In this document: one piece after another, positions 1-64,000 of the stretch | How positions within the stretch are numbered: the stretch's first letter is position 1 | How the letters are laid out: every line of letters starts with the position of its first letter | NCBI GenBank assembly: GCA_024276675.1 | Contig: JAJRWT010000046.1 | Span: 17,433 to 81,432, forward strand | From: Myxococcota bacterium | GTDB lineage: Bacteria; Myxococcota_A; UBA796; JAFGLY01 | Direction of reading: 5' to 3' | DNA length: 64,000 nt | Program-made: the position numbers and the translations under genes | The notes under the pieces: model-generated | Seen by the model: the letters and a program-made list of their open reading frames with translations, nothing else | Databases searched by the model: none | Told to the model about the DNA's origin: nothing

Positions 1-517
1 GCACCACGGTGCCCCCCGCGGGGACCGCTTCGGCCATCGGGCTCTTTTCACGTGCTGCGCCTTCCGGGCCCCCAAAGGAGCTATGATGGGCATAGCCGAT
101 GGATGTCACGACGCACAGGTCGGGCCTCAGGAGCGCCGCATAGGCCGGCATGTCCCCACGCCTGGCGATCCCCACCTCCAGGACCCCGTAGCTACTCCAG
201 GGCTCGATGGCCAGCATCTCCCAGGCGATGTGGCTCCAGCTATTGCCCGGCACAGCCCGGGATGCCGGGATGCCCAGCACTGCCGATACCGCACGGGTGG
301 TGGTGGTTTTCCCCATGGAGCCCACCACCGCCACGATCTTCGTGTCTCTCAGGACGACTTCACGGTAGAGTGAAGCCAGGCGTCGTGCCCAGGGCCACAA
401 GGGGTAGTTGAGACCGTTGAGCAGCTTTTGCCGTCCCACCATGGTCCACAGCATCAAGGAGAAGTCGCCCCGTTGGGCACGGATTCCGTTCATCAAATTG
501 TGGAGGGACGAAGTCAT
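1..517 (-). CDS. Mur ligase family protein, N-terminal part (gene continues past window start)
   Basis: Minus-strand ORF absent from the track because it has no stop inside the window. ATG at 517. Translation MTSSLHNLMNGIRAQ...DTKIVAVVGSMGKTTTTRAVSAVLG carries the Mur-ligase ATP-binding GxxGKT(T/S) loop. Confidence 0.7.
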   Translation of the reverse strand, partial: MTSSLHNLMNGIRAQRGDFSLMLWTMVGRQKLLNGLNYPLWPWARRLASLYREVVLRDTKIVAVVGSMGKTTTTRAVSAVLGIPASRAVPGNSWSHIAWEMLAIEPWSSYGVLEVGIARRGDMPAYAALLRPDLCVVTSIGYAHHSSFGGPEGAAREKSPMAEAVPAGGTVV

Positions 518-667
518 GGAAATCACTTCGTGATTACGGCACGAGCCGGTGGTCTTCGGCAGCCTTTTTCCCGATGGCTCCTGGCGGGCAGAGGTGGAGG
601 CTGAAAGTCAAGGTGGTGCATGTATTGCTGAAAATATACAGCAAATGGGGATTCCTGCAAAGTTGGA

Positions 668-696
668 TTGACACTTGGCTCCGTGGCGTGGACAAT
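668..696 (+). promoter_or_regulatory. sigma-70-like promoter candidate (TTGACA-17 nt-GACAAT)
   Basis: TTGACA at 668-673, a 17-nt spacer, then GACAAT at 691-696. It lies about 130 nt upstream of the lipoprotein gene start at 827, in a divergent intergenic region. Confidence 0.35.
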
Positions 697-826
697 GTAC
701 GTTCCTTTTTGAATGAAAGACGGGTTGATTCGTCTTCGCGGGTACCTGGTTAATGGTCCATACTGGAATGGGTCGAAGAACCCGGTGGGAGTTCCCGCCA
801 GAATGCAAGAAAGAACGGAGGAGAAA

Positions 827-1591
827 ATGTCTGGAACCAACAAACTGTTCGCCATGGTACTGGCTGCGGCGACCCTTTCCACCGGATGCGAGCGACTGGA
901 CATAACGGTCGAAAACGAACCGCCGGTGATCAACGAAGACGAGTGCTGGTTCGGGCTGGAGCTGAACAATGCGGGCACGATGCTGGAATGGGTGGTGGAC
1001 GTTGTTGTCTCAGATGCCGATGAATCCTGGGATCTCCTCAAGGTCAACGTAGACGTGACGGACATGGACGGCAATCCCATGATCAGCCTCGTGGGCACGG
1101 ACTTCGACACCAACAGCGGAGAAAACCACTACCGCTTCGTGGTGGACACGGTGAACTACTTCCGAATCCTGGACCCTCGCCAGACCTACATCGCCGACAT
1201 TTCCGTGGCAGATGCCTTCGGCGCTCGTGACTACTACAGCATCGAATCCGAAAGCATCGATTTCCTGGGCCCCAACATCTCCTATGCCGATTGGTACTGC
1301 ACCGACGAAGGCAGCGACACCCGGTTGGTGGTCTCCGCCGACGTGAGCGATCCCGACGGCTTGGCCGACATCGAATGGGTCAGAGCCGAGTTCTGGGGCT
1401 CCGCCAACGAGGTGAGCGCCTACAACGATTGGATCGACGCCTTCTACCTGGACTACGACTCCAGCGCCGGCGCTTTCCAGGCCGAAGAGTGGGAACAGGA
1501 CACGAACGTCTCCTGCTCGGACGACTACTACGTGGAGTTGGTGGCCTGTGATTCCCTGGGAATCTGCGACTTCATGGCCATAACCCAGTAG
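827..1591 (+). CDS. acidic lipoprotein, unknown function
   Basis: ATG 827 is preceded by GGAGGAG. N-terminus MSGTNKLFAMVLAAATLSTGC is a signal peptide plus lipobox. The mature part is Asp/Glu-rich and matches no family I recognise. The track start at 713 lacks these signals. Confidence 0.7.
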   Translation: MSGTNKLFAMVLAAATLSTGCERLDITVENEPPVINEDECWFGLELNNAGTMLEWVVDVVVSDADESWDLLKVNVDVTDMDGNPMISLVGTDFDTNSGENHYRFVVDTVNYFRILDPRQTYIADISVADAFGARDYYSIESESIDFLGPNISYADWYCTDEGSDTRLVVSADVSDPDGLADIEWVRAEFWGSANEVSAYNDWIDAFYLDYDSSAGAFQAEEWEQDTNVSCSDDYYVELVACDSLGICDFMAITQ

Positions 1592-1636
1592 GAGGCCGTC
1601 GCGAATACCGGTTCAACTGGGGAACGCCCCTCGGCA

Positions 1637-2017
1637 GTGGTTCTTGGACTGGCCACGATCCTGGTCCTGGCCCTGGTTTTCCGTTTGCCTTGGAGATTGG
1701 CCGGTTCGCTGCAGGGCTACGGCAAGTTCGCTACGGTTGCCGGCATCTACCTGGTGCTACTGGCCTCCGTGGGAATCGCCGCCCAACTCACCCGATGGGC
1801 CAAGTTGCTGCTCTCGGAAGTCCTGGGAGAACCGGTGACCATTGAAGGAGGGGTGCGGGTGTGGGCGGTGCTGCCCCGGGATCGGCGATGGTTGCAGACA
1901 CGGGGAACCAGGTCCATGATGTTGAAAAGGGGACCAGGCGTGCCGGTGCAAGCGCTTGAAAAAGAGAATAGGCGTGAAGGTACGGACATGGGTAAAGGAA
2001 TCGTGTTGCCAGATTGA
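1637..2017 (+). CDS. small membrane protein (hypothetical)
   Basis: GTG start. Two hydrophobic helices (VVLGLATILVLALVF, VAGIYLVLLASVGIAA). Same reading frame as the upstream gene, separated from it by TAG 1589-1591 and 15 sense codons. Confidence 0.35.
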   Translation: MVLGLATILVLALVFRLPWRLAGSLQGYGKFATVAGIYLVLLASVGIAAQLTRWAKLLLSEVLGEPVTIEGGVRVWAVLPRDRRWLQTRGTRSMMLKRGPGVPVQALEKENRREGTDMGKGIVLPD

Positions 2018-2026
2018 AGATAGTCC

Positions 2027-3877
2027 ATGGCCGGCACCGGAGTTTTTTCCATAATGCCAGTCGATGCCCTTCAGGACCCCGCTGCCCGCCCGGAAGCTGC
2101 CAGTCCGCCCTTGCTGCCAGAGAGCATCCGTCTGCGCCTGGCCGGACTGCTGACCCCAGGGAGCGCCCTCGCTGCCACCTTGTACCTGCTGGCTTGCATC
2201 ATCGTGACGTGGCCCACCGTGCTATCACTCGGCTCGGTGCTATTGGGGCATCCGGGAAACGACACATGGAACCATGTCTGGGGCTTCTGGTGGGTTTCCA
2301 GGGAAATCCTCGATGAAGGGCGCTGGCCCGGATGGACGGACCTCATCGCCTACCCCAGGGGCGGCTCCCTGTACTTCATCGACACCTTCAACGCCCTGCT
2401 CACTCTGCCCTTGCAGGTCGTTTTCGGACCGGTGGTGGTCCACAACCTGATCATTATGGGTTCGCTCTGGTTTTCGGCTTTCTCTGCATGGCTGCTGGCC
2501 CGGCACGTGGCCAGATCCGAAGCCGCCGCGCTGGTGGCGGGTATGATCTATGGCTTCAGTCCCCACATACTGGGCCAGGCCGAAAACAGCATCACGGAAA
2601 CCATCAACACGGGCTGGTTGGCTCTCTATCTCCTGGCCTTGTTCAAGCTCCTGGAAAAACCATCGCTTCGGCGTGGACTGGGGGCCGGTGCCACCCTGGT
2701 GCTCTGCGGATTGTCCAATTGGTACTATGGGCTCTTTTGTGCCCTGGCCACCGTGGTCCTGGCGCTCCACCGCCTTCTTCGGCATCCCTATGCGCTCCAG
2801 TGGAAGAAGATCCTGGGACTGGGGCTCTTGGGGGCCATCCCATTCGCACCAATCGCCCTGGGGGGGCTGCTCCTCCTTCAGAGCAGCATGTCCGCCCCCG
2901 ACGCACTTGTGAACCGGGATCCGGATTTCGTATGGAACTCGTTGCTCTACCACAACATGACCGACATCCAGTGTCTCTTCAGGCCTGGCCACTTCCAGAG
3001 CCCGAATCTCAAGGCCCTCTATGGCGAGAATCTCTTGATCGTCACCTACCTGGGATGGGTGGCTCTCCTCATGGCCGCCTGGGCGGTCTGGCGATGGAAA
3101 TGTCGTCACGAGACCGGCCCATGGTCCTGGTTGGCACTGGTATTCTCGATCTTTGCATTGGGACCATACCTGTACGCCTTTGGCCACTACGTCGAAGTGG
3201 GCGGGAGGCGGATCCCCCTGCCATTCCTGGCTTTCTTCGAGGCCTTGCCCATCTTCTCCAGGATTTCCCACCCCTTCAGATTCGTGGTGGTGGTGGACCT
3301 CTCCCTCGGTGTACTGGCGGCCTATGGTATCGCCCAGTGGGGGCGGGTGGAAAACCGCAGGATATGGCAGTTGAGCCTCCTGGGCTGCGCCCTGGTGCTG
3401 GCTGAAATCTGCCTGTTTTCACCAGCCCGGGTTCCGCTGACCACTTCCTCGGCCAGCGTCCCGCCGGAATACCAGGTGCTCGACCAGGATGAAAGTGATG
3501 GCGCAGTACTGGACCTTCCCATAGCTGTTCCAATCCTGGAGAGGGCAGTCTACAACTGGTACCAGCTCTTCCACCAGCGCCCCATCCCCTACAGTCTCAA
3601 CGAGCCCCTGCCTCCGGCCATCAAGAACAACCAGCTCTGCCAGTTCCTGCTTCGTATCGAAGCGGGGCGCGCACGACTGCTTCCCAGGACCCTTCCAGAC
3701 CTGGAGTTGGTCATGGCCACCCGCATCCTGGCACGACAGGGCTTTCGTTATATCGTGATCCATGAAAGGCTCTACCCCGAGATCAAGCGCCAGCAGGTCC
3801 ATTCCCTGATGGATGCTCTGCTGGGTCCGGCCCTCCTGGACGACGGAGGCGACGTCACCATCTATGTGCTGCCATGA
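2027..3877 (+). CDS. polytopic membrane protein, putative GT-C-type glycosyltransferase
   Basis: 616 aa. Many hydrophobic segments over about the first 430 aa, then a soluble C-terminal domain. Early loop motif GNDTWNHVWGFWW. The stop overlaps the next start (ATGA at 3874). The family was not identified by eye. Confidence 0.55.
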   Translation: MAGTGVFSIMPVDALQDPAARPEAASPPLLPESIRLRLAGLLTPGSALAATLYLLACIIVTWPTVLSLGSVLLGHPGNDTWNHVWGFWWVSREILDEGRWPGWTDLIAYPRGGSLYFIDTFNALLTLPLQVVFGPVVVHNLIIMGSLWFSAFSAWLLARHVARSEAAALVAGMIYGFSPHILGQAENSITETINTGWLALYLLALFKLLEKPSLRRGLGAGATLVLCGLSNWYYGLFCALATVVLALHRLLRHPYALQWKKILGLGLLGAIPFAPIALGGLLLLQSSMSAPDALVNRDPDFVWNSLLYHNMTDIQCLFRPGHFQSPNLKALYGENLLIVTYLGWVALLMAAWAVWRWKCRHETGPWSWLALVFSIFALGPYLYAFGHYVEVGGRRIPLPFLAFFEALPIFSRISHPFRFVVVVDLSLGVLAAYGIAQWGRVENRRIWQLSLLGCALVLAEICLFSPARVPLTTSSASVPPEYQVLDQDESDGAVLDLPIAVPILERAVYNWYQLFHQRPIPYSLNEPLPPAIKNNQLCQFLLRIEAGRARLLPRTLPDLELVMATRILARQGFRYIVIHERLYPEIKRQQVHSLMDALLGPALLDDGGDVTIYVLP

Positions 3878-5898
3878 AGAACTCCATCCTCAAGACCATT
3901 CTCGAGTTGCTGGCAGTCCTGACCTTCTACTTCCTGGCCTCCAGCCTCATGACCTGGCCCACGGCCATGCACATGAACGAGATCGTGTTGGGGGGAGGGG
4001 AACTGGGGGGCTGGCTGTGGCGCTACTGGTGGCACTTCCTGGAGGCCCAGGCCCTGGGCCAGATGGATCTAGCCCCCTATGAAAAATGGCGTGCCCTCAT
4101 CGCGCTGGGCCGCTACCCGGAGACCGGCAACGTCCTGGACGTCATTTTTTTCTCCTGGCCCCTGTCCTATGTCGTGGACTTTCCCGCCCACTACAACCTC
4201 AAGGTGTTGACCATACTCACGCTGGACGGTCTTTGCGGCTACGTACTGGCTCGCCACTTCGTGAGGGGGCGGCTGGTGGCGTTGGCGGCCGGCCTTCTGG
4301 CCCTGGTGAATCCACTGGTCATTCAGGACATCAACGGTTCGGGGCTCAGGCAGACCATCCTCTGGTGGCTTCTGCTCTACCCGGTTTTCCTGGACCGCGC
4401 GGTGAGGCGGCAACGTCTCACAGAGATGCTACTGGCGGGTGTCTGCATGGGCATGGCTGCGGCATGGTACTGGTTCTATGGGCTTTTTGCGGGGCTCTAC
4501 ACCATACTCTACGCCCTCTGGCACCTCCTCACTCGCCGGATGGGCGTCCGCGGCATGCTGCGAGGTGTTCTCCCCACGGTGTTCGTGGCCGTGCTGTTGG
4601 CGTTCCCTTTCATACAGCCCTACCTGGATACCGATGAAGGCGGTGGCAGCAATCTTCCCGAAATGTCCTTCTTCCTGGCATTCCCACGCTATGAAACTAT
4701 ACTCACCGCGCCCATGAGGCCCAAGTCCTACGAAGAAAACGTGCTGGCATCGCTGCACAGGACGATTCGTTCCAGTTGGGCAGCCGACTACCTGGTCTAC
4801 CCCACCAGCGAGCGGACCATGCCCATCGTGGTCTTTCTGGCGGGCATCCTCCCGGCCTTGTTTCTACGGCGCAGGCCCTTCTGGCTCCTGGTGCTGCTCC
4901 TGTTCTATGCCTGTAGCCTGGGGCCCTTTCTCAAGCTCCAGACCCTGCGGGACGCCAGCGAGGTCCTGGTGTTGGGAGAGCAGTGGGTGATCCGCCTTCC
5001 CTATACCTTGCTCTTTCGATGGGTGCCCGGGATAGCCCGCCTGTTCGCTCCCTATCGCTTCGCCGCCATGGTAGTGGTGGCATCGGTGGTGTTGGTGGCA
5101 TCCGGCCTGGACTCTCTGCCATCATCCACCAGGAAGTGGGCGTTCGTCAAGACTGCGGCTTGCATCCTGGTGATACTGGCAGCCATGCTCCAGATGACCT
5201 ACCGCTTCGAGGTCCAGGAGGTGCCCGACGACTCCTACCAACCATCCAGGTGGCGTGCGCCCATCAAGGTGAGTCGGATCGAGATACCGGAGTTCTACCT
5301 GGAGTTGGATGACTCTCGCCTGGAAGGCATTATCGAACTGCCCCTGGAGCGGGAACAGGATCTCCTGTGCTACTACCAGGTTATTCACCGGCAGAGAGTT
5401 TTCCGATCCTGGGCCACCTCGGGCGCCCTTCCTCCTATTCTTTCCAGGGGAGGGGGCGGGGACGCCGGAGATCGTCTGCGCTACCTGGGCCAACAGCTTC
5501 CACTGGATTTTCCCGGCTCCCAACTCCTGGAGAGGATCTCCACACATCCCAATGATCTCCCGGTGAGCGAGATCGACCGCGGAGAGCTGGCGCAACTGGC
5601 CCGAGCGGGGAGCTTTCGCTACATGATCGTTCACGAACGTGGATATTACCTGGCCAATCCCTATCACGGCCCGGTCCTGTACCGAGACGCCGTTCAACGT
5701 CTTGCCGCCGGACTGGGATTGAAACCGGACGAAGTGGTGGAACATGCGTGGGTAGACTACCCGGGAAACCAGTACAACGTTCCGGGAGGCCCCGTCTACA
5801 TACCCTGGACGGCCGAAGAGGTGGCCCTGCCGTACCAGGAGATGCCCAGGCGCTACTATATGTCGATTTTCGACCTCTCCTCGCTCCTGGAGTCCTGA
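3874..5898 (+). CDS. polytopic membrane protein, paralog of the preceding gene (putative GT-C-type)
   Basis: 674 aa with the same architecture as the preceding gene. Equivalent early loop GGELGGWLWRYWWHF. Soluble C-terminal domain ending ...FRYMIVHERGYY, compare FRYIVIHERLY in the upstream paralog. Confidence 0.55.
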   Translation: MKNSILKTILELLAVLTFYFLASSLMTWPTAMHMNEIVLGGGELGGWLWRYWWHFLEAQALGQMDLAPYEKWRALIALGRYPETGNVLDVIFFSWPLSYVVDFPAHYNLKVLTILTLDGLCGYVLARHFVRGRLVALAAGLLALVNPLVIQDINGSGLRQTILWWLLLYPVFLDRAVRRQRLTEMLLAGVCMGMAAAWYWFYGLFAGLYTILYALWHLLTRRMGVRGMLRGVLPTVFVAVLLAFPFIQPYLDTDEGGGSNLPEMSFFLAFPRYETILTAPMRPKSYEENVLASLHRTIRSSWAADYLVYPTSERTMPIVVFLAGILPALFLRRRPFWLLVLLLFYACSLGPFLKLQTLRDASEVLVLGEQWVIRLPYTLLFRWVPGIARLFAPYRFAAMVVVASVVLVASGLDSLPSSTRKWAFVKTAACILVILAAMLQMTYRFEVQEVPDDSYQPSRWRAPIKVSRIEIPEFYLELDDSRLEGIIELPLEREQDLLCYYQVIHRQRVFRSWATSGALPPILSRGGGGDAGDRLRYLGQQLPLDFPGSQLLERISTHPNDLPVSEIDRGELAQLARAGSFRYMIVHERGYYLANPYHGPVLYRDAVQRLAAGLGLKPDEVVEHAWVDYPGNQYNVPGGPVYIPWTAEEVALPYQEMPRRYYMSIFDLSSLLES

Positions 5899-6058
5899 TC
5901 CTCTCCAGGAAACTCCCATATTGACACAAGTTCTACGGAGCCATAGGGCCTGAGGCATCGCGGTGGGGTAGATATCACTCTCCAGGTTCAGGGATTTCGG
6001 CTCCTCCCAGGCCGAGCCCCACATCCAATGACCCTCAACAGACACGGGAAGCAACACC

Positions 6059-7546
6059 ATGAAGGTCCGTTGCGACAATTGCGGCGCTACCTACAAAATC
6101 CCCGAAGAAAAGCTCGTCAAGGAGATCAACAAGGCCACTTGCAGGAAGTGCGGTCACCGGATGCTCATCCGGCGACCGGTCTCCAGGCAGGCCCCGGTTC
6201 CGGCTTCCGACGCCTCCGACCTCGAAACCGAGGAAGCCACGCTGGTGGCATCTCCCATGGAGATCTACCAGCGAGCGAAAGCCAGTGCCTCCAACTCTCC
6301 GCGGGAACCCGCTTCACCACCTGTATCATCACGGCCCGGTTCCGGGCCTGGCGAAGCCCCCGCCGAACCAGCCCCCGCCGAACCAGCCCCCGCCGAACCA
6401 GCCCCCGCCGAACCAGCCCCCGTTGCTGAATCATCGGCCAACGTGGGCGGTTCTGGCCTTCTTGGTGGAATCCCCATCCACAAGACCGCATACGACCCTT
6501 CCGGAGATCTTCTCTGGGTCTTCGTGGGAACCGTGTTTGCCTTTTGTGGCGCCTTGATAATGACCCTGGACAACGAGTCGGGCTCCGCTCTTTCCTTTTC
6601 CGGCCTCCTGCTGGCGCTCTGGGGGTCGCTCTGTGCCATGTTGGTGGTAATAACAGGCAGTCGGGGCCGCCAACCAGCTTCTCTGGGCTTGTCCGTATTC
6701 GCGTCCATCATCCTGGCCCTGGTCTTTTCTGCCGCGCTCACCCTCACCGACAGCATCCAGAGCCTGCTGCAGGGCCGCCAGGACGCCCATCTGCTGGCCG
6801 ACGCAACGCCCACTACGCCTCACCAGCGCGTTCCCAGCACAACATCTCCCTCCCAGACCACCGAAAGCCTGGATGGGATGCTCCCCCGGGAAGACCCCAT
6901 GGAACGTCTGCTGGACGTGGTCCAGGAAGAACCCTCCGGCGCCGAACCGGCCCAACCGCCACCCGAGGAATCAAGCCAGGAAGAACCTGCTTCTTCAAGC
7001 AGTAGAAGATCTTCCGGAAGCAGTGCTTCGTCCAGTACCCACAGGTCATCCAGCAGCCGATCCGCCTCCTCCTCTTCCACTGCTCCTGCCGTGGTACCTT
7101 CAACGACATCGTCCACCGCGTCCTCCAGCAGCTCTCGCTCTGGCATTGGCTCGTCCCCCTCCAGCAGCCGCTCCACAAGCTCTCACTCGTCTTCCTCCAG
7201 CAACAGGTCTTCCTCCAGCAACAGGTCTTCGTCATCGTCCGGCGGCGCTTCGTCCAGTTCATCCGAAGCCCTTCCCACTACCGTGCCCACCTCGGTCATA
7301 GACACCATGCTCCGCTACAACAAGAGCGTGAAGAGCTGCTTCATCCAGGAAGCCAAACGTTCGGGAAAGCTCCCATCCGTCACTCTGCGCTTCACGCTGC
7401 AACCCACGGGATCGGTAAGTTCCGCAAGTTTGAAGGAATCCGGTTACTCGGATTTGAGTTCTTGTCTTGCCACCGCCGTCAAGGGAATAAAGTTCCCGCC
7501 CTTCAGCGGTTCGGCCTACACCGTCAACTACCCCTTCAGACTTTAG
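6059..7546 (+). CDS. zinc-ribbon / AgmX-PglI C-terminal domain protein (GltJ/AgmX-like)
   Basis: N-terminus MKVRCDNCGATYKIPEEKL...ATCRKCGHRM is an MJ0042-type CxxC...CxxC zinc ribbon. It is followed by a (PAEPA)n linker, hydrophobic segments, and a long Ser-rich tract. The C-terminus (VIDTMLRYNKSVKSCF...VNYPFRL) resembles the TonB-C-like AgmX/PglI domain. Confidence 0.65.
   Translation: MKVRCDNCGATYKIPEEKLVKEINKATCRKCGHRMLIRRPVSRQAPVPASDASDLETEEATLVASPMEIYQRAKASASNSPREPASPPVSSRPGSGPGEAPAEPAPAEPAPAEPAPAEPAPVAESSANVGGSGLLGGIPIHKTAYDPSGDLLWVFVGTVFAFCGALIMTLDNESGSALSFSGLLLALWGSLCAMLVVITGSRGRQPASLGLSVFASIILALVFSAALTLTDSIQSLLQGRQDAHLLADATPTTPHQRVPSTTSPSQTTESLDGMLPREDPMERLLDVVQEEPSGAEPAQPPPEESSQEEPASSSSRRSSGSSASSSTHRSSSSRSASSSSTAPAVVPSTTSSTASSSSSRSGIGSSPSSSRSTSSHSSSSSNRSSSSNRSSSSSGGASSSSSEALPTTVPTSVIDTMLRYNKSVKSCFIQEAKRSGKLPSVTLRFTLQPTGSVSSASLKESGYSDLSSCLATAVKGIKFPPFSGSAYTVNYPFRL
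6362..6421 (+). repeat. 15-bp tandem repeat x4 (GCCGAACCAGCCCCC), codes (AEPAP)n
   Basis: Four perfect head-to-tail copies counted directly in the sequence, inside the zinc-ribbon protein gene. Confidence 0.95.
6991..7266 (+). repeat. Ser-rich low-complexity coding tract
   Basis: Translation SSSRRSSGSSASSSTHRSSSSRSASSSS...SSSSNRSSSSNRSSSSSGGASSSSS. It contains an internal 18-bp duplication coding SSSNRS. Confidence 0.85.
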
Positions 7547-7557
7547 GCGTCGGCACC

Positions 7558-8208
7558 ATGGCATCGACCAGACACCTCCTTCAGCCCAAGTACACGGTTT
7601 TCCTGTTGATAAGCATCGTGATGATCGCGCTGGACCAGATCACCAAGATTGCGGTAGTGAGCAGGATCACCTACATGCGGGAAGAAGTCGAGATCATCCC
7701 CGGCTTCCTCTCCCTGATACACGCCCAGAACCCGGGAGCGGCTCTTGGGTTTCTGGCGGAGCAGCCCGCCTCGATTCGCATGTTCGTGTTCACCGTTTTC
7801 ACGATCATCGCCGTGGCAGTACTCCTGAGCATGCTGTTGCAGCTCTCTCCTGGTGATCGCTTCCAGGCGGGCATGCTGGCGCTCATCTTTGCCGGGGCGG
7901 TGGGCAACGCCATCGACAGGGTGCTCAAGCAGTCCGTCACCGACTTCATCAAGGTCTACACCGACCAGCCCGCCCTGAAGGACTGGCTCGTCAATCATGT
8001 GGGCACCAACGAATACCCATCGTTCAACGTGGCTGATTCAGCCATCGTGGTGGGGGTGGGGCTCTTCCTGATCTACTACATGTTCTTCGAAGACTCCCGC
8101 AAACCAACCGGCGATACCGACGATCCAACCAACAAAGACGATCTCGCCGACGGGCCCATCGATGGCAACACCGGCCTGGCGAGTGATACGCATGCGAGCA
8201 CGTCATAG
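7558..8208 (+). CDS. lspA: lipoprotein signal peptidase (signal peptidase II)
   Basis: ATG 7558. Motifs AQNPGAALGF, VGNAIDRV and PSFNVADSAIVVG, with four hydrophobic segments. Unusual acidic C-terminal tail. The track start at 7462 overlaps the upstream gene. Confidence 0.88.
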   Translation: MASTRHLLQPKYTVFLLISIVMIALDQITKIAVVSRITYMREEVEIIPGFLSLIHAQNPGAALGFLAEQPASIRMFVFTVFTIIAVAVLLSMLLQLSPGDRFQAGMLALIFAGAVGNAIDRVLKQSVTDFIKVYTDQPALKDWLVNHVGTNEYPSFNVADSAIVVGVGLFLIYYMFFEDSRKPTGDTDDPTNKDDLADGPIDGNTGLASDTHASTS

Positions 8209-8281
8209 TCGCAGCCCGGAGCCGTGGGCAGGTGGGGCTCCCTGGAGCCTTGTCCCAACGGAAATTCCCCTTCGCTGCCTG

Positions 8282-10303
8282 TCATGCGCCAGGCAGCTCC
8301 CCCGACAGCTCCAGCATCCATTCCTCCAGGGCCTTGATCCTGTCTCGCAGTTCAGCGGCGCGTTCAAAAGCAAGTTTTCCGGCGGCAGCCTTCATCTCCG
8401 CACGCAGCCGCCCTATGGTTTCAGGTATGCGGCTCAACTGCAGGTCCTCGGCATCCCTTGGGATTTCGCCGGCCTCGACGGGCACGGTGACGAAGTCGGC
8501 ATCCAGGATCTGGGCCAGTGAACTGTCGATGTTCTTTATAATGGACTCGGGTTCGACTCCGTGTTCCCGGTTGTAGGCAAACTGTTTGCGGCGCCGGCGC
8601 TCGGTTTCGTCCATGGCGGTCTGCATGGAGACCGTCACCCGGTCGGCATAGAGCAGGCAGCGTCCCCGCTGGTTTCTGGCGGCCCGTCCCATGGTCTGGA
8701 TCAGGCTGGACGTGCTTCGCAGGAAGCCCTCCTTGTCGGCATCCAGGATGGCCACCAGGGACACCTCGGGCAGGTCCAGACCTTCTCGCAGGAGGTTGAT
8801 ACCGATGAGTACGTCGAACCTGCCCATGCGCAGATCCCGCAGCAGCTCCATTCGTTCCAGGGTGTCGATGTCGCCGTGCAGGTAGCGGGCCTTGATTCCC
8901 AGGTCCTGGTAGTAGTCGGTGAGTTCCTGGGCGAAGCGCTTGGTGAGGACCGTCACCAGCACCCGTTCGTCTCGCTCCACCACCTGCCGTATCTCGTCCA
9001 GCAGGTCGTCCACCTGGATGCTGGCGGGACGGACCTCCAACTGGGGGTCCACCAGCCCCGTGGGTCTGATGAGCTGTTCCACCACCTGGTTGTTGGCGGC
9101 CTCCAGTTCCCAGTTCCCGGGAGTTGCCGAGATGCAGATGACTTTGTGAATGCTGTCCAGAAATTCCTGGAAGGTAAGCGGCCGGTTGTCCAGGGCGGAG
9201 GGAAGACGAAAACCATGGCGCACCAGGGTTTCCTTGCGGGAGCGATCCCCCCTGTACATACCAGCGACCTGGGGAATGGCGACATGTGATTCATCCACTA
9301 CCAGCAGGAACTCCTCGGGGAAGTACTCCAGCAGGGTGGTGGGGGGAGTGCCGGGCTCGCGAGCGTCCAGGTGCCGACTGTAGTTTTCGATTCCCTTGAA
9401 ATGGCCGATCTCCTCCAACATCTCCAGGTCGTAGGATGTGCGTTGCTCCAGTCGTTCCGCCTCCAGCAGATCCCCTGCCCGGCGTAGCTCACGGAGCCTG
9501 TCTTTCAGTTCCTCTCGAATCGAGTGGATTGCCGCCTGGATCTTCTCCCGTGGCGTGACATAGTGGGAGGCTGGATATATGGCGGTACGTTCCAGGCTCT
9601 CCAGCCTGGTGCCCCTGAGCGGGTCCACCACGGAGATTGCCTCCACTTCATCCCCCCAGAGTTCGATTCGTAGGGCACGTTCGGTTTCGTGGGAAGGGAA
9701 GACTTCGATGACATCGCCCCTCACGCGAAAGGTTCCACGAAAAAAATCGGCATCGTTGCGCTGGTACTGAATCTCCACCAGCTTGGCCAGGATGTCCCTG
9801 CGGAGTACGGTTTCGCCCACCTTGAGGCGCAACAGCATGTGATCGTAGGCCTCGCGGGAGCCGATGCCGTAAATGCAGCTCACGCTGGCGACGATGAGCA
9901 CGTCGTCCCGCTCCAGCAGGGCACGGGTGGCCGAGTGACGCAGCTTGTCGATACGGTCGTTGATGAGGGCGTCTTTTTCGATGTAGGTGTCGGAGGATGG
10001 TACATAGGCCTCGGGCTGGTAGTAGTCGTAGTAGGATACGAAATACTCCACCGCATTCTCCGGGAACAGCCGGCGAAACTCCCCGTAGAGCTGGGCGGCC
10101 AGGGTCTTGTTGTGGGCCAGGACCAGGGTGGGCAGACCAAGCTGCGCCACGACGTTGGCCACGGTGAAGGTCTTTCCGGTTCCCGTTGCCCCCAGGAGCA
10201 CCTGGAAGCGTTTGCCCTGGCGGAGACCGTCCAGAAGTTCCCGGATGGCGGTCGGTTGGTCCCCGCAGGGTCGGAATGGGGACGCCAGCTTGAATCGAGC
10301 CAT
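8282..10303 (-). CDS. uvrB: excinuclease ABC subunit B
   Basis: 673 aa. Walker [11 protein letters not shown], helicase motifs throughout, and a C-terminal UVR domain ([21 protein letters not shown]). Confidence 0.97.
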
Positions 10304-10652
10304 TTGGTCCTCTTTATGACTGGGAATGCCGGGGCTCGGATGAAGAAATACCTTGACGGAGAAGGGAATGATGTCGCAGGGGGCAGGGAAGGGGAGCGAT
10401 GCCTCCCATGGGCCGGTTGTTGGCCTTCGGCTGGCGGGCTATCATATCTCGCGGCCTCTTGGGGCTTCGCGCAAGAATAACTCCGTGGTATCAAAGGTGC
10501 CGAGGCACCTGGCCTGGCAAGCTGCGGGGAGTCGGCAATACCTGTCGTATGCCGGCCCCCAACGACACTGCCGGGCGGGACACAGCGGTGCCAGAATATG
10601 GAAAGTTGTTCTTGTGTGACCACTTGCTCCGGCCCATCGTCCATCTCGGCGA

Positions 10653-11582
10653 ATGGAATTACCTGGCTGCACCGAGGGTTGCAAGCGCCAGCCCTGGCCT
10701 GGTTATCCTCTTGAACCAACAGGCATTCGAGCAACTCGATTGATCGACGAAATCCGAAAATTCTACCGTGCATCGGGTAGGCCCAGGCGGCTTGCAGCGC
10801 TGGGATTTGCCCTGCCGGCGGCCTCCACGGTCCTGCTGGCCTGGCTGGTATTCGCCTTCCCCTGGTCACCCCTGGCTCTGAACAAGGCGCAAAGCCAGCT
10901 CTCCGACGGCCAGACATCATCGGCCATGCACACCCTGGCCAGCATCTCCAGGCTCAACCCTTTCCCCTCCATCCGGGCCAGGGCTCTGTACCAGAGCGCC
11001 GTTGTTCGGACCACCCTCGTGGACGATCCCCAGGGAGCTGTGCAAGACCTGGACCATCTGCTGGACACTGTCTCGACAGCCACGGAACTCCGCACCGAAG
11101 CCCTGCTCCTGAAGGCCGCGCTGCTCAGGGATCACGCGGAACGCCATGGCGTCGCCGCCGGAATATTCGAAGCCCTCGCCCGCAGGCATCCGGGCGACCC
11201 ACGCCGTGCCGAATGGCTCATGTCCGCCGCCCTTTGTCGCGAAAACAACGGGCAGATCACCAGGGCTTTGCTGGACCGCGCCCTTGTGGCTGTTTCCCAA
11301 GACCCCCTGGCGGCCTCGGCCTATTTCGAGATGGGCCGAACATGGCTCTTGCAGGACCGCCCCGCCAAGGCCTATGATTGTTTTCAAAAAGCCATGAACG
11401 CAAATCCCAGCACCGGCATCAGGAACCTCACCCGCCGGGGTATGGCGGCGGCCCTGGAGCACCTGGGCTGGCAGGGGGTCGTAGTGGCCCAGTTGGACGA
11501 CTCCGAATCGGAGCAAGACGAATCCACCCGTCTTGCAAGGGATCGTCTGCTTCAACGATCCAGGTCGCATTCGGCCAGGTAG
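10653..11582 (+). CDS. TPR-like membrane-anchored protein (hypothetical)
   Basis: One N-terminal hydrophobic segment (LAALGFALPAASTVLLAWLVFAF) followed by helical Ala/Leu-rich repeats (e.g. AYDCFQKAMNANP). The start is uncertain. Confidence 0.5.
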   Translation: MELPGCTEGCKRQPWPGYPLEPTGIRATRLIDEIRKFYRASGRPRRLAALGFALPAASTVLLAWLVFAFPWSPLALNKAQSQLSDGQTSSAMHTLASISRLNPFPSIRARALYQSAVVRTTLVDDPQGAVQDLDHLLDTVSTATELRTEALLLKAALLRDHAERHGVAAGIFEALARRHPGDPRRAEWLMSAALCRENNGQITRALLDRALVAVSQDPLAASAYFEMGRTWLLQDRPAKAYDCFQKAMNANPSTGIRNLTRRGMAAALEHLGWQGVVVAQLDDSESEQDESTRLARDRLLQRSRSHSAR

Positions 11583-11605
11583 ACATGTTCGAGGACAAGC
11601 CCACG

Positions 11606-12232
11606 ATGGAACCGAAGCTCCTCTCAACGGGCTTCGCAGGTGGGATCAGTTTCTTGTTCCTGGCCGGCTGTCTCTCTCCGGGGGGCATCGACTCGCCCGA
11701 CACCGCGGGGGAGGGCAGCCAGCGATCCGACACTGCGGAACTGCTGGACACGGCAACCGATCCCTTGTGGGATCTGGATCCCTCCACCCTGCCCCAGGGT
11801 GCCACGCCCTGCCGCGACCCCGTGCTGGTCCAGGTCACCACCGTGGTTGACGGAGACACGGTGTGGGTGGTTCCCTATGACCTGAAGTCATCTGAAAAGG
11901 TACGTTTCATAGGAGTCGACACCCCCGAGGAATCCACCGACGACTGCTACTCCGACGAAGCCACATTCCACACCGGCCAGCGCCTGCTGGGGCAGTGGGC
12001 ATGGCTCACCTTCGACGCCGATTGCCTGGACTACTACGACCGCACCCTGGCCTATGTCCACACCGGAAACAGCGTGAGTACAGATTTCTTCAACCGGGAT
12101 CTCCTCCTGGAAGGCTACGCCAGAGTGCTCACGGTGGAGCCAAATTCTTCTTTTGCCTCGCTTTTTACCCAGGACGAAGACGAAGCCAGGGCCGCGATGG
12201 TGGGCGGATGGCAGTATTGCGGGTGGAATTGA
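11606..12232 (+). CDS. thermonuclease (SNase) family lipoprotein
   Basis: MEPKLLSTGFAGGISFLFLAGC is a signal peptide plus lipobox. SNase motifs VVDGDTVWV, RFIGVDTPE and YDRTLAYV are present. An alternative ATG lies at 11585. The track start at 11378 overlaps the upstream gene. Confidence 0.8.
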   Translation: MEPKLLSTGFAGGISFLFLAGCLSPGGIDSPDTAGEGSQRSDTAELLDTATDPLWDLDPSTLPQGATPCRDPVLVQVTTVVDGDTVWVVPYDLKSSEKVRFIGVDTPEESTDDCYSDEATFHTGQRLLGQWAWLTFDADCLDYYDRTLAYVHTGNSVSTDFFNRDLLLEGYARVLTVEPNSSFASLFTQDEDEARAAMVGGWQYCGWN

Positions 12233-12405
12233 GGAGAACCCCATAAGTCTAGTGTTTGAAAAAGTTGGCCCCCAGGTGCGTTGAGCAACAAAAAATCCTG
12301 GGGGGTAATCGTTTTTCCAGGCTATTCAAGATGCACTGAGGCAATCTTGAACTCTATGTCGCCCCCTGGAGTCTCCGCTCCCGGGGCGTAACCCCGGGGT
12401 TGGCG

Positions 12406-14922
12406 ATGACCCGTTTCTCGGCATTTCTGTTTTCGACGCTTGCCGCTGTTGCTTTTGCCTTCAGAGCCCAGGCGCAGGTACCGGCTGCCATGGAAAACAA
12501 CCTGTCAGACCTGGACCTCGTGCCGGTGATGGACTTTCCGGCTCCCGACACAGGCGCTCTCCTGGCCGAAGATGAAGACCGCGAAGCCCAGGGCTTGGCA
12601 CCGCGTTTTGCCGTACCCAACGCCACGTTCATCACTCCCGACACCCACGGAAGATGGCAGGATCTGGGCGACGGCACGCTAATGTGGAGGCTGCGCATCT
12701 CGTCTCCCGGGGTTGAAAGCATCAACCTCGGGTTCACCTCTTATTATATGCCCCGTGGCGGTAGCCTGTGGCTCTACAGCTCCGACCTGAAAGACATCCT
12801 TCCCAGGCCCTTCGGCCCTGAAGAAAACCAACCCCATGGCGAACTCTGGACCCCTGTAATCCAGAGCGACGACATCGTGGTAGAGGTCACTCTACCGGAG
12901 CAGGACGTATCCCGACTGCGCCTGGAACTTACAGCGGTCAACCTGGGCTACCGGGGCTTCGGCGCGGCTGGCGACAAGCAGGGCGCATGCAACGTGGACG
13001 TGGTCTGCCCTGAAGGCGACGACTGGCGCGACGAGATCGCCTCCGTGGCGGTCTACTCCACGGGCGGCTACCTGTTCTGCACCGGCTTCATGGTGAACAA
13101 CACCGCCCAGGACGGAACCCCCTACTTCCAGACCGCCTACCACTGCGGGATCCGGGCGGGAAACGCCAGCTCCCTGGTGGTGTACTGGAACTATGAAAGC
13201 CCCACCTGCGGAGCGCTCTCCGGGGGTTCGCTTACCGACTACCAGACCGGGGCAACCTACCTGGCGGGTTACTCCAGCTCCGATTTCACCTTGGTGGAGC
13301 TGGATGACCTGCCCGACTCTTCCTGGAATGTCTCCTACGCGGGATGGGACAACTCGGGAACCGATGCCACGTCGGCGGTGGGTATCCACCACCCCGACAC
13401 CGACGAAAAGGCCATCAGTTTCGAATACGACCCCACCACTACCACTTCCTACTTCGGCAACAATTCGCCCGGGGATGCCAGCCATGTGCGCATAGAAGAC
13501 TGGGACGAAGGCACGACCGAGAGCGGTTCTTCGGGGTCGCCCTTGTTCAACCAGGATCACAGGGTCATAGGCCAGCTTCACGGCGGATACGCCTCGTGCA
13601 GCAACGATCTATCCGACTGGTACGGCAACTTCTCCGCCTCCTGGGATGGGGGCGGCTCCAGCAGCAGCCGCCTGCGCGATTGGCTGGACCCAACGGGTTC
13701 GGGGGTCAGCCACCTGGACACCTACTCCCCCTGGAACAGCGGCGGCATCGACGTCAGTCCCGACTCCGACATGGAAAGCGAAGGCCCGGTGGGTGGGCCC
13801 TTCTCTCCCGACAGCGTCACCTACTTCGTGGAAAACACCGATTCCAGTTCCCTGGACCTGGAAGTGACCACAAACCGCTCCTGGCTGGAAGTCGACCGCA
13901 GCTCTACGACCATCTCCGCAGGTTCCACGGTGGCGGTCACGGTGTCACTTGCCGCGGAAGCCCTCTCTCTTGGTGCCGGCAGCTATTCCGGCACCGTGTA
14001 TTTCAACAACCTGAGCACCGGCGAGGGCGACGCTACGCGCACGGTGTCCTTGACGGTTGGCAGCGACGAGCTGATCTACGAGTGGGATCTGGACACGGAT
14101 CCCGGCTGGTCCACCCAGGGTGACTGGGCCTGGGGCGTTCCCCAGGGGCAGTCCGGCACCCGCGGGGCTCCCGACCCTACCTCCGGTTACACCGGCTCCA
14201 AGGTGTACGGCTACAACCTGTCAGGTGGCTACTCCTCCGACATGGAAGAAAAGCACCTCATCTCCGAGGCCTTCGATTGTTCGGACCTGAGCGGGGTCAC
14301 CCTGGGTTTCTGGCGCTGGCTGGGCGTGGAAACCTCCAAGTACGACCATGCATCCATAAGTGTCAGCCGGGATCGCTCCAACTGGACCACCGTCTGGGAA
14401 AACAGCGACACCCTGGACGACGGAGAATGGACTTGGCAGGAGTACGACATCTCCTCCGTGGCCGATGGTGAGCCCACGGTATTTCTCCGCTGGACCATGG
14501 GCAGCACCGACAGGAGTGTCGAGTACTGCGGCTGGAACATCGACGACATCCAGATATGGGCCGTGGAGTCCTGTGGCGATGCCGACTCCGACAGCTACCA
14601 GGACGCCACCTGCGGCGGAGATGACTGCGATGACTCGCAGCCCAGCGTCAATCCCGGAGCTCAAGAGCGTTGCAGCGACGGCACCGACAACGACTGCGAC
14701 GGTCTGATCGACGCCCAGGATCCCGACTGCTCCGACACCGGCAATCCCGGCGGCCCCGGAGACACAGGCAGCTACGGCGCTCCGGGAACCCTGGACACCG
14801 GCTCCAGCAAGGGCAGCACCAACTGCCAGGGCTGCAACCCCGTGTCCGGCGGACCAGCCGGAGGTCTCCTGGCCCTACTGATTGGCGCATGGTTGGCCAT
14901 GCGGCGCAGAGCGGTGGCCTGA
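12406..14922 (+). CDS. secreted trypsin-like (S1, lysyl-endopeptidase-like) serine protease with MYXO-CTERM-type anchor
   Basis: Signal peptide MTRFSAFLFSTLAAVAFAFRAQA. Catalytic-triad context TAYHCG / DFTLVELDD / GSSGSPLF. A beta-sandwich-like middle domain, one MopE-like motif (DCDDSQPSVNPGAQERCSDGTDNDCDG), and the C-terminus GCNPVSGGPAGGLLALLIGAWLAMRRR. Confidence 0.8.
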   Translation: MTRFSAFLFSTLAAVAFAFRAQAQVPAAMENNLSDLDLVPVMDFPAPDTGALLAEDEDREAQGLAPRFAVPNATFITPDTHGRWQDLGDGTLMWRLRISSPGVESINLGFTSYYMPRGGSLWLYSSDLKDILPRPFGPEENQPHGELWTPVIQSDDIVVEVTLPEQDVSRLRLELTAVNLGYRGFGAAGDKQGACNVDVVCPEGDDWRDEIASVAVYSTGGYLFCTGFMVNNTAQDGTPYFQTAYHCGIRAGNASSLVVYWNYESPTCGALSGGSLTDYQTGATYLAGYSSSDFTLVELDDLPDSSWNVSYAGWDNSGTDATSAVGIHHPDTDEKAISFEYDPTTTTSYFGNNSPGDASHVRIEDWDEGTTESGSSGSPLFNQDHRVIGQLHGGYASCSNDLSDWYGNFSASWDGGGSSSSRLRDWLDPTGSGVSHLDTYSPWNSGGIDVSPDSDMESEGPVGGPFSPDSVTYFVENTDSSSLDLEVTTNRSWLEVDRSSTTISAGSTVAVTVSLAAEALSLGAGSYSGTVYFNNLSTGEGDATRTVSLTVGSDELIYEWDLDTDPGWSTQGDWAWGVPQGQSGTRGAPDPTSGYTGSKVYGYNLSGGYSSDMEEKHLISEAFDCSDLSGVTLGFWRWLGVETSKYDHASISVSRDRSNWTTVWENSDTLDDGEWTWQEYDISSVADGEPTVFLRWTMGSTDRSVEYCGWNIDDIQIWAVESCGDADSDSYQDATCGGDDCDDSQPSVNPGAQERCSDGTDNDCDGLIDAQDPDCSDTGNPGGPGDTGSYGAPGTLDTGSSKGSTNCQGCNPVSGGPAGGLLALLIGAWLAMRRRAVA

Positions 14923-15120
14923 ACGACAGTTCGGGTCTGCGGCTGTGGGCCTGCCCTCGTCATACACCTGGGGGGCGCCAAGCGTTTGCACCGCAATGGC
15001 AGGAGGTGGAGAGGCCGAAACCGGGTGGGCCCCCTGGATGGGCTCCGGGATCCGAACTCCTCTCGGATAGATTGATATCTGGCCCCCTTGATCTCTCCAT
15101 GACGGAAAGGAAGGCAGCCC

Positions 15121-17595
15121 ATGGGTGAAATCACAGAAAGGGATACCCAGCACGAGCAACATCTTTGTACAACCGAGTCTTTGCTGGCGGGACTCAGGGT
15201 GCTGGAACTGGGGGGAGACCTGGGCACCGCCGTGGCGGGCATGATGCTGGCGGACCAGGGGGCCCAGGTCATACACCTGGCCCAAGAAGGGGAACTCCCG
15301 CCCGATCCCGTGCTGGACGCCATTTTGGCCCGAGGAAAGATTCATGTCTGGCTCCCCGGGTCGGGTGGCGACGATACCCTGGAATCCATGCTGGCTCTGG
15401 CCGACGTGGTGATAACGGGGCCGTCTCGGCGCAGGCATTCGTCAGTTGAGCAGAGGCCGTTCCACCACCTCCGCTCGGGCAGCAACCCGGGACTGGTGAG
15501 TTGCAGCATCCACTCCTTCCCTCCGCAGGATCCCCGTGGCCAACTTCCACCGCACGAAGCCCTGGCGGGCATCGCCGGTTTCCTGTACGACAAGCCGCTG
15601 GGCCCGCCCCTCTACCACGATTTTCCCATGGGCTCGGTCATGGCGGGTCTCTTCGCAGCCAATGGTATCGTGGCGGCCCTCATCGCCCGGCAGCGCTGCG
15701 GACGGGGCCAGCACGTGGAAACCTCGCTGTTGGGCTCCAACCTCTTTGCCCAGATCCTGCAGATACTCATAAAGACCGGTATGCCCAGGGGGTTTCTGCC
15801 GCTCAAGATGGTGGGCACGCCCTTTGTCAGTCTGTGGGAGTGCAGCGATGGCCGCTTCGTCTACCTGCACGTCACGCTGCCAGCACACAACAAGCAGATC
15901 ATGGACATGCTGGATGAGTTGGGCCACCGCGATGACGTGGCCCGACTGCGCAAGCTGCTCTCGCCTGCCACCATTCGGGATCCAAGCCAGGTGCAGAGTG
16001 TGCCCGAGGCCCGGCGAATCCGTGCCATCTACACGCGCATCTTCAAGTCCCGAACCGCCGACGAATGGGAGAAACTGCTGGGCGACGCCCTCTGCTGCAT
16101 CAAGGTGCGCCGGGTTGAGGAATGGCTGAAGGACAGCATTGCCGCGGGCATGACCGACGCCGTTACGCTGTCCGACCCTGTACTGGGCGACATCCTGGCT
16201 CCGGGCCGGGCCGTGGACTTTCAGGGCCTACGGGCTTCGACACCGGCCAGGCACCTGGGCGATGCGACCCGCGTGCTCGCAGCCTGGACCCGAGAGCCAT
16301 CTCCCATGGCAGCTCCACCCGCTTCCGACGCGGAGCAGGCAGGGCTCGAGCACCCTCTCCAGGGTGTCCGTGTACTGGACCTGACCAGGGTGATAGCCGG
16401 CCCCTGCGCCGCCAGGGTGTTGGCGGAGCTTGGGGCCGAGGTGCTTTCCATACAGAGCCTTGGCAACCTGGACTGGGCACTGTCCTTCCACCTGGTGTTC
16501 AATGCCGGCAAGAAATCCGTCACCCTGGACTTCACCGACGACGAAGGCAAGAAGAAGCTCTGGGCCATCATGGACACCTTCAAGCCCGATGTCTTCCTTC
16601 AGAACTACCGCAACATGGAGCTGGCCCGCACCATCGGCGTGGGCCCGGAGGCCGTGCATGGCCGTTTCCCCAACGTCGTCTACACGCACCTGAACGCCTA
16701 CGGCGACCATGGTGCCTGGGCACGTCGTCCCGGCTTCGAGCAGGTGGTACAGGCCGTTTCCGGTATCCAGGTGAGCTACGCCAGGGGCGGTCGGCCCAAG
16801 CTCCTCCCCACCCCTGTCATCGACATCGGCTCGGGGCTCATGGGTTCCTTCGCGACCCTGGTGGGACTGCTGGGCCGCTTCCGGGGCCATGGGGGCGTCG
16901 TGGCCCACACCCACCTGACCTCCATGGCGCTCCTGCTCCAGCTTCCCCACATCGCCCGTTTCCAGTGGGACGCCGTGCTGGGCGAGAACGGCCCTGACCA
17001 GAGCCGCCCGGCACTGGACGAGGAACGGCTTGTCATTGGAGGAATCCTGAGGGCAAGGGACGGCCGCTTCGCCATCGCCGGCCCCCGGGCCGGCATCCGC
17101 AGATGGCTCGAAAAGCACCACCTGGTAAGGGGACGACTGCCCGGGAATCCATGGGAACCGTTTCTCGATTCCCTGGACATTCAGCAACACAGGATCAGGC
17201 TTCACAGCATCGCCTACTGGGAGCGAAGCCTCGATGACGCGGGCGTCTCCGGCCAAGTGGCCATCCTGCGCTGGCCCAGGATGCGAAGGCTGGTGGACGA
17301 GATCTCCAGGTTGAGTCCCTCTCCGGTTCCACTGGTCCGGAAGCGCAGCTATCCCGGCTGCCCCGGCGAGATGTCTTTCGTGGCCAACCCGCTCCACCTC
17401 TCCCTGACCCCACTGGTGGACGTCCCTCCTCCGCCCCAACGAGGAGCCCACACGGCGGAGGTTCTTCGGCTGGCGGGGGAAGAAACTCCCGAAGATGCGG
17501 GCCTCATCGCGTACCCGGCCAGCAAGCCGCTGCACACCTGGCTCCTGGAGCTGGTCCGCTGGGGATACTTCGCCTGGCGCTCCGGGACCATATGA
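15121..17595 (+). CDS. tandem family III CoA-transferase (CaiB/BaiF-type), two fused modules
   Basis: The family III N-terminal motif occurs twice: LAGLRVLELGGDLGTAVAGMMLADQGAQVIHL near the N-terminus and LQGVRVLDLTRVIAGPCAARVLAELGAEVLSIQS near residue 410. Confidence 0.75.
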   Translation: MGEITERDTQHEQHLCTTESLLAGLRVLELGGDLGTAVAGMMLADQGAQVIHLAQEGELPPDPVLDAILARGKIHVWLPGSGGDDTLESMLALADVVITGPSRRRHSSVEQRPFHHLRSGSNPGLVSCSIHSFPPQDPRGQLPPHEALAGIAGFLYDKPLGPPLYHDFPMGSVMAGLFAANGIVAALIARQRCGRGQHVETSLLGSNLFAQILQILIKTGMPRGFLPLKMVGTPFVSLWECSDGRFVYLHVTLPAHNKQIMDMLDELGHRDDVARLRKLLSPATIRDPSQVQSVPEARRIRAIYTRIFKSRTADEWEKLLGDALCCIKVRRVEEWLKDSIAAGMTDAVTLSDPVLGDILAPGRAVDFQGLRASTPARHLGDATRVLAAWTREPSPMAAPPASDAEQAGLEHPLQGVRVLDLTRVIAGPCAARVLAELGAEVLSIQSLGNLDWALSFHLVFNAGKKSVTLDFTDDEGKKKLWAIMDTFKPDVFLQNYRNMELARTIGVGPEAVHGRFPNVVYTHLNAYGDHGAWARRPGFEQVVQAVSGIQVSYARGGRPKLLPTPVIDIGSGLMGSFATLVGLLGRFRGHGGVVAHTHLTSMALLLQLPHIARFQWDAVLGENGPDQSRPALDEERLVIGGILRARDGRFAIAGPRAGIRRWLEKHHLVRGRLPGNPWEPFLDSLDIQQHRIRLHSIAYWERSLDDAGVSGQVAILRWPRMRRLVDEISRLSPSPVPLVRKRSYPGCPGEMSFVANPLHLSLTPLVDVPPPPQRGAHTAEVLRLAGEETPEDAGLIAYPASKPLHTWLLELVRWGYFAWRSGTI

Positions 17596-17647
17596 GTCCC
17601 TCCCACGAAGTCCTTCCAGGCCTCCCAACCCAAACCCCGAGAAAACC

Positions 17648-18907
17648 TTGTTCCACCCACGATTTCATCTGCTGGCGACCCTGGCGGCTCTTCCTTTGTT
17701 ACTGACGGCATGTGGTGGCTCCGGAACCGACGGCTCCGAATCGGGATCGCCCGCCGTACCGGCCCCCCAGCGCGAAGAAGAGCCCTCCCCCTGGAGCGCG
17801 GCCGGCACCTGGGACCAGGCCGCCTTCGCCTGGGGGCTGCAAACTGGCGATGCCACGGAGTCCGGCGTCATCCTGTCACTGCGCAGCACCGAGTCCACTC
17901 TGTCTCTCGCCCTGGTGAAAGCCGAAGGCGAAGAATGGGTATCGGTGGATCCCGGCGTGCAGGTCACCATGTCTCCGGGCCAGTCGATAGAGGAGCCCAC
18001 GGAATGGGTGACCCGCGTGGAGCTTGAGAACCTGGAGCCCGACACGGCATATTCCTGTGCCTTCTACGCCCAGGACGGCAAGAGGCGAAGCCCGGTGGCA
18101 CGCTTTCGCACGGCCCTGGACGACGATGGCTGGCGAGTACTGACTTTTGGTGGCGCCCACGGTTTCGGAGGCAACTACCCCTGGCCCAGCTTGAGCCACG
18201 CCGCCGACCAGGATCTGGATTTCTTCATGCTGCTGGGCGACACCGTCTACGCCGATGGTTCACTGACACTGGACGACTACCGCCAGTTCTGGCGCACGGC
18301 CCTGTCCACCCAGGGTTTGATGGACATGAGCGCCAGCACCAGCCTGGTGGCCACCTGGGATGATCACGAGGTGGCCAACAACTGGACCCAGGACGATCTC
18401 CAGCCCGGGCAGTTCGACGCGGCACTCGAGGCATATCGCGAAGCCCTGCCACAGCGGGAAGGGCCCGGCGGAACGGGTATTTGGCGCATCCTGCACTGGG
18501 GGAAGGTGGCCGACGTGTTCGTGCTTGACTGTCGTGGCGAAAGAACCGCCACCGATTACCTGTCCCAGGAGCAGATGGACTGGCTGAAGGACTCGTTGCT
18601 TCAAAGCGATGCGCGATTCAAGTTCATCATGAGCAGCGTTCCCATCACCGACTATGATCGGTACTACGGCGACTTGCTGGCCGAGGATCGCTGGCAGGGC
18701 TACCCGGAGCAACGGGACGAGATCCTCTCTTTCGTGGCCGACAACTCAATTCCCGGCGTGCTGTGGACAACCGGAGATTTCCACTCCTCCATCATCAGCT
18801 ACGTGGACATGCCCGGCGAGGGCCCCGGTGGTGACCAGCTCGAGGTCATGGTGGGCCCCGTGGGCAGTACCCTTGGCCCGGCACCCTACATGATCGACAT
18901 CGACTAG
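17648..18907 (+). CDS. phoD: PhoD-like alkaline phosphatase/phosphodiesterase lipoprotein (ends at an apparently premature TAG)
   Basis: A TTG start at 17648 gives MFHPRFHLLATLAALPLLLTACGG, a lipobox signal. PhoD motifs GDTVYAD, TWDDHEVANNW and TTGDFHSS are present. The frame stays protein-like for 42 more codons after TAG 18905-18907. The track start at 17495 overlaps the upstream gene. Confidence 0.75.
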   Translation: MFHPRFHLLATLAALPLLLTACGGSGTDGSESGSPAVPAPQREEEPSPWSAAGTWDQAAFAWGLQTGDATESGVILSLRSTESTLSLALVKAEGEEWVSVDPGVQVTMSPGQSIEEPTEWVTRVELENLEPDTAYSCAFYAQDGKRRSPVARFRTALDDDGWRVLTFGGAHGFGGNYPWPSLSHAADQDLDFFMLLGDTVYADGSLTLDDYRQFWRTALSTQGLMDMSASTSLVATWDDHEVANNWTQDDLQPGQFDAALEAYREALPQREGPGGTGIWRILHWGKVADVFVLDCRGERTATDYLSQEQMDWLKDSLLQSDARFKFIMSSVPITDYDRYYGDLLAEDRWQGYPEQRDEILSFVADNSIPGVLWTTGDFHSSIISYVDMPGEGPGGDQLEVMVGPVGSTLGPAPYMIDID

Positions 18908-19105
18908 CAGTTCCTCGTAGTGTTCAACGCCTGGTGCTACACCCGCTTCGAAGCGGACCCGGGAACCGGCACGGTGCTGGTGCAGTTCATGGGCGACGAC
19001 GGCGAGCTGATCCAGGAGATGACACTGAATATCTGACCGCGCTCACTGCTACCCGGCCTGGCGTGATATCGGTTCACACCAAGGGAAGAAACGGCGCCAG
19101 TCCCC

Positions 19106-20818
19106 ATGCCGAGTTCCAGCAAGTACCTGTGTTTCATCGTATCCAGCGGTTTGACCGTGATGGTGGCCGCTGCCCTGCTGCATCCCCTGCTGCCCCACCT
19201 GACCACCTGGCACCTGCTGGGGGCCTTCCACGACAGCCACACCTGGGTCTTCCGGCACCTGTACGATATCCTGTCAGGCAGCCAACCCCTCTCCCTGGCC
19301 ACGGATGGGATCGGTTTCCCCGACAGGGTCGAGCTGCGCGCCATGGGGCTCTTTCCCGCGCTGCTGGCCCTGCCCTTCCAGCCCTGGATGGGCGCACTGG
19401 GCTCATACAACCTGGTGCTGCTCCTGAGCCCTGGCCTGGCTGCCCTGGCCGCGGCTCTGTTTTTCACCCGCGGCCTTGGCATGTCCCGCGGAGTTGCCAC
19501 CGGGGCTGCCCTGGCCTACGGTCTGTGCCCATTCGCCCTGGGCGCCATGGCCAGCGGGCAGGTGGCCAAGCTTCAACACTGGCTGTTGCCAGCATTTCTC
19601 TGGGCGATATCGGCCTCCATGCGCAGCCGCCGCGCGTGGGGCGGCCTCGCGGCCCTCGCTCTCCTGCTCCTGATGGCGTCGTTCACGGCTCCCTCGGTGG
19701 TGGTTTTCTTCCCCTTCGCCGGGCTCGTGTGGGTAACGGCCCTGCTGGCGGCGTCTCTGTTGCGGGCACCGGCTCCCGGACAGAAAAAGGCATGGAGGAG
19801 TGGGCTGCTCCGCATACTGGGGATTCTGTCGGTGGGCGGTCTTGCCCTGCTCCCCGCCCGCCAGTTCTACGGCGACCTCCGCAGCGGAAACGGACCCCAG
19901 GCATTCGAACCCCACGTAGTGCAACTGGATCCCAGCGCCAATCCAAGCCCGGTGGCAAGGCCAGAAACCATGCTCTGGCAAGAAGTGCCGGCAGAGCACG
20001 ATCCCCGGCAGGCCATCCACGTGAGCTACGTGGGCCTGCCCTTCATTCTTCTGGCGCTGCTGCTCTCCATCAAGCCCTTCCCCGGCAGGTGGCGCCTCTG
20101 GTCCCTGGTGGTGGTGGGAGCCTTGCTGGCCCTGGGACCCAGGCTGGTGGTTGGCGACTCGTTCTTCCTTGTGGGGGGGCGGACCCTGGCCCTGCCCCTG
20201 CGCTACCTGGAGCAACTGGGTTTTCCCACGGCTCGAACCGGCATGTACTACCGGGCCATCATCTTCTGCTCCCTGGGACTGTCGGGAATCCTGGGCTCGG
20301 CCCTGGATGCCCTGGGCTGGCGCCGCGCATGGATCCTGGCCTGGTTGCTGGGAGCGGCGCAGTTGGCCGACGGCATCCGCATCACCCGCTCCCTGTGGCC
20401 CAGGCCAGTGGAGCCCGTGCCCGCCGTGGATTTGTTGCGGGACATGGCCCGCGATCCCCGTCAAGGCGCGGTGTTGGAGCTTCCCCTGGAGTCCGGGACA
20501 TGGGAAGGCGGCCTGGGCATGCTCTCTGCCATCTACCACCAAAGGGCCACCACTTCTCTTCCGCGCCAATCCCGGCGCTACCTGCCCAGGGTGGCGAGAC
20601 TCATGGCCCTGTGGGAGAGAGTCGGCAGCAGCGACGACCGTGGGCGGGCCCAGCAGATGCTCCAGGATGCGGGCTTTCGCTTCGTGCTGTGGCGTCCCAA
20701 CGACCATGACAGGCGGGAAAAGCTGGAGTTGTACAGATCTGTCCTGGGCGTGCCCGTGGAGAGTGACGGGCTGCTGCTCTGGACCGTCGATGCGGCGAGG
20801 TGGGGCTCCAGCCACTGA
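19106..20818 (+). CDS. polytopic membrane protein, third GT-C-like paralog
   Basis: 570 aa, strongly hydrophobic over the first ~400 aa. Early loop FHDSHTWVFRHLYD. C-terminal soluble domain with FRFVLWRPND, compare FRYIVIHE and FRYMIVHE in the 2027 and 3874 genes. The overlapping 591-aa track ORF (18934) is an Arg/Pro/Gly-rich shadow frame. Confidence 0.6.
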   Translation: MPSSSKYLCFIVSSGLTVMVAAALLHPLLPHLTTWHLLGAFHDSHTWVFRHLYDILSGSQPLSLATDGIGFPDRVELRAMGLFPALLALPFQPWMGALGSYNLVLLLSPGLAALAAALFFTRGLGMSRGVATGAALAYGLCPFALGAMASGQVAKLQHWLLPAFLWAISASMRSRRAWGGLAALALLLLMASFTAPSVVVFFPFAGLVWVTALLAASLLRAPAPGQKKAWRSGLLRILGILSVGGLALLPARQFYGDLRSGNGPQAFEPHVVQLDPSANPSPVARPETMLWQEVPAEHDPRQAIHVSYVGLPFILLALLLSIKPFPGRWRLWSLVVVGALLALGPRLVVGDSFFLVGGRTLALPLRYLEQLGFPTARTGMYYRAIIFCSLGLSGILGSALDALGWRRAWILAWLLGAAQLADGIRITRSLWPRPVEPVPAVDLLRDMARDPRQGAVLELPLESGTWEGGLGMLSAIYHQRATTSLPRQSRRYLPRVARLMALWERVGSSDDRGRAQQMLQDAGFRFVLWRPNDHDRREKLELYRSVLGVPVESDGLLLWTVDAARWGSSH

Positions 20819-20894
20819 GTGGCACCAGGAACAGGTCGGGCGCTGGGGGGCCTTTTCCCCTGCCACCCGCCAGGCAGGGGGTGGGCGCGGGCCT

Positions 20895-21260
20895 TCAGAA
20901 GTCGTCGTCCAACAGGCGATCGAGCATCCTGCGATCCCGCTTGGTGGGGCGCCCCGAGCCCCGCTCCCGCCACACCGGCGGCTCTTCCCTGGGTGGGGGC
21001 GGAGGTGTGAGGTCGTCGAAGAGGACGGCAGCGGCGGTGGCGGAGGCCCTGCGTTGGGCCAGGGCCTTCACCAGCAACACGCGGAGGTGGCCGGCGGGCA
21101 CCAGCACCTCCACGCGGTCGCCGGGCGCCAACCTGGCGGAGGGCTTGGCCCGGATGCCGTTGATTTCGACGTGCCCGGCGTTGCAGGCCCCGGTCGCCTG
21201 CGAGCGGGTCTTGAAGCAGCGGGCAGCCCACAGCCACTTGTCGACGCGCACCTGTTCCAT
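20895..21260 (-). CDS. hslR: S4-domain RNA-binding protein (heat shock protein 15-like)
   Basis: MEQVRVDKWLWAARCFKTRSQATGACNAGHVEINGIRAKPS matches the S4/Hsp15 N-terminal pattern. Basic C-terminal tail. Confidence 0.8.
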   Translation of the reverse strand: MEQVRVDKWLWAARCFKTRSQATGACNAGHVEINGIRAKPSARLAPGDRVEVLVPAGHLRVLLVKALAQRRASATAAAVLFDDLTPPPPPREEPPVWRERGSGRPTKRDRRMLDRLLDDDF

Positions 21261-21416
21261 GTTCTACTCGTATGTCAGAGCGGGAAGCTGCACGAGCCCA
21301 TGGTTTCAAGCAGCCGCCCTGGGCTCGTTGGGGGCTGTACTTTCACGGCGTGAACGTGATAGCCTGGTGGATGCCTTGTATCCAGGCCAGGGACCACCAG
21401 CAGTGAAAGGAACCCC

Positions 21417-22541
21417 GTGTTGATCAGACCCCAGTTGCCTCGCTTCAGTCTCCTGGCCGCCCTGCTGCTCCTGCTTGCGTGGGTGGGACTGCCCTGCGAG
21501 CAGGCCCGGGCCGCCGAACCTTTCATCGCGTTCGAAAACGATGGCAGCGGAAACGCACCCGACTCCCGTTTCCAGTCGTGGCACGCCGAGTTGGAACCCT
21601 TTGGCAGCTACGGTGAAAGTTGGTTCTTCCTGGTGCAGGCCGACGACGGCGGAGTGCTCTTCGCACTTTCCTCCGTCACCAACCTGGGCCTGCGCACCTT
21701 CGACGGCAGCTACGACCTGGAATACTACGAACCCGACGGCACGGCCCACCGCGTCCACCAGGAGTGTCGCCGCGACCAGGTCAGGGGTTCCACCCAGAGC
21801 ATGGACATGTACGTGGGAGCCTCCCGTGTCTGGGGGGGCGGAAAAAGCTACCACATGAGCATCCAGGAAGGCGGCGTCGTGCTGGACCTGAACCTGGAAA
21901 ACGTCCTCTCTCCATACAAGTTCGGCGACGGCAAGGTCAGGTTCGGCGAAGATCTCAGCTCCGAGTGGACCCTGTCCCTGGATGCCCCCCGGGCCCGTTC
22001 CTCCGGCAGCTTGACCATCGACGGCAAGACCTTCGACCTGGCGGGCAACGCCTACCACGACCACGGCTGGGCCACCATCAAGCTTCCGGACTTCCTGCGC
22101 AAGTGGTTCACCTTGAGGATCTTCGACGAGAGCTACACCGTGGTGCTGCACCACCAGTACTTCACGGAGCGCTACGGCAAGGCCGACAACAAGTTCGGCC
22201 TGCTGGGGCGTGACGACCGCATCGTCGCCGCCACGCGGAACTTCCTCTTCACCCCCACCTCCTGGACCCGGCACAGTACCGGCAAGGATCTGCCGGCATC
22301 GGCGGAGCTGAGCATCAACGCGGGCGGCTACCAGGTACACGGGACCATCAGCGATCTTCGTCTGCTGGATGCCGTGGACGTCCTGGCCCAGTTGAGTTGG
22401 CCGGTACGAACCGCCATAAGGGCTTTCTACAGCGATGTCTGGCTCATTCGCCTCCTTGGTCGCTACGAGTTGGATGTGACCGATTCCACTGGCACCCGAC
22501 ACATCTCCGGCCAGGCCATCGTCGAAGCCAACTACTATTGA
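21417..22541 (+). CDS. secreted protein, unknown function
   Basis: GTG start after GAAAGGA. Signal peptide MLIRPQLPRFSLLAALLLLLAWVGLPCEQARA. The beta-rich sequence has a possible AttH/CrtC-like lipocalin flavour, which is not verifiable by eye. Confidence 0.6.
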   Translation: MLIRPQLPRFSLLAALLLLLAWVGLPCEQARAAEPFIAFENDGSGNAPDSRFQSWHAELEPFGSYGESWFFLVQADDGGVLFALSSVTNLGLRTFDGSYDLEYYEPDGTAHRVHQECRRDQVRGSTQSMDMYVGASRVWGGGKSYHMSIQEGGVVLDLNLENVLSPYKFGDGKVRFGEDLSSEWTLSLDAPRARSSGSLTIDGKTFDLAGNAYHDHGWATIKLPDFLRKWFTLRIFDESYTVVLHHQYFTERYGKADNKFGLLGRDDRIVAATRNFLFTPTSWTRHSTGKDLPASAELSINAGGYQVHGTISDLRLLDAVDVLAQLSWPVRTAIRAFYSDVWLIRLLGRYELDVTDSTGTRHISGQAIVEANYY

Positions 22542-22555
22542 TCCTGGCAGCCTTC

Positions 22556-24967
22556 ATGAGTCTTCTTCCCGACGCCTGGCCAATCGCCACCAGCAGCTCA
22601 TTCGCCGTGGGTGCCCGGGCTCGGCTCCTGCTCCTGGCTCTTGCCATCTCCTGCCAGACGGCAAAAGAAGATACCGTGGGCGCACCCAGCCTGCTGCCCG
22701 AAATAGACAGCTTGAGCATCGGGCCGCTGACATACCTGGACAGCAGGAGCGGTTCGGGCCTGGCATCCACCCAAGTCACCAACAATGGCAACAGCACGCT
22801 GCGTCTGCTGGAGTCCAACTTTGAAGGGGATGGTTCCAGCAAGATCGCCTTGCTGGAAAAACCCAACCCCGGTACCGACATCCCCCCCGGAGAAACCTTC
22901 CTCATCAAGGTGGGCGTGACCTCCAGCCTTGGGCAATGGTCCAGCAAGGTCTTCGAGCCCGAGCTGGTGATGGAGCTGGAGGTCATGAACGAGTTTTCCG
23001 CCGGTTGTGCCGGGACGACCCTGGAACCCAGCGGTCAATTCTACGAGCTGCGCATACCCATAGTGATGGACCTCGTCTGCGACATAGACGGCGATGGCCA
23101 GGACGCCTCGGAGTGTGGAGACGGTGATTGCGACGATACCGACCCGCAGATCAACGGCTATTCGCCAGAACTCTGCGACGGAATCGACAACGACTGTGAC
23201 GGCCATGTGGACAACGACGCCTGGGACGCCTCCCTTTGGTACAGCGACCAGGACTCCGACGGCTATGGCGACCCGGAACAGGCGATCCTGGACTGCCAGC
23301 ATGTGACCGGCCGCGTGGATGTTTCAGGTGACTGCGACGACTCCGATGCCAAGGTCAACCCCGATGCCACGGAACTCTGCGACGGAATCGACAACGACTG
23401 CGACTCCGAGATCGACGAAGCCGACGCCGCCGATGCAATCACCTGGTTCGCCGACGAGGACTCCGACGGCTACGGCAATCCTCACTCAACCACCACGGCC
23501 TGTGAGCCTCCATGGGGATTCGTTGAAGACGACCTGGACTGCGACGACGGGGATCCGCAGGTGAACCCCGACGCATTCGAGCTGAACGACGGCACCGACA
23601 ACAACTGCGATGGCGACCTGGACTTCATACGCCTCCCCAGGGCCGATGCCTCCATGCTGGGCGTCTCTCCAGGCGATGCCACCGGCAGGAGCGTATCTTT
23701 TGCTGGCGACCTGGACGGCGATGGGCTGGACGACATCCTGCTGGGCGCTCCAGGACTGTCCGGCAGGGGCGGGGCCTACCTGGTGGCGGGAACCTCGTGC
23801 GACGGCAGCGATGAGCTGTGCGGCGAACCCTTCGACCTGCCGGATTCAAGGGCGGTGTTCTCCGGCGCCGACGAGGGGGATCTATGTGCCGCGGCCCTGT
23901 CCTCCGCCGGTGATGCCGACGGCGACGGCCTGGACGACGTGCTCATCGGAGCACCTGGCGCAGATCTCGGGGGCTTGGATTCAGGGGCGGTCTACCTGCT
24001 GTACGGACCTCTGAGCGGCTCCATCGGACCGGCAGAGGCTTCCACGACGTTCTGGGGTGAAGAAGCGGGAGATGGAGCGGGCTCCGCCGTTGTCGGCGCC
24101 GGCGACCTGGACCTGGACGGGCGGGCTGACCTGTTGATGGGCGCCCCGAGAGCCAGCGGCGGGGCTCGCGCCGGTGGAGCCGTCTACCTGTTTCTGGGTT
24201 CCGGGCCGGGCGACGTGTCCCTGGGGGGAGCCGACGCTCTCCTGCTGGGCGATGCCCGGGGCGGCATGGCCGGCTTCAGCCTGGCGGCGGGCTTTGACGT
24301 GGACGGCGATGGCCTGGATGATTTCCTCGTGGGAGCACCGGGCGATGGCTTGACCGCTTCGCAGGCGGGTGCCGCCTACCTCGTGCCTGGCCCCCTGCCC
24401 CCTTGGTCAACGCTGGCCGATGCTGGAACCCGCATCCTGGGAGAGCAGGAGGGGGACAACGCTGGTTGGAGCGTTGCCGGCGCCGGCGACATCGATGGCG
24501 ATGGCCACGACGACCTGTTGATCGGAGCCCCCCAGGCCGAACCCGGGGGCGTCGCCTACCTGGTGCCTGGCAGCGTCGAACTTCCCTACCTTTTCAGGCG
24601 CCGCCTGTCGGGTGTGGGGATCCGCCTGGAAGGCGAGTCGGATGGAGACCAGGCGGGTTGGTCGGTTGATGGTGCCGGCGACCTGGACGCCGATGGATTC
24701 AACGACCTGGTGATCGCTGCACCCGGTCATGATCGGGAAGCCTACGATGCCGGTGCTGTCTACGTGCTGTTGGGGCCTGTTTCCGGCACCCTGGGCCTGG
24801 GGCTGGCCGACGTGGTACTCCTTGGCGACAGTGACGGCGATGCCGCCGGCTCCGATGTCGCCGGCTGGGGCGACCTGAACGGCGATGCGTCGCCGGATCT
24901 TCTACTGGGTGCCTCCGCCGATGTCGCCGGAAGCTCCGGTGCCGCCTATCTGCTGCTGGGTTGGTAG
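22556..24967 (+). CDS. FG-GAP repeat protein with three MopE-like metal-binding motifs
   Basis: ATG 22556. Three DCDDxDxxxNPxAxExCDGxDNDCD motifs, then many FG-GAP units (GDLDGDGLDDILLGAP, GDADGDGLDDVLIGAP, GDIDGDGHDDLLIGAP and others). Confidence 0.8.
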   Translation: MSLLPDAWPIATSSSFAVGARARLLLLALAISCQTAKEDTVGAPSLLPEIDSLSIGPLTYLDSRSGSGLASTQVTNNGNSTLRLLESNFEGDGSSKIALLEKPNPGTDIPPGETFLIKVGVTSSLGQWSSKVFEPELVMELEVMNEFSAGCAGTTLEPSGQFYELRIPIVMDLVCDIDGDGQDASECGDGDCDDTDPQINGYSPELCDGIDNDCDGHVDNDAWDASLWYSDQDSDGYGDPEQAILDCQHVTGRVDVSGDCDDSDAKVNPDATELCDGIDNDCDSEIDEADAADAITWFADEDSDGYGNPHSTTTACEPPWGFVEDDLDCDDGDPQVNPDAFELNDGTDNNCDGDLDFIRLPRADASMLGVSPGDATGRSVSFAGDLDGDGLDDILLGAPGLSGRGGAYLVAGTSCDGSDELCGEPFDLPDSRAVFSGADEGDLCAAALSSAGDADGDGLDDVLIGAPGADLGGLDSGAVYLLYGPLSGSIGPAEASTTFWGEEAGDGAGSAVVGAGDLDLDGRADLLMGAPRASGGARAGGAVYLFLGSGPGDVSLGGADALLLGDARGGMAGFSLAAGFDVDGDGLDDFLVGAPGDGLTASQAGAAYLVPGPLPPWSTLADAGTRILGEQEGDNAGWSVAGAGDIDGDGHDDLLIGAPQAEPGGVAYLVPGSVELPYLFRRRLSGVGIRLEGESDGDQAGWSVDGAGDLDADGFNDLVIAAPGHDREAYDAGAVYVLLGPVSGTLGLGLADVVLLGDSDGDAAGSDVAGWGDLNGDASPDLLLGASADVAGSSGAAYLLLGW

Positions 24968-24993
24968 ATGGTAGAACCCGGCGTTCTTCAGGG

Positions 24994-26052
24994 TCATCGC
25001 CCACAAGCACCGGAGATCCTGATGGTGCCGGGGGGGCCTTCCATGACCTGGCCCACCAGGGTGGCATGGACCCCGGTGGCCTGGCAGCGGCGCAGGTATT
25101 CATGGGAGTCGGATGGGTCCACGGATACCAGCAGACCGCCGGATGTCTGGGGATCGCAGAGTATGTGAAGGGTGGTTGGGTCCAGATCCTGCAAGTTCGC
25201 CCTGTGTTCGACCCAGCGCCGGTTGGACGCCATGCCCGCGAAGTCGGACGCCAGTCTTGCCGCTTCCAGGGCTCCGTCCAGTAGTGGTATGGCGTCGGCG
25301 TCGATGCACAGAGCAACCCCGCTTGCCTTTGCCATCTCCATCCCGTGGCCCAGGAACCCAAAACCGGTGATGTCGGTGAGAGCGTGAACGCCCAGCCCCT
25401 GGCAGGCCTGGGCAGCGGCCCGGTTGGTCTGCACCATGGAAGCCAGCATGGCGCGACGGGGGGCTGGTGGGAGAAGTCTTCGCTTGAGAGCCGTGGCCAT
25501 GACGCCGGTCCCCAGTGGCTTGGTGAGCAGCAGTCGGTCGCCGGGCCTGGCATGGGAGTTGGTGAGGATGTGGTGGGGATGTACCAACCCGGTGACGGCG
25601 AGCCCGTATGTGAACTCCGGCCCCTTGACCGTATGGCCTCCCAGGGGCGTCACGGCGTCTTGTGCCAGCACCTTCATTCCCCCGGCAAAGGTACGGGAGA
25701 GAGTGTGCAAGGACAGGCCGGTGGCGGGAAAAGCGCAGACGGCCAGGGCCGTGATGGGGCGGGCTCCCATGGCGTAGATGTCGGAGAGGGCGTTGGCCGC
25801 TGCCACCTGGCCGAAGTCGAAGGGGTCGTCCACCACGGGGGTGAAGAAGTCCACGGACTGGACAAGGGCGACTTCGTCGTTGAGACGCCAGACACCGGCG
25901 TCGTCGAACGTACCACCGCCCACCAGCAGGCGCGGGTCTTGCGCCTGCGGAAGCGTGTCGAGCACTGCGTGCAGGTCCCCCGGACCCAGCTTCGACGCTC
26001 AACCAGAGCAACTCACGAGTTGGGTGAGCTTTTCGATATCTTCTCTCGTCAT
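24994..26052 (-). CDS. selD: selenide, water dikinase (selenophosphate synthetase), selenocysteine-containing form
   Basis: Track ORFs 24994-25965 and 25999-26343 belong to one gene: MTREDIEKLTQLVSCSG-[TGA 25999-26001]-ASKLGPGDLHAVLDTLPQ. The TGA aligns with Cys17 of E. coli SelD (GAGCGCK), and the Lys three residues later is kept. SelD motifs DDAGV, VDFFTP and ANALSDIYAMG follow. Confidence 0.9.
25957..25996 (-). promoter_or_regulatory. candidate bacterial SECIS stem-loop downstream of the selD UGA
   Basis: On the minus strand, 2 nt after TGA: GTCGA-A-GC...GCTCGAC forms a 7-bp outer stem with one bulge. It encloses GGTCC-GGG-GGACC, a 5-bp apical stem with a G-rich loop. The fold was done by eye only. 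Confidence 0.5.
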
Positions 26053-26181
26053 GGTGGCTTTGTTGTTAATCAGTTCAATTGCCGCGTCAAGGCGGCGTGA
26101 TCCCCGGGCTGGGAACGAAAAGGTCGCAGCGGCAACCCATTCAGGACAGCGATAATTGCTTTTCTTCCAGGAGTACCAGAG

Positions 26182-27630
26182 ATGCAGGCCATTATCATGG
26201 GGGCAGGACCGGCGGGGCTCACGGCAGCCTATAGCCTGGCCAGGCGCGGCCACGCCAGCATTACCCTGGAGGCGGCCGAAGCCGTGGGTGGCATCTGCCG
26301 CACCATCACCCACGAAGGCTACCATTTTGACCTTGGTGGGCATAGGTTCTTCACCAAGTTCGACGAGGTACGGGACCTGTGGTACGAGATCCTGGGCGAC
26401 GACCTGCTCCTTCGACCCCGAATGTCACGTATCTACTACAGGGGCAGGTTTTTCGACTATCCCCTGAAGGCCTCCAACGCCCTGACCAACCTGGGTGTCC
26501 TGGAATCGGTTCGTTGCACCGCTTCCTATGCCCGGGCCAGGCTGCGACCCCGAGGAACGGAGCGCAACTTCGAAGAGTGGGTATCCAATCGCTTCGGCGA
26601 CAGGCTCTTCCAGATCTTCTTCAAGACCTACACGGAAAAGGTCTGGGGCATTCCGTGCAGCAGTATCGGTGCCGAGTGGGCATCCCAACGAATCAAAGAC
26701 ATGGAATTGAGCACCGTGCTCAGGAACACCCTGCTGAACACTCCGCTATCCAAGGCTTTCAAGAGCCTTGGCCCCAACAACGAGACCAAGCAGGTCTCAT
26801 CGCTCATCGAGCAGTTTCTCTATCCCCGCACCGGGCCGGGGCTCATGTTCGACACCCTGCGAGACAAGGCAGAAGCCCTGGGCGCCAGGATCTTGACCCA
26901 GCACAGGGTCACCCGCTTGGAACATGACGGGCAGCGCGTGTTGGCCGCGCGGGTGCCCGGGCCTGATGGCTCCCAGGATGAGCAACGCTTCGAAGGCAGC
27001 CATTTCCTGTCCTCAATGCCGCTCACGGAGCTTGTCTTGTCGTTGGACCCCCCCGCGCCAGGTTCCGTACGGGCCGCTGCCCGCGCCCTGCGCTTCCGGA
27101 ACCTGATCACAGTGGATATCATCGTCGATCATCCCAATCTCCTCCCCGACACGTGGATCTACGTCCACGATCCAACCCTTCGGCTGGGAAGGATACAGGT
27201 GTTCAAGAACTGGTCTCCATACATGGTGCCGGATCAATCCAGGTCATCCCTGGGGCTGGAGTATTTCTGCTTCTCCGATGATCCCCTCTGGTCCATGAGC
27301 AACCGGGATCTGCTGGCCATGGGAACAGGAGAGATCCGCCGAACCGGCCTGCTCCGCGGAGCCCCGGTGCTCGGTGGCACAGTGGTCCGGGTGCCGGGCG
27401 CCTACCCCGTCTACGAAATGGGCTACAGGTCCCACCTGGATACAATCAGGAGCTACCTGGGCCGTTTCCGGAACCTACAGGCCATGGGTCGTGGGGGAAT
27501 GTTCAAGTACAACAACGCGGATCACTCCATGCTGACGGCTCTTCTGGCAGCCGAGAACCTGTACGGAGCCGGGCACGACATCTGGCGAGTCAACACCGAC
27601 AGCTCCTACCACGAGATTCGTCGAGACTGA
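26182..27630 (+). CDS. FAD/NAD(P)-binding oxidoreductase (amine-oxidase / UDP-galactopyranose-mutase-like fold)
   Basis: AGGAG RBS. N-terminus MQAIIMGAGPAGLTAAYSLARRGHASITLEAAEAVGG is the GxGxxG dinucleotide-binding fold. Paralog of the gene at 45489. Confidence 0.7.
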   Translation: MQAIIMGAGPAGLTAAYSLARRGHASITLEAAEAVGGICRTITHEGYHFDLGGHRFFTKFDEVRDLWYEILGDDLLLRPRMSRIYYRGRFFDYPLKASNALTNLGVLESVRCTASYARARLRPRGTERNFEEWVSNRFGDRLFQIFFKTYTEKVWGIPCSSIGAEWASQRIKDMELSTVLRNTLLNTPLSKAFKSLGPNNETKQVSSLIEQFLYPRTGPGLMFDTLRDKAEALGARILTQHRVTRLEHDGQRVLAARVPGPDGSQDEQRFEGSHFLSSMPLTELVLSLDPPAPGSVRAAARALRFRNLITVDIIVDHPNLLPDTWIYVHDPTLRLGRIQVFKNWSPYMVPDQSRSSLGLEYFCFSDDPLWSMSNRDLLAMGTGEIRRTGLLRGAPVLGGTVVRVPGAYPVYEMGYRSHLDTIRSYLGRFRNLQAMGRGGMFKYNNADHSMLTALLAAENLYGAGHDIWRVNTDSSYHEIRRD

Positions 27631-27686
27631 CATCCGGCACTTGAGCTATCATTGCTCTGCACCAGGAGCCACGCCGGTATTCCAGC

Positions 27687-29531
27687 ATGAGCCATGCCCC
27701 AGGTGGCCAAGCTCCCTTTTCTTTGAGACCATACCGAATCCGGCCAACCCGAGAGGTACAGTTGAAACTCAACCCAGATGTGGCGCAGCAGCAAGTTTCC
27801 ACCAATATCCTGCAACTCATCCTGGAGAGCGCCGCCGGGCCCCTGGAAGATCTTCCCCCCAACTACATGGACATCTTCCTGAAGCCTCGCGAATCCTATG
27901 AACCTTCGCCCGACGAGGTCGTGGTTGTCCGGCGAGGTCGCTGCGACATCCTGAGAAACGGCCGATACCACATGCGGACCCGCTCAGTACAAGTGCTGGG
28001 CCTCACCGACGTGGATCCCGTGATCATGGGGTTGTTGAAGATAATCGCGATCGATCCCGCACATTTGATAGTCATCGAGCGTGAAGTGTTGCTGGATCTA
28101 CTCACGGGGGGCCGATCCGGGGACGAAGGTTTTCGCTGCCTGAGGGAGCTTCAGCGCTGGGAGTTGGCCAGCCTGCGCATCAAGCTCAACAAGCGGGAAA
28201 GCGACCTGCGCGACTACTTCCTGCCCGGTTTCGCCGGGATGGTCCCCGGGCCCTACCTGGCCGAGGACGTGGAGGTCATATTCTTCTTGATGGAAGAAGA
28301 AAAGCCCCCGGCGGACCTGCCGCCGGGCCTTCACGGCTTCCCCCAGATTATCCCTCTCTTTCGCGATCTGCCTCGCCGTTATGTCTTCGCCTTCAATCGC
28401 TTCAACAAGATCACATCCCGGCACGAGCTGGGAATGGGAAAGAGCTTCTCCTACGAAGAAGCCGCCATCCTTCGCCCCTGTCTCGGACCCGGGAACCTGC
28501 CCGGCGCCTTCTGCCCCGAGGTGTATCCCGAACACTACCTCGCCATTACCCTTGGTCGCGAACTCTACGGCTTTCCCAAGCGTTTCGCCAAGGTACGGTT
28601 CTGGGACGAGGCCATGTCCAGGGCGGAGACTCCCGATGTGCCTGGGGCCGACTACGCCCCGGGCCCTGCGGGGCGGGGACCGGGCAGTTCTCCGGATGGT
28701 CTCCCCGCCATGGGCCCGCGCCCTCCAGGCCCTCCCCACGGGGGTCCACCACCGCCCAGGGATGGCCGCGGGCGCCCCCCGGGCCCTCCCCACGGGGGTC
28801 CACCACCGCCCAGGGATGGCCGCGGGCGCCCCCCGGGCCCTCCATCCGGCCGAGCAGGGGAAGCCCCCGAGCCAGGTCCAGGCCCTCGCCCGAAACGCCA
28901 TCCGCGTTCATCGAAATACGACCTGCCAACCCCGTCCCACACCTTCCTTCCCCCCCCTCCGGCGGCCCTGGAGCGAAACCGCAGCGCCAACTTCCTGGTG
29001 CTGGACGGCGCACTGGTCATGGAAGCTCGTTGGCAGGGACTACAGGCTCTCTCCTTGAAAGACTATGGGCGCCGGGTGGTGGAGACCGTGCTGGGTGAGC
29101 ACATGGGGGTGGATCTTACCGCCAACCTGGTCTCCGGCTGGCTGGATCTGTTCTTTGGGGAAGGCCCCAGCAAGTACGGATTCTTCAGGCAACTCGCCAG
29201 GAAGGTGCCCCTGCCCCTGCCCGTGTTCATCCGCCAGAGAATTCCCCTCACCGGCCCCACCAGCCACCTCGTCTACAAGACTGATCGGCTGAATTCCGTC
29301 TTTTTCCGGGTTCACAGCCTGGAAAGTTGCCGTGAGCTGATAAACCCCGAGGTCATCTTCCATCCGGGCAACCTGCCGGTTGGGGGGCGTTGCCTGGGCG
29401 GATTCAGCGTCAAGCTTTCCTTCGAGTTCGGCAGGCCCATCACCCTGCGAAGGTACGACAGGACGGCGCCACTGGACGGTGCGGCCCTGCACATGTGGGA
29501 AAAGTTGAGCCCGGGCAAAAACCACCGATAG
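27687..29531 (+). CDS. acetoacetate-decarboxylase (ADC)-like fold protein with N-terminal extension and Pro/Gly/Arg-rich insertion
   Basis: YEEAAILRPC...YPEHYLAITLGRELYGFPKRFAKVRF matches the ADC-family GREIxGFPK core. A low-complexity insert of about 130 aa, containing a perfect 54-bp duplication, splits the domain. Confidence 0.55.
   Translation: MSHAPGGQAPFSLRPYRIRPTREVQLKLNPDVAQQQVSTNILQLILESAAGPLEDLPPNYMDIFLKPRESYEPSPDEVVVVRRGRCDILRNGRYHMRTRSVQVLGLTDVDPVIMGLLKIIAIDPAHLIVIEREVLLDLLTGGRSGDEGFRCLRELQRWELASLRIKLNKRESDLRDYFLPGFAGMVPGPYLAEDVEVIFFLMEEEKPPADLPPGLHGFPQIIPLFRDLPRRYVFAFNRFNKITSRHELGMGKSFSYEEAAILRPCLGPGNLPGAFCPEVYPEHYLAITLGRELYGFPKRFAKVRFWDEAMSRAETPDVPGADYAPGPAGRGPGSSPDGLPAMGPRPPGPPHGGPPPPRDGRGRPPGPPHGGPPPPRDGRGRPPGPPSGRAGEAPEPGPGPRPKRHPRSSKYDLPTPSHTFLPPPPAALERNRSANFLVLDGALVMEARWQGLQALSLKDYGRRVVETVLGEHMGVDLTANLVSGWLDLFFGEGPSKYGFFRQLARKVPLPLPVFIRQRIPLTGPTSHLVYKTDRLNSVFFRVHSLESCRELINPEVIFHPGNLPVGGRCLGGFSVKLSFEFGRPITLRRYDRTAPLDGAALHMWEKLSPGKNHR
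28728..28843 (+). repeat. 54-bp perfect tandem duplication (2 copies plus 8 bp), codes GPPHGGPPPPRDGRGRPP
   Basis: Copies at 28728-28781 and 28782-28835 are identical by direct comparison. A third copy starts at 28836 and diverges after 8 bp. Confidence 0.95.
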
Positions 29532-29568
29532 CCCGGACAGGTGCGGCGCATGCGCTGGGATGGGCCTT

Positions 29569-31176
29569 CTATCCCGTGTCGGCGCCGGAATCGGCTCCTG
29601 TTCCGGGAACCATGGAAAGCTGCCAGTAGTGGATGGTCCAGGGAGGAAAACTGCCGGTGACTTCGAGGACGCCGTTCATGTCGGCGTTGATCTTCTTGGT
29701 TTCGATGGGCTGGTAGTCAGATGTGGTGGAGTCCACTGCGCGGATGATGGCCAACCAGGTGGAGTAGGGGTCGAGACCGGTGAAGGTGGCCGTATAGGTC
29801 TTGACCTGGTCGGCTTGCAGTTGTTCCGCCCAGTAGGAAACCACCAGCCCCAGCTTCTTGATCTTTTCTGTTGTGCCCGCCAGGAAGGTGACCTTGTGCT
29901 GGTCAACGGGGTTTGCCCTCAAGCGTATGGGGGTTCGGCCCTGCATGTCACGCATCATGAGCCAGGAAAAATAGGCGGGGCGCGGAGTGGAGTCCAGGTC
30001 CAGGTAGTTGGTGTCGTCACAATCCTTGAACGAGGCCATGGTGTCGCCGTCACCCAGGGGCCTCTGGCTTGCCCTGAACACGAACATGCGCTCCACCCGC
30101 CCCTGGAGAGCGGTTTTGACCTGGATGTTGTGGGATGCGTAGAACGCGCTGATTGCGTCTTTGTCGGTGTCTTCCAGTCCGCGAGTGTTCCACTCGGTCA
30201 GCCAGATGGGCGTCTTGTCAAAACCGGCGTCGTCCAGGCGTTCCCTGACATTCTGTGCGGTCTCGAATTGTTCGAGGTAGTCGCCGTAGAGGTGGTAGCT
30301 GAAGATGTTGAGGTTGACATCGTTCTCGCGCAGATAGCCTAGAAATGACTCCACAAGCCAGAAATCACTGGAGTAGTCATCTTCGTATCCTGTCTCGGGG
30401 TCGATGGGGTTTGCAAAACCCACAACCTTGACATTCCGCCCGGTGTCCTGGTTGTACTGGTCGATTGCCCTGGACAGGGCTGCGAATGCAATCCAGCATG
30501 TGTGGTAGTCATCGCGTTGATAGAGCAGGGATTTGAAGGGTTCGTTGAGGAATTCGACGTACTCTACGTTCCAGTCATGCCCATCGGCCCAGCCATCATT
30601 GAAATGGGCCAGGACGTGCCGTATGACATCGGCCCACTTGTCCAGGTCCGCCGGGGCCTGCCCTTCGTGGAAACAAGACTGGCTGTGCCAGGAATCGGTG
30701 TCGCCGATGTCGTAGGTGGCCTGCCAGAGCGGCACGGCCCCGGACTTGATGATGAACTCCATTGAACGGTCGATGTTGGCGAAGTTGTAGGAGCTGGTGG
30801 AGTCCACGGGGGCGTCGGGATCCGGGAATATTCCCGCCAGGGAGTAGTCCCCTCCATCGCCCACTGGGATTCGTGCCATCGGAACCTGGGCGAGCTGATA
30901 CTTGCCCACGAGGGGCGAGCAGAATGGATTCATGGCCGCGGGGCTGCCGTGGACGCTGTTGAACGAACTGAGCTTGCCCACGCCGAGGGATGTGTCGATC
31001 ACGGTGGAAACATACTGCCCGTAGAGCGTCTGTTGAAAAAAATCCTCGGAAACGAAGGCCTTGTTGCTGGTGTCGATTCCACCGGCAGCCGAGTCGGAAC
31101 CCAGTCCCGTACCGGAGATATCGGGAGGATGGTCTCTGCTGAAACACGCCAGAAGAAAACAGGTCAGAAAAACCAT
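29569..31176 (-). CDS. clan GH-A glycoside hydrolase lipoprotein (GH39/GH5-like)
   Basis: ATG 31176 gives MVFLTCFLLAC, a lipobox signal. A longer alternative start lies at 31344. YVEFLNEPF is an NEP acid/base motif, and PIWLTEWN is a candidate nucleophile Glu. Confidence 0.65.
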   Translation of the reverse strand: MVFLTCFLLACFSRDHPPDISGTGLGSDSAAGGIDTSNKAFVSEDFFQQTLYGQYVSTVIDTSLGVGKLSSFNSVHGSPAAMNPFCSPLVGKYQLAQVPMARIPVGDGGDYSLAGIFPDPDAPVDSTSSYNFANIDRSMEFIIKSGAVPLWQATYDIGDTDSWHSQSCFHEGQAPADLDKWADVIRHVLAHFNDGWADGHDWNVEYVEFLNEPFKSLLYQRDDYHTCWIAFAALSRAIDQYNQDTGRNVKVVGFANPIDPETGYEDDYSSDFWLVESFLGYLRENDVNLNIFSYHLYGDYLEQFETAQNVRERLDDAGFDKTPIWLTEWNTRGLEDTDKDAISAFYASHNIQVKTALQGRVERMFVFRASQRPLGDGDTMASFKDCDDTNYLDLDSTPRPAYFSWLMMRDMQGRTPIRLRANPVDQHKVTFLAGTTEKIKKLGLVVSYWAEQLQADQVKTYTATFTGLDPYSTWLAIIRAVDSTTSDYQPIETKKINADMNGVLEVTGSFPPWTIHYWQLSMVPGTGADSGADTG

Positions 31177-31479
31177 GGGCAGTATTCTGTAGGCCGTAGG
31201 GGAAAAGGCTGCCGAAGGCTGCCGGCTCACGCCGTCGCGAGGGGCGTTCCGCAGCAGGCATAAGCCTTCCCGACGGATCCTATCAATAAGAGTCCCCAGC
31301 CAAAGCGGCAAAATCGCCGTTTTCCGGAAACCCGTGGAAGACATCCAAACCTCCTTGCTCTTGTGCTACCCTGATAATACCTTCAACAGTTGCAACCCAC
31401 CCGTGAGATCCTGTGAGTGGGCAGATCATGTACAGGTTCTCCGCTATTTGTCCGAGCATCAGGTTTTTGGGGAGTGCGT

Positions 31480-32613
31480 GTGTTCAACGCCATAGAACGT
31501 TCGAATATTTCATTGCTGCTTTTCTCTCTGGGACTCCACCTGTTGGCAACGGGTTGCCAGTCAGCTCCTCCTTCGACCGATTCCGGATGCGATTCCGGCG
31601 ACACCTCCCCCTGCACAGACGACACCTCCCGACGGGATACCTCCACTACCGACACCGCACCGGAATATCCAGACAAAGACGGCGACGGCTACACCGCCGA
31701 TGTGGATTGCGACGACGGCGATCCGGCGGTCTATCCGGGCCTGGACCAGGACGGCGATGGCTACGATGTCTGCTTTCCCGACTGCGATGACACCGATCCC
31801 ACGGTCCTGAGCGTCTGTCTTGCCGTCGTGGAGGCGGGGAGCTTCGTCATGGGGAGCCCCGAAACCGAAGTTGGCCGATGGATCGACGAAACCCAGCACA
31901 TGGTAACGCTCACCCGGAACTTCTACGTGGGGATATGGGAGATCACCCAGGAACAGTTCGAACACTTCGCCGGGTACCAACCAAGCTACTTCGCCGGGTG
32001 TCCTACCTGCCCCGTAGAGACCATCAACTGGCACGAGGCCGCTGCCTTGACCAACGCCATTTCCGAGGCAGCCCACCTGGACCGGTGCTACCAGTGCGTC
32101 GGGAGCGGTTCTTCTTCGGAATGCAGCCCCGACCCGTCTTTTGCCACCATCTACGACTGCCCCGGCTACAGGCTTCCCACCGAAGCAGAGTGGGAGTACG
32201 CCGCCAGGGCTGGTGAAACCGCCGCCTTCAGCAACGGCGGAAGTCTCTCTATCGGTACCGAAAACGACTGTGGCGGCGCCCTGGAACTCGACAACGGCGC
32301 TCTGTTGGACGACGTCGCCTGGTATTGTGGGAACAGCGAAGGCAGCACCCGGCCAGTCGCTCAACTGGCCCCCAATGCCTGGGGCCTTTTTGACACCAAT
32401 GGGAGTGTGTGGGAGTGGGTGGACGACTGGTATGATCTGTACGCTGGCGACGAGGTGGACCCGGTGGGGCCATCGTCCGGCTACCTGAAATCAAAGCGAA
32501 GCGGTTCCTGGAACTTCGATCCCTACTACTCGCGTTTTGCAATTCGCGACAGCTACAACCCCACCGCATCGTACTACTACACGGGTGTTCGTGTGGCCCG
32601 CACGGTTCCATGA
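31480..32613 (+). CDS. FGE/SUMF1-family (formylglycine-generating-enzyme-like) lipoprotein with MopE-like motif
   Basis: GTG 31480 after GGGAG gives MFNAIERSNISLLLFSLGLHLLATGC. The track start is 31417. Motifs [49 protein letters not shown] and RSGSW. Confidence 0.8.
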   Translation: MFNAIERSNISLLLFSLGLHLLATGCQSAPPSTDSGCDSGDTSPCTDDTSRRDTSTTDTAPEYPDKDGDGYTADVDCDDGDPAVYPGLDQDGDGYDVCFPDCDDTDPTVLSVCLAVVEAGSFVMGSPETEVGRWIDETQHMVTLTRNFYVGIWEITQEQFEHFAGYQPSYFAGCPTCPVETINWHEAAALTNAISEAAHLDRCYQCVGSGSSSECSPDPSFATIYDCPGYRLPTEAEWEYAARAGETAAFSNGGSLSIGTENDCGGALELDNGALLDDVAWYCGNSEGSTRPVAQLAPNAWGLFDTNGSVWEWVDDWYDLYAGDEVDPVGPSSGYLKSKRSGSWNFDPYYSRFAIRDSYNPTASYYYTGVRVARTVP

Positions 32614-32993
32614 CAACAGCCGCGAGATGGGGCCAGGACGAAAGGGCAGGTGTCGACCTTTCGTAGCCGCTGCACGACTCCGAACTGTCTTTGGGCACAG
32701 CCCGACCTCACTTCTCACCGCAGTTCGGCTTGTCGTTTCCAGCGCTGTTCCCCGCGATGGCCGCAGGTCTACATTGGCGCGGGCTTCGCCGGTGCCAGCC
32801 CGACCAGGTGCTGAAGCTGCAAACGGACAAGAACAGACCGTCTCTTCCAAGAACCTGTTGCCGTAGGGTCGCATGTGTCTACGTTCGCCGTCATCGAGTT
32901 CAAGGAGGTGAAGCCTTGTTGACAGTTGCCGCACGAACCTGGCAAATGACGGCGGGGACTGGTAAAAGTAGAATGTGATGGAAGGAGCCACTG

Positions 32994-33221
32994 ATGAACT
33001 GGCGCGAGCACATCTCAGTCGATCCGCAAGTCTGCCACGGAAAGCCGTGCGTGGCCGGAACGCGTGTCATGATATCAGTCATCCTGGACAATCTCGCCGC
33101 CGGTCAGTCGGTCGAGGAGATCCTTGGGTCGTACCCGGCGGTGACGGACGAGGCAGTCTGGGCAACGCTGGCCTACGCGGCCGACCTCGCCCGCGAGAGG
33201 CTCGTGCCGCTGTCGGCGTAA
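32994..33221 (+). CDS. DUF433-family protein (putative antitoxin)
   Basis: AAGGAG RBS. ISVDPQVCHGKPCVAGTRVMISVILDNLAAGQSVEEILGSYPAVTDEAVWATLAYA matches the DUF433 pattern. Confidence 0.8.
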   Translation: MNWREHISVDPQVCHGKPCVAGTRVMISVILDNLAAGQSVEEILGSYPAVTDEAVWATLAYAADLARERLVPLSA

Positions 33222-33227
33222 GTCGTC

Positions 33228-33581
33228 ATGAGATTCAAGGTCGACGAGAACCTCCCCGCTCAGTGCGTCGGTCAGTTCCGATAGGCCGGGCATGACGCGG
33301 TGTCGGTACACGACCAAGGGCTCACCGGCTCACCAGATCCACGGATCGCCGAGGTCTGCGCGGATGAACGACGCGTGCTCGTGTCGCTGGACCTCGACTT
33401 CGCGGACATTCGGTCGTACCCACCGTCGGAGTCGCCTGGCATCATTGTATTCCGCTTGAGAAGTCAGGATGCGACAACTCTCCGACGCGTTGTCGGTCGT
33501 CTACTGGGCCTGCTCCCCGACGAGTCCCCGGTTGGTAGGCTCTGGGTGGTGGAAGAAGACAAGGTAAGGATCCGTGAGTAG
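33228..33581 (+). pseudogene. DUF5615 (PIN-like, Mut7-C-like) putative toxin gene interrupted by in-frame TAG
   Basis: ATG 33228 gives MRFKVDENLPAQCVGQFR-[TAG 33282-33284]-AGHDAVSVHDQGLTGSPDPRIAEVC...SLDLDFADI. The whole reading matches DUF5615 across the stop. The track only reports the GTG-restart fragment at 33300-33581. Confidence 0.75.
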
Positions 33582-33657
33582 TGGCGTACTGGCGAACAAG
33601 CCGCTCACCCGCCGGTCGGCTTCGCCGCCCGCAGGTGAGCGGCATGGCGTTGGACGG

Positions 33658-33867
33658 ACCCTCGGGCCCATAGTGGTTCACGAGGTTCTTCATGAATGCG
33701 GGCTTCGGGTGGCCGGCGACCTCCGCCCCCATGGCAAGTGACACGCGTCCTTCCTCGAACCGAGCAACGGCCAGCAGGAGACGTGCCTCTCCCTAAGACA
33801 CGTCGTCTGGCAGTCGAAACGTACGGATGTGGGCGAGCGGCCGCAAAGTCCTGATTCGACCAAGCAT
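33658..33867 (-). pseudogene. UPF0175-like antitoxin remnant with in-frame TAG
   Basis: Minus-strand reading MLGRIRTLRPLAHIRTFRLPDDVS-[TAG 33795-33793]-GEARLLLAVARFEEGRVSLAMGAEVAGHPKPAFMKNL. It resembles the UPF0175 pattern (LPDDV ... LAVxLFEEGxxSLGxAAELAG). The C-terminal part does not fit, and no partner toxin gene is present. Confidence 0.3.
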
Positions 33868-33950
33868 CGCTCTGGGCTCAGCGACGTCAGGCAATCCTCG
33901 GGGTCGGCGGCCGTCCAGGCGCTTGTAGCCACGACCCTCCGCCCGCCGAC

Positions 33951-33979
33951 TTGCCATTCAGAACTCGCGCTGTTACTAT
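33951..33979 (+). promoter_or_regulatory. sigma-70-like promoter of phd-vapC (TTGCCA-17 nt-TACTAT)
   Basis: TTGCCA at 33951-33956, an exact 17-nt spacer, then TACTAT at 33974-33979. This is 35 nt upstream of the phd ATG. Confidence 0.5.
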
Positions 33980-33983
33980 TCTG

Positions 33984-33998
33984 TCTAGACGGTCTAGA
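33984..33998. promoter_or_regulatory. perfect 7-1-7 palindrome (TCTAGAC-G-GTCTAGA), candidate TA operator
   Basis: It lies between the -10 box and the AAAGGAGG RBS of phd, the position expected for an autoregulatory operator of a type II TA operon. Confidence 0.5.
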
Positions 33999-34013
33999 TG
34001 AAAGGAGGCGGTC

Positions 34014-34259
34014 ATGGGCTCCTGGCAGTTGCACGACGCCAAGAACAGGCTGAGCCAAGTGATCGCGGAAGCGAGAGACGCGGCCCAGATCATCACCGTC
34101 CGCGGACAAGAAACAGCGGTCATCCTCTCGATGGACGAGTATCGCCGCCTGACCAAGCCCCGCAAGAGCCTCGTTGCGTTCCTGAGAGGGTCACCGCTCG
34201 CGGGTGTGGAACTCGACATCCAACGGACTGACGATCTGGGTCGGGGGGTGGACCTGTGA
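34014..34259 (+). CDS. phd: Phd/YefM-family type II antitoxin
   Basis: AAAGGAGG RBS. MGSWQLHDAKNRLSQVIAEARDAAQIITVRGQETAVILSMDEYRRL is the Phd/YefM N-terminal pattern. The stop overlaps the vapC start (GTGA). Confidence 0.85.
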   Translation: MGSWQLHDAKNRLSQVIAEARDAAQIITVRGQETAVILSMDEYRRLTKPRKSLVAFLRGSPLAGVELDIQRTDDLGRGVDL

Positions 34260-34681
34260 GCTTCCTCCTGGACACCTGCGTCCTGTCGGAAACCCTACGA
34301 CCCTTGCCTGAGACCGCGGTGCTCGAGTGGCTCGAGGCCCAGGATGAGCCTCGGCTGTACATGAGCGTCTTGTCCCTCGGGGAACTCCAGAAGGGAATCG
34401 CGAAGCTCGAAGACGGCCGACGCAAGAGCGAACTGGTAGAATGGGTGGACCAAGCCCTCGTGCCCCGGTTCGGACGCCGCCTGCTGCCAATCGATCCCGC
34501 CGTAGCGTCTGCGTGGGGGCGTCTCACGGCTCAGTCCGAAAGACGAGGAACGCCGGTTCCCGTGATAGATGGCCTGATCGCTGCGACCGCCCAGGTCCAC
34601 GAACTAGCTGTCGTGACGCGCAACGTGAAGGACTTCGCGAAACTCGATGTTGCGATCATTGACCCGTGGACGAACGCGTAG
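34256..34681 (+). CDS. vapC: PIN-domain ribonuclease toxin VapC (FitB-like)
   Basis: LLDTCVLSE...SVLSLGELQKG...IDGLIAATAQVHELAVVTRNVKDF...IDPW carries the conserved PIN acidic residues. It is coupled to phd by a 4-nt overlap. Confidence 0.88.
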   Translation: MSFLLDTCVLSETLRPLPETAVLEWLEAQDEPRLYMSVLSLGELQKGIAKLEDGRRKSELVEWVDQALVPRFGRRLLPIDPAVASAWGRLTAQSERRGTPVPVIDGLIAATAQVHELAVVTRNVKDFAKLDVAIIDPWTNA

Positions 34682-35605
34682 AACACGGCCTACGTCGATC
34701 AGCGGCCGTCCAACAACGGGATGGAGCGGCCAACCGCCGTGACTCGAAGGCCTCGTGTCCAAAAGGGAAAACCTGGCTCGAAGGGCTCGTTCGACCCACG
34801 TTCGCGGCTGCCGCTCATCCCGAGCGCGTTGGGTCCGAGCCAAGGGCAACGTTGAAAAAAGTAGTAACGATGTGTTTTTGGGGGCCGAGTGTACTCATTG
34901 CTGCCCTTTTGAGTGGTGGCGAGCTTGCAGCGCTCTGTACTCTTGGAAGGATCTACTCCCGAAAGACGGGGTTGCTGGGTAGCCCGCCCGTGCAGCCAGT
35001 GGTTGATGTGCTTCGGCGGAGCAGAGTGGGAACTTGCAGGCCCGCAGGTCCTGGTTCTCCCGAACCCAGGTGATGATTTCGGACCGGCTCTCGGTTCGTC
35101 GCTGGTTACACGATCCGCGTGCTCCTGCTCCGGGGTGCCAGTCCGTGGCGTTGATGAGTACCCCAGTTTTGCGGAGAGGCGTACCTCCAGCAACGGAGCC
35201 TGGGGGCGAATGCTCTCGGCCTGTCCGGGCTCCAGAGCGCCTGCTCCGCTTTGGTGGCCGCGAGGTGGTACTCGCAGCGGCTTGGTACTCACCGGCTTAC
35301 GCCTGGCTGGCGGGTGGAGTTGGGGGCGCTACCCAGACGCCCCCCCATGATTGTAGGGACGTCTTCCAGTGCCACGATGTTATGGTGCTGCATTGTGGAG
35401 GTCAATGTTCTCTTGAGCCTCAGTGGCGGGTAGAGTCCTGGCCTGACAATTGCCTTGTTCCGACGGGCCTGCCCATCGGGCTTCATGGGAGTTGTCCAGC
35501 GCAAGGAGGTGGAGCCAGGCGCGGCGTTGTTTGCTGGACAACGGCCCGCTGAATAGGCTGGCACGTTCAATGCGTGAAAGGCGACGAGATGCGAAGGAGA
35601 CGGAT

Positions 35606-35986
35606 ATGAAGCGCGTAACGGGCATCGGTGGTATCTTTATCGCTGCAAGAGACCCCAAAGCGCTCTGCGCTTGGTACAAGGCCCACCTTGGTATAGATGT
35701 CCAAGATTGGGGCGGCACAGCATTCCGCTGGCTCGATGATGCCGGGGCTCCTCAGGCCGGCACGACCGTCTGGTCAGTCGGCGACGGCTCCAACTTTGCG
35801 CCGAGCAAGTCCACATTCATGGTCAACTACCGAGTAGATGACCTTCATGGTCTCCTGAGCGTTCTACGGACGGAGGGCTGCCAGGTGCTGGACAAAATCG
35901 AGGAGTCAGAATTTGGTAAGTTTGGCTGGGTGATGGATCCAGAAGGGAACAAGGTGGAGCTTTGGCAGCCACCGGCAGGCCAATGA
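35606..35986 (+). CDS. VOC-family (glyoxalase/bleomycin-resistance fold) protein
   Basis: AAGGAGA RBS. MKRVTGIGGIFIAARDPKALCAWYKAHLGI...FGKFGWVMDPEGNKVELWQP is a typical VOC pattern. The track start at 35450 is upstream and unsupported. Confidence 0.75.
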   Translation: MKRVTGIGGIFIAARDPKALCAWYKAHLGIDVQDWGGTAFRWLDDAGAPQAGTTVWSVGDGSNFAPSKSTFMVNYRVDDLHGLLSVLRTEGCQVLDKIEESEFGKFGWVMDPEGNKVELWQPPAGQ

Positions 35987-45488: not shown

Positions 45489-46859
45489 ATGAATAGTGGC
45501 CCAAGCAGATTGCCCGGCGGTCCGCCAGGTGTAGCCGGCTCTGAACCCTTGGTACTGGGCGCCGGACCAGCGGGGCTTTCCTTTGCATGGCTGGCCAGGC
45601 GTTCCGGCATGAACCCCCTGGTAATCGAAAAGACATCCAGAATCGGAGGCATGGGGCGCACCTTCACCCATGGCGCCCACAGGCACGACTGCGGTGCCCA
45701 TCGCTTCCACGATCAGAATCCCGTGGTCACCGACCTGCTTCGGTCCCAACTTGGCATCCGCTTCAGTCCCGTCCAACGACCGAGCTGCATTCTGGACAGA
45801 GGGCAGACCTTCCATTTCCCCCCCTCTCCCCGCGACATGCTCCTGGGCGCCGGCCTCGGTCACCTGCCCCACACCATCCTGGAGTTCTTGAAGACCCGCG
45901 GACCCATCTCACCGCCGGCCAACTTCCAGGAGGCCGTGGAGTCCACCTTCGGCCCCACCCTGGCGAGCAGGTTTCTGCTTCCCTACACCGAAAAGCTGTG
46001 GGGCCTGCCCGGGCACCAGCTATCTCCCCGGGTTGCCACTGCCCGCCTTTCGGGGTTCCGCCTTCGAGAAGTCCTGGCCCAGCTCAGGGCCTGGCCAGGC
46101 AGACCAGCCTTCCATATCGAGGGTTCTTTCCTGTACCCCGCCACCGGCATCGGCGAAATCGTGGAAGCCATGGCCTCCAGCCTCGGCCCCGGCAGCATCG
46201 TCACCAGGGCCATCCCCGATACCCTGCTCACAAGAGAAGGGCGTGTCATCGCCCTGCGCCTGCGTGACGGCCGGCTCATTCCCGTGGGTGGACCGATCAT
46301 CTCCACCATGCCTCTTCCAGAGTTGTTGGCGGCCCTTGGCGACGCCCTGCCCGACTCGCTGCGCAGGGGCGGACCGGAGCTGCGTTTTCGTGCGCTCAGG
46401 TTGGTTTTTCTGGTTCTCGACCAGCCTGGTTTGACCCAGCACGCCACCATTTACTTTCCCTCGAGGCGAATATGTTTCACCAGGGTCTCCGAACCACGCA
46501 ACCGCTCCCCGGCCATGGCTGCCCCGGGGCAGACGGGCTTGCTGGTGGAAGTTCCCTGCTTCGAGGGCGACCATTTATATGATCTGCCAGCCCGCCAGCT
46601 CGTCGCCAGGGTATTGCGCGACCTGGTACACGTGGGACTACTGAACCCTGCCAGGGTGCTTTCGTGGAGCCACCATTTGCTCCCCCATGCCTACCCGGTC
46701 CAATCCACCGGAATCGAGCAGCGGCGCGCCCGGATCCTCGATGCCCTCTCCTCCCTACGCAACCTCCACCTGCTGGGGCGCAGCGGGCGTTTCCTGTATG
46801 GCCACCTGCACGACCAGGTCTCGGCAGCCGCCAGGCTCGTGTCTTCCATGACTCGTTGA
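45489..46859 (+). CDS. FAD/NAD(P)-binding oxidoreductase, paralog of 26182-27630
   Basis: LVLGAGPAGLSFAWLARRSGMNPLVIEKTSRIGGMGRT...GAHRFH parallels IMGAGPAGLTAAY...VGGICRT...GGHRFF in the paralog. Confidence 0.7.
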   Translation: MNSGPSRLPGGPPGVAGSEPLVLGAGPAGLSFAWLARRSGMNPLVIEKTSRIGGMGRTFTHGAHRHDCGAHRFHDQNPVVTDLLRSQLGIRFSPVQRPSCILDRGQTFHFPPSPRDMLLGAGLGHLPHTILEFLKTRGPISPPANFQEAVESTFGPTLASRFLLPYTEKLWGLPGHQLSPRVATARLSGFRLREVLAQLRAWPGRPAFHIEGSFLYPATGIGEIVEAMASSLGPGSIVTRAIPDTLLTREGRVIALRLRDGRLIPVGGPIISTMPLPELLAALGDALPDSLRRGGPELRFRALRLVFLVLDQPGLTQHATIYFPSRRICFTRVSEPRNRSPAMAAPGQTGLLVEVPCFEGDHLYDLPARQLVARVLRDLVHVGLLNPARVLSWSHHLLPHAYPVQSTGIEQRRARILDALSSLRNLHLLGRSGRFLYGHLHDQVSAAARLVSSMTR

Positions 46860-46926
46860 CAGGCGACGGCAGGCAGCAGCAGGGATGATTCCCGGAGCTG
46901 CTCCTCGGGGCCCTTTCCGGCGGCTG

Positions 46927-48138
46927 CTATCCCCCCATGGCGAAGTCCAGGAGATCGTCGTACGAGCCGTTGAAGATATCCATGTCCACGTTGCCGTAGA
47001 TTCCAGGGATGGATCCCGAGTCGCTGCTCTGCCAGAAGACCCAGTCGCTCCAGCCATCGGGCAGGACGGGACAGTCCACCTCCCAGTTGGCCACCCACAG
47101 GGGATACTCGGAGAAGTCGTATCCCCCGACCGAGCCGTCCCAGAAGCCCCAGCTCGTGTAGATGATGGGTTTGCGACCGACGGCGTCTTCGACGATGTTC
47201 AGCCACTCCTGCATGTTGGAGATGAGCGAGGAAGCGCAGTCGTCGGTGGTTTCAACATCGATGACCGGGGGCAGGTCGTCGTATTCCAGGTTGCCCATCT
47301 TTTCCAGGAGCAGCTCGGCCTGGGCGCGGGGGTCCTGGCAGGCGCGGAAGTACTGGTAGGCTCCGCGGACGATTCCGTTTGCCCGGGCCTCGTTCCAGTT
47401 GGTGGAAAACTCGGTGTCATCGACGCCGATGCCGTCGGACACGCGAATGAAGGCGAACTCGACCCCGGCGCTTGCAACGGAGGACCAGTCGATGGTGGAT
47501 TGCCAATAGGAGACGTCGATGCCGTTGACGGCAGGTCCGCCGCAGGCGTCGGGCCAGTCGCCGGAGCCCGAGGATGAGCTGTTGTCCAGGGAGCAGCACT
47601 CGCCGTCCGACGACATGTAGTAGGTGTCGGTGTACTCGATGATCAGCACCAGGCCGTCGGCGGTCTGGTTCCTGTTCATGGAGGTGACCTCCATCTCGTG
47701 CTCGAACGAGCCGTCCTGGGTGCAGACCTCTCTGGTCACCCGAATCAACCCCGAGGTCTTGTCGTAGGTGTAGGTGGTGAGGACGTCTTCCGTCGGGGTG
47801 TCGTCTTGGGAATCGGCAAGGCTGGCCACGATGTCGACCACGAACTCGGATGCGTCGGCCAGGTCCTTGGTGGGGGAGACAAGCTCACCTTCCACCTCCC
47901 AGAGGAACTCTCCGTCTTCGACAAAGTCCCCGGAGACATCGTCCAGGTTGTAGTGGTAGTAGTCCTCGGTGCCGGTCCAGCGTATGGCGGGACCGTCGGG
48001 CTCGGTGAGATCGAGTTCCGCGTAACCCTCGACCACCACCATCTGCGTGCAGGGTGGAAGGTCGGTGGGGTAGCCCCCGCCGAACAAGCAGCCGGTGGCA
48101 AGGATGGCGATGAGAGGTATGGTCTTTTCGTTGCGCAT
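46927..48138 (-). CDS. GH25 muramidase (lysozyme) lipoprotein with N-terminal extra domain
   Basis: MRNEKTIPLIAILATGC is a lipobox signal. The C-terminal half VNGIDVSYWQSTIDWSSVASAGVEFAFIRVSDG...ANGIVRGAYQYF matches the GH25 pattern. Confidence 0.8.
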   Translation of the reverse strand: MRNEKTIPLIAILATGCLFGGGYPTDLPPCTQMVVVEGYAELDLTEPDGPAIRWTGTEDYYHYNLDDVSGDFVEDGEFLWEVEGELVSPTKDLADASEFVVDIVASLADSQDDTPTEDVLTTYTYDKTSGLIRVTREVCTQDGSFEHEMEVTSMNRNQTADGLVLIIEYTDTYYMSSDGECCSLDNSSSSGSGDWPDACGGPAVNGIDVSYWQSTIDWSSVASAGVEFAFIRVSDGIGVDDTEFSTNWNEARANGIVRGAYQYFRACQDPRAQAELLLEKMGNLEYDDLPPVIDVETTDDCASSLISNMQEWLNIVEDAVGRKPIIYTSWGFWDGSVGGYDFSEYPLWVANWEVDCPVLPDGWSDWVFWQSSDSGSIPGIYGNVDMDIFNGSYDDLLDFAMGG

Positions 48139-48222
48139 GCTGGAATCCCGTGCGGTCTTGTTTGGTGCCCGGAGTGGTGTTCAGTAGCTTTTCAGGGCTT
48201 TCAAGAGGAAGGAATGATTTGT

Positions 48223-49299
48223 TCAATGGGTAAAGAGGCTGGAGTCCCAGGAGCCGTCTATCTCGGCGAGCCAGGTGGGCAGGGCAGAGCCCGCCAGGTT
48301 GTCGGTGATGCCCGCCAGCCTTGCTCGGTACTCATCCACCATTCCCAGGACCGAGGCCTGGGTGTAGACGGAGGCGGCCGCGCCCGGCACGTAGAGGGGG
48401 CCCGCCATCCACTCGCCGTTGCGGTCGCCGTCGCTGGCCCTGGTGGGTCCGATGCTGCCCTCGAAGGGCTTGGCCACGGCATAGGCCCAGATGGTGTCGT
48501 CGCCTCCCGTTGAGCTGGCGCCGAAGTAGCCGCCGTCGCCCCCGCCCGAAGAATAGGCGAAGTCCAGGAGCTGCTTTCTGGGCGTGCCCTTCACCCGGCC
48601 CTCTACCCAGATCTCGGGCTCGTCGGTGGCCTTGTAGAACCAGGCGTATACGTCGTTTTCCGGATAGATGGGGGGCTCGTAGTTGCAGCCGTCGGGGCCC
48701 GGCACACCCGGCAACCTGGTGTAGTTCAGGGTGACCTGGGCTTGTTGCAGGTTTGCGATGGATGGGAGCGGGAAGCTCAGGCCCCAGACATTGTAGGAGT
48801 AGTCCAGGGTGTAGGTGCCGGGGAAGGTGGGGGAGCCGAAGATGCCGTCCATGAAGCTGGTGAGCGCCCTGGTTCCCGCGAAGTTGCGCTCGGCGGTTTC
48901 CTTGCCGGCGTCCAGGGCGTTGCCAACCGCGCTCTGCCACTCGGCCTTCGCCACGAAGCGGTCAATCTGGACGTCCAGCATCTCCTTGCAGGAGAGGATG
49001 AATACCTCGGCAACGGGATCAGGCTCGTCGGGGATGCAGGTGGCCCAGACGGTGGATGTGAGCACTGTGCGGCAGTAGGCGACGATGTCGGCGATTTCGC
49101 GATTGATCTCCACCAGTTCGTTGAGCACCTGGGCCTCGTTGTAGGCCACGGTGTAGGTGGCCATATCCACGGTGTTCTGCATCCTGATGCGGTCGTTGAT
49201 CACGATTCCGATATTGGTGGCCATGGCAAGGAACAACACGAGGACAAAGAGCAGCAGGGCGATAAACACCGAAGCCTGCCCCTTGCGGCTGTGGCGCAT
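48223..49299 (-). CDS. TadE/TadG-like N-terminal domain (Tad_N) protein
   Basis: MRHSRKGQASVFIALLLFVLVLFLAMATNIGIVINDRIRMQNTVDMA fits the Tad_N pattern (R-G-x-x-V, hydrophobic helix, D-x-G, ...D-x-A). Alternative starts at 49332 and 49473. The remainder is unrecognised. Confidence 0.55.
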   Translation of the reverse strand: MRHSRKGQASVFIALLLFVLVLFLAMATNIGIVINDRIRMQNTVDMATYTVAYNEAQVLNELVEINREIADIVAYCRTVLTSTVWATCIPDEPDPVAEVFILSCKEMLDVQIDRFVAKAEWQSAVGNALDAGKETAERNFAGTRALTSFMDGIFGSPTFPGTYTLDYSYNVWGLSFPLPSIANLQQAQVTLNYTRLPGVPGPDGCNYEPPIYPENDVYAWFYKATDEPEIWVEGRVKGTPRKQLLDFAYSSGGGDGGYFGASSTGGDDTIWAYAVAKPFEGSIGPTRASDGDRNGEWMAGPLYVPGAAASVYTQASVLGMVDEYRARLAGITDNLAGSALPTWLAEIDGSWDSSLFTH

Positions 49300-49718
49300 G
49301 GCTGTGATGGTGGGTGTCAGGCCCTTGCTCATGAGGATGGCTCGCTGTCGGCTGGGAGTCAACTCTTGATTTGATTGTAGCAGGAACCGTGCCGTGAAAA
49401 CCAGCCGAGTTCTGCTCCAAAATGTGCTTTTCATCGTGGGGAGCAGACAACTTGTGGGATAGTCTGGCCCCATGTCGGCTCTTTTGCCCCAGTTGAGAGG
49501 ACTCGCTTCCAGGTTGCAACCGGCCGGCGCAGCCAGACCGGGTTCTGGGCAGCAACATCAAGACGCCACCTGGACCTGTAAAAAACACTACTGTTCCGGT
49601 CCTATCGGCATGGTTAGCGAACTGGATCTGAGATATCGCGTTCAGCGGCCAAAGGTATGCGGCGCTGTGCGGCATATGTACATCGGCCCGCACGTTCACA
49701 CGAGCCAGGAGTTTGTGG

Positions 49719-50270
49719 ATGCCTACCTACGACGCCCGCACATCGGAATGCCACGTATTCACCTTCAAGGAAGGCCTGTTGTCCAAGGTGGCCCATGATC
49801 TGAAGCTCGAATTCAAGCGCTTCAGCATCGAATTGGAGAACGATTCTCCGAGCCTGCGGGCCACTGTGGATCCCTCCTCGCTTCAGGTGGTCTGTGTCAT
49901 GAAGAACGGCAGGGAAGCGCCGGGTACCTTGAGCGAGCGTGACAAGGCCACGGTGCTGAAGTACACACGCAAGGATGTCCTGCATCCCGAACGGCATCCA
50001 GAGATCAGCTTCCAATCCACCAGCATGGAACCGAGCCACGAGGGATTCCGTGTCACCGGCACGCTGACCCTCCACGGCGTTTCCAGGTCCATCCAGGCGG
50101 CAGTGGTCCGCGACGGGGACCGCCTGACCACTACCCTTGAGATCCACCAGCCGGACTACGGGATCAAGCCCTTCTCGGCCATGATGGGCACCATGAAGGT
50201 CAAACCCGATGTGACCGTAAGGATCGCCATCCCCATGGATCGAGCCTGGATGGACCGAATCGGGGCATGA
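49719..50270 (+). CDS. YceI-like domain protein
   Basis: ATG 49719 after AGGAG. ECHVFTFKEGLLSKVAHDLKL...VTGTLTLHGVSRSIQAAV resembles YceI-family strands (TLHGVT...). Confidence 0.6.
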   Translation: MPTYDARTSECHVFTFKEGLLSKVAHDLKLEFKRFSIELENDSPSLRATVDPSSLQVVCVMKNGREAPGTLSERDKATVLKYTRKDVLHPERHPEISFQSTSMEPSHEGFRVTGTLTLHGVSRSIQAAVVRDGDRLTTTLEIHQPDYGIKPFSAMMGTMKVKPDVTVRIAIPMDRAWMDRIGA

Positions 50271-50293
50271 GCAGACCGACGAGCAAGAGAGTG

Positions 50294-50316
50294 CGGCGGG
50301 TGAATCCCGCCGTTTT
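50294..50316 (+). terminator. rho-independent terminator candidate
   Basis: CGGCGGG-TGAAT-CCCGCCG (7-bp GC stem, 5-nt loop) followed by TTTT, 24 nt after the YceI-like stop. It sits between convergent genes. Confidence 0.65.
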
Positions 50317-50332
50317 CAGGTGGCTCCATGGG

Positions 50333-53300
50333 TCATGACGTGGTCCCACCGCGCACTCCCAGTTTTGACTCCAGCTTTTCCATGGCCGCCAGGTAGCTGT
50401 CTATGCGGCCGAGATAGAAGGCCAGCGCACGGTCAAAGCGCTTCCCCACCAGGCCGTCCAGAAACATTCCGGAGATGGCCCGTTTCCGCAAGAGCACCCG
50501 TTGGACTCGGAGCACCATCTTTCGCTCCTCCACGCTGGCCTTCTCGAGAATCTCCCGAAACATGTCCCGCCCCCTCGGCTGGTGGAACCAGAAATACATC
50601 AGGTCCAGGGCGTTGGTGGTGAGCCGCTGGAAGAGGTCGTTGCCGTGACTCTCCAGCGATCGGGCAAGATCGTCGGGTCGTTGCAGCATCTCCAGCACGT
50701 CGTTTTCCGGGAAGATCACCGAAAGCTCCCCAAACACCTCGTTGAGACGATGTAGCTTTTCCTGGTAGTCCACGGCGCGCATGGTCATGTTTCGGCTCCG
50801 ATCCGCCAGGCCCTCTATCACCCCGGCCACCATGTCCGAAGCGAGCTTGGAGATGACAGTGGCCCAGAGCTGTAGCTGGGCATCGGCCACCGCCTCGGTG
50901 ATCCCGCGACTCATGGCCAGGTGGAGGAGGGCGGCGTTGAAGCCGATGGCGATGGGAATGGAGAGGACCGTGCGAAAGAAGTTACCCGCCGCGGCAGCCG
51001 TTGGGAGCCCCCGGAAGAGATTGTGGCTGCTGATATAGACTCCGTTGGCCAGTGCCATCACGGTGTAGAGCAGCAGCGGATTTGTCGCGGTGGTGATGCC
51101 CATGTGATTGGACAGGAGTTGCTGTTTCACCAGCAGGTCCAGCAGTGGCACCGAGAAGCCGGTGAAGAGCAACGAGTCGGCCACCCGGCTCCAGGACACG
51201 AAATCGCGCCATTTCAGCAAGGGGGATCGCACAAGCCCGCCGCCCCCGAGAACGGACTGTACGATGTTGCGAAGCCCGGTGATTCCGAACCAGATAGGAG
51301 CGCCCAGGTAGGCGAGGAGCCACCAATCCTTGGTGGTCAGGAACGTGAGGAAGGCCGGAACCAGGCCGATGACTACCTTGAGGATGTTCTTGATGGGTGT
51401 TCGCAGGTGACGCAGACTGGGCGTATCGCCCCTGTTGGCCACGTGAAGCGCGGTGCATGAAACCAGGCCGTTGTCGCTCTCTTCGGGATGGCCTCCCAAG
51501 GCCGCGATGTTCCCTCTTGGAGCGACATGTGTGGCGTTCTCCCGGGGGAACCACTCCACCCGGCGGTGATACCCCAGCGGCCTCAAGACCGGTGTGTGAC
51601 GCAGGAGATGAAATCCCAACCGCGTCAATGCACCTGTGCCGCCCTTGGGTACCGACAACACCCGCCGACACGCCACGGTGTGGACCGGAAGGAGGCGCCC
51701 CTCGCGTCTTACTTGCTTTCTGGCTCGCCACGGCAGGGTGGATACGGCCACCAAGCCCATGCCGAGGGAGTTCCGAGAGCGCCCCGTGGAATCACTCCCC
51801 AGCCGACTCTTGAGGTGCCCTTCGCGATAGAAACCGATCAACCGTGGAATATCCCGAATTATCTTCTTGATGGCGTGCGCACGATCCTCTCGGTCGGGAT
51901 GCTCGCTCGCCTCCACGCGCTCCAGTAGTGCCAGGCAAAGCCGCTTGGTTTCCAGGATGTTACCCCGGTTGATCACTCGCCTGACCCTACAGATCTGCTC
52001 CTGACGCTCGACCCCCTCGTCTGCCCAGTCCTTGAGGTTGAAGATCTCGATGTGGGTGATACGCCCCTCCGCCAGGTAGAGGATTTCCAGCACTTCTTCG
52101 GGCTCCAGGCCGGATGCATTGAGGATGGTGCGATTCCCACGGGGCGCGCCCTCAAAGCGGTCGAGAAGCGCGGGGATGTCGAGCCGCAAGAGTTCCGGGA
52201 CATGGTCGCCGTGGACCTGGAGCGCCGGGTCCGGAAGCTGTGGGTTGGCCTGCGTGGAGAGAAATCGCTCGGCGATGGTTTCCGGTACCATGCGATTCAT
52301 GGCATCCACCCGTTCTTCAGGGGAGATACCCGTGGTGGCGACGGCCTCGGCGCCTTTTCCCTGAAGCTCCGCCACGCGTCGCTCCAGGTGAGGCAGCAGC
52401 GAGGCGTGAATGAACTCGGCCAGGTGCAGGCGCGAGGTTTGTCCGGCCCCCACGAAAGCACGGAATGCGCTCTCTTCGAGGGGGGGGAGCGAGATGCCAA
52501 GCTCCGCGTTGAGTCCGGGAAGGTGGCGCTCGTTGAAGCTGCGTAGCAAGGCGTAGTACTGACGCTCACGGAAGCGGGAGACATCTCGCCCCTGCTCCAT
52601 GAGCTTGCGCGTGCCGGGTTCTTCCAGGAACGCTACGAAGTCTTCGTTGCTGTGAAAGCCCCGAGGGGCCCAGATGAGATGTACGTAACGGCCCCGGTAG
52701 AGGGCAGGGAGTTCCACTCCCGTGCGGAGATGAACGTCCATGATGTTGGCCGCTTCCAGCAGCTCGGATACCGCGTTTCGCGTGAAGTGGTTGTAGTAGA
52801 TCACCCCCAGGTGGCGGATCCCTTTGATCCATGCGTCCATGATCAGATGTGTCGGAGTCTTGCGCCCCTTGGAGTTGGCGTCGTGAACGTGGAAGTCGAA
52901 GGCCATCTGGTTCCACTCCTCCGGCATCTCCAGCAGATGGTGGCGACTCAGGGCCCAACGCACAAAACGAGGGCGACCAGCCGCGGCCGCCTTGAAGTCG
53001 TTGGCGAGTTCCAGTTGGCGCAAAGGGTCGTCCTGGCAGCGCACAAGCTCTTTCATGGTCTGGAGCAACACCCGGGCCGTGTTCATGCACATGGACGTGC
53101 TGTCGCTATGGAGTACTTCGGCTCTTACCGCACGCAATGTCCGAAGCCGCTCTTCGGCGCTCTCTCCCTCCAGGCTGCGGATCAAATCAAACACCGCCAC
53201 GGCGATGCGGAGCGACCTGGGGGCGGCAAGCTCCTTGATGCCCCGTGGATGCAAGGTAGGGGCGAAGAGACGTCGGAGCTGTTTTTTCTGCTTCTCCCCG

Positions 53301-53377
53301 CTCAAGAGGGGGTCGAGCACGTCCAAGAGATCAAACTCATCAGTGTCAAAATACAGAGGATGACGATGAAATTCCAT
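50333..53377 (-). CDS. large orphan protein: ~640-aa cytoplasmic region plus C-terminal polytopic membrane domain
   Basis: 1014-aa ORF with coding-like composition. Hydrophobic segments start near ILKVVIGLVPAFLTFL...YLGAPIWFGITGL. The last ~150 aa are soluble again. I recognise no family motif. Confidence 0.7.
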   Translation of the reverse strand: MEFHRHPLYFDTDEFDLLDVLDPLLSGEKQKKQLRRLFAPTLHPRGIKELAAPRSLRIAVAVFDLIRSLEGESAEERLRTLRAVRAEVLHSDSTSMCMNTARVLLQTMKELVRCQDDPLRQLELANDFKAAAAGRPRFVRWALSRHHLLEMPEEWNQMAFDFHVHDANSKGRKTPTHLIMDAWIKGIRHLGVIYYNHFTRNAVSELLEAANIMDVHLRTGVELPALYRGRYVHLIWAPRGFHSNEDFVAFLEEPGTRKLMEQGRDVSRFRERQYYALLRSFNERHLPGLNAELGISLPPLEESAFRAFVGAGQTSRLHLAEFIHASLLPHLERRVAELQGKGAEAVATTGISPEERVDAMNRMVPETIAERFLSTQANPQLPDPALQVHGDHVPELLRLDIPALLDRFEGAPRGNRTILNASGLEPEEVLEILYLAEGRITHIEIFNLKDWADEGVERQEQICRVRRVINRGNILETKRLCLALLERVEASEHPDREDRAHAIKKIIRDIPRLIGFYREGHLKSRLGSDSTGRSRNSLGMGLVAVSTLPWRARKQVRREGRLLPVHTVACRRVLSVPKGGTGALTRLGFHLLRHTPVLRPLGYHRRVEWFPRENATHVAPRGNIAALGGHPEESDNGLVSCTALHVANRGDTPSLRHLRTPIKNILKVVIGLVPAFLTFLTTKDWWLLAYLGAPIWFGITGLRNIVQSVLGGGGLVRSPLLKWRDFVSWSRVADSLLFTGFSVPLLDLLVKQQLLSNHMGITTATNPLLLYTVMALANGVYISSHNLFRGLPTAAAAGNFFRTVLSIPIAIGFNAALLHLAMSRGITEAVADAQLQLWATVISKLASDMVAGVIEGLADRSRNMTMRAVDYQEKLHRLNEVFGELSVIFPENDVLEMLQRPDDLARSLESHGNDLFQRLTTNALDLMYFWFHQPRGRDMFREILEKASVEERKMVLRVQRVLLRKRAISGMFLDGLVGKRFDRALAFYLGRIDSYLAAMEKLESKLGVRGGTTS

Positions 53378-53615
53378 GCAGTCCGCTTCCTTCTGGAGAA
53401 TCCTGAACTCGCTGATTCTACTCCACCTGTATGCTACCGGTTGGCAAAACGCAGCGATCTCGCCTCTTCAGCCCGAAAACGCCCAGTGCCGCCACCGAGA
53501 CATCTGTGTCCTGGATCCATGGCCCGCAGAATCTTCGCTACGGCGATCTTGCATGATGAAAACCGATCTTGCCGTTGGCAGACAACTTGCATCAGTGTTG
53601 CCATCGGAGGTGCTC

Positions 53616-54137
53616 ATGATCATCCTGTCCCTGTTGCTCATTCTCGTCTCTCCCCTCGAAGCCGCCCCCGGGGGACCGCTCCTGGACCTGACCGTCCAGG
53701 GCTACGGTGGTCTGGGCCTGCCCCTGTCCCGCGGGTCGGGCGCCGACTTGTTGGCTCGGGCTGGCGGGGCCTTCACCGGGTGGATCAGCCCGCACGTTGG
53801 CTTGGGGATTCGCGCCGACTCCGGCACCTACGGCGTATTCGACGATGAGGGGAACATCTTCCTGTTCGCGGAAGGTCGCTATCGACCCCCTGCTGGGCCG
53901 TTTGCGCTGGGCCTGGGCGTGGGTACGCCCCTGGTCTGGGTGGAATACCAGTGCGAAGGCAATTCGTGTGTCGAGGGCCCGTGGGAGTACCATGATCCCA
54001 TCTTCACGGCGAGCGCCACCTGGGAGCGGCATCTCAGCCGGCTGCACCTTCCCCTGTCGCTGCGCGTGGAAGCGAGCAAGGTGCGTCTCGGCCTGGGACT
54101 GGACGTGGGAATCGGCTGGCGCTTCCGCCGGCGCTGA
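53616..54137 (+). CDS. small exported protein (possibly beta-barrel), hypothetical
   Basis: ATG 53616 lies 5 nt after GGAGG. Signal peptide MIILSLLLILVSPLEA-AP. Gly/aromatic-rich strands. Confidence 0.55.
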   Translation: MIILSLLLILVSPLEAAPGGPLLDLTVQGYGGLGLPLSRGSGADLLARAGGAFTGWISPHVGLGIRADSGTYGVFDDEGNIFLFAEGRYRPPAGPFALGLGVGTPLVWVEYQCEGNSCVEGPWEYHDPIFTASATWERHLSRLHLPLSLRVEASKVRLGLGLDVGIGWRFRRR

Positions 54138-54291
54138 GAGGCTGCACTTGAAGTGCAGGCGCTTCGCGTAACAGGGTGCCTGCACTCCTGCCTGCGAAAT
54201 ACGACCCAGCACCAGCCGGCCAACCGATCGTGGCGCGCTCGCGGGCAATCCACCTGGACCGTCGGGTTATCCTGTCTGACAGGAGGATTCC

Positions 54292-55860
54292 ATGAACACG
54301 GCAGCCCTGCTTTTCCTGCTGGCCTCCGCTGGCGCCGCGGACACATGGTCCCAACCCCACGCTGGTCTGAGCCTGTTGGAGCGTATCGAGACAGGCTCCG
54401 ACCCTCAGCGTATCCACGCTGCCTATGTGTCACTGTGTGAGCCGGGCCTCCACCCGCGGGCCACGCGCTACGAAGAGCGCAGTCAGACCACCTCCGCGTG
54501 GGCGGGGAGCGTTGGCGCCTTCGTCGCCATCAACGGGGCATTCTTCAGCTATGACGACTACGACGCCATCGGCTGGTCCATGGGCGACGGCGAGAGCTGG
54601 CCCACGGCCAGCGACTACGAAGGCTACTCCGCCGTGGCTTTCGCGTCCTACGCCAGGGCCGACATCTTTGACACCGATGTCCCGTTGCCTCCCGACGACC
54701 AACCATGGTGGCGTGAGATGGTGCCGGGCTGGCCCCTGCTGGTGGATGACGGAGAGCTGGTGGACAACGACTGTGAGTCCCACCTCTGCTACGACAATCC
54801 CAGAACCGCGGTGGGCTTGACTGAAGACGGCAGCACCGCCATCCTCGTCACCGTGGACGGTCGCAGTGACTCCGCGGCGGGCATGACCACCGCCGAGCTT
54901 GCGGAGTTGATGTTGGAACTGGGGGCCTTCAGGGCCATCAACCTGGACGGCGGCGGCTCGACCACCATGTACGTGGAGGGCCTGGGCGTCGTCAACGACC
55001 CTTCAGACGGCTCGGAGCGGGTCGTGGCTTCCCACCTGGGTTTTCTCGATGTAGACGGCGAAGAACCCTGTTGCCTGTACGAAAGCGTGGACGGCGCCAC
55101 GGGTGTATTCGGCGACATCCCCGACGATAGCTGGGTCCTGGGCTACGCCGAGGCCCTCTACCAGGCCGGCATCACCGATGGTTGCCAGCAAGACCCCCTG
55201 CTTTTCTGCCCCGATTGCGTCCTGGACCGAGCCCACGCCGGAGTGCTGGTGGCCCGCGGTCTCGGGCTCCAGGAGCAGGACTCTGCCAGCTTTTCGGACG
55301 TGGATCCCGATGAATGGTACGCCGGATGGATCGAAGCACTCTACCAGGCTGGCATCACCACGGGCTGCGGCGACGGCATCTACTGCCCCGACCGCTTGAC
55401 CACCCGCTACGAAGCGGCCGTCTTCGTGTTTCGAGGGATGGGCCTGGAAAGCACCCAGCCCCAGGGGCAGTTTTTCGACCTCAGCGACGACCAGGCCGCC
55501 ATCGTAGAGGCTCTGGTCCAGGCCTGCGTGGTGAGCGGCTGTGGGGACGGCATTTTCTGTCCCGACCAGGAGATCACCAGGGGCGAGATCGCCAAGCTCA
55601 TCGCGGTGGGATTCGGCATCGGTGATTACGGCCCTTGCCTTGACACGGACAGCGGCCAGTGGGGCGACACCGATCACGGGACAGGGGGCCAGGCTGATAC
55701 CGGCTCGGGTTCCATTGCGGCACCAGGTGAGCTGCATGTGACGGAAAGCCAGGGCTGCGGCTGCCAGTCTGCCCCGGGGGGGGGCGCGCCCGCGGTAGCA
55801 GGGCTGGCCCTGGCAATGCTCCTGGCTCTCTCTGGTCGCCGGCAGCAGCAGTCCCCGTGA
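54292..55860 (+). CDS. phosphodiester glycosidase (DUF2233/NAGPA-like) with three SLH-like repeats and MYXO-CTERM-type anchor
   Basis: AGGAGGA RBS and signal peptide. Motifs NPRTAVGLTEDGSTAILVTVDGR and INLDGGGSTTMYV. Three repeats FxDxxxDxW...AGIT(D/T)GCxDGI(Y/F)CPD...TR. C-terminus GCGCQSAPGGGAPAVAGLALAMLLALSGRR. Confidence 0.75.
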   Translation: MNTAALLFLLASAGAADTWSQPHAGLSLLERIETGSDPQRIHAAYVSLCEPGLHPRATRYEERSQTTSAWAGSVGAFVAINGAFFSYDDYDAIGWSMGDGESWPTASDYEGYSAVAFASYARADIFDTDVPLPPDDQPWWREMVPGWPLLVDDGELVDNDCESHLCYDNPRTAVGLTEDGSTAILVTVDGRSDSAAGMTTAELAELMLELGAFRAINLDGGGSTTMYVEGLGVVNDPSDGSERVVASHLGFLDVDGEEPCCLYESVDGATGVFGDIPDDSWVLGYAEALYQAGITDGCQQDPLLFCPDCVLDRAHAGVLVARGLGLQEQDSASFSDVDPDEWYAGWIEALYQAGITTGCGDGIYCPDRLTTRYEAAVFVFRGMGLESTQPQGQFFDLSDDQAAIVEALVQACVVSGCGDGIFCPDQEITRGEIAKLIAVGFGIGDYGPCLDTDSGQWGDTDHGTGGQADTGSGSIAAPGELHVTESQGCGCQSAPGGGAPAVAGLALAMLLALSGRRQQQSP

Positions 55861-56017
55861 TGCACAGGTCGGATCTCGGCCACCAAGCACGACGACCACC
55901 GAAGGGTTCCGGAACAAAAAATGGGTGTCGAGTTCCCACGATGTGAACCGGCCAGTTTCTTTTCCTTCTCGGGAACCTTCTGCACTCCTGTCTCGTAGGA
56001 AGTGCGGAGGCTCGGGA

Positions 56018-57613
56018 ATGGAAGAAACGACCCGACAGAGCTGTAGGGACTTTCGGAAGCGCGTGGGCGCGGACAGGACCATCTCTCCGGCCAACCAGGG
56101 CTCGCAAGCCCATGCCCGCACCTGCCTCGACTGTCGGCAGTGGCTCGCCCAGCTTGAAAACGTCCTGGCCCGTCTCCGCGAGGCCGAACCGCCTGCATTG
56201 CCAAAAGGCTTCCAGGCCAGCCTCGTGGAAAGACTCGGGAAAGGGGCCATCACGGCGACCAGGCCCGACTCCGTGGCTGCTTCTCGGGCACCGTTGGATG
56301 GAATTCTGGCTCGCCTGGCGGGGCTCCGGGGCCTGAGGCCCACCAGGAGCTTTGCCCTGGCCGCCACCTGCCTCGCGGCCGTGGCACTTTTGCTGTCAAC
56401 CCTGCCCACAGGCGTATCAACGACTCCGCGGGCGGTTCTTCTCAGCGTGGGCCTGGATTCTTCAGACACCAATTCCCAGGCGGTCTTCCATGTGCGATGG
56501 CCCGATGACCTGGTGCTGGCTGGCACAGCAGCCGAGCTGCCACCCACACACGCGCTTCGTTGGCGTCTCACTGCCGATTCCGGCGACCTTTCACGCCGTC
56601 TCATCGGACTCGAGGCCGTCACCCCCACTGCCAACGGGGAAATTCAGGTCAAGGCCCAGACGGAGGCATGGTCTTCAACGGCCAGCTTCCTGGTGACTTC
56701 CCATGGCGACGGGCTCCAGTTGTCACGCCTGGAAAACTCCCTGGGATACCGAGCAAACCCGCTTTCCCCCGAGTCCAGGCCAGGTGCGGTCCAGCATACC
56801 CGGCTCCTTCAACTTTCAACCAACCCAGAGGAGGACTTCATGTTCCAATCCATGCAAAAACTCGCGATTCTGGCCATGGTGGCCAGCCCGAGCCTGGCGC
56901 AGGCCAGCAACCAGCATCTCCAGGCCGACGCCCAACTGGTGCCATTGGCCACGGCCCAGCAGGTGAACAACTCCCAGGTAATGTTCCTGCGTGAAGCCGC
57001 AGAAGCCGCCAGGTACCAGTTGGACGCCTTCTTCGCCGGAACCGAGCCATCGGGGGGTACCGGCCCCAGTGACGACGGCACCGGCCCCAGTGACGACGGT
57101 GGCACACCGGATGAATCGGATGGTTCGGGGTGCATGGGATGTGATGGCGACATGGGCGACATGGGCGACATGGGCGGTGACCACGGCGACATGGGCGACA
57201 TGGGCGACATGGGCGACATGGGCGACATGGGCGACATGGGCGACATGGGCGACATGGGCGACATGGGCGACATGGGCGACATGCCCTGCCTGGATTCCGA
57301 GGAGCTTCCCTCCATGGGTGAGCATGGAGAACCGATGCACGAGATGGGTTCAATGGCCGGGCATGGGGAATCCGGTGAGATGGGCGACATGGGCGACATG
57401 GGCGACATGCACGGCACGGACGCAGGCATGAGTGGTGAATGCGACATGGGCATGGGGGGGGACCACTCTTCCATGATGGACTCCATGGACCACATGGAGG
57501 GCATGATGGAGGACGCCGACTGCTCCATGTCCGGTGACATGGGCGGCATGGGCGGAGGCGAAGACGAGGGCATGGGCGGCATGGGCGGTTCCGGCGGCAT
57601 GGGCGGCCACTGA
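56018..57613 (+). CDS. zf-HC2 anti-sigma-factor-like membrane protein continuous with a Met/Asp/Gly/His-rich C-terminal domain
   Basis: ATG 56018 after GCGGAGG. C-x22-H-x3-C-x2-C (CRDF...HARTCLDC) is the zf-HC2 pattern. One TM (FALAATCLAAVALLLSTLP). An in-frame internal ATG at 56840, preceded by GAGGAGG, opens a Sec-type signal (MFQSMQKLAILAMVASPSLAQA). The (GDM)n tracts follow. Confidence 0.6.
   Translation: MEETTRQSCRDFRKRVGADRTISPANQGSQAHARTCLDCRQWLAQLENVLARLREAEPPALPKGFQASLVERLGKGAITATRPDSVAASRAPLDGILARLAGLRGLRPTRSFALAATCLAAVALLLSTLPTGVSTTPRAVLLSVGLDSSDTNSQAVFHVRWPDDLVLAGTAAELPPTHALRWRLTADSGDLSRRLIGLEAVTPTANGEIQVKAQTEAWSSTASFLVTSHGDGLQLSRLENSLGYRANPLSPESRPGAVQHTRLLQLSTNPEEDFMFQSMQKLAILAMVASPSLAQASNQHLQADAQLVPLATAQQVNNSQVMFLREAAEAARYQLDAFFAGTEPSGGTGPSDDGTGPSDDGGTPDESDGSGCMGCDGDMGDMGDMGGDHGDMGDMGDMGDMGDMGDMGDMGDMGDMGDMGDMPCLDSEELPSMGEHGEPMHEMGSMAGHGESGEMGDMGDMGDMHGTDAGMSGECDMGMGGDHSSMMDSMDHMEGMMEDADCSMSGDMGGMGGGEDEGMGGMGGSGGMGGH
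57146..57283 (+). repeat. 9-bp tandem repeat GGCGACATG (3 + 11 copies split by GGCGGTGACCAC), codes (GDM)n
   Basis: Units counted directly: 57146-57172 (3 copies) and 57185-57283 (11 copies). A further block at 57374-57409 has 4 units, the first a variant. Confidence 0.95.
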
Positions 57614-57696
57614 CAGGCGCCGCGGTACTCCCTCCGCTCGTCAATACTCTCCAACGGTGAAGACTATCATCCACTGACCTCTGGCTCTTTTCAAGG

Positions 57697-57716
57697 GCCG
57701 GGGGTCTCGGCTTTTT
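57697..57716 (+). terminator. rho-independent terminator candidate
   Basis: GCCGGG-GGT-CTCGGC (6-bp stem including one G-T pair) followed by TTTTT, 84 nt after the stop at 57613. Confidence 0.4.
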
Positions 57717-57845
57717 CGGATACCTGTCCCCACGCTCGCCTGGCCCCTCGTTCTGCCTGGAACAAGTGGACAAATCCACTGGCCAAGACCCTGCTTGCAG
57801 CGTGTCGCGGTGGCCACTCTCCGTCCTGGTGGCAAATTGTTCGTT

Positions 57846-57861
57846 GGGCACGGCATTTGCT
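57846..57861 (+). promoter_or_regulatory. sigma-54-type promoter candidate (GGGCAC-N5-TTGCT)
   Basis: GGCAC at 57847-57851, exactly 5 nt, then TTGC at 57857-57860 followed by T. One mismatch to TGGCAC-N5-TTGCW (G for the first T). It lies about 77 nt upstream of the 57937 start. Confidence 0.4.
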
Positions 57862-57936
57862 CTCCATGGGAAGGGAAAAGGGCCAGGGTTGGCCATCGCC
57901 ACATCGTCCCCATGACTCCACAGAGGAAACCAGGTC

Positions 57937-59802
57937 TTGAAAAGCACGCGAACTCCACGAAAATCCTCTCGTCGCTTCAAACCCGAAAGCTCTTCCTCCA
58001 GGGATGGAGCATCCTGGCCGCATGTTCTTCTGCTCTTCCTGGGCCTTGGCCTGCTGTCTTCGTTTTCGCCTGCCTCCTGGGCCGTGGAGTCACGACAGTC
58101 CAACATCATGGAACAGGCACGCAGCCTGGTGGACCAGCAGCAGTTTGCCCAGGCGGTCCGGCTCCTGTCGCAGTTGGTCGAAGATGAGCCGGACAGTGCC
58201 GAAACCCGTTTCTGGCTGGCCTATGCCACCTATAAATCAGGTGCATTCCAGGAAGCCCTCGACGAGACATCGAGAGTCCTGGAACTCGAGCCGGACTGGG
58301 TGGACCCCCACTACCTGGCGGGGCTGGCGGCCTTCGGGGCGGGGCGCCCGGAGCTGGCCCGGGAGCATTTCCAATGGGTAGTGGCGCAGGCCGGACCTGC
58401 TGCCGACCTGGGGCGCTCTGCGGCTTTGCAACTGGCAAAGATCAGCCAGCGCCTGGGGTTGGCGAAGGCCAGGGAGCTGATCCGGAAGAAACGCTTCAAT
58501 GAAGCTGTTTCATTGCTGGATGATCTGCTCGCGGCGCAGCCGGACGACACGGACATGGCCTATCATCGAGCCTACGCCTGGTTTCGGATGCGCAAATACG
58601 AAACCGCCCTGCTGGGCTTCCGCGGGATTGTGGAGAGTCATCCCGACTACTACTGGGCTCGCTACATGGAGGCCATCTGCCTCGATCGCCTGGGGCAAAC
58701 TGCCGAGGCAGCCGACATCATGCGCTCCCTGCTGGACTGCTCCGATGTCGGAGTTTCCAGGGAAGCCAGGTCCGCCCTGGACTCCCTGGGCAACTTCGGC
58801 ACGACGAACCAGGAAAACGCCGGCCTGGGCTCCAGCGGGTCCATCTCCTGGCTTTCCGGGGGTAGATGGACGCTGCCCCTTTCAGTGGACATGGACTCCA
58901 ACCCGGCCTACATCCCCGAAAGCTCGTACGTAAAGGACGACGAAGCCGCCACGGGCTTTTCGCTTCAGCCGACGGGGGAGCTGCTCCTCCTGGACGGTGT
59001 ACGCTCCACCCTGGCCTTGGGGGCCGAGGGCATTCTGCGACTCTACCCCTGGGGCCCCGGAGAGTACGAACTTACGCAGATCTACTCCAATATCGAGTAT
59101 GGAACCCGTGGACGGGAATATCGGTTCTGGGCGGGCGTCGGCAGCGGTGTCTCCTGGCTGGGCTGGGACCTGTTCCTGGACTTGCAGGAGACATACCTGG
59201 GTGGTCACTGGATCCAGCACAGCAGGACTCGTAGCGTGGCGGCCATGGGTGCCTACAGGCGGAAGGCTCACCTGGAAGACTACCAGAACCTGGACGCACT
59301 GGGAGCATGGGGTCGGCTGGGCCAGCGGATAATGTTGTCACGCAGGGCCTACCTGGAACCGGGCTACTACTTCGAAACAGAAAACGCCGCTGCCTATTCC
59401 TTGTCCTGGTCCGGGACCCTTGACTCGGGAAGTGGATACGAGGCCCTCATCACGGCTGAAGCCAGCTTCTTCGGCCATGGCCCCCGCCTTGAAGCCGTCA
59501 TGGAGTTCCCCTGGCGGGAGTTGAGGCTGGACTGGAGCGCGGGTCTGTCCTGGCGCGGCTACGGGAAGCCCGAGATCCTGGTCTATGACGTGGATGGCGA
59601 GTCCTTCACCTACGAAGGCCAACGGCGGGACAGGCGCACCTGGCTGTACCTGGACAACTCCTTCCGGGCCGCGGGGCAGTTGTACCTTTTCGGCAGGTTC
59701 AGCGGGCTCTTCAACAGCTCCACCCTGTCAGGGGAGGACTGGCCCTCCGACAGATCCTACTCCAGGCGCCTGGTCTCGTTGGGGGTGGAGTTGCGTGGAT
59801 GA
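57937..59802 (+). CDS. TPR-repeat exported protein with beta-rich C-terminal domain
   Basis: TTG start after GAGGA. Basic N-region then LLLFLGLGLLSSFSPASWA. TPR-like helices (AETRFWLAYATYKSGAFQEALDETSRVLELEPDW...). The C-terminal ~300 aa are Gly/aromatic-rich strands. The stop overlaps the ECF sigma start. Confidence 0.65.
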   Translation: MKSTRTPRKSSRRFKPESSSSRDGASWPHVLLLFLGLGLLSSFSPASWAVESRQSNIMEQARSLVDQQQFAQAVRLLSQLVEDEPDSAETRFWLAYATYKSGAFQEALDETSRVLELEPDWVDPHYLAGLAAFGAGRPELAREHFQWVVAQAGPAADLGRSAALQLAKISQRLGLAKARELIRKKRFNEAVSLLDDLLAAQPDDTDMAYHRAYAWFRMRKYETALLGFRGIVESHPDYYWARYMEAICLDRLGQTAEAADIMRSLLDCSDVGVSREARSALDSLGNFGTTNQENAGLGSSGSISWLSGGRWTLPLSVDMDSNPAYIPESSYVKDDEAATGFSLQPTGELLLLDGVRSTLALGAEGILRLYPWGPGEYELTQIYSNIEYGTRGREYRFWAGVGSGVSWLGWDLFLDLQETYLGGHWIQHSRTRSVAAMGAYRRKAHLEDYQNLDALGAWGRLGQRIMLSRRAYLEPGYYFETENAAAYSLSWSGTLDSGSGYEALITAEASFFGHGPRLEAVMEFPWRELRLDWSAGLSWRGYGKPEILVYDVDGESFTYEGQRRDRRTWLYLDNSFRAAGQLYLFGRFSGLFNSSTLSGEDWPSDRSYSRRLVSLGVELRG

Positions 59803-60347
59803 CCTGGTTTCGCCGGAGACGACCGCGCACCGAACCAGGGGCCGGCGTGCAGGCCATGGAGCCCGAGGCCTATGCAGAGCTGTGCGCACCATACCAACGT
59901 CGGCTCTACCAGGTGGCGCTTGGCATGGCGGGCGACCCCGACCAGGCCGCCGATCTGGCCCAGGAGGCGCTGGTTCGTGGCTTCAGATCCCTGCACGGTT
60001 TCAAGCCAGGGGCCCCCCTCTACCCCTGGCTGTTGAGGATCATGCGCAACATCTGGATCGATGAACTGAAGTCGGCACGGGGCCGCCGGGAGGTTCCCAT
60101 GGAAAGGAGCATGGAGACTGCCGGTCATGCCGCGGACCCCCTGGCATCGGTCCTGGAGAGTGAACGTTCCGTTGCCCTGCACAGGGCCATAGCCAGCCTG
60201 CCGCCGGAGTTCGCCATGACCATCACCCTGTTCGATCTTCAGGGCATGAGCTACGAGGAAGTGGCCAGGGCAACGGGCGTGCCGGTGGGTACCGTGCGTT
60301 CGCGCCTGCATCGAGCCAGGGACAGGCTCCGGGTGCTGCTGGGGTAG
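59799..60347 (+). CDS. ECF-type RNA polymerase sigma-70 family factor
   Basis: Region 2 (DLAQEALVRGFRSLHGFKPGAPLYPWLLRIMRNIWIDELK) and region 4 HTH (MSYEEVARATGVPVGTVRSRLHRARDRL). The ATG overlaps the upstream TGA (ATGA). Confidence 0.9.
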   Translation: MTWFRRRRPRTEPGAGVQAMEPEAYAELCAPYQRRLYQVALGMAGDPDQAADLAQEALVRGFRSLHGFKPGAPLYPWLLRIMRNIWIDELKSARGRREVPMERSMETAGHAADPLASVLESERSVALHRAIASLPPEFAMTITLFDLQGMSYEEVARATGVPVGTVRSRLHRARDRLRVLLG

Positions 60348-60478
60348 CTCCCGGACATGAGGGGGGCGCGGAGGACGTCGCGGGCTCATTGCCATGAGCG
60401 GGTCCCTGAGGGAGGCCCCGTGTTGTAGAATGCCCGGGACCACACGATGTGGCGGCAAACCAGCACGGAGTTTCCCAG

Positions 60479-63400
60479 ATGCGCGTTCCAGAGATCCCCG
60501 CCTCCTGCCTTTCACTTTTTTCGTTGCTGCTGCTTTCGCTGCTCGTGTTCCGGACCCCGGTGGGCCAGGCCGCGCCCCTGGAAGTACCTGCTGAACTCCA
60601 ACCCTGGGTGCCATGGGTGCTCCAGGAGCACGACGATCTCGCTTGCGCGCTGGTGGAGCAGAGCAGAATCTGTGTCTGGCCTGGCTCGCTTCGCCTGGAG
60701 GTGGATCAGGACGGTGGGCGCTTCACCATGGAGGTCCTGCTGGACGCCGACAGGTGGGTGGTTCTCCCCGGGGGGGCCGGCAGGTGGCCCCAGGACCTGC
60801 GGGTGAACGGTGTGCCGGCCGTGGTGCTGGGCAACGACGATGTACCCGGAACTCCGCTGGAGAAGGGTTGGCACAGGATCACCGGTTCCTTCCTCTGGAA
60901 CGACATGCCCCAGGTCATGCAGCTTCCAGCTCGCCTGGCCCGTGTGGAGCTGCTGGTGGACGGGAAGAGGGTCCTCTGGCCCAAACTGGATCCGGGCAGC
61001 CACCAGCTTCGCCTGGGCCAGGGCCAGGTGGAGGACAGCCAGGAGAACCGCCTCGCCCTGGAAGTCTCCCGGCGAGTCGTGGACGGGGTGCCGGTGCAGG
61101 TGGAAACCAGGGTGATGATACGGGCCTCCGGACGTGCCCGGGAGCAGAACCTGGGCCAAGTGCCGGTACCCGGAACCCAGCCAGTGTCCCTGCAAGCAGA
61201 CCTTCCCGCACGTTTCACGCCGGAGGGCGATCTCGTGATCCAGGTGCGTCCTGGAACCTTCGGCCTCACCTTCCACGCCCTGCACACGGGGCCGGTGACC
61301 AGCCTGCGGGTGCCCGAAGGGACCGCGGCATGGCCCCGGCAGGAGTACTGGGTCGTGGAGAAGAACGAGAGGGTGCGGGCGGTGCAGTTGGAGGGTCCGC
61401 AAGCGGTGGACGCAGCAAGGACCCCGCTGCCCCAGGAATGGCGAAACCTGCCCGCCTTCATCATGGGGCCGGATGTGCCACTGGAGTTCAACGAGATCCG
61501 GCGTGGAGAGAGTGAACCTCCTCCCAACCAGTTGGAGCTGGACCGCGAGTTCTGGCTGGACTTTGACGGTGGAGCCATGACGGTGCGTGATACTTTCTCC
61601 GGCCAGTTGAGCCAGGGCTGGAGACTCGACATGTTGGCCCCCGGGCTCCTGGGTCATGTCGCCCAGGACGGCGTGGACCAGGTCATCACCCGTTCGGCCA
61701 ATGGCCTTGCGGGCGTGGAGCTTCGTAGCGCCGATCCCAACGTCGTCGCCGATTCGCGGCTCGATGCTTCTGCCAGGGTTTTCCCCGCGGTAGGCTGGAA
61801 GACGGACCTGCGGCGGCTCTCCGCCACTCTCAATCTACCGCCAGGGTGGACTCTGTTGGGGGGCCTGGGAATGGACAGCATGGAGGGGGCGCTCCTGGAG
61901 CAATGGAGCCTGTTCGATCTCTTCTTCGTCCTGGTGATTTCCATGGCGGTGTTTCGGATGGCGGGACCGGGCTGGGGGCTGCTGGCCCTGCTGGCCCTTG
62001 CCCTGGGGCGCCACCAGCCCCAGGCGCCAGGTTGGACCTGGGTATTCCTGCTTGTTTCCATGGCTTTCCAGCGTGTGGCCACTGCGGGTCGAGCGCGGTC
62101 CCTGGCGAGGGCCTGCCGCTGGATTTTTACCGCCTTGCTGCTTGTGTTCCTGTTGCCTTTCAGCCTGCGCCAGGTGCGGGTGGGCCTGTTCCCCGTGCTG
62201 GAGTTTCCCTGGCAGCAGGCCGGCGTCCAGGCACATGCAGTGGATGAAGACAGACTCGAAGAGACCAGAGCACCTCCCGTGCCAGAGGCAGCCCAGGGCA
62301 CACTGTCCCGGGACTTGCCCGACCTGTACGTCCTGGACTCTTCGGGCGGAATGAAAGGCCTGGCCAAGCGCAAGTCGAGATCCCAGGGCCTCCTCTCCGG
62401 GGGTGAAGAAGACGCCTCGTCGCTGGAGCACAAGGTCACCCTGCAATTCGATCCCGGTTCGGTGGCCAACACCGGTTTCGGCCTGCAGCGATGGTCATGG
62501 AAGAGCCACCACATTGGATGGTCCGGTCCTGTTTCCGCGGATCAGCAGATCAGGCTTTTTCTCATCGGACCCCGCGTGAACCTTGTACTCGCGTTCCTTC
62601 GGGTATCTCTGTTGCTGGCCCTGGCCCTTCGCCTGGCCGGGCTTGGCAGCCTGAAGCTGGTTCGCCGGCTTGCTGGGCCAGCGATACCCTTCTTCTGCCT
62701 GGGGGCGATGCTTCCCATCCTGCTGTCCGGCCGCGCCCTGGCCGCACCTTCCGTCGATCTTCTGGAACAACTGGAAAAGAAACTCACGGAATCCCCCCCT
62801 TGTCAGCCCAACTGCGTCGATGTCCCCCGCATGAAGCTGCAGGTCGCCGATGATGGGTTGCTCATGGAGGTCTGGGTCGATGCTGCCGTGGCCTCTGCCT
62901 GGCCCGTTCCAGGACCGGCAGCCACGTGGGTACCGCAGCAGGTGCTGGTGGACGGCGTGCAGGCCAGGGCCATGACCAGGCTGGATGGAGACTACCTGGC
63001 GGTGCGCCTGAATCCCGGGGTACACACGCTGCGCGTTTCTGGCCCTCTTCCGCCCGTCGACTCCGTCACGCTACGATTCGGCCTGCTACCCAGGATGCTG
63101 GAATGGAGCGGCGACGGATGGACCCTGGCGGGGCTGCATGTCGACGGAAGCGTCGAGAGAAGCGTGCAGATTACCAGGGCAATGGCCTCCTCGGCCGGAG
63201 GTCCGTCTTCCGAAAACCTCTTGCCGTGGATCCAGGTGAAACGCTTCGTGGATCTGGGCATCCCCTGGAAGACCAGGACCACGGTTCAACGTGTGGGACC
63301 CACCCGGAGTCCCCTCACCATCGAGGTGCCTCTCATCCCCGGCGAAGCCGTCATAGACGAAGGCCTGGAGGTGAAAGACGCCCGGGTGCTGGTATCCCTG

Positions 63401-64000
63401 GACAGGGAGCAGGAATCCGTCTCCTGGCTGTCAACCCTGGACTACACCGACCAGGTTGTGCTTGAGAGCCCGATGGGATCCTCCTGGACCGAGGAGTGGA
63501 CCGTGTCGTGCAGCCCCGTTTTCCGCTGTTCCTTCCACGGACCTGCCCCCCTGGAGCACGTGAAGGGCGGCGAATACCTGCCTCGCTGGTTGCCCTGGCC
63601 TGGCGAAAGCCTGGCGGTAGACGTGACCAGGCCGGACCCGGTGTCTGGGCAGACCATCACCATCGACTCCGCCCTGCTCCAGGTGACTCCCGGCAGGCGC
63701 CTGGCCGAGAGCAGCCTGGATCTCCTGGTACGCACCAGCCAGGGGGGGCAGCAGACCATCCACCTGCCACCCGGAGCCCACCTGCAGGGAGTGACCCTGG
63801 ATGGCAGGGCAAGTCCGTTGCAGGCCAGCGATGGCAAGCTGGTGATTCCTCTCCAACCGGGCGAACAGGCCATCCACCTCACCTGGCAGAGCCAGCACGA
63901 GCCCTCCTTCGTCTATCGAGTTCCCCGCCTGGACCTGGGAGCGTCGGCGGTGAATGCCACGGTGCAGGTTCGCCTTCCCGACGACCGCTGGATAGTCTTC
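60479..64000 (+). CDS. very large exported/membrane protein, unknown function (open at window end)
   Basis: Absent from the track because there is no stop in the window. ATG 60479 stays open in frame for 1174 codons to 64000. Signal peptide MRVPEIPASCLSLFSLLLLSLLVFRTPVGQA-AP. Central hydrophobic segments (LFDLFFVLVISMAVF, GLLALLALALG, WTWVFLLVSMAF, WIFTALLLVFLLPF, LVLAFLRVSLLLALAL, IPFFCLGAMLPILL). The listed track ORFs across 60.4-63.9 kb are all other frames. Confidence 0.7.
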   Translation, partial: MRVPEIPASCLSLFSLLLLSLLVFRTPVGQAAPLEVPAELQPWVPWVLQEHDDLACALVEQSRICVWPGSLRLEVDQDGGRFTMEVLLDADRWVVLPGGAGRWPQDLRVNGVPAVVLGNDDVPGTPLEKGWHRITGSFLWNDMPQVMQLPARLARVELLVDGKRVLWPKLDPGSHQLRLGQGQVEDSQENRLALEVSRRVVDGVPVQVETRVMIRASGRAREQNLGQVPVPGTQPVSLQADLPARFTPEGDLVIQVRPGTFGLTFHALHTGPVTSLRVPEGTAAWPRQEYWVVEKNERVRAVQLEGPQAVDAARTPLPQEWRNLPAFIMGPDVPLEFNEIRRGESEPPPNQLELDREFWLDFDGGAMTVRDTFSGQLSQGWRLDMLAPGLLGHVAQDGVDQVITRSANGLAGVELRSADPNVVADSRLDASARVFPAVGWKTDLRRLSATLNLPPGWTLLGGLGMDSMEGALLEQWSLFDLFFVLVISMAVFRMAGPGWGLLALLALALGRHQPQAPGWTWVFLLVSMAFQRVATAGRARSLARACRWIFTALLLVFLLPFSLRQVRVGLFPVLEFPWQQAGVQAHAVDEDRLEETRAPPVPEAAQGTLSRDLPDLYVLDSSGGMKGLAKRKSRSQGLLSGGEEDASSLEHKVTLQFDPGSVANTGFGLQRWSWKSHHIGWSGPVSADQQIRLFLIGPRVNLVLAFLRVSLLLALALRLAGLGSLKLVRRLAGPAIPFFCLGAMLPILLSGRALAAPSVDLLEQLEKKLTESPPCQPNCVDVPRMKLQVADDGLLMEVWVDAAVASAWPVPGPAATWVPQQVLVDGVQARAMTRLDGDYLAVRLNPGVHTLRVSGPLPPVDSVTLRFGLLPRMLEWSGDGWTLAGLHVDGSVERSVQITRAMASSAGGPSSENLLPWIQVKRFVDLGIPWKTRTTVQRVGPTRSPLTIEVPLIPGEAVIDEGLEVKDARVLVSLDREQESVSWLSTLDYTDQVVLESPMGSSWTEEWTVSCSPVFRCSFHGPAPLEHVKGGEYLPRWLPWPGESLAVDVTRPDPVSGQTITIDSALLQVTPGRRLAESSLDLLVRTSQGGQQTIHLPPGAHLQGVTLDGRASPLQASDGKLVIPLQPGEQAIHLTWQSQHEPSFVYRVPRLDLGASAVNATVQVRLPDDRWIVF

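Follow-up and report, generated by a model that had tools for sequence, protein, structure and literature searches.

Does the selD gene on the minus strand at positions 24994..26052 of the 64,000-nt stretch of DNA analysed here (the window) encode a selenoprotein, with selenocysteine (Sec) at its own catalytic position, or has the UGA that interrupts its reading frame another meaning? SelD (selenide, water dikinase, or selenophosphate synthetase) converts ATP and selenide into selenophosphate, AMP and Pi, and SelA uses the selenophosphate made by SelD to form Sec-tRNA(Sec). Sec-containing forms of the enzyme have long been established and account for about 19% of prokaryotic SelD genes. The family is the second largest among prokaryotic selenoproteins (PMC13188914), and Sec-type selD genes have been catalogued in previous surveys (PMC1794560, PMC4561486). 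Judged from its sequence, the gene in the window is very probably an intact selD of the selenoprotein type, with predicted activity as a selenophosphate synthetase.

Reading frame and identity of the gene

The full-length selD coding sequence (24994..26052, minus strand) comprises 352 residues, Sec18 included, and a terminal TGA. Read from the ATG at 26052, the minus strand gives 17 N-terminal codons, MTREDIEKLTQLVSCSG (26002..26052), followed by the TGA at 26001..25999 as codon 18 and by ASKLGPGDLHAVLDTLPQ..., all in one continuous frame that ends at the terminal TGA 24996..24994. The translation amounts to 353 codons with both TGAs counted. It bears out a sequence-only reading of the locus, which had proposed this start, this in-frame TGA, a SelD body in the same frame and a total of 353 codons including the stop. 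The same reading had spoken of an internal Met at 25965, which is an error: the codon is GTG, Val31 of the full frame, as the list of open reading frames starts the 323-aa product there from GTG.

Profile searches, run with Cys in place of the UGA-encoded residue, place the product in the SelD family (TIGR00476; PF00586 and PF02769). It scores 357.1 bits against the NCBIfam equivalog TIGR00476 selD (cut-off 125), covering model positions 1-310 of 311, and 331.5 bits against NF002098 (cut-off 299) with near whole-model coverage. Among proteins of known structure, the match to E. coli SelD (3u0o) spans residues 6-341 with E = 1.3e-71; for Aquifex aeolicus SelD (2yye/2zod), E = 1.5e-52. The alignments set the UGA codon opposite Cys17 of 3u0o and opposite the Cys of 2yye/2zod, and Lys21 opposite Lys20; the UGA does indeed occupy the catalytic Cys position, with a Lys three residues later, as had been suggested from the sequence alone. 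In the structures of the A. aeolicus enzyme (2yye, 2zod and 2zau) this Cys was engineered in place of Sec. Pairwise alignment with 3u0o also shows the same residue in the window product at Asp51, Asp68, Asn87, Asp91 and Asp227 of the E. coli enzyme. The structures from E. coli and A. aeolicus have assigned metal- and ATP-binding roles to these four Asp residues and to Asn87.

Homology to E. coli SelD extends over the full length of the protein and includes Lys20 along with the five residues just named. The two differ around the active site, where the E. coli enzyme has a catalytic Cys with a second Cys at +2 (C-G-C-K) and its gene no SECIS, whereas the window product has Sec followed by A-S-K. 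A. aeolicus SelD and the window gene share the place of Sec within the N-terminal loop, a SECIS that follows the UGA directly and is itself part of the coding sequence, and the peptide downstream (...SGCAAKVGPGDL... in 2yye, ...SGUASKLGPGDL... in the window). The A. aeolicus protein differs in having no Cys three residues before Sec, a position at which the clade of the window gene has C-x-x-U, formed here by Cys15 and Sec18. Identity to the characterised members of the family is only 40-50%; higher values (61-66%) are reached by the nearest relatives, which are metagenomic sequences that carry no annotation.

The state of the frame bears on the possibility that the gene is a relic or pseudogene, the Sec machinery having been lost, so that UGA terminates and at most a dead, truncated SelD is made from the GTG at 25965. 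The databases carry only the 323-aa form, as would be expected of such a remnant. On the other side, the 352-codon frame is unbroken and has kept all of the conserved catalytic residues, and a product starting at the GTG would be without Sec/Cys17 and Lys20, both of which are needed for SelD activity according to mutagenesis in E. coli.

The UGA codon among SelD homologues

Homologues were collected from one genome per GTDB species, the source genome not being among them, and 80 loci were returned. The best of these belong to Gemmatimonadaceae MAGs at ~50% identity, and none is above about 51% overall. In the 78 of the 80 loci that cover the N-terminus, the codon aligned with the UGA is TGA in 52, drawn from many phyla, and TGC or TGT in the other 26. 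The alignment to Sec- and Cys-type orthologs that had been put forward with the sequence-only reading thus has the same codon as TGA in most and as a Cys codon in the rest. Both states occur within the Gemmatimonadaceae, where the flanking peptides are otherwise the same (ARCAG-U/C-ASKMGPGDL).

The nearest relatives were obtained as DNA from JGI, ENA and Logan metagenomes and comprise six distinct sequences of 61-66% identity. All six have TGA at the aligned codon and conform to M-[TS]-[RK]-[ED]-E-[IL]-L-K-L-T-H-L-V-[SA]-C-A-G-TGA-A-S-K-L-G-P-A-D-L-H, and in-frame stops lie directly 5' of the ATG that they share. The window N-terminus is identical to that of one of them (L084) at 12 of 17 positions, and the differences between the window and the nearest homologues include synonymous ones (Arg AGA/CGC, Thr ACC/ACG, Ser AGT/AGC). 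This conservation at the protein level, the synonymous changes and the upstream stops together indicate that the codons 5' of the UGA are translated and that ATG 26052 is the start. The conserved N-terminus and the upstream stops also rule out a true start inside the gene with no conserved region upstream, which the sequence-only reading had named as a finding that would speak against it. Moreover, a start and 17 upstream codons conserved with synonymous variation are hard to reconcile with a decayed gene.

The same comparison bears on two further explanations of the TGA. One is that a Cys-type gene has TGA in place of TGC/TGT through a mistake in sequencing or assembly, or through a nonsense mutation of very recent date; TGC is a single base away from TGA, and the source is apparently a draft-assembly contig, 105,858 bp in length. 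However, TGA and the same hairpin are present in all six of the nearest homologues, which come from independent metagenomes, and the window retains the hairpin codons GGT-CCG-GGG-GAC-CTG, which are not maintained in Cys forms. We therefore consider an error or a fresh mutation scarcely credible. The other, that UGA codes for Trp or Gly throughout the genome as it does in genetic codes 4 and 25, draws on the in-frame TGA itself and on nothing more. TGA is the terminator of 12 of the 23 Pfam-supported genes in the window, selD among them, which effectively refutes such a reassignment; in addition, a search of the coding frames gave no other credible in-frame TGA, and the G+C content is 60-65%. 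The probability that we leave to it is negligible.

A search of the window for further selenoprotein genes, defined as an in-frame TGA flanked by coding sequence of high GC3 (a filter that is blind to Sec codons very near an N-terminus), gave no credible case. Three candidates with in-frame TGA were discarded, since each lay either on the strand opposite a real gene or 5' of a start.

The hairpin downstream of the UGA

Beginning 2 nt after the TGA, the sequence-only reading had described a composite hairpin with an outer stem GUCGA(A)GC/GCUCGAC and an apical stem GGUCC-GGG-GGACC, and both stems are present in the sequence. The apical one, an exact match to this pattern at 25986..25974, is the core of a minihelix GGGUCC-GGG-GGACCU (25973..25987, minus strand), which is the presumed SelB binding site and has a G-rich loop of 3 nt. 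The stem of the minihelix has 6 bp including one G.U pair, or 7 bp if a terminal U.G pair is counted; its base lies 11 nt and its loop 17 nt past the UGA. It overlaps the codons for Gly-Pro-Gly-Asp-Leu (GGT-CCG-GGG-GAC-CTG).

The consensus model of the bacterial SECIS (bSECISearch) calls for a loop of 3-9 nt with a G within the first two positions, an upper stem of 4-16 bp, a distance of 16-37 nt between UGA and loop, and a minimum free energy (MFE) of <= -7.5 kcal/mol (PMC13188914). The selD hairpin lies within each of these limits (loop GGG, 6-7 bp, 17 nt, -8.2 kcal/mol). The model is permissive: in the window, with its 62% G+C, a hairpin that complies with it (<= -7.5 kcal/mol) also follows 104 of 1454 TGA triplets (7%). 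That the TGA falls on the catalytic codon, taken together with the comparative data, is far beyond chance. A search of the window for the minihelix motif gave no second copy, the one further hit (14843) having a mismatch and no TGA upstream.

Folding of the 17-nt minihelix RNA UGGGUCCGGGGGACCUG gives -8.2 kcal/mol (z = -1.7 versus shuffles), and a 47-nt fold gives -19.6 kcal/mol (z = -1.3), while for a 65-nt fold z = 0.05. Stability was not used as evidence, since these z-scores are insignificant in a G+C-rich context. In the folding analysis that had been suggested for the composite hairpin, the outer stem forms in the MFE fold, and the stability does not differ significantly from that of shuffled sequences. 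The MFE fold selects an alternative apical register, CGGG-GGA-CCUG, which was set aside as unsupported in homologues with a GGU/GGC third loop codon. Rfam searches returned no family at the gathering threshold in the whole window, and none at E <= 10 on 25900-26060.

In its general arrangement the element is like the SECIS of E. coli fdhF, being a stem-loop within the open reading frame and 3' of the UGA, with a small apical loop that begins with G. It departs from fdhF and from the consensus in its loop, which is GGG and not GGUC, in that no bulged U was identified, in a minihelix of only 6 bp and in a lower stem that is not conserved in relatives.

The hairpin is distributed very differently between Sec and Cys forms of the gene. 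In Sec-type homologues the register of the hairpin is shared, and its usual form is GGUC(C)-loop-(G)GACC at the codons for Gly-Pro-x-Asp-Leu. Among the genes that encode G-P-x-D-L (distinct sequences, four core pairs scored, kinship ignored), GGUC/GACC pairing is found in 34 of 35 Sec forms versus 1 of 10 Cys forms (Fisher p = 1e-7). The mean local dG is -6.7 kcal/mol in 55 Sec forms versus -3.7 kcal/mol in 26 Cys forms (Mann-Whitney p = 2e-7), kinship again being ignored. This pattern is seen repeatedly across several phyla. Variant stems still pair, as in GUCCAAC/GUUGGAC (L048), AGGUC/GACCU (L045) and AGGGC/GUCCU (L062), and the lone exception among the Sec forms (L043) has a different, longer stem at that place, with -13.3 kcal/mol over the segment. 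The stem is disrupted by synonymous substitutions (GGC, GGA, GAT) in the Cys forms of the Gemmatimonadaceae; one Cys form of this family (L009) retains it, which fits a recent switch from Sec to Cys. In the six nearest homologues of the window gene a stretch of 15 nt, GGGTCCGGCGGACCT, is invariant, with neighbouring synonymous sites variable, and differs from the minihelix of the window by one base of the loop, which is GGG in the window.

The comparison between Sec and Cys forms shows selection on the hairpin only in the UGA-bearing homologues, and the contrast within the Gemmatimonadaceae offers a clear natural illustration of a SECIS that is preserved at synonymous sites only for as long as the codon remains UGA. 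A stem that is perfect in the window, while that of Cys-type relatives decays fast at synonymous sites, is a further point against a gene in which the UGA merely terminates. Covariation adds little: 83% of the counted positions are paired versus 26-64% in slid controls, with two pairs showing double changes, and the score was reached by 37 of 500 shuffles. We attribute the weakness of this signal to a stem with hardly any variation and to shifts of register in some homologues. No consensus structure emerged from RNAalifold run on 20 Sec-type sequences.

The outer stem spans 25956..25996 on the minus strand, with arms GUCGA(A)GC at 25996..25989 and GCUCGAC at 25962..25956, and forms in the MFE fold. 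It was rejected as a functional part, since it is absent or different in nearest relatives (L084, L088, L091) and in the Gemmatimonadaceae loci. Its 5' arm would be mostly inside the ribosome at the time of UGA decoding, as the stem begins 2 nt past the UGA. Of the composite hairpin that had been proposed as the functional unit, then, the apical minihelix, which is kept in Sec forms, stands, and the outer stem, which is not conserved, falls away. The latter is probably non-functional, and the SECIS should consist of the apical minihelix (25987..25973) only.

A second type of SECIS was observed in five other loci (L065, L068, L072, L076, L079). It lies ~13 nt further 3', over L-A-Q-V-L, an example being CUGGCGCAG-GUU-CUGCGUCAG.

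Decoding, genomic context and annotation

At the level of its sequence the gene is a Sec-type selD in every respect considered: the product is a SelD, the aligned codon forms a Sec/Cys pair among homologues, and the hairpin agrees with the bacterial SECIS model. In the mechanism that we propose, translation would begin at ATG 26052, decode the UGA at 26001..25999 as Sec and end at the TGA 24996..24994, with the stem-loop GGGUCC-GGG-GGACCU (25987..25973) directing the recoding of the UGA, which it follows at a distance of 11 nt. As in E. coli fdhF, SelB with GTP and Sec-tRNA(Sec) would presumably bind the minihelix and deliver the Sec-tRNA(Sec) at the UGA in the A site, outcompeting release factor 2. 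We infer that Sec is actually inserted at codon 18. In the finished enzyme, Sec18 and Lys21 in the flexible, Gly-rich N-terminal loop would carry selenium to the ATP site for selenophosphate synthesis. Expression of selD would then be self-reinforcing and dependent on selenium, because SelD makes the donor for its own Sec.

None of selA, selB, selC and ybbB was found in the 64-kb window by ARAGORN, Rfam and Pfam scans of ~40 ORFs, and ARAGORN detected no tRNA of any kind there. The gene is flanked by a divergent neighbour that encodes an amine-oxidase-like flavoprotein (26182-27630) and by a convergent one for an FG-GAP/MopE repeat protein, the end of which (24967) is 26 nt away from the stop of selD. 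The neighbours of selD in the window are unrelated. A scan upstream of selD found no sigma-70 promoter.

The selD-selC loci of Gemmatimonadaceae (L001-L042 and others) are like the window gene in their C-x-x-U motif and in a GGUC...GACC minihelix over G-P-G-D-L. They are unlike it in having tRNA-Sec ~36 nt past selD, where the window has the convergent FG-GAP/MopE end at 26 nt. In two other loci (L044 and L075) tRNA-Sec lies within ~120 nt of selD. No tRNA-Sec adjoins selD in the window or in the nearest homologues. The adjoining tRNA-Sec genes indicate that the Sec trait is live in related SelD lineages. We infer on good grounds that selA, selB and selC are present elsewhere in the genome.

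A window free of machinery genes, and a selC that is not beside selD there, unlike in Gemmatimonadaceae, are what loss of the Sec trait would lead one to expect. Absence from 64 kb nevertheless says little for a genome of several Mb, and with the intact frame, the conserved start and the perfect stem described above, a relic gene seems to us improbable. A different possibility is that the hairpin promotes readthrough with Cys, Trp or another near-cognate amino acid in place of Sec. We know of no bacterial precedent for non-Sec readthrough of this kind; moreover, the loop sequence and spacing fit a SelB-type model, and related Sec-type selD genes adjoin tRNA-Sec. Non-Sec readthrough derives some support from the fact that the Sec machinery of the host is a prediction, and from insects, in which cases aided by a stem-loop next to the UGA are documented for SPS1: the UGA-containing SPS1 of selenoprotein-less Hymenoptera is read through without Sec and has a stem-loop beside the UGA (PMC4561486). 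On balance we hold insertion of an amino acid other than Sec to be very unlikely.

It may be speculated, with very little probability on our estimate, that the host is without selA, selB and selC and relies on hairpin-aided non-Sec readthrough, or, in a milder version, that it keeps the Sec machinery solely for SelD. If true, non-Sec readthrough in selD would give bacteria an equivalent of the UGA-containing SPS1 genes of Hymenoptera. In the milder version, a selenenylsulfide of the C-x-x-U motif (Cys15...Sec18) might protect or regulate SelD in an aerobic lineage of high G+C content.

Read as a Sec-type gene, the window selD is a real and ordinary member of a well-known gene type that has previously been mis-annotated, and it leaves the understanding of selenium biology unchanged. 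It marks its host as a user of selenocysteine, in which other selenoprotein genes may be cut short at UGA. Its main value lies in annotation. The form in public databases is the 323-aa ORF with a GTG start (24994..25965, minus strand), which is without the catalytic Sec/Lys loop, and the 17 N-terminal codons upstream of the UGA are missing from automatic gene calls. An entry of NCBI source (P0001) is 100% identical to the window SelD and 323 aa long, as was to be expected from the earlier suggestion that standard ORF callers truncate the gene. The best 120 protein-database hits are all 292-335 aa long, a range of lengths that fits a systematic truncation at the UGA; since these best 120 homologues all appear to be truncated likewise, the whole clade of Sec-type SelD is under-annotated.

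Sec and Cys forms of SelD and their hairpins

Within a single family, Gemmatimonadaceae, Sec and Cys forms of SelD (TGA and TGC or TGT at the catalytic codon, respectively) are interspersed, with identical flanking peptides. We compared the Cys forms of this family (selD homologue loci L004, L008, L009, L011, L013 and L024) with the remaining Gemmatimonadaceae loci, and in five of the six the SECIS hairpin has disappeared through synonymous changes. The sixth, L009, is a Cys form with the hairpin still present, which looks like a Sec-to-Cys switch of recent date with the SECIS as a remnant. In Gemmatimonadaceae, and in some other MAGs as well, the gene directly 3' of selD and in the same orientation encodes tRNA-Sec (anticodon TCA); it lies about 36 nt past the selD stop in L001, L003-L010, L014-L042, L051 and L064 and at most about 120 nt past it in L044 and L075. 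The Cys-type loci L004, L008, L009 and L024 still retain the adjoining tRNA-Sec. This adjacency was not found in the window or its nearest homologues.

The SelD of the window carries a C-x-x-U motif, in which Cys15 (26002-26010) lies three residues ahead of Sec18 (25999-26001). In this SelD clade the Cys is also present in L001-L042, L044, L068, L072, L075, L079 and L081-L093, and the motif reads C-x-x-C in the Cys-type relatives. The arrangement differs from that of E. coli-like SelD, in which the second Cys is found at position +2 (C/U-G-C-K) rather than three residues before Sec. Some Sec-form SelD lack a second Cys altogether. Conceivably, Cys15 and Sec18 form a selenenylsulfide.

The Sec-type selD of L065, L068, L072, L076 and L079 possess a longer, second SECIS type instead of the G-P-x-D-L minihelix (the apical hairpin overlapping these codons). 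It is located about 27-47 nt 3' of the TGA, as exemplified by CUGGCGCAG-GUU-CUGCGUCAG, which spans the codons L-A-Q-V-L. The selD of L045 seems to combine both types.

Upstream region and neighbourhood of selD

In all nearest homologues, the metagenomic loci L081-L093, TATACT is positioned exactly 6 nt 5' of the selD ATG and no Shine-Dalgarno sequence was found before the gene, a combination that suggests leaderless selD transcripts in these loci. The region upstream of the window selD (AACAAAGCCACC-ATG) has neither a TATACT box nor a clear Shine-Dalgarno sequence, and a sigma-70 scan of it returned no promoter.

L081-L093 share a gene set of OsmC, a 33-aa ORF, selD, a protein of about 468 aa with a weak DUF4139 match, a methyltransferase and Dus, and the surroundings of the window selD are entirely unlike this conserved neighbourhood. 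Here, selD is divergent from a gene for an amine-oxidase-like FAD protein (26182-27630, plus strand; PF01593/PF13450), with start codons about 130 bp apart. A second such protein is encoded at 45489-46859 (plus strand; PF01593/PF13450), and no link of either to selenium metabolism is evident.

Other genes of the window

Of 35 likely genes, 21 end in TGA and 14 in TAG, and TAA was not seen. Several very long ORFs have a coding-like GC3 signal and no Pfam match: two adjacent ones at 2027-5898 (plus strand; 616 and 674 aa), one at 50333-53377 (minus strand; 1014 aa) and one at 60410-64000 (plus strand; at least 1196 aa, the frame continuing past the window end). Several large, probably secreted proteins (12400-14922, 22397-24967, 31417-32613, 36041-37132 and 40800-42986) bear combinations of MopE-type Cu-binding motifs, FG-GAP repeats, a trypsin-like domain or FGE-sulfatase (SUMF1-like) domains; both FGE-sulfatase paralogues have an Asp/Gly-rich N-terminal "DGDGY" region. 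Two small gene pairs (32994-33581 and 34014-34681), both in a stretch with few other clear genes (32.6-36.0 kb), look like toxin-antitoxin modules. In one putative module a small ORF comes after a DUF433-like ORF; in the other a Phd/YefM-like ORF overlaps a VapC-like gene with a PIN domain (Pfam PIN, E = 1.9e-14).

Follow-up and report, generated by a model that had tools for sequence, protein, structure and literature searches.

The open reading frame at 56018-57613 and its two halves

The window, by which we mean the whole 64-kb stretch of DNA that was analyzed, carries on its plus strand an open reading frame that starts with the ATG at 56018, has GGAGG 7 nt upstream of this ATG, and continues in one frame to 57613, encoding 531 aa without an interrupting stop in 1596 nt. 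GC3 is coding-like over the whole of 56018-57613, including the junction between the two halves described below. The GTG start at 55925 was discarded because a conserved promoter lies inside the extension that it would add and because the alignment of relatives begins at ATG 56018. Two long minus-strand reading frames over a repeat (56809-57654 and 56838-58109) were rejected as shadow frames. An exact match to the protein was absent from both protein collections searched, and exact look-ups of the reading frame, of the sigma factor and the TPR protein encoded further downstream, and of the upstream gene matched zero indexed contigs. Searches for plasmid homologues and for Rfam elements also found nothing. 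The closest genome in a UvrB scan was a Polyangiaceae MAG with 65% identity, which places the source no more precisely than in a deep-branching, perhaps Myxococcota-like lineage.

Residues 1-274 (56018-56839, plus strand) constitute the anti-sigma half, which has no stop codon at its end and can be aligned over its full length with stand-alone proteins. It consists of a ZAS anti-sigma domain (56018-56257), a TM helix (56348-56410), a periplasmic domain that is beta-rich in the AF2 secondary structure (56411-56749), and a disordered linker (56750-56839). The zinc-finger motif C9-x22-H32-x3-C36-x2-C39, which had been recognized in an earlier note made from the sequence alone, is present, and 8/8 members of the family alignment have C9, H32, C36, and C39 unchanged. 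The single TM helix of that note was recovered as well, as one hydrophobic helix (residues 111-131 by hydropathy, 110-127 as an AF2 helix), but the extracytoplasmic stretch had been overestimated at about 190 aa, as the distance from the TM helix to the internal methionine is about 143 aa. The assignment as a zf-HC2 anti-sigma factor held for the class and not for the Pfam model: the family profile matched RsiW (5wuq_C, E=1.3e-8, positions 7-81) and ChrR (2q1z_B, E=2.9e-4), placing the family in class I (ZAS), whereas the target protein itself had no match to Pfam zf-HC2 even at E<=1 and reached only 21 bits with NCBIfam NF052375, for which the cut-off is 100. PF13490 (zf-HC2) matched four of the eight family members, with 7.7e-8 as the best value. 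AF2 predicted four helices in residues 2-79 with low confidence; the model of the N-half had a pLDDT of 55.7, and Foldseek with that model returned meaningless matches. Judged from the sequence, residues 1-274 are a complete RsiW-like single-pass ZAS anti-sigma factor. Its periplasmic domain has no Pfam model and, in the family alignment, no conserved His, Met, or Cys.

The frame then reaches GAGGAGG-N5-ATG without a stop, exactly as had been noticed: the internal Shine-Dalgarno GAGGAGG lies at 56828-56834 and is followed, after a 5-nt spacer, by the in-frame ATG at 56840. The RNA around this internal start is not structured (z = +1.06). Here begins the secreted-protein half, residues 275-531 (56840-57613, plus strand), with a Sec-type signal peptide (56840-56905) of the sequence MFQSMQKLAILAMVASPSLAQA followed by SN. 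This signal peptide, which was assigned by eye in agreement with the previous description, has an intact n-h-c organization and a predicted cleavage site between AQA and S. A conserved mature N-terminal segment (56906-57064) leads into a low-complexity tail rich in Met, Asp, Gly, and His (57065-57610), and the stop codon of the reading frame is at 57611-57613. Over 162 aa, the tail contains 30% Gly, 23% Met, 18% Asp, 5% His, and 3% Cys (5 Cys), and the whole C-half has 22 MxxM motifs and one CxxC. The composition is thus as the note had it, and its (GDM)n stretch corresponds to a perfect DNA repeat. On the plus strand, Tandem Repeats Finder detected the perfect 9-bp tandem repeat GGCGACATG x15 at 57146-57283, shorter arrays at 57380-57409 and 57569-57607, and a 21-bp x2 repeat at 57059-57099. 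Pfam and NCBIfam have no family for the C-half, and only spurious collagen-like matches were obtained. It is predicted to be a secreted, intrinsically disordered, and highly acidic periplasmic protein.

The C-half occupies the same position as a separate gene of 334 aa in the related locus L001 (L001:6813-7817). As BLASTP cannot align the two Met-rich proteins due to its composition correction, we compared the non-repetitive mature N-terminal segment with the L001 protein in a shuffle-tested Smith-Waterman alignment, which scored 56 in comparison to 20 +/- 3.7 for the shuffles (0/2000, z about 10). By this measure, the C-half of the reading frame and the stand-alone L001 gene are homologues.

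The cassette around the reading frame

An ECF-type promoter, GGAAC-N17-CGTA (cgGGAAC...tcTCGTAgg), is located at 55972-55997 of the plus strand, 20 nt upstream of ATG 56018. The motif is conserved in six loci, where it shortly precedes the first gene of the cassette, namely the window, L001, L002, L038, L041, and L123, the last of these having the variant N16-CGTC. It is rare in the 64-kb window, with two matches versus an expectation of 0.47. Because of this conserved ECF promoter (GGGAAC-N17-TCGTA), we consider that the cassette is probably transcribed under the control of its own sigma factor. A terminator-like hairpin of 14 pairs followed by a T-run is found at 57676-57716 (plus strand), 63 nt past the stop codon.

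The next gene (57937-59802, plus strand) encodes a predicted secreted TPR protein of 621 aa, identified by Pfam TPR matches, with an uncharacterized C-terminal domain of about 320 aa that has neither a Pfam model nor a PDB profile match. Its AF2 model is usable for the TPR part only, with a pLDDT below 40 at residues 300-621. The protein is 37% identical to that encoded at L001:7824-9473 (E=3e-68), also aligns with proteins of L038, L039, and L041, and is encoded downstream in the three loci that have enough downstream sequence.

The stop of the TPR gene is overlapped by the start of the gene for an ECF sigma factor of 182 aa (59799-60347, plus strand) with Sigma70_r2 and r4_2 domains. This sigma factor shares 45% identity with the L001 sigma and 42% with the L038 sigma, and in L001 and L038-40 the anti-sigma gene of this family is likewise accompanied by a homologous sigma gene; in L041 and L122-124, an ECF sigma gene lies directly upstream of the anti-sigma gene. 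This linkage agrees with the earlier proposal that the sigma factor at 59799 is the likely partner, and we infer that it is the cognate sigma to which the anti-sigma half would bind. The analogy to CorE had to be given up, as the window sigma lacks the Cys-rich extension and has an anti-sigma factor.

No class of bacterial envelope-stress switches is larger than that of the ECF sigma/anti-sigma pairs, most of which still lack a known input signal. The cassette of anti-sigma factor, secreted protein, TPR protein, and ECF sigma is a rare, undescribed stress-signaling unit, and the locus defines an equally undescribed family with seven representatives among 1.84 billion proteins. Pfam models are lacking for three of its parts: the anti-sigma periplasmic domain, the secreted partner, and the C-terminal domain of the TPR protein. 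Within this anti-sigma family, the ZAS anti-sigma factor always appears to be followed by a protein predicted to be secreted and disordered, in a unit with a recognizable conserved promoter.

The stop/start junction in relatives and in the window

The seven relatives of the N-half, which were the only ones found in an exhaustive search of 1.84 billion representative proteins, all have 180-271 aa; no relative is longer than 271 aa, and the N-half aligns up to the last residues of these stand-alone proteins. The N-half and the TPR C-terminal domain gave no homologues in word-indexed searches, and a contig scan with the TPR alignment found no relative. L004-L035 were left out, as the patterns of the metagenome scan had fallen into TPR repeats and only retrieved generic TPR proteins.

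The earlier note had proposed a comparison of orthologs for a stop between the two halves, and such a stop separates the anti-sigma gene from the gene of a secreted low-complexity protein in five independent loci. The junction is an ATGA overlap in L001, L036/37, and L041, and TGATG in L038-40, whereas in L122-124 the stop is followed by a 19-nt gap before the next start. GGAGG or AGGAG is present 5-8 nt upstream of the ATG of the second gene in L001, L036/37, L038-40, and L041. L002 is uninformative on this point because its protein ends after 186 aa, followed by unrelated sequence. In the window, the corresponding junction reads GAGGAGGacttcATGt and is in frame.

As the relatives have two genes with a stop in between, the window reading frame is best explained as an in-frame fusion, at the stop/start junction, of two genes from a small ECF-sigma cassette that were ancestrally separate and coupled in translation. 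We assign this explanation a probability of roughly 0.6. It favors the second of the two readings that had originally been offered, namely a fusion of an anti-sigma gene with the gene of a secreted Met-rich protein. The fusion was seen once, and no close relative of the source genome was found. In the proposed scheme, gene 1 (residues 1-274) would provide the anti-sigma factor, in which a single TM helix joins the cytoplasmic zinc-finger domain to a small periplasmic domain rich in beta structure, and this factor would hold the ECF sigma of 59799; gene 2 (residues 275-531) would still have a strong ribosome-binding site, an ATG, and a Sec signal peptide of its own. Since the junction stop is missing and the frames coincide, two products are to be expected: a 531-aa read-through anti-sigma factor that would tether the Met-rich region in the periplasm, and a free secreted protein that would arise by internal initiation.

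The same uninterrupted frame could also be read as a one-piece sensor, with the 531-aa protein as the main product, the tethered Met-rich tail as its input module, and the internal start as a relic. The 1596 nt without a stop and the coding-like GC3 through the junction would suit such a protein, and fusions of neighboring genes often mark interacting partners. The core of the former signal peptide falls short of the length needed to count as a second TM helix, and the acidic tail would therefore stay in the periplasm beside the periplasmic domain of the anti-sigma factor. Against this reading, a perfect GAGGAGG Shine-Dalgarno with a 5-nt spacer, an ATG, and an intact n-h-c signal peptide with its AQA site have all been kept, and the RNA there is unstructured. 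Moreover, all five informative relatives (5/5) have two proteins, and the 1.84 billion representatives contain no second long member. We therefore regard a one-piece sensor as unlikely.

As the fused arrangement is unlike that of all seven family relatives, an assembly or sequencing artefact had to be weighed as well. The true genome would then have the usual stop/start overlap, e.g., TTCTGATG, with one or two junction bases wrong or missing in the assembly, and a change of 1-2 nt would indeed restore a junction of the L038 type. The source is a contig of 105,858 bp, the lineage has no close relative, and its best UvrB match of 65% to MAGs suggests that the genome itself is metagenome-assembled. 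Against an error at this position, the other two frames have no stop near 56840, as they end at 56966 and 56994, and there is no homopolymer at the junction. The tail of the N-half aligns in the present frame up to the junction, so an upstream frameshift does not come into question. In view of these points, we judge an artefact to be quite improbable.

The in-frame fusion offers the concrete hypothesis that the anti-sigma factor and the secreted protein act together. A smaller, practical consequence is that annotation should handle this "one long protein" as two genes.

Metals, the variable secreted partner, and known systems

The earlier note had named a non-conserved Met-rich region as a finding that would speak against its metal-related interpretation. 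Position and architecture of the secreted partner turned out to be conserved, but its Met/His-richness is common only to the window and its closest relative, L001, and does not extend to three distant relatives. The L001 protein has 15 "MH" dipeptides and a (G/H/M)-rich tail like that of the window, without sharing the DNA repeat. L038, L041, and L123 have Lys/Arg-rich secreted partners that carry net charges of +13 to +30 and contain hardly any Met or His, and metal binding therefore cannot be the function of the whole family. Metal-resistance genes are absent from the 64-kb window. L001 adjoins two YHS-domain genes and a VKOR/DsbA gene, and L002 adjoins a CusCBA-type pump, an HMBD, and a His-rich YHS-like lipoprotein. 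The link of the cassette to metals is thus circumstantial, and the cassette may sense or buffer copper or silver. The Met-rich protein would most likely bind soft metals (Cu(I)/Ag(I)) via its MxxM, His, and CxxC sites and could buffer them in the periplasm as SilE/PcoE do, possibly with feedback on the periplasmic domain of the anti-sigma factor, as CnrX acts on CnrY. Disordered Met/His-rich copper/silver binders have precedents in the periplasmic SilE (PMC5008109) and in the N-terminal domain of PcoB (PMC12509749), and CnrYXH is a precedent for an anti-sigma factor with a separate periplasmic metal sensor (PMC6851896). The Met-rich and His-rich variants may open a new way to sense or buffer copper/silver in the periplasm.

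The divergent composition of the partners, Lys/Arg-rich in three relatives, would suit a protein that has nothing to do with metals, be it a fast-drifting disordered secreted protein shaped by slippage or a Met-based sink for oxidants that accompanies a redox-sensitive ZAS anti-sigma factor. The perfect 9-bp x15 repeat indicates recent slippage, and the window has no metal genes. Oxidative stress is a known signal for ZAS anti-sigma factors such as RsrA and ChrR, and ChrR is among those that match the family profile. On the other hand, L001 is independently Met/His-rich through different motifs and adjoins the YHS-domain genes, L002 adjoins the CusCBA-like pump, and the regular MxxM, His, and CxxC of the window tail are classical ligand sets for Cu(I)/Ag(I). 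We consider a non-metal role doubtful, if clearly worth keeping in mind.

More speculatively, and with little expectation on our side that it applies, the cassette could represent a new ECF module in which the anti-sigma factor receives its input from a secreted disordered "bait", with the composition of the bait deciding what the module can sense or absorb. Soft metals would then be the target of acidic Met/His/Cys-rich versions, and polyanions or membrane-active agents that of Lys/Arg-rich ones. The 9-bp repeat would allow the binding capacity to be adjusted rapidly, and the fusion would be a natural "Rosetta stone" of bait and anti-sigma periplasmic domain acting as one unit.

Among known systems, sigma-W and its anti-sigma factor RsiW have a promoter that resembles that of the cassette, of the type GAAAC/GGAAC-N16-17-CGTA, and RsiW is controlled by regulated proteolysis (PrsW/RasP). 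RsiW of Bacillus subtilis (with sigma-W in PDB 5WUQ) shares with the window protein the four-helix C...H-x3-C-x2-C anti-sigma domain, the topology of a single-pass protein with its N-terminus inside and a small extracytoplasmic domain, and the linked ECF sigma. The resemblance is limited to the anti-sigma domain, as the periplasmic domains are unrelated and RsiW, unlike the window protein, is neither fused to nor encoded together with a secreted disordered partner. The window TPR protein, with its signal-peptide-like N-terminus and confident TPR domain, resembles BcsC, PgaA, and Slam, in which TPRs are combined with an outer-membrane barrel; it has a sub-threshold match to the Slam TPR model, and a barrel in its C-terminal 320 aa is only a guess.

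With SilE/PcoE (PMC5008109) and the PcoB N-terminal domain (PMC12509749), the C-half has in common a signal peptide followed by a disordered Met/His-rich sequence for the periplasm. Poor sequence conservation with conserved ligand chemistry is a further likeness. It is not homologous to SilE/PcoE (no Pfam/NCBIfam match), contains much more Gly and Asp, and has regular MxxM instead of HxxM/MxxH. In addition, it is fused to and presumably regulated by an ECF anti-sigma factor, whereas proteins of the SilE/PcoE type belong to sil, pco, or cus operons. CnrYXH of Cupriavidus metallidurans (PMC6851896) has the same order of anti-sigma factor, periplasmic partner, and sigma factor, and it is similar in the idea that a separate periplasmic metal-binder talks to the periplasmic end of the anti-sigma factor. 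The window proteins have no sequence similarity to CnrX and CnrY in terms of family matches, and the window locus has no adjoining efflux pump. CnrY is a short class II anti-sigma factor and the window anti-sigma factor a class I ZAS protein; CnrX forms a folded four-helix dimer anchored in the membrane, whereas the window partner is predicted to be disordered and secreted.

The anti-sigma half of the reading frame

The 531-aa reading frame on the forward strand (ATG 56018 to the stop codon at 57611–57613) is a single open frame, and its third-position GC content is coding-like along the whole length, so that composition gives no hint of a frame change. The zinc-ligand motif C9-x22-H32-x3-C36-x2-C39 is found at the N-terminus, and residues 111–131 form the only hydrophobic helix. 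The frame, the zinc motif, an internal start, and a Met-rich tail had been described in an earlier note, and all four were confirmed in the window sequence; the distance between the transmembrane helix and the internal Met, which had been put at ~190 aa, is about 143 aa.

An exhaustive phmmer search with residues 1–370 against 1.84 billion representative proteins gave seven matches with lengths of 180–271 aa, all of which covered only the N-terminal half, residues 1–274 (query positions 2–220), and a word-indexed search for relatives of this half found nothing. All members of the family alignment carry the four zinc ligands and an LP-GF motif, and the C-termini of the relatives coincide with the end of the N-terminal half (...PEEDF, residue 274). 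The profile of this alignment matched the anti-sigma domains of RsiW (5WUQ, E=1.3e-8) and ChrR (E=3e-4). Pfam zf-HC2, the label used in the earlier note, has no match to the 531-aa sequence itself and matches four of the eight family members. In a low-confidence AlphaFold2 model of this half, four N-terminal helices and the transmembrane helix precede a beta-rich periplasmic domain, and residues 245–274 form a disordered tail. Taken together, these data identify residues 1–274 as a complete single-pass anti-sigma factor of class I (ZAS), and the proposed anti-sigma identity of the N-terminus is thus well supported by the profile matches and the invariant ligands.

One family member, P0002 (L002:6001-6757, also on contig L003), ends at 186 aa inside the periplasmic domain, and the sequence beyond this point is unrelated; its gene, which adjoins a CusCBA-like pump, may be disrupted.

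The junction between the two genes

The C-terminal half (residues 275–531) has its own translation signals. A Shine-Dalgarno sequence (GAGGAGG, 56828–56834, forward strand) lies 5 nt ahead of the in-frame ATG 56840, which begins the sequence MFQSMQKLAILAMVASPSLAQA|SN with a signal peptide typical of the Sec pathway, and the RNA near this internal start is unstructured. In five independent loci of relatives, a stop codon separates the anti-sigma gene from a second gene for a signal peptide and a low-complexity protein. In locus L001, the TGA of the 271-aa anti-sigma gene overlaps the ATG of a separate 334-aa gene (aaaGGAGGttcggtATGA), whose product has a signal peptide, is rich in Met, His, Gly, and Asp, and ends in ...GHMGGGGGH. 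Stop/start junctions with an embedded Shine-Dalgarno sequence also occur in L036/37 and L041 (ATGA) and in L038-40 (TGATG), and in L122-124 the stop is followed by a 19-nt gap. The non-repetitive segment at the mature N-terminus of the C-terminal half, LQADAQLVPLATAQQVNNSQVMFLREAAEAAR, aligns with LRVGAEVVPLAEAEDANRDAAEFLLLAVEKGR of the L001 protein (Smith-Waterman score 56; shuffles 20 ± 3.7, none of 2000 as high). The window therefore retains the Shine-Dalgarno sequence, ATG, and signal peptide of the second gene without the stop of the first, and both frames coincide. This supports the earlier suggestion that an anti-sigma gene and a gene for a secreted Met-rich protein are fused here or undergo dual translation.

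As the tail of the N-terminal half can be aligned in the present frame as far as the junction and the two other frames have no stops close to 56840, the change must have been at the junction itself, where we infer that an event of 1–2 nt would have been enough. No longer, fused family member was found among the 1.84 billion representative proteins, and we consider it unlikely that the fused 531-aa protein is the real functional form. That the missing stop is an assembly error appears quite improbable, even though the source is an NCBI contig of 105,858 bp whose lineage had no close relative that we could find (UvrB at most 65% identical).

Cassette organization and promoter

The reading frame is followed by genes for a TPR protein (57937–59802, forward strand) and an ECF sigma factor (59799–60347, forward strand). 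L001 has the same gene order, with a TPR protein 37% identical (E=3e-68) and a sigma factor 45% identical to those of the window. A homologous sigma factor (42% identical) heads the cassette in L038-40, and the anti-sigma gene of L041 and L122-124 directly follows an ECF sigma gene. A TPR protein is encoded downstream in L038-40 and L041 and not in L122-124. The linkage of homologous sigma factors in L001 and L038-40 argues well for the sigma factor at 59799 as the probable partner, as had been proposed.

An ECF-type promoter motif, GGGAAC-N17-TCGTA, is present shortly before the first cassette gene in six independent loci: the window (55972–55997, 20 nt before ATG 56018), L001 (5955–5980), L002 (5956–5981), L038 (6256–6281), L041 (580–605), and, as an N16-CGTC variant, L123 (435–459). 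The motif occurs twice in the 64-kb window versus 0.47 times expected. The promoter argues for 56018 as the start codon, and it suggests that the cassette is autoregulated by its own sigma factor. The locus belongs to a type of ECF cassette that is rare and undescribed and has a recognisable promoter. The motif could help to delimit the regulon of this family of sigma factors. The gap between the 531-aa frame and the TPR gene (57614–57936, 323 nt; 6 nt in L001) holds a terminator-like hairpin (57676–57716, forward strand) and an imperfect 16-bp repeat (57723–57760), so that the cassette may be split into two transcription units in the window.

Some further genes deserve mention. In L038 (6203–6901), L039, and L040, an extra gene preceded by the conserved promoter motif lies between the sigma and anti-sigma genes and encodes a low-complexity, lipoprotein-like, Gln/Asn/Gly/Asp-rich product with a CCC motif. 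P0008, the TPR protein in an NCBI-derived collection, is 564 aa long and lacks the 57 N-terminal residues of the frame from TTG 57937; as the only signal-peptide-like segment (HVLLLFLGLGLLSSFSPASWA) falls within them, the true start may lie upstream of the deposited one. The C-terminal domain of the TPR protein (about 320 aa) has no Pfam or PDB match. Directly after the sigma gene, a very large frame (60473–64000, forward strand, >1175 aa) runs past the window end; it has a signal-peptide-like start, several hydrophobic segments, and not a single Pfam match. The cassette sigma factor might control it; no GGAAC...CGT motif precedes it. The 1014-aa frame at 50333–53377 (reverse strand), with several C-terminal hydrophobic segments, belongs to no Pfam family and gave weak, sub-threshold NCBIfam matches near residues 158–237 (nucleoside bisphosphate phosphatase, RNase RNM). 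Large secreted-type proteins with MopE-like "putative metal-binding motif" repeats and trypsin-like or FG-GAP domains are encoded at 12400–14922 and 22397–24967 (forward strand).

Composition of the secreted partners and a possible metal role

The final 162 residues of the 531-aa frame consist of 30% Gly, 23% Met, 18% Asp, and 5% His and include five Cys, with a CMGC motif; the entire C-terminal half contains 22 MxxM motifs, carries a net charge of -50, and is covered by no curated family. Its (GDM)n stretch is encoded by 15 copies of a perfect 9-bp repeat, GGCGACATG (57146–57283). Two antisense frames cross the repeat region (56809–57654 and 56838–58109, reverse strand, 281 and 423 aa); their translations are Pro/Met/Ser-rich or Cys/Arg/Pro-rich, and we interpret them as shadow frames of the 9-bp repeat and not as genes.

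As judged from its sequence, metal binding by the Met-rich half is plausible, and the case for a metal role is circumstantial. The L001 cassette adjoins a VKOR/DsbA gene and two genes for YHS-domain proteins, and L002 adjoins a CusCBA-like pump that contains an HMBD domain, together with a His-rich YHS-like lipoprotein, a context that points circumstantially toward metals. Alternatively, the tail may have no connection with metals: it could be a disordered protein that drifts, or it could act as a methionine oxidant sink alongside a redox-type ZAS. We regard this alternative as possible but on the doubtful side. It would agree with the absence of metal genes near the locus in the window and with the basic, Lys/Arg-rich partners at L038:7717-8460, L041:1370-2197, and L123:1833-2318 (net charge +13 to +30). 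Because of these partners, the family-wide trait is a secreted disordered protein beside the anti-sigma factor and not a Met-rich protein; the soft-metal composition is restricted to the branch of the window and L001, whose partners (56840–57613 and L001:6813-7817) have an acidic, Met/His-rich composition (net charge -37 to -50). L001 has reached this composition by other motifs (15 MH dipeptides) and other DNA repeats than the window, which argues against pure slippage drift. The Met-rich half resembles SilE/PcoE and the N-terminal domain of PcoB in its ligand chemistry (MxxM, His, CxxC), export signal, and predicted disorder (PMC5008109, PMC12509749), and the layout of anti-sigma factor, periplasmic partner, and sigma factor resembles that of CnrYXH (PMC6851896).
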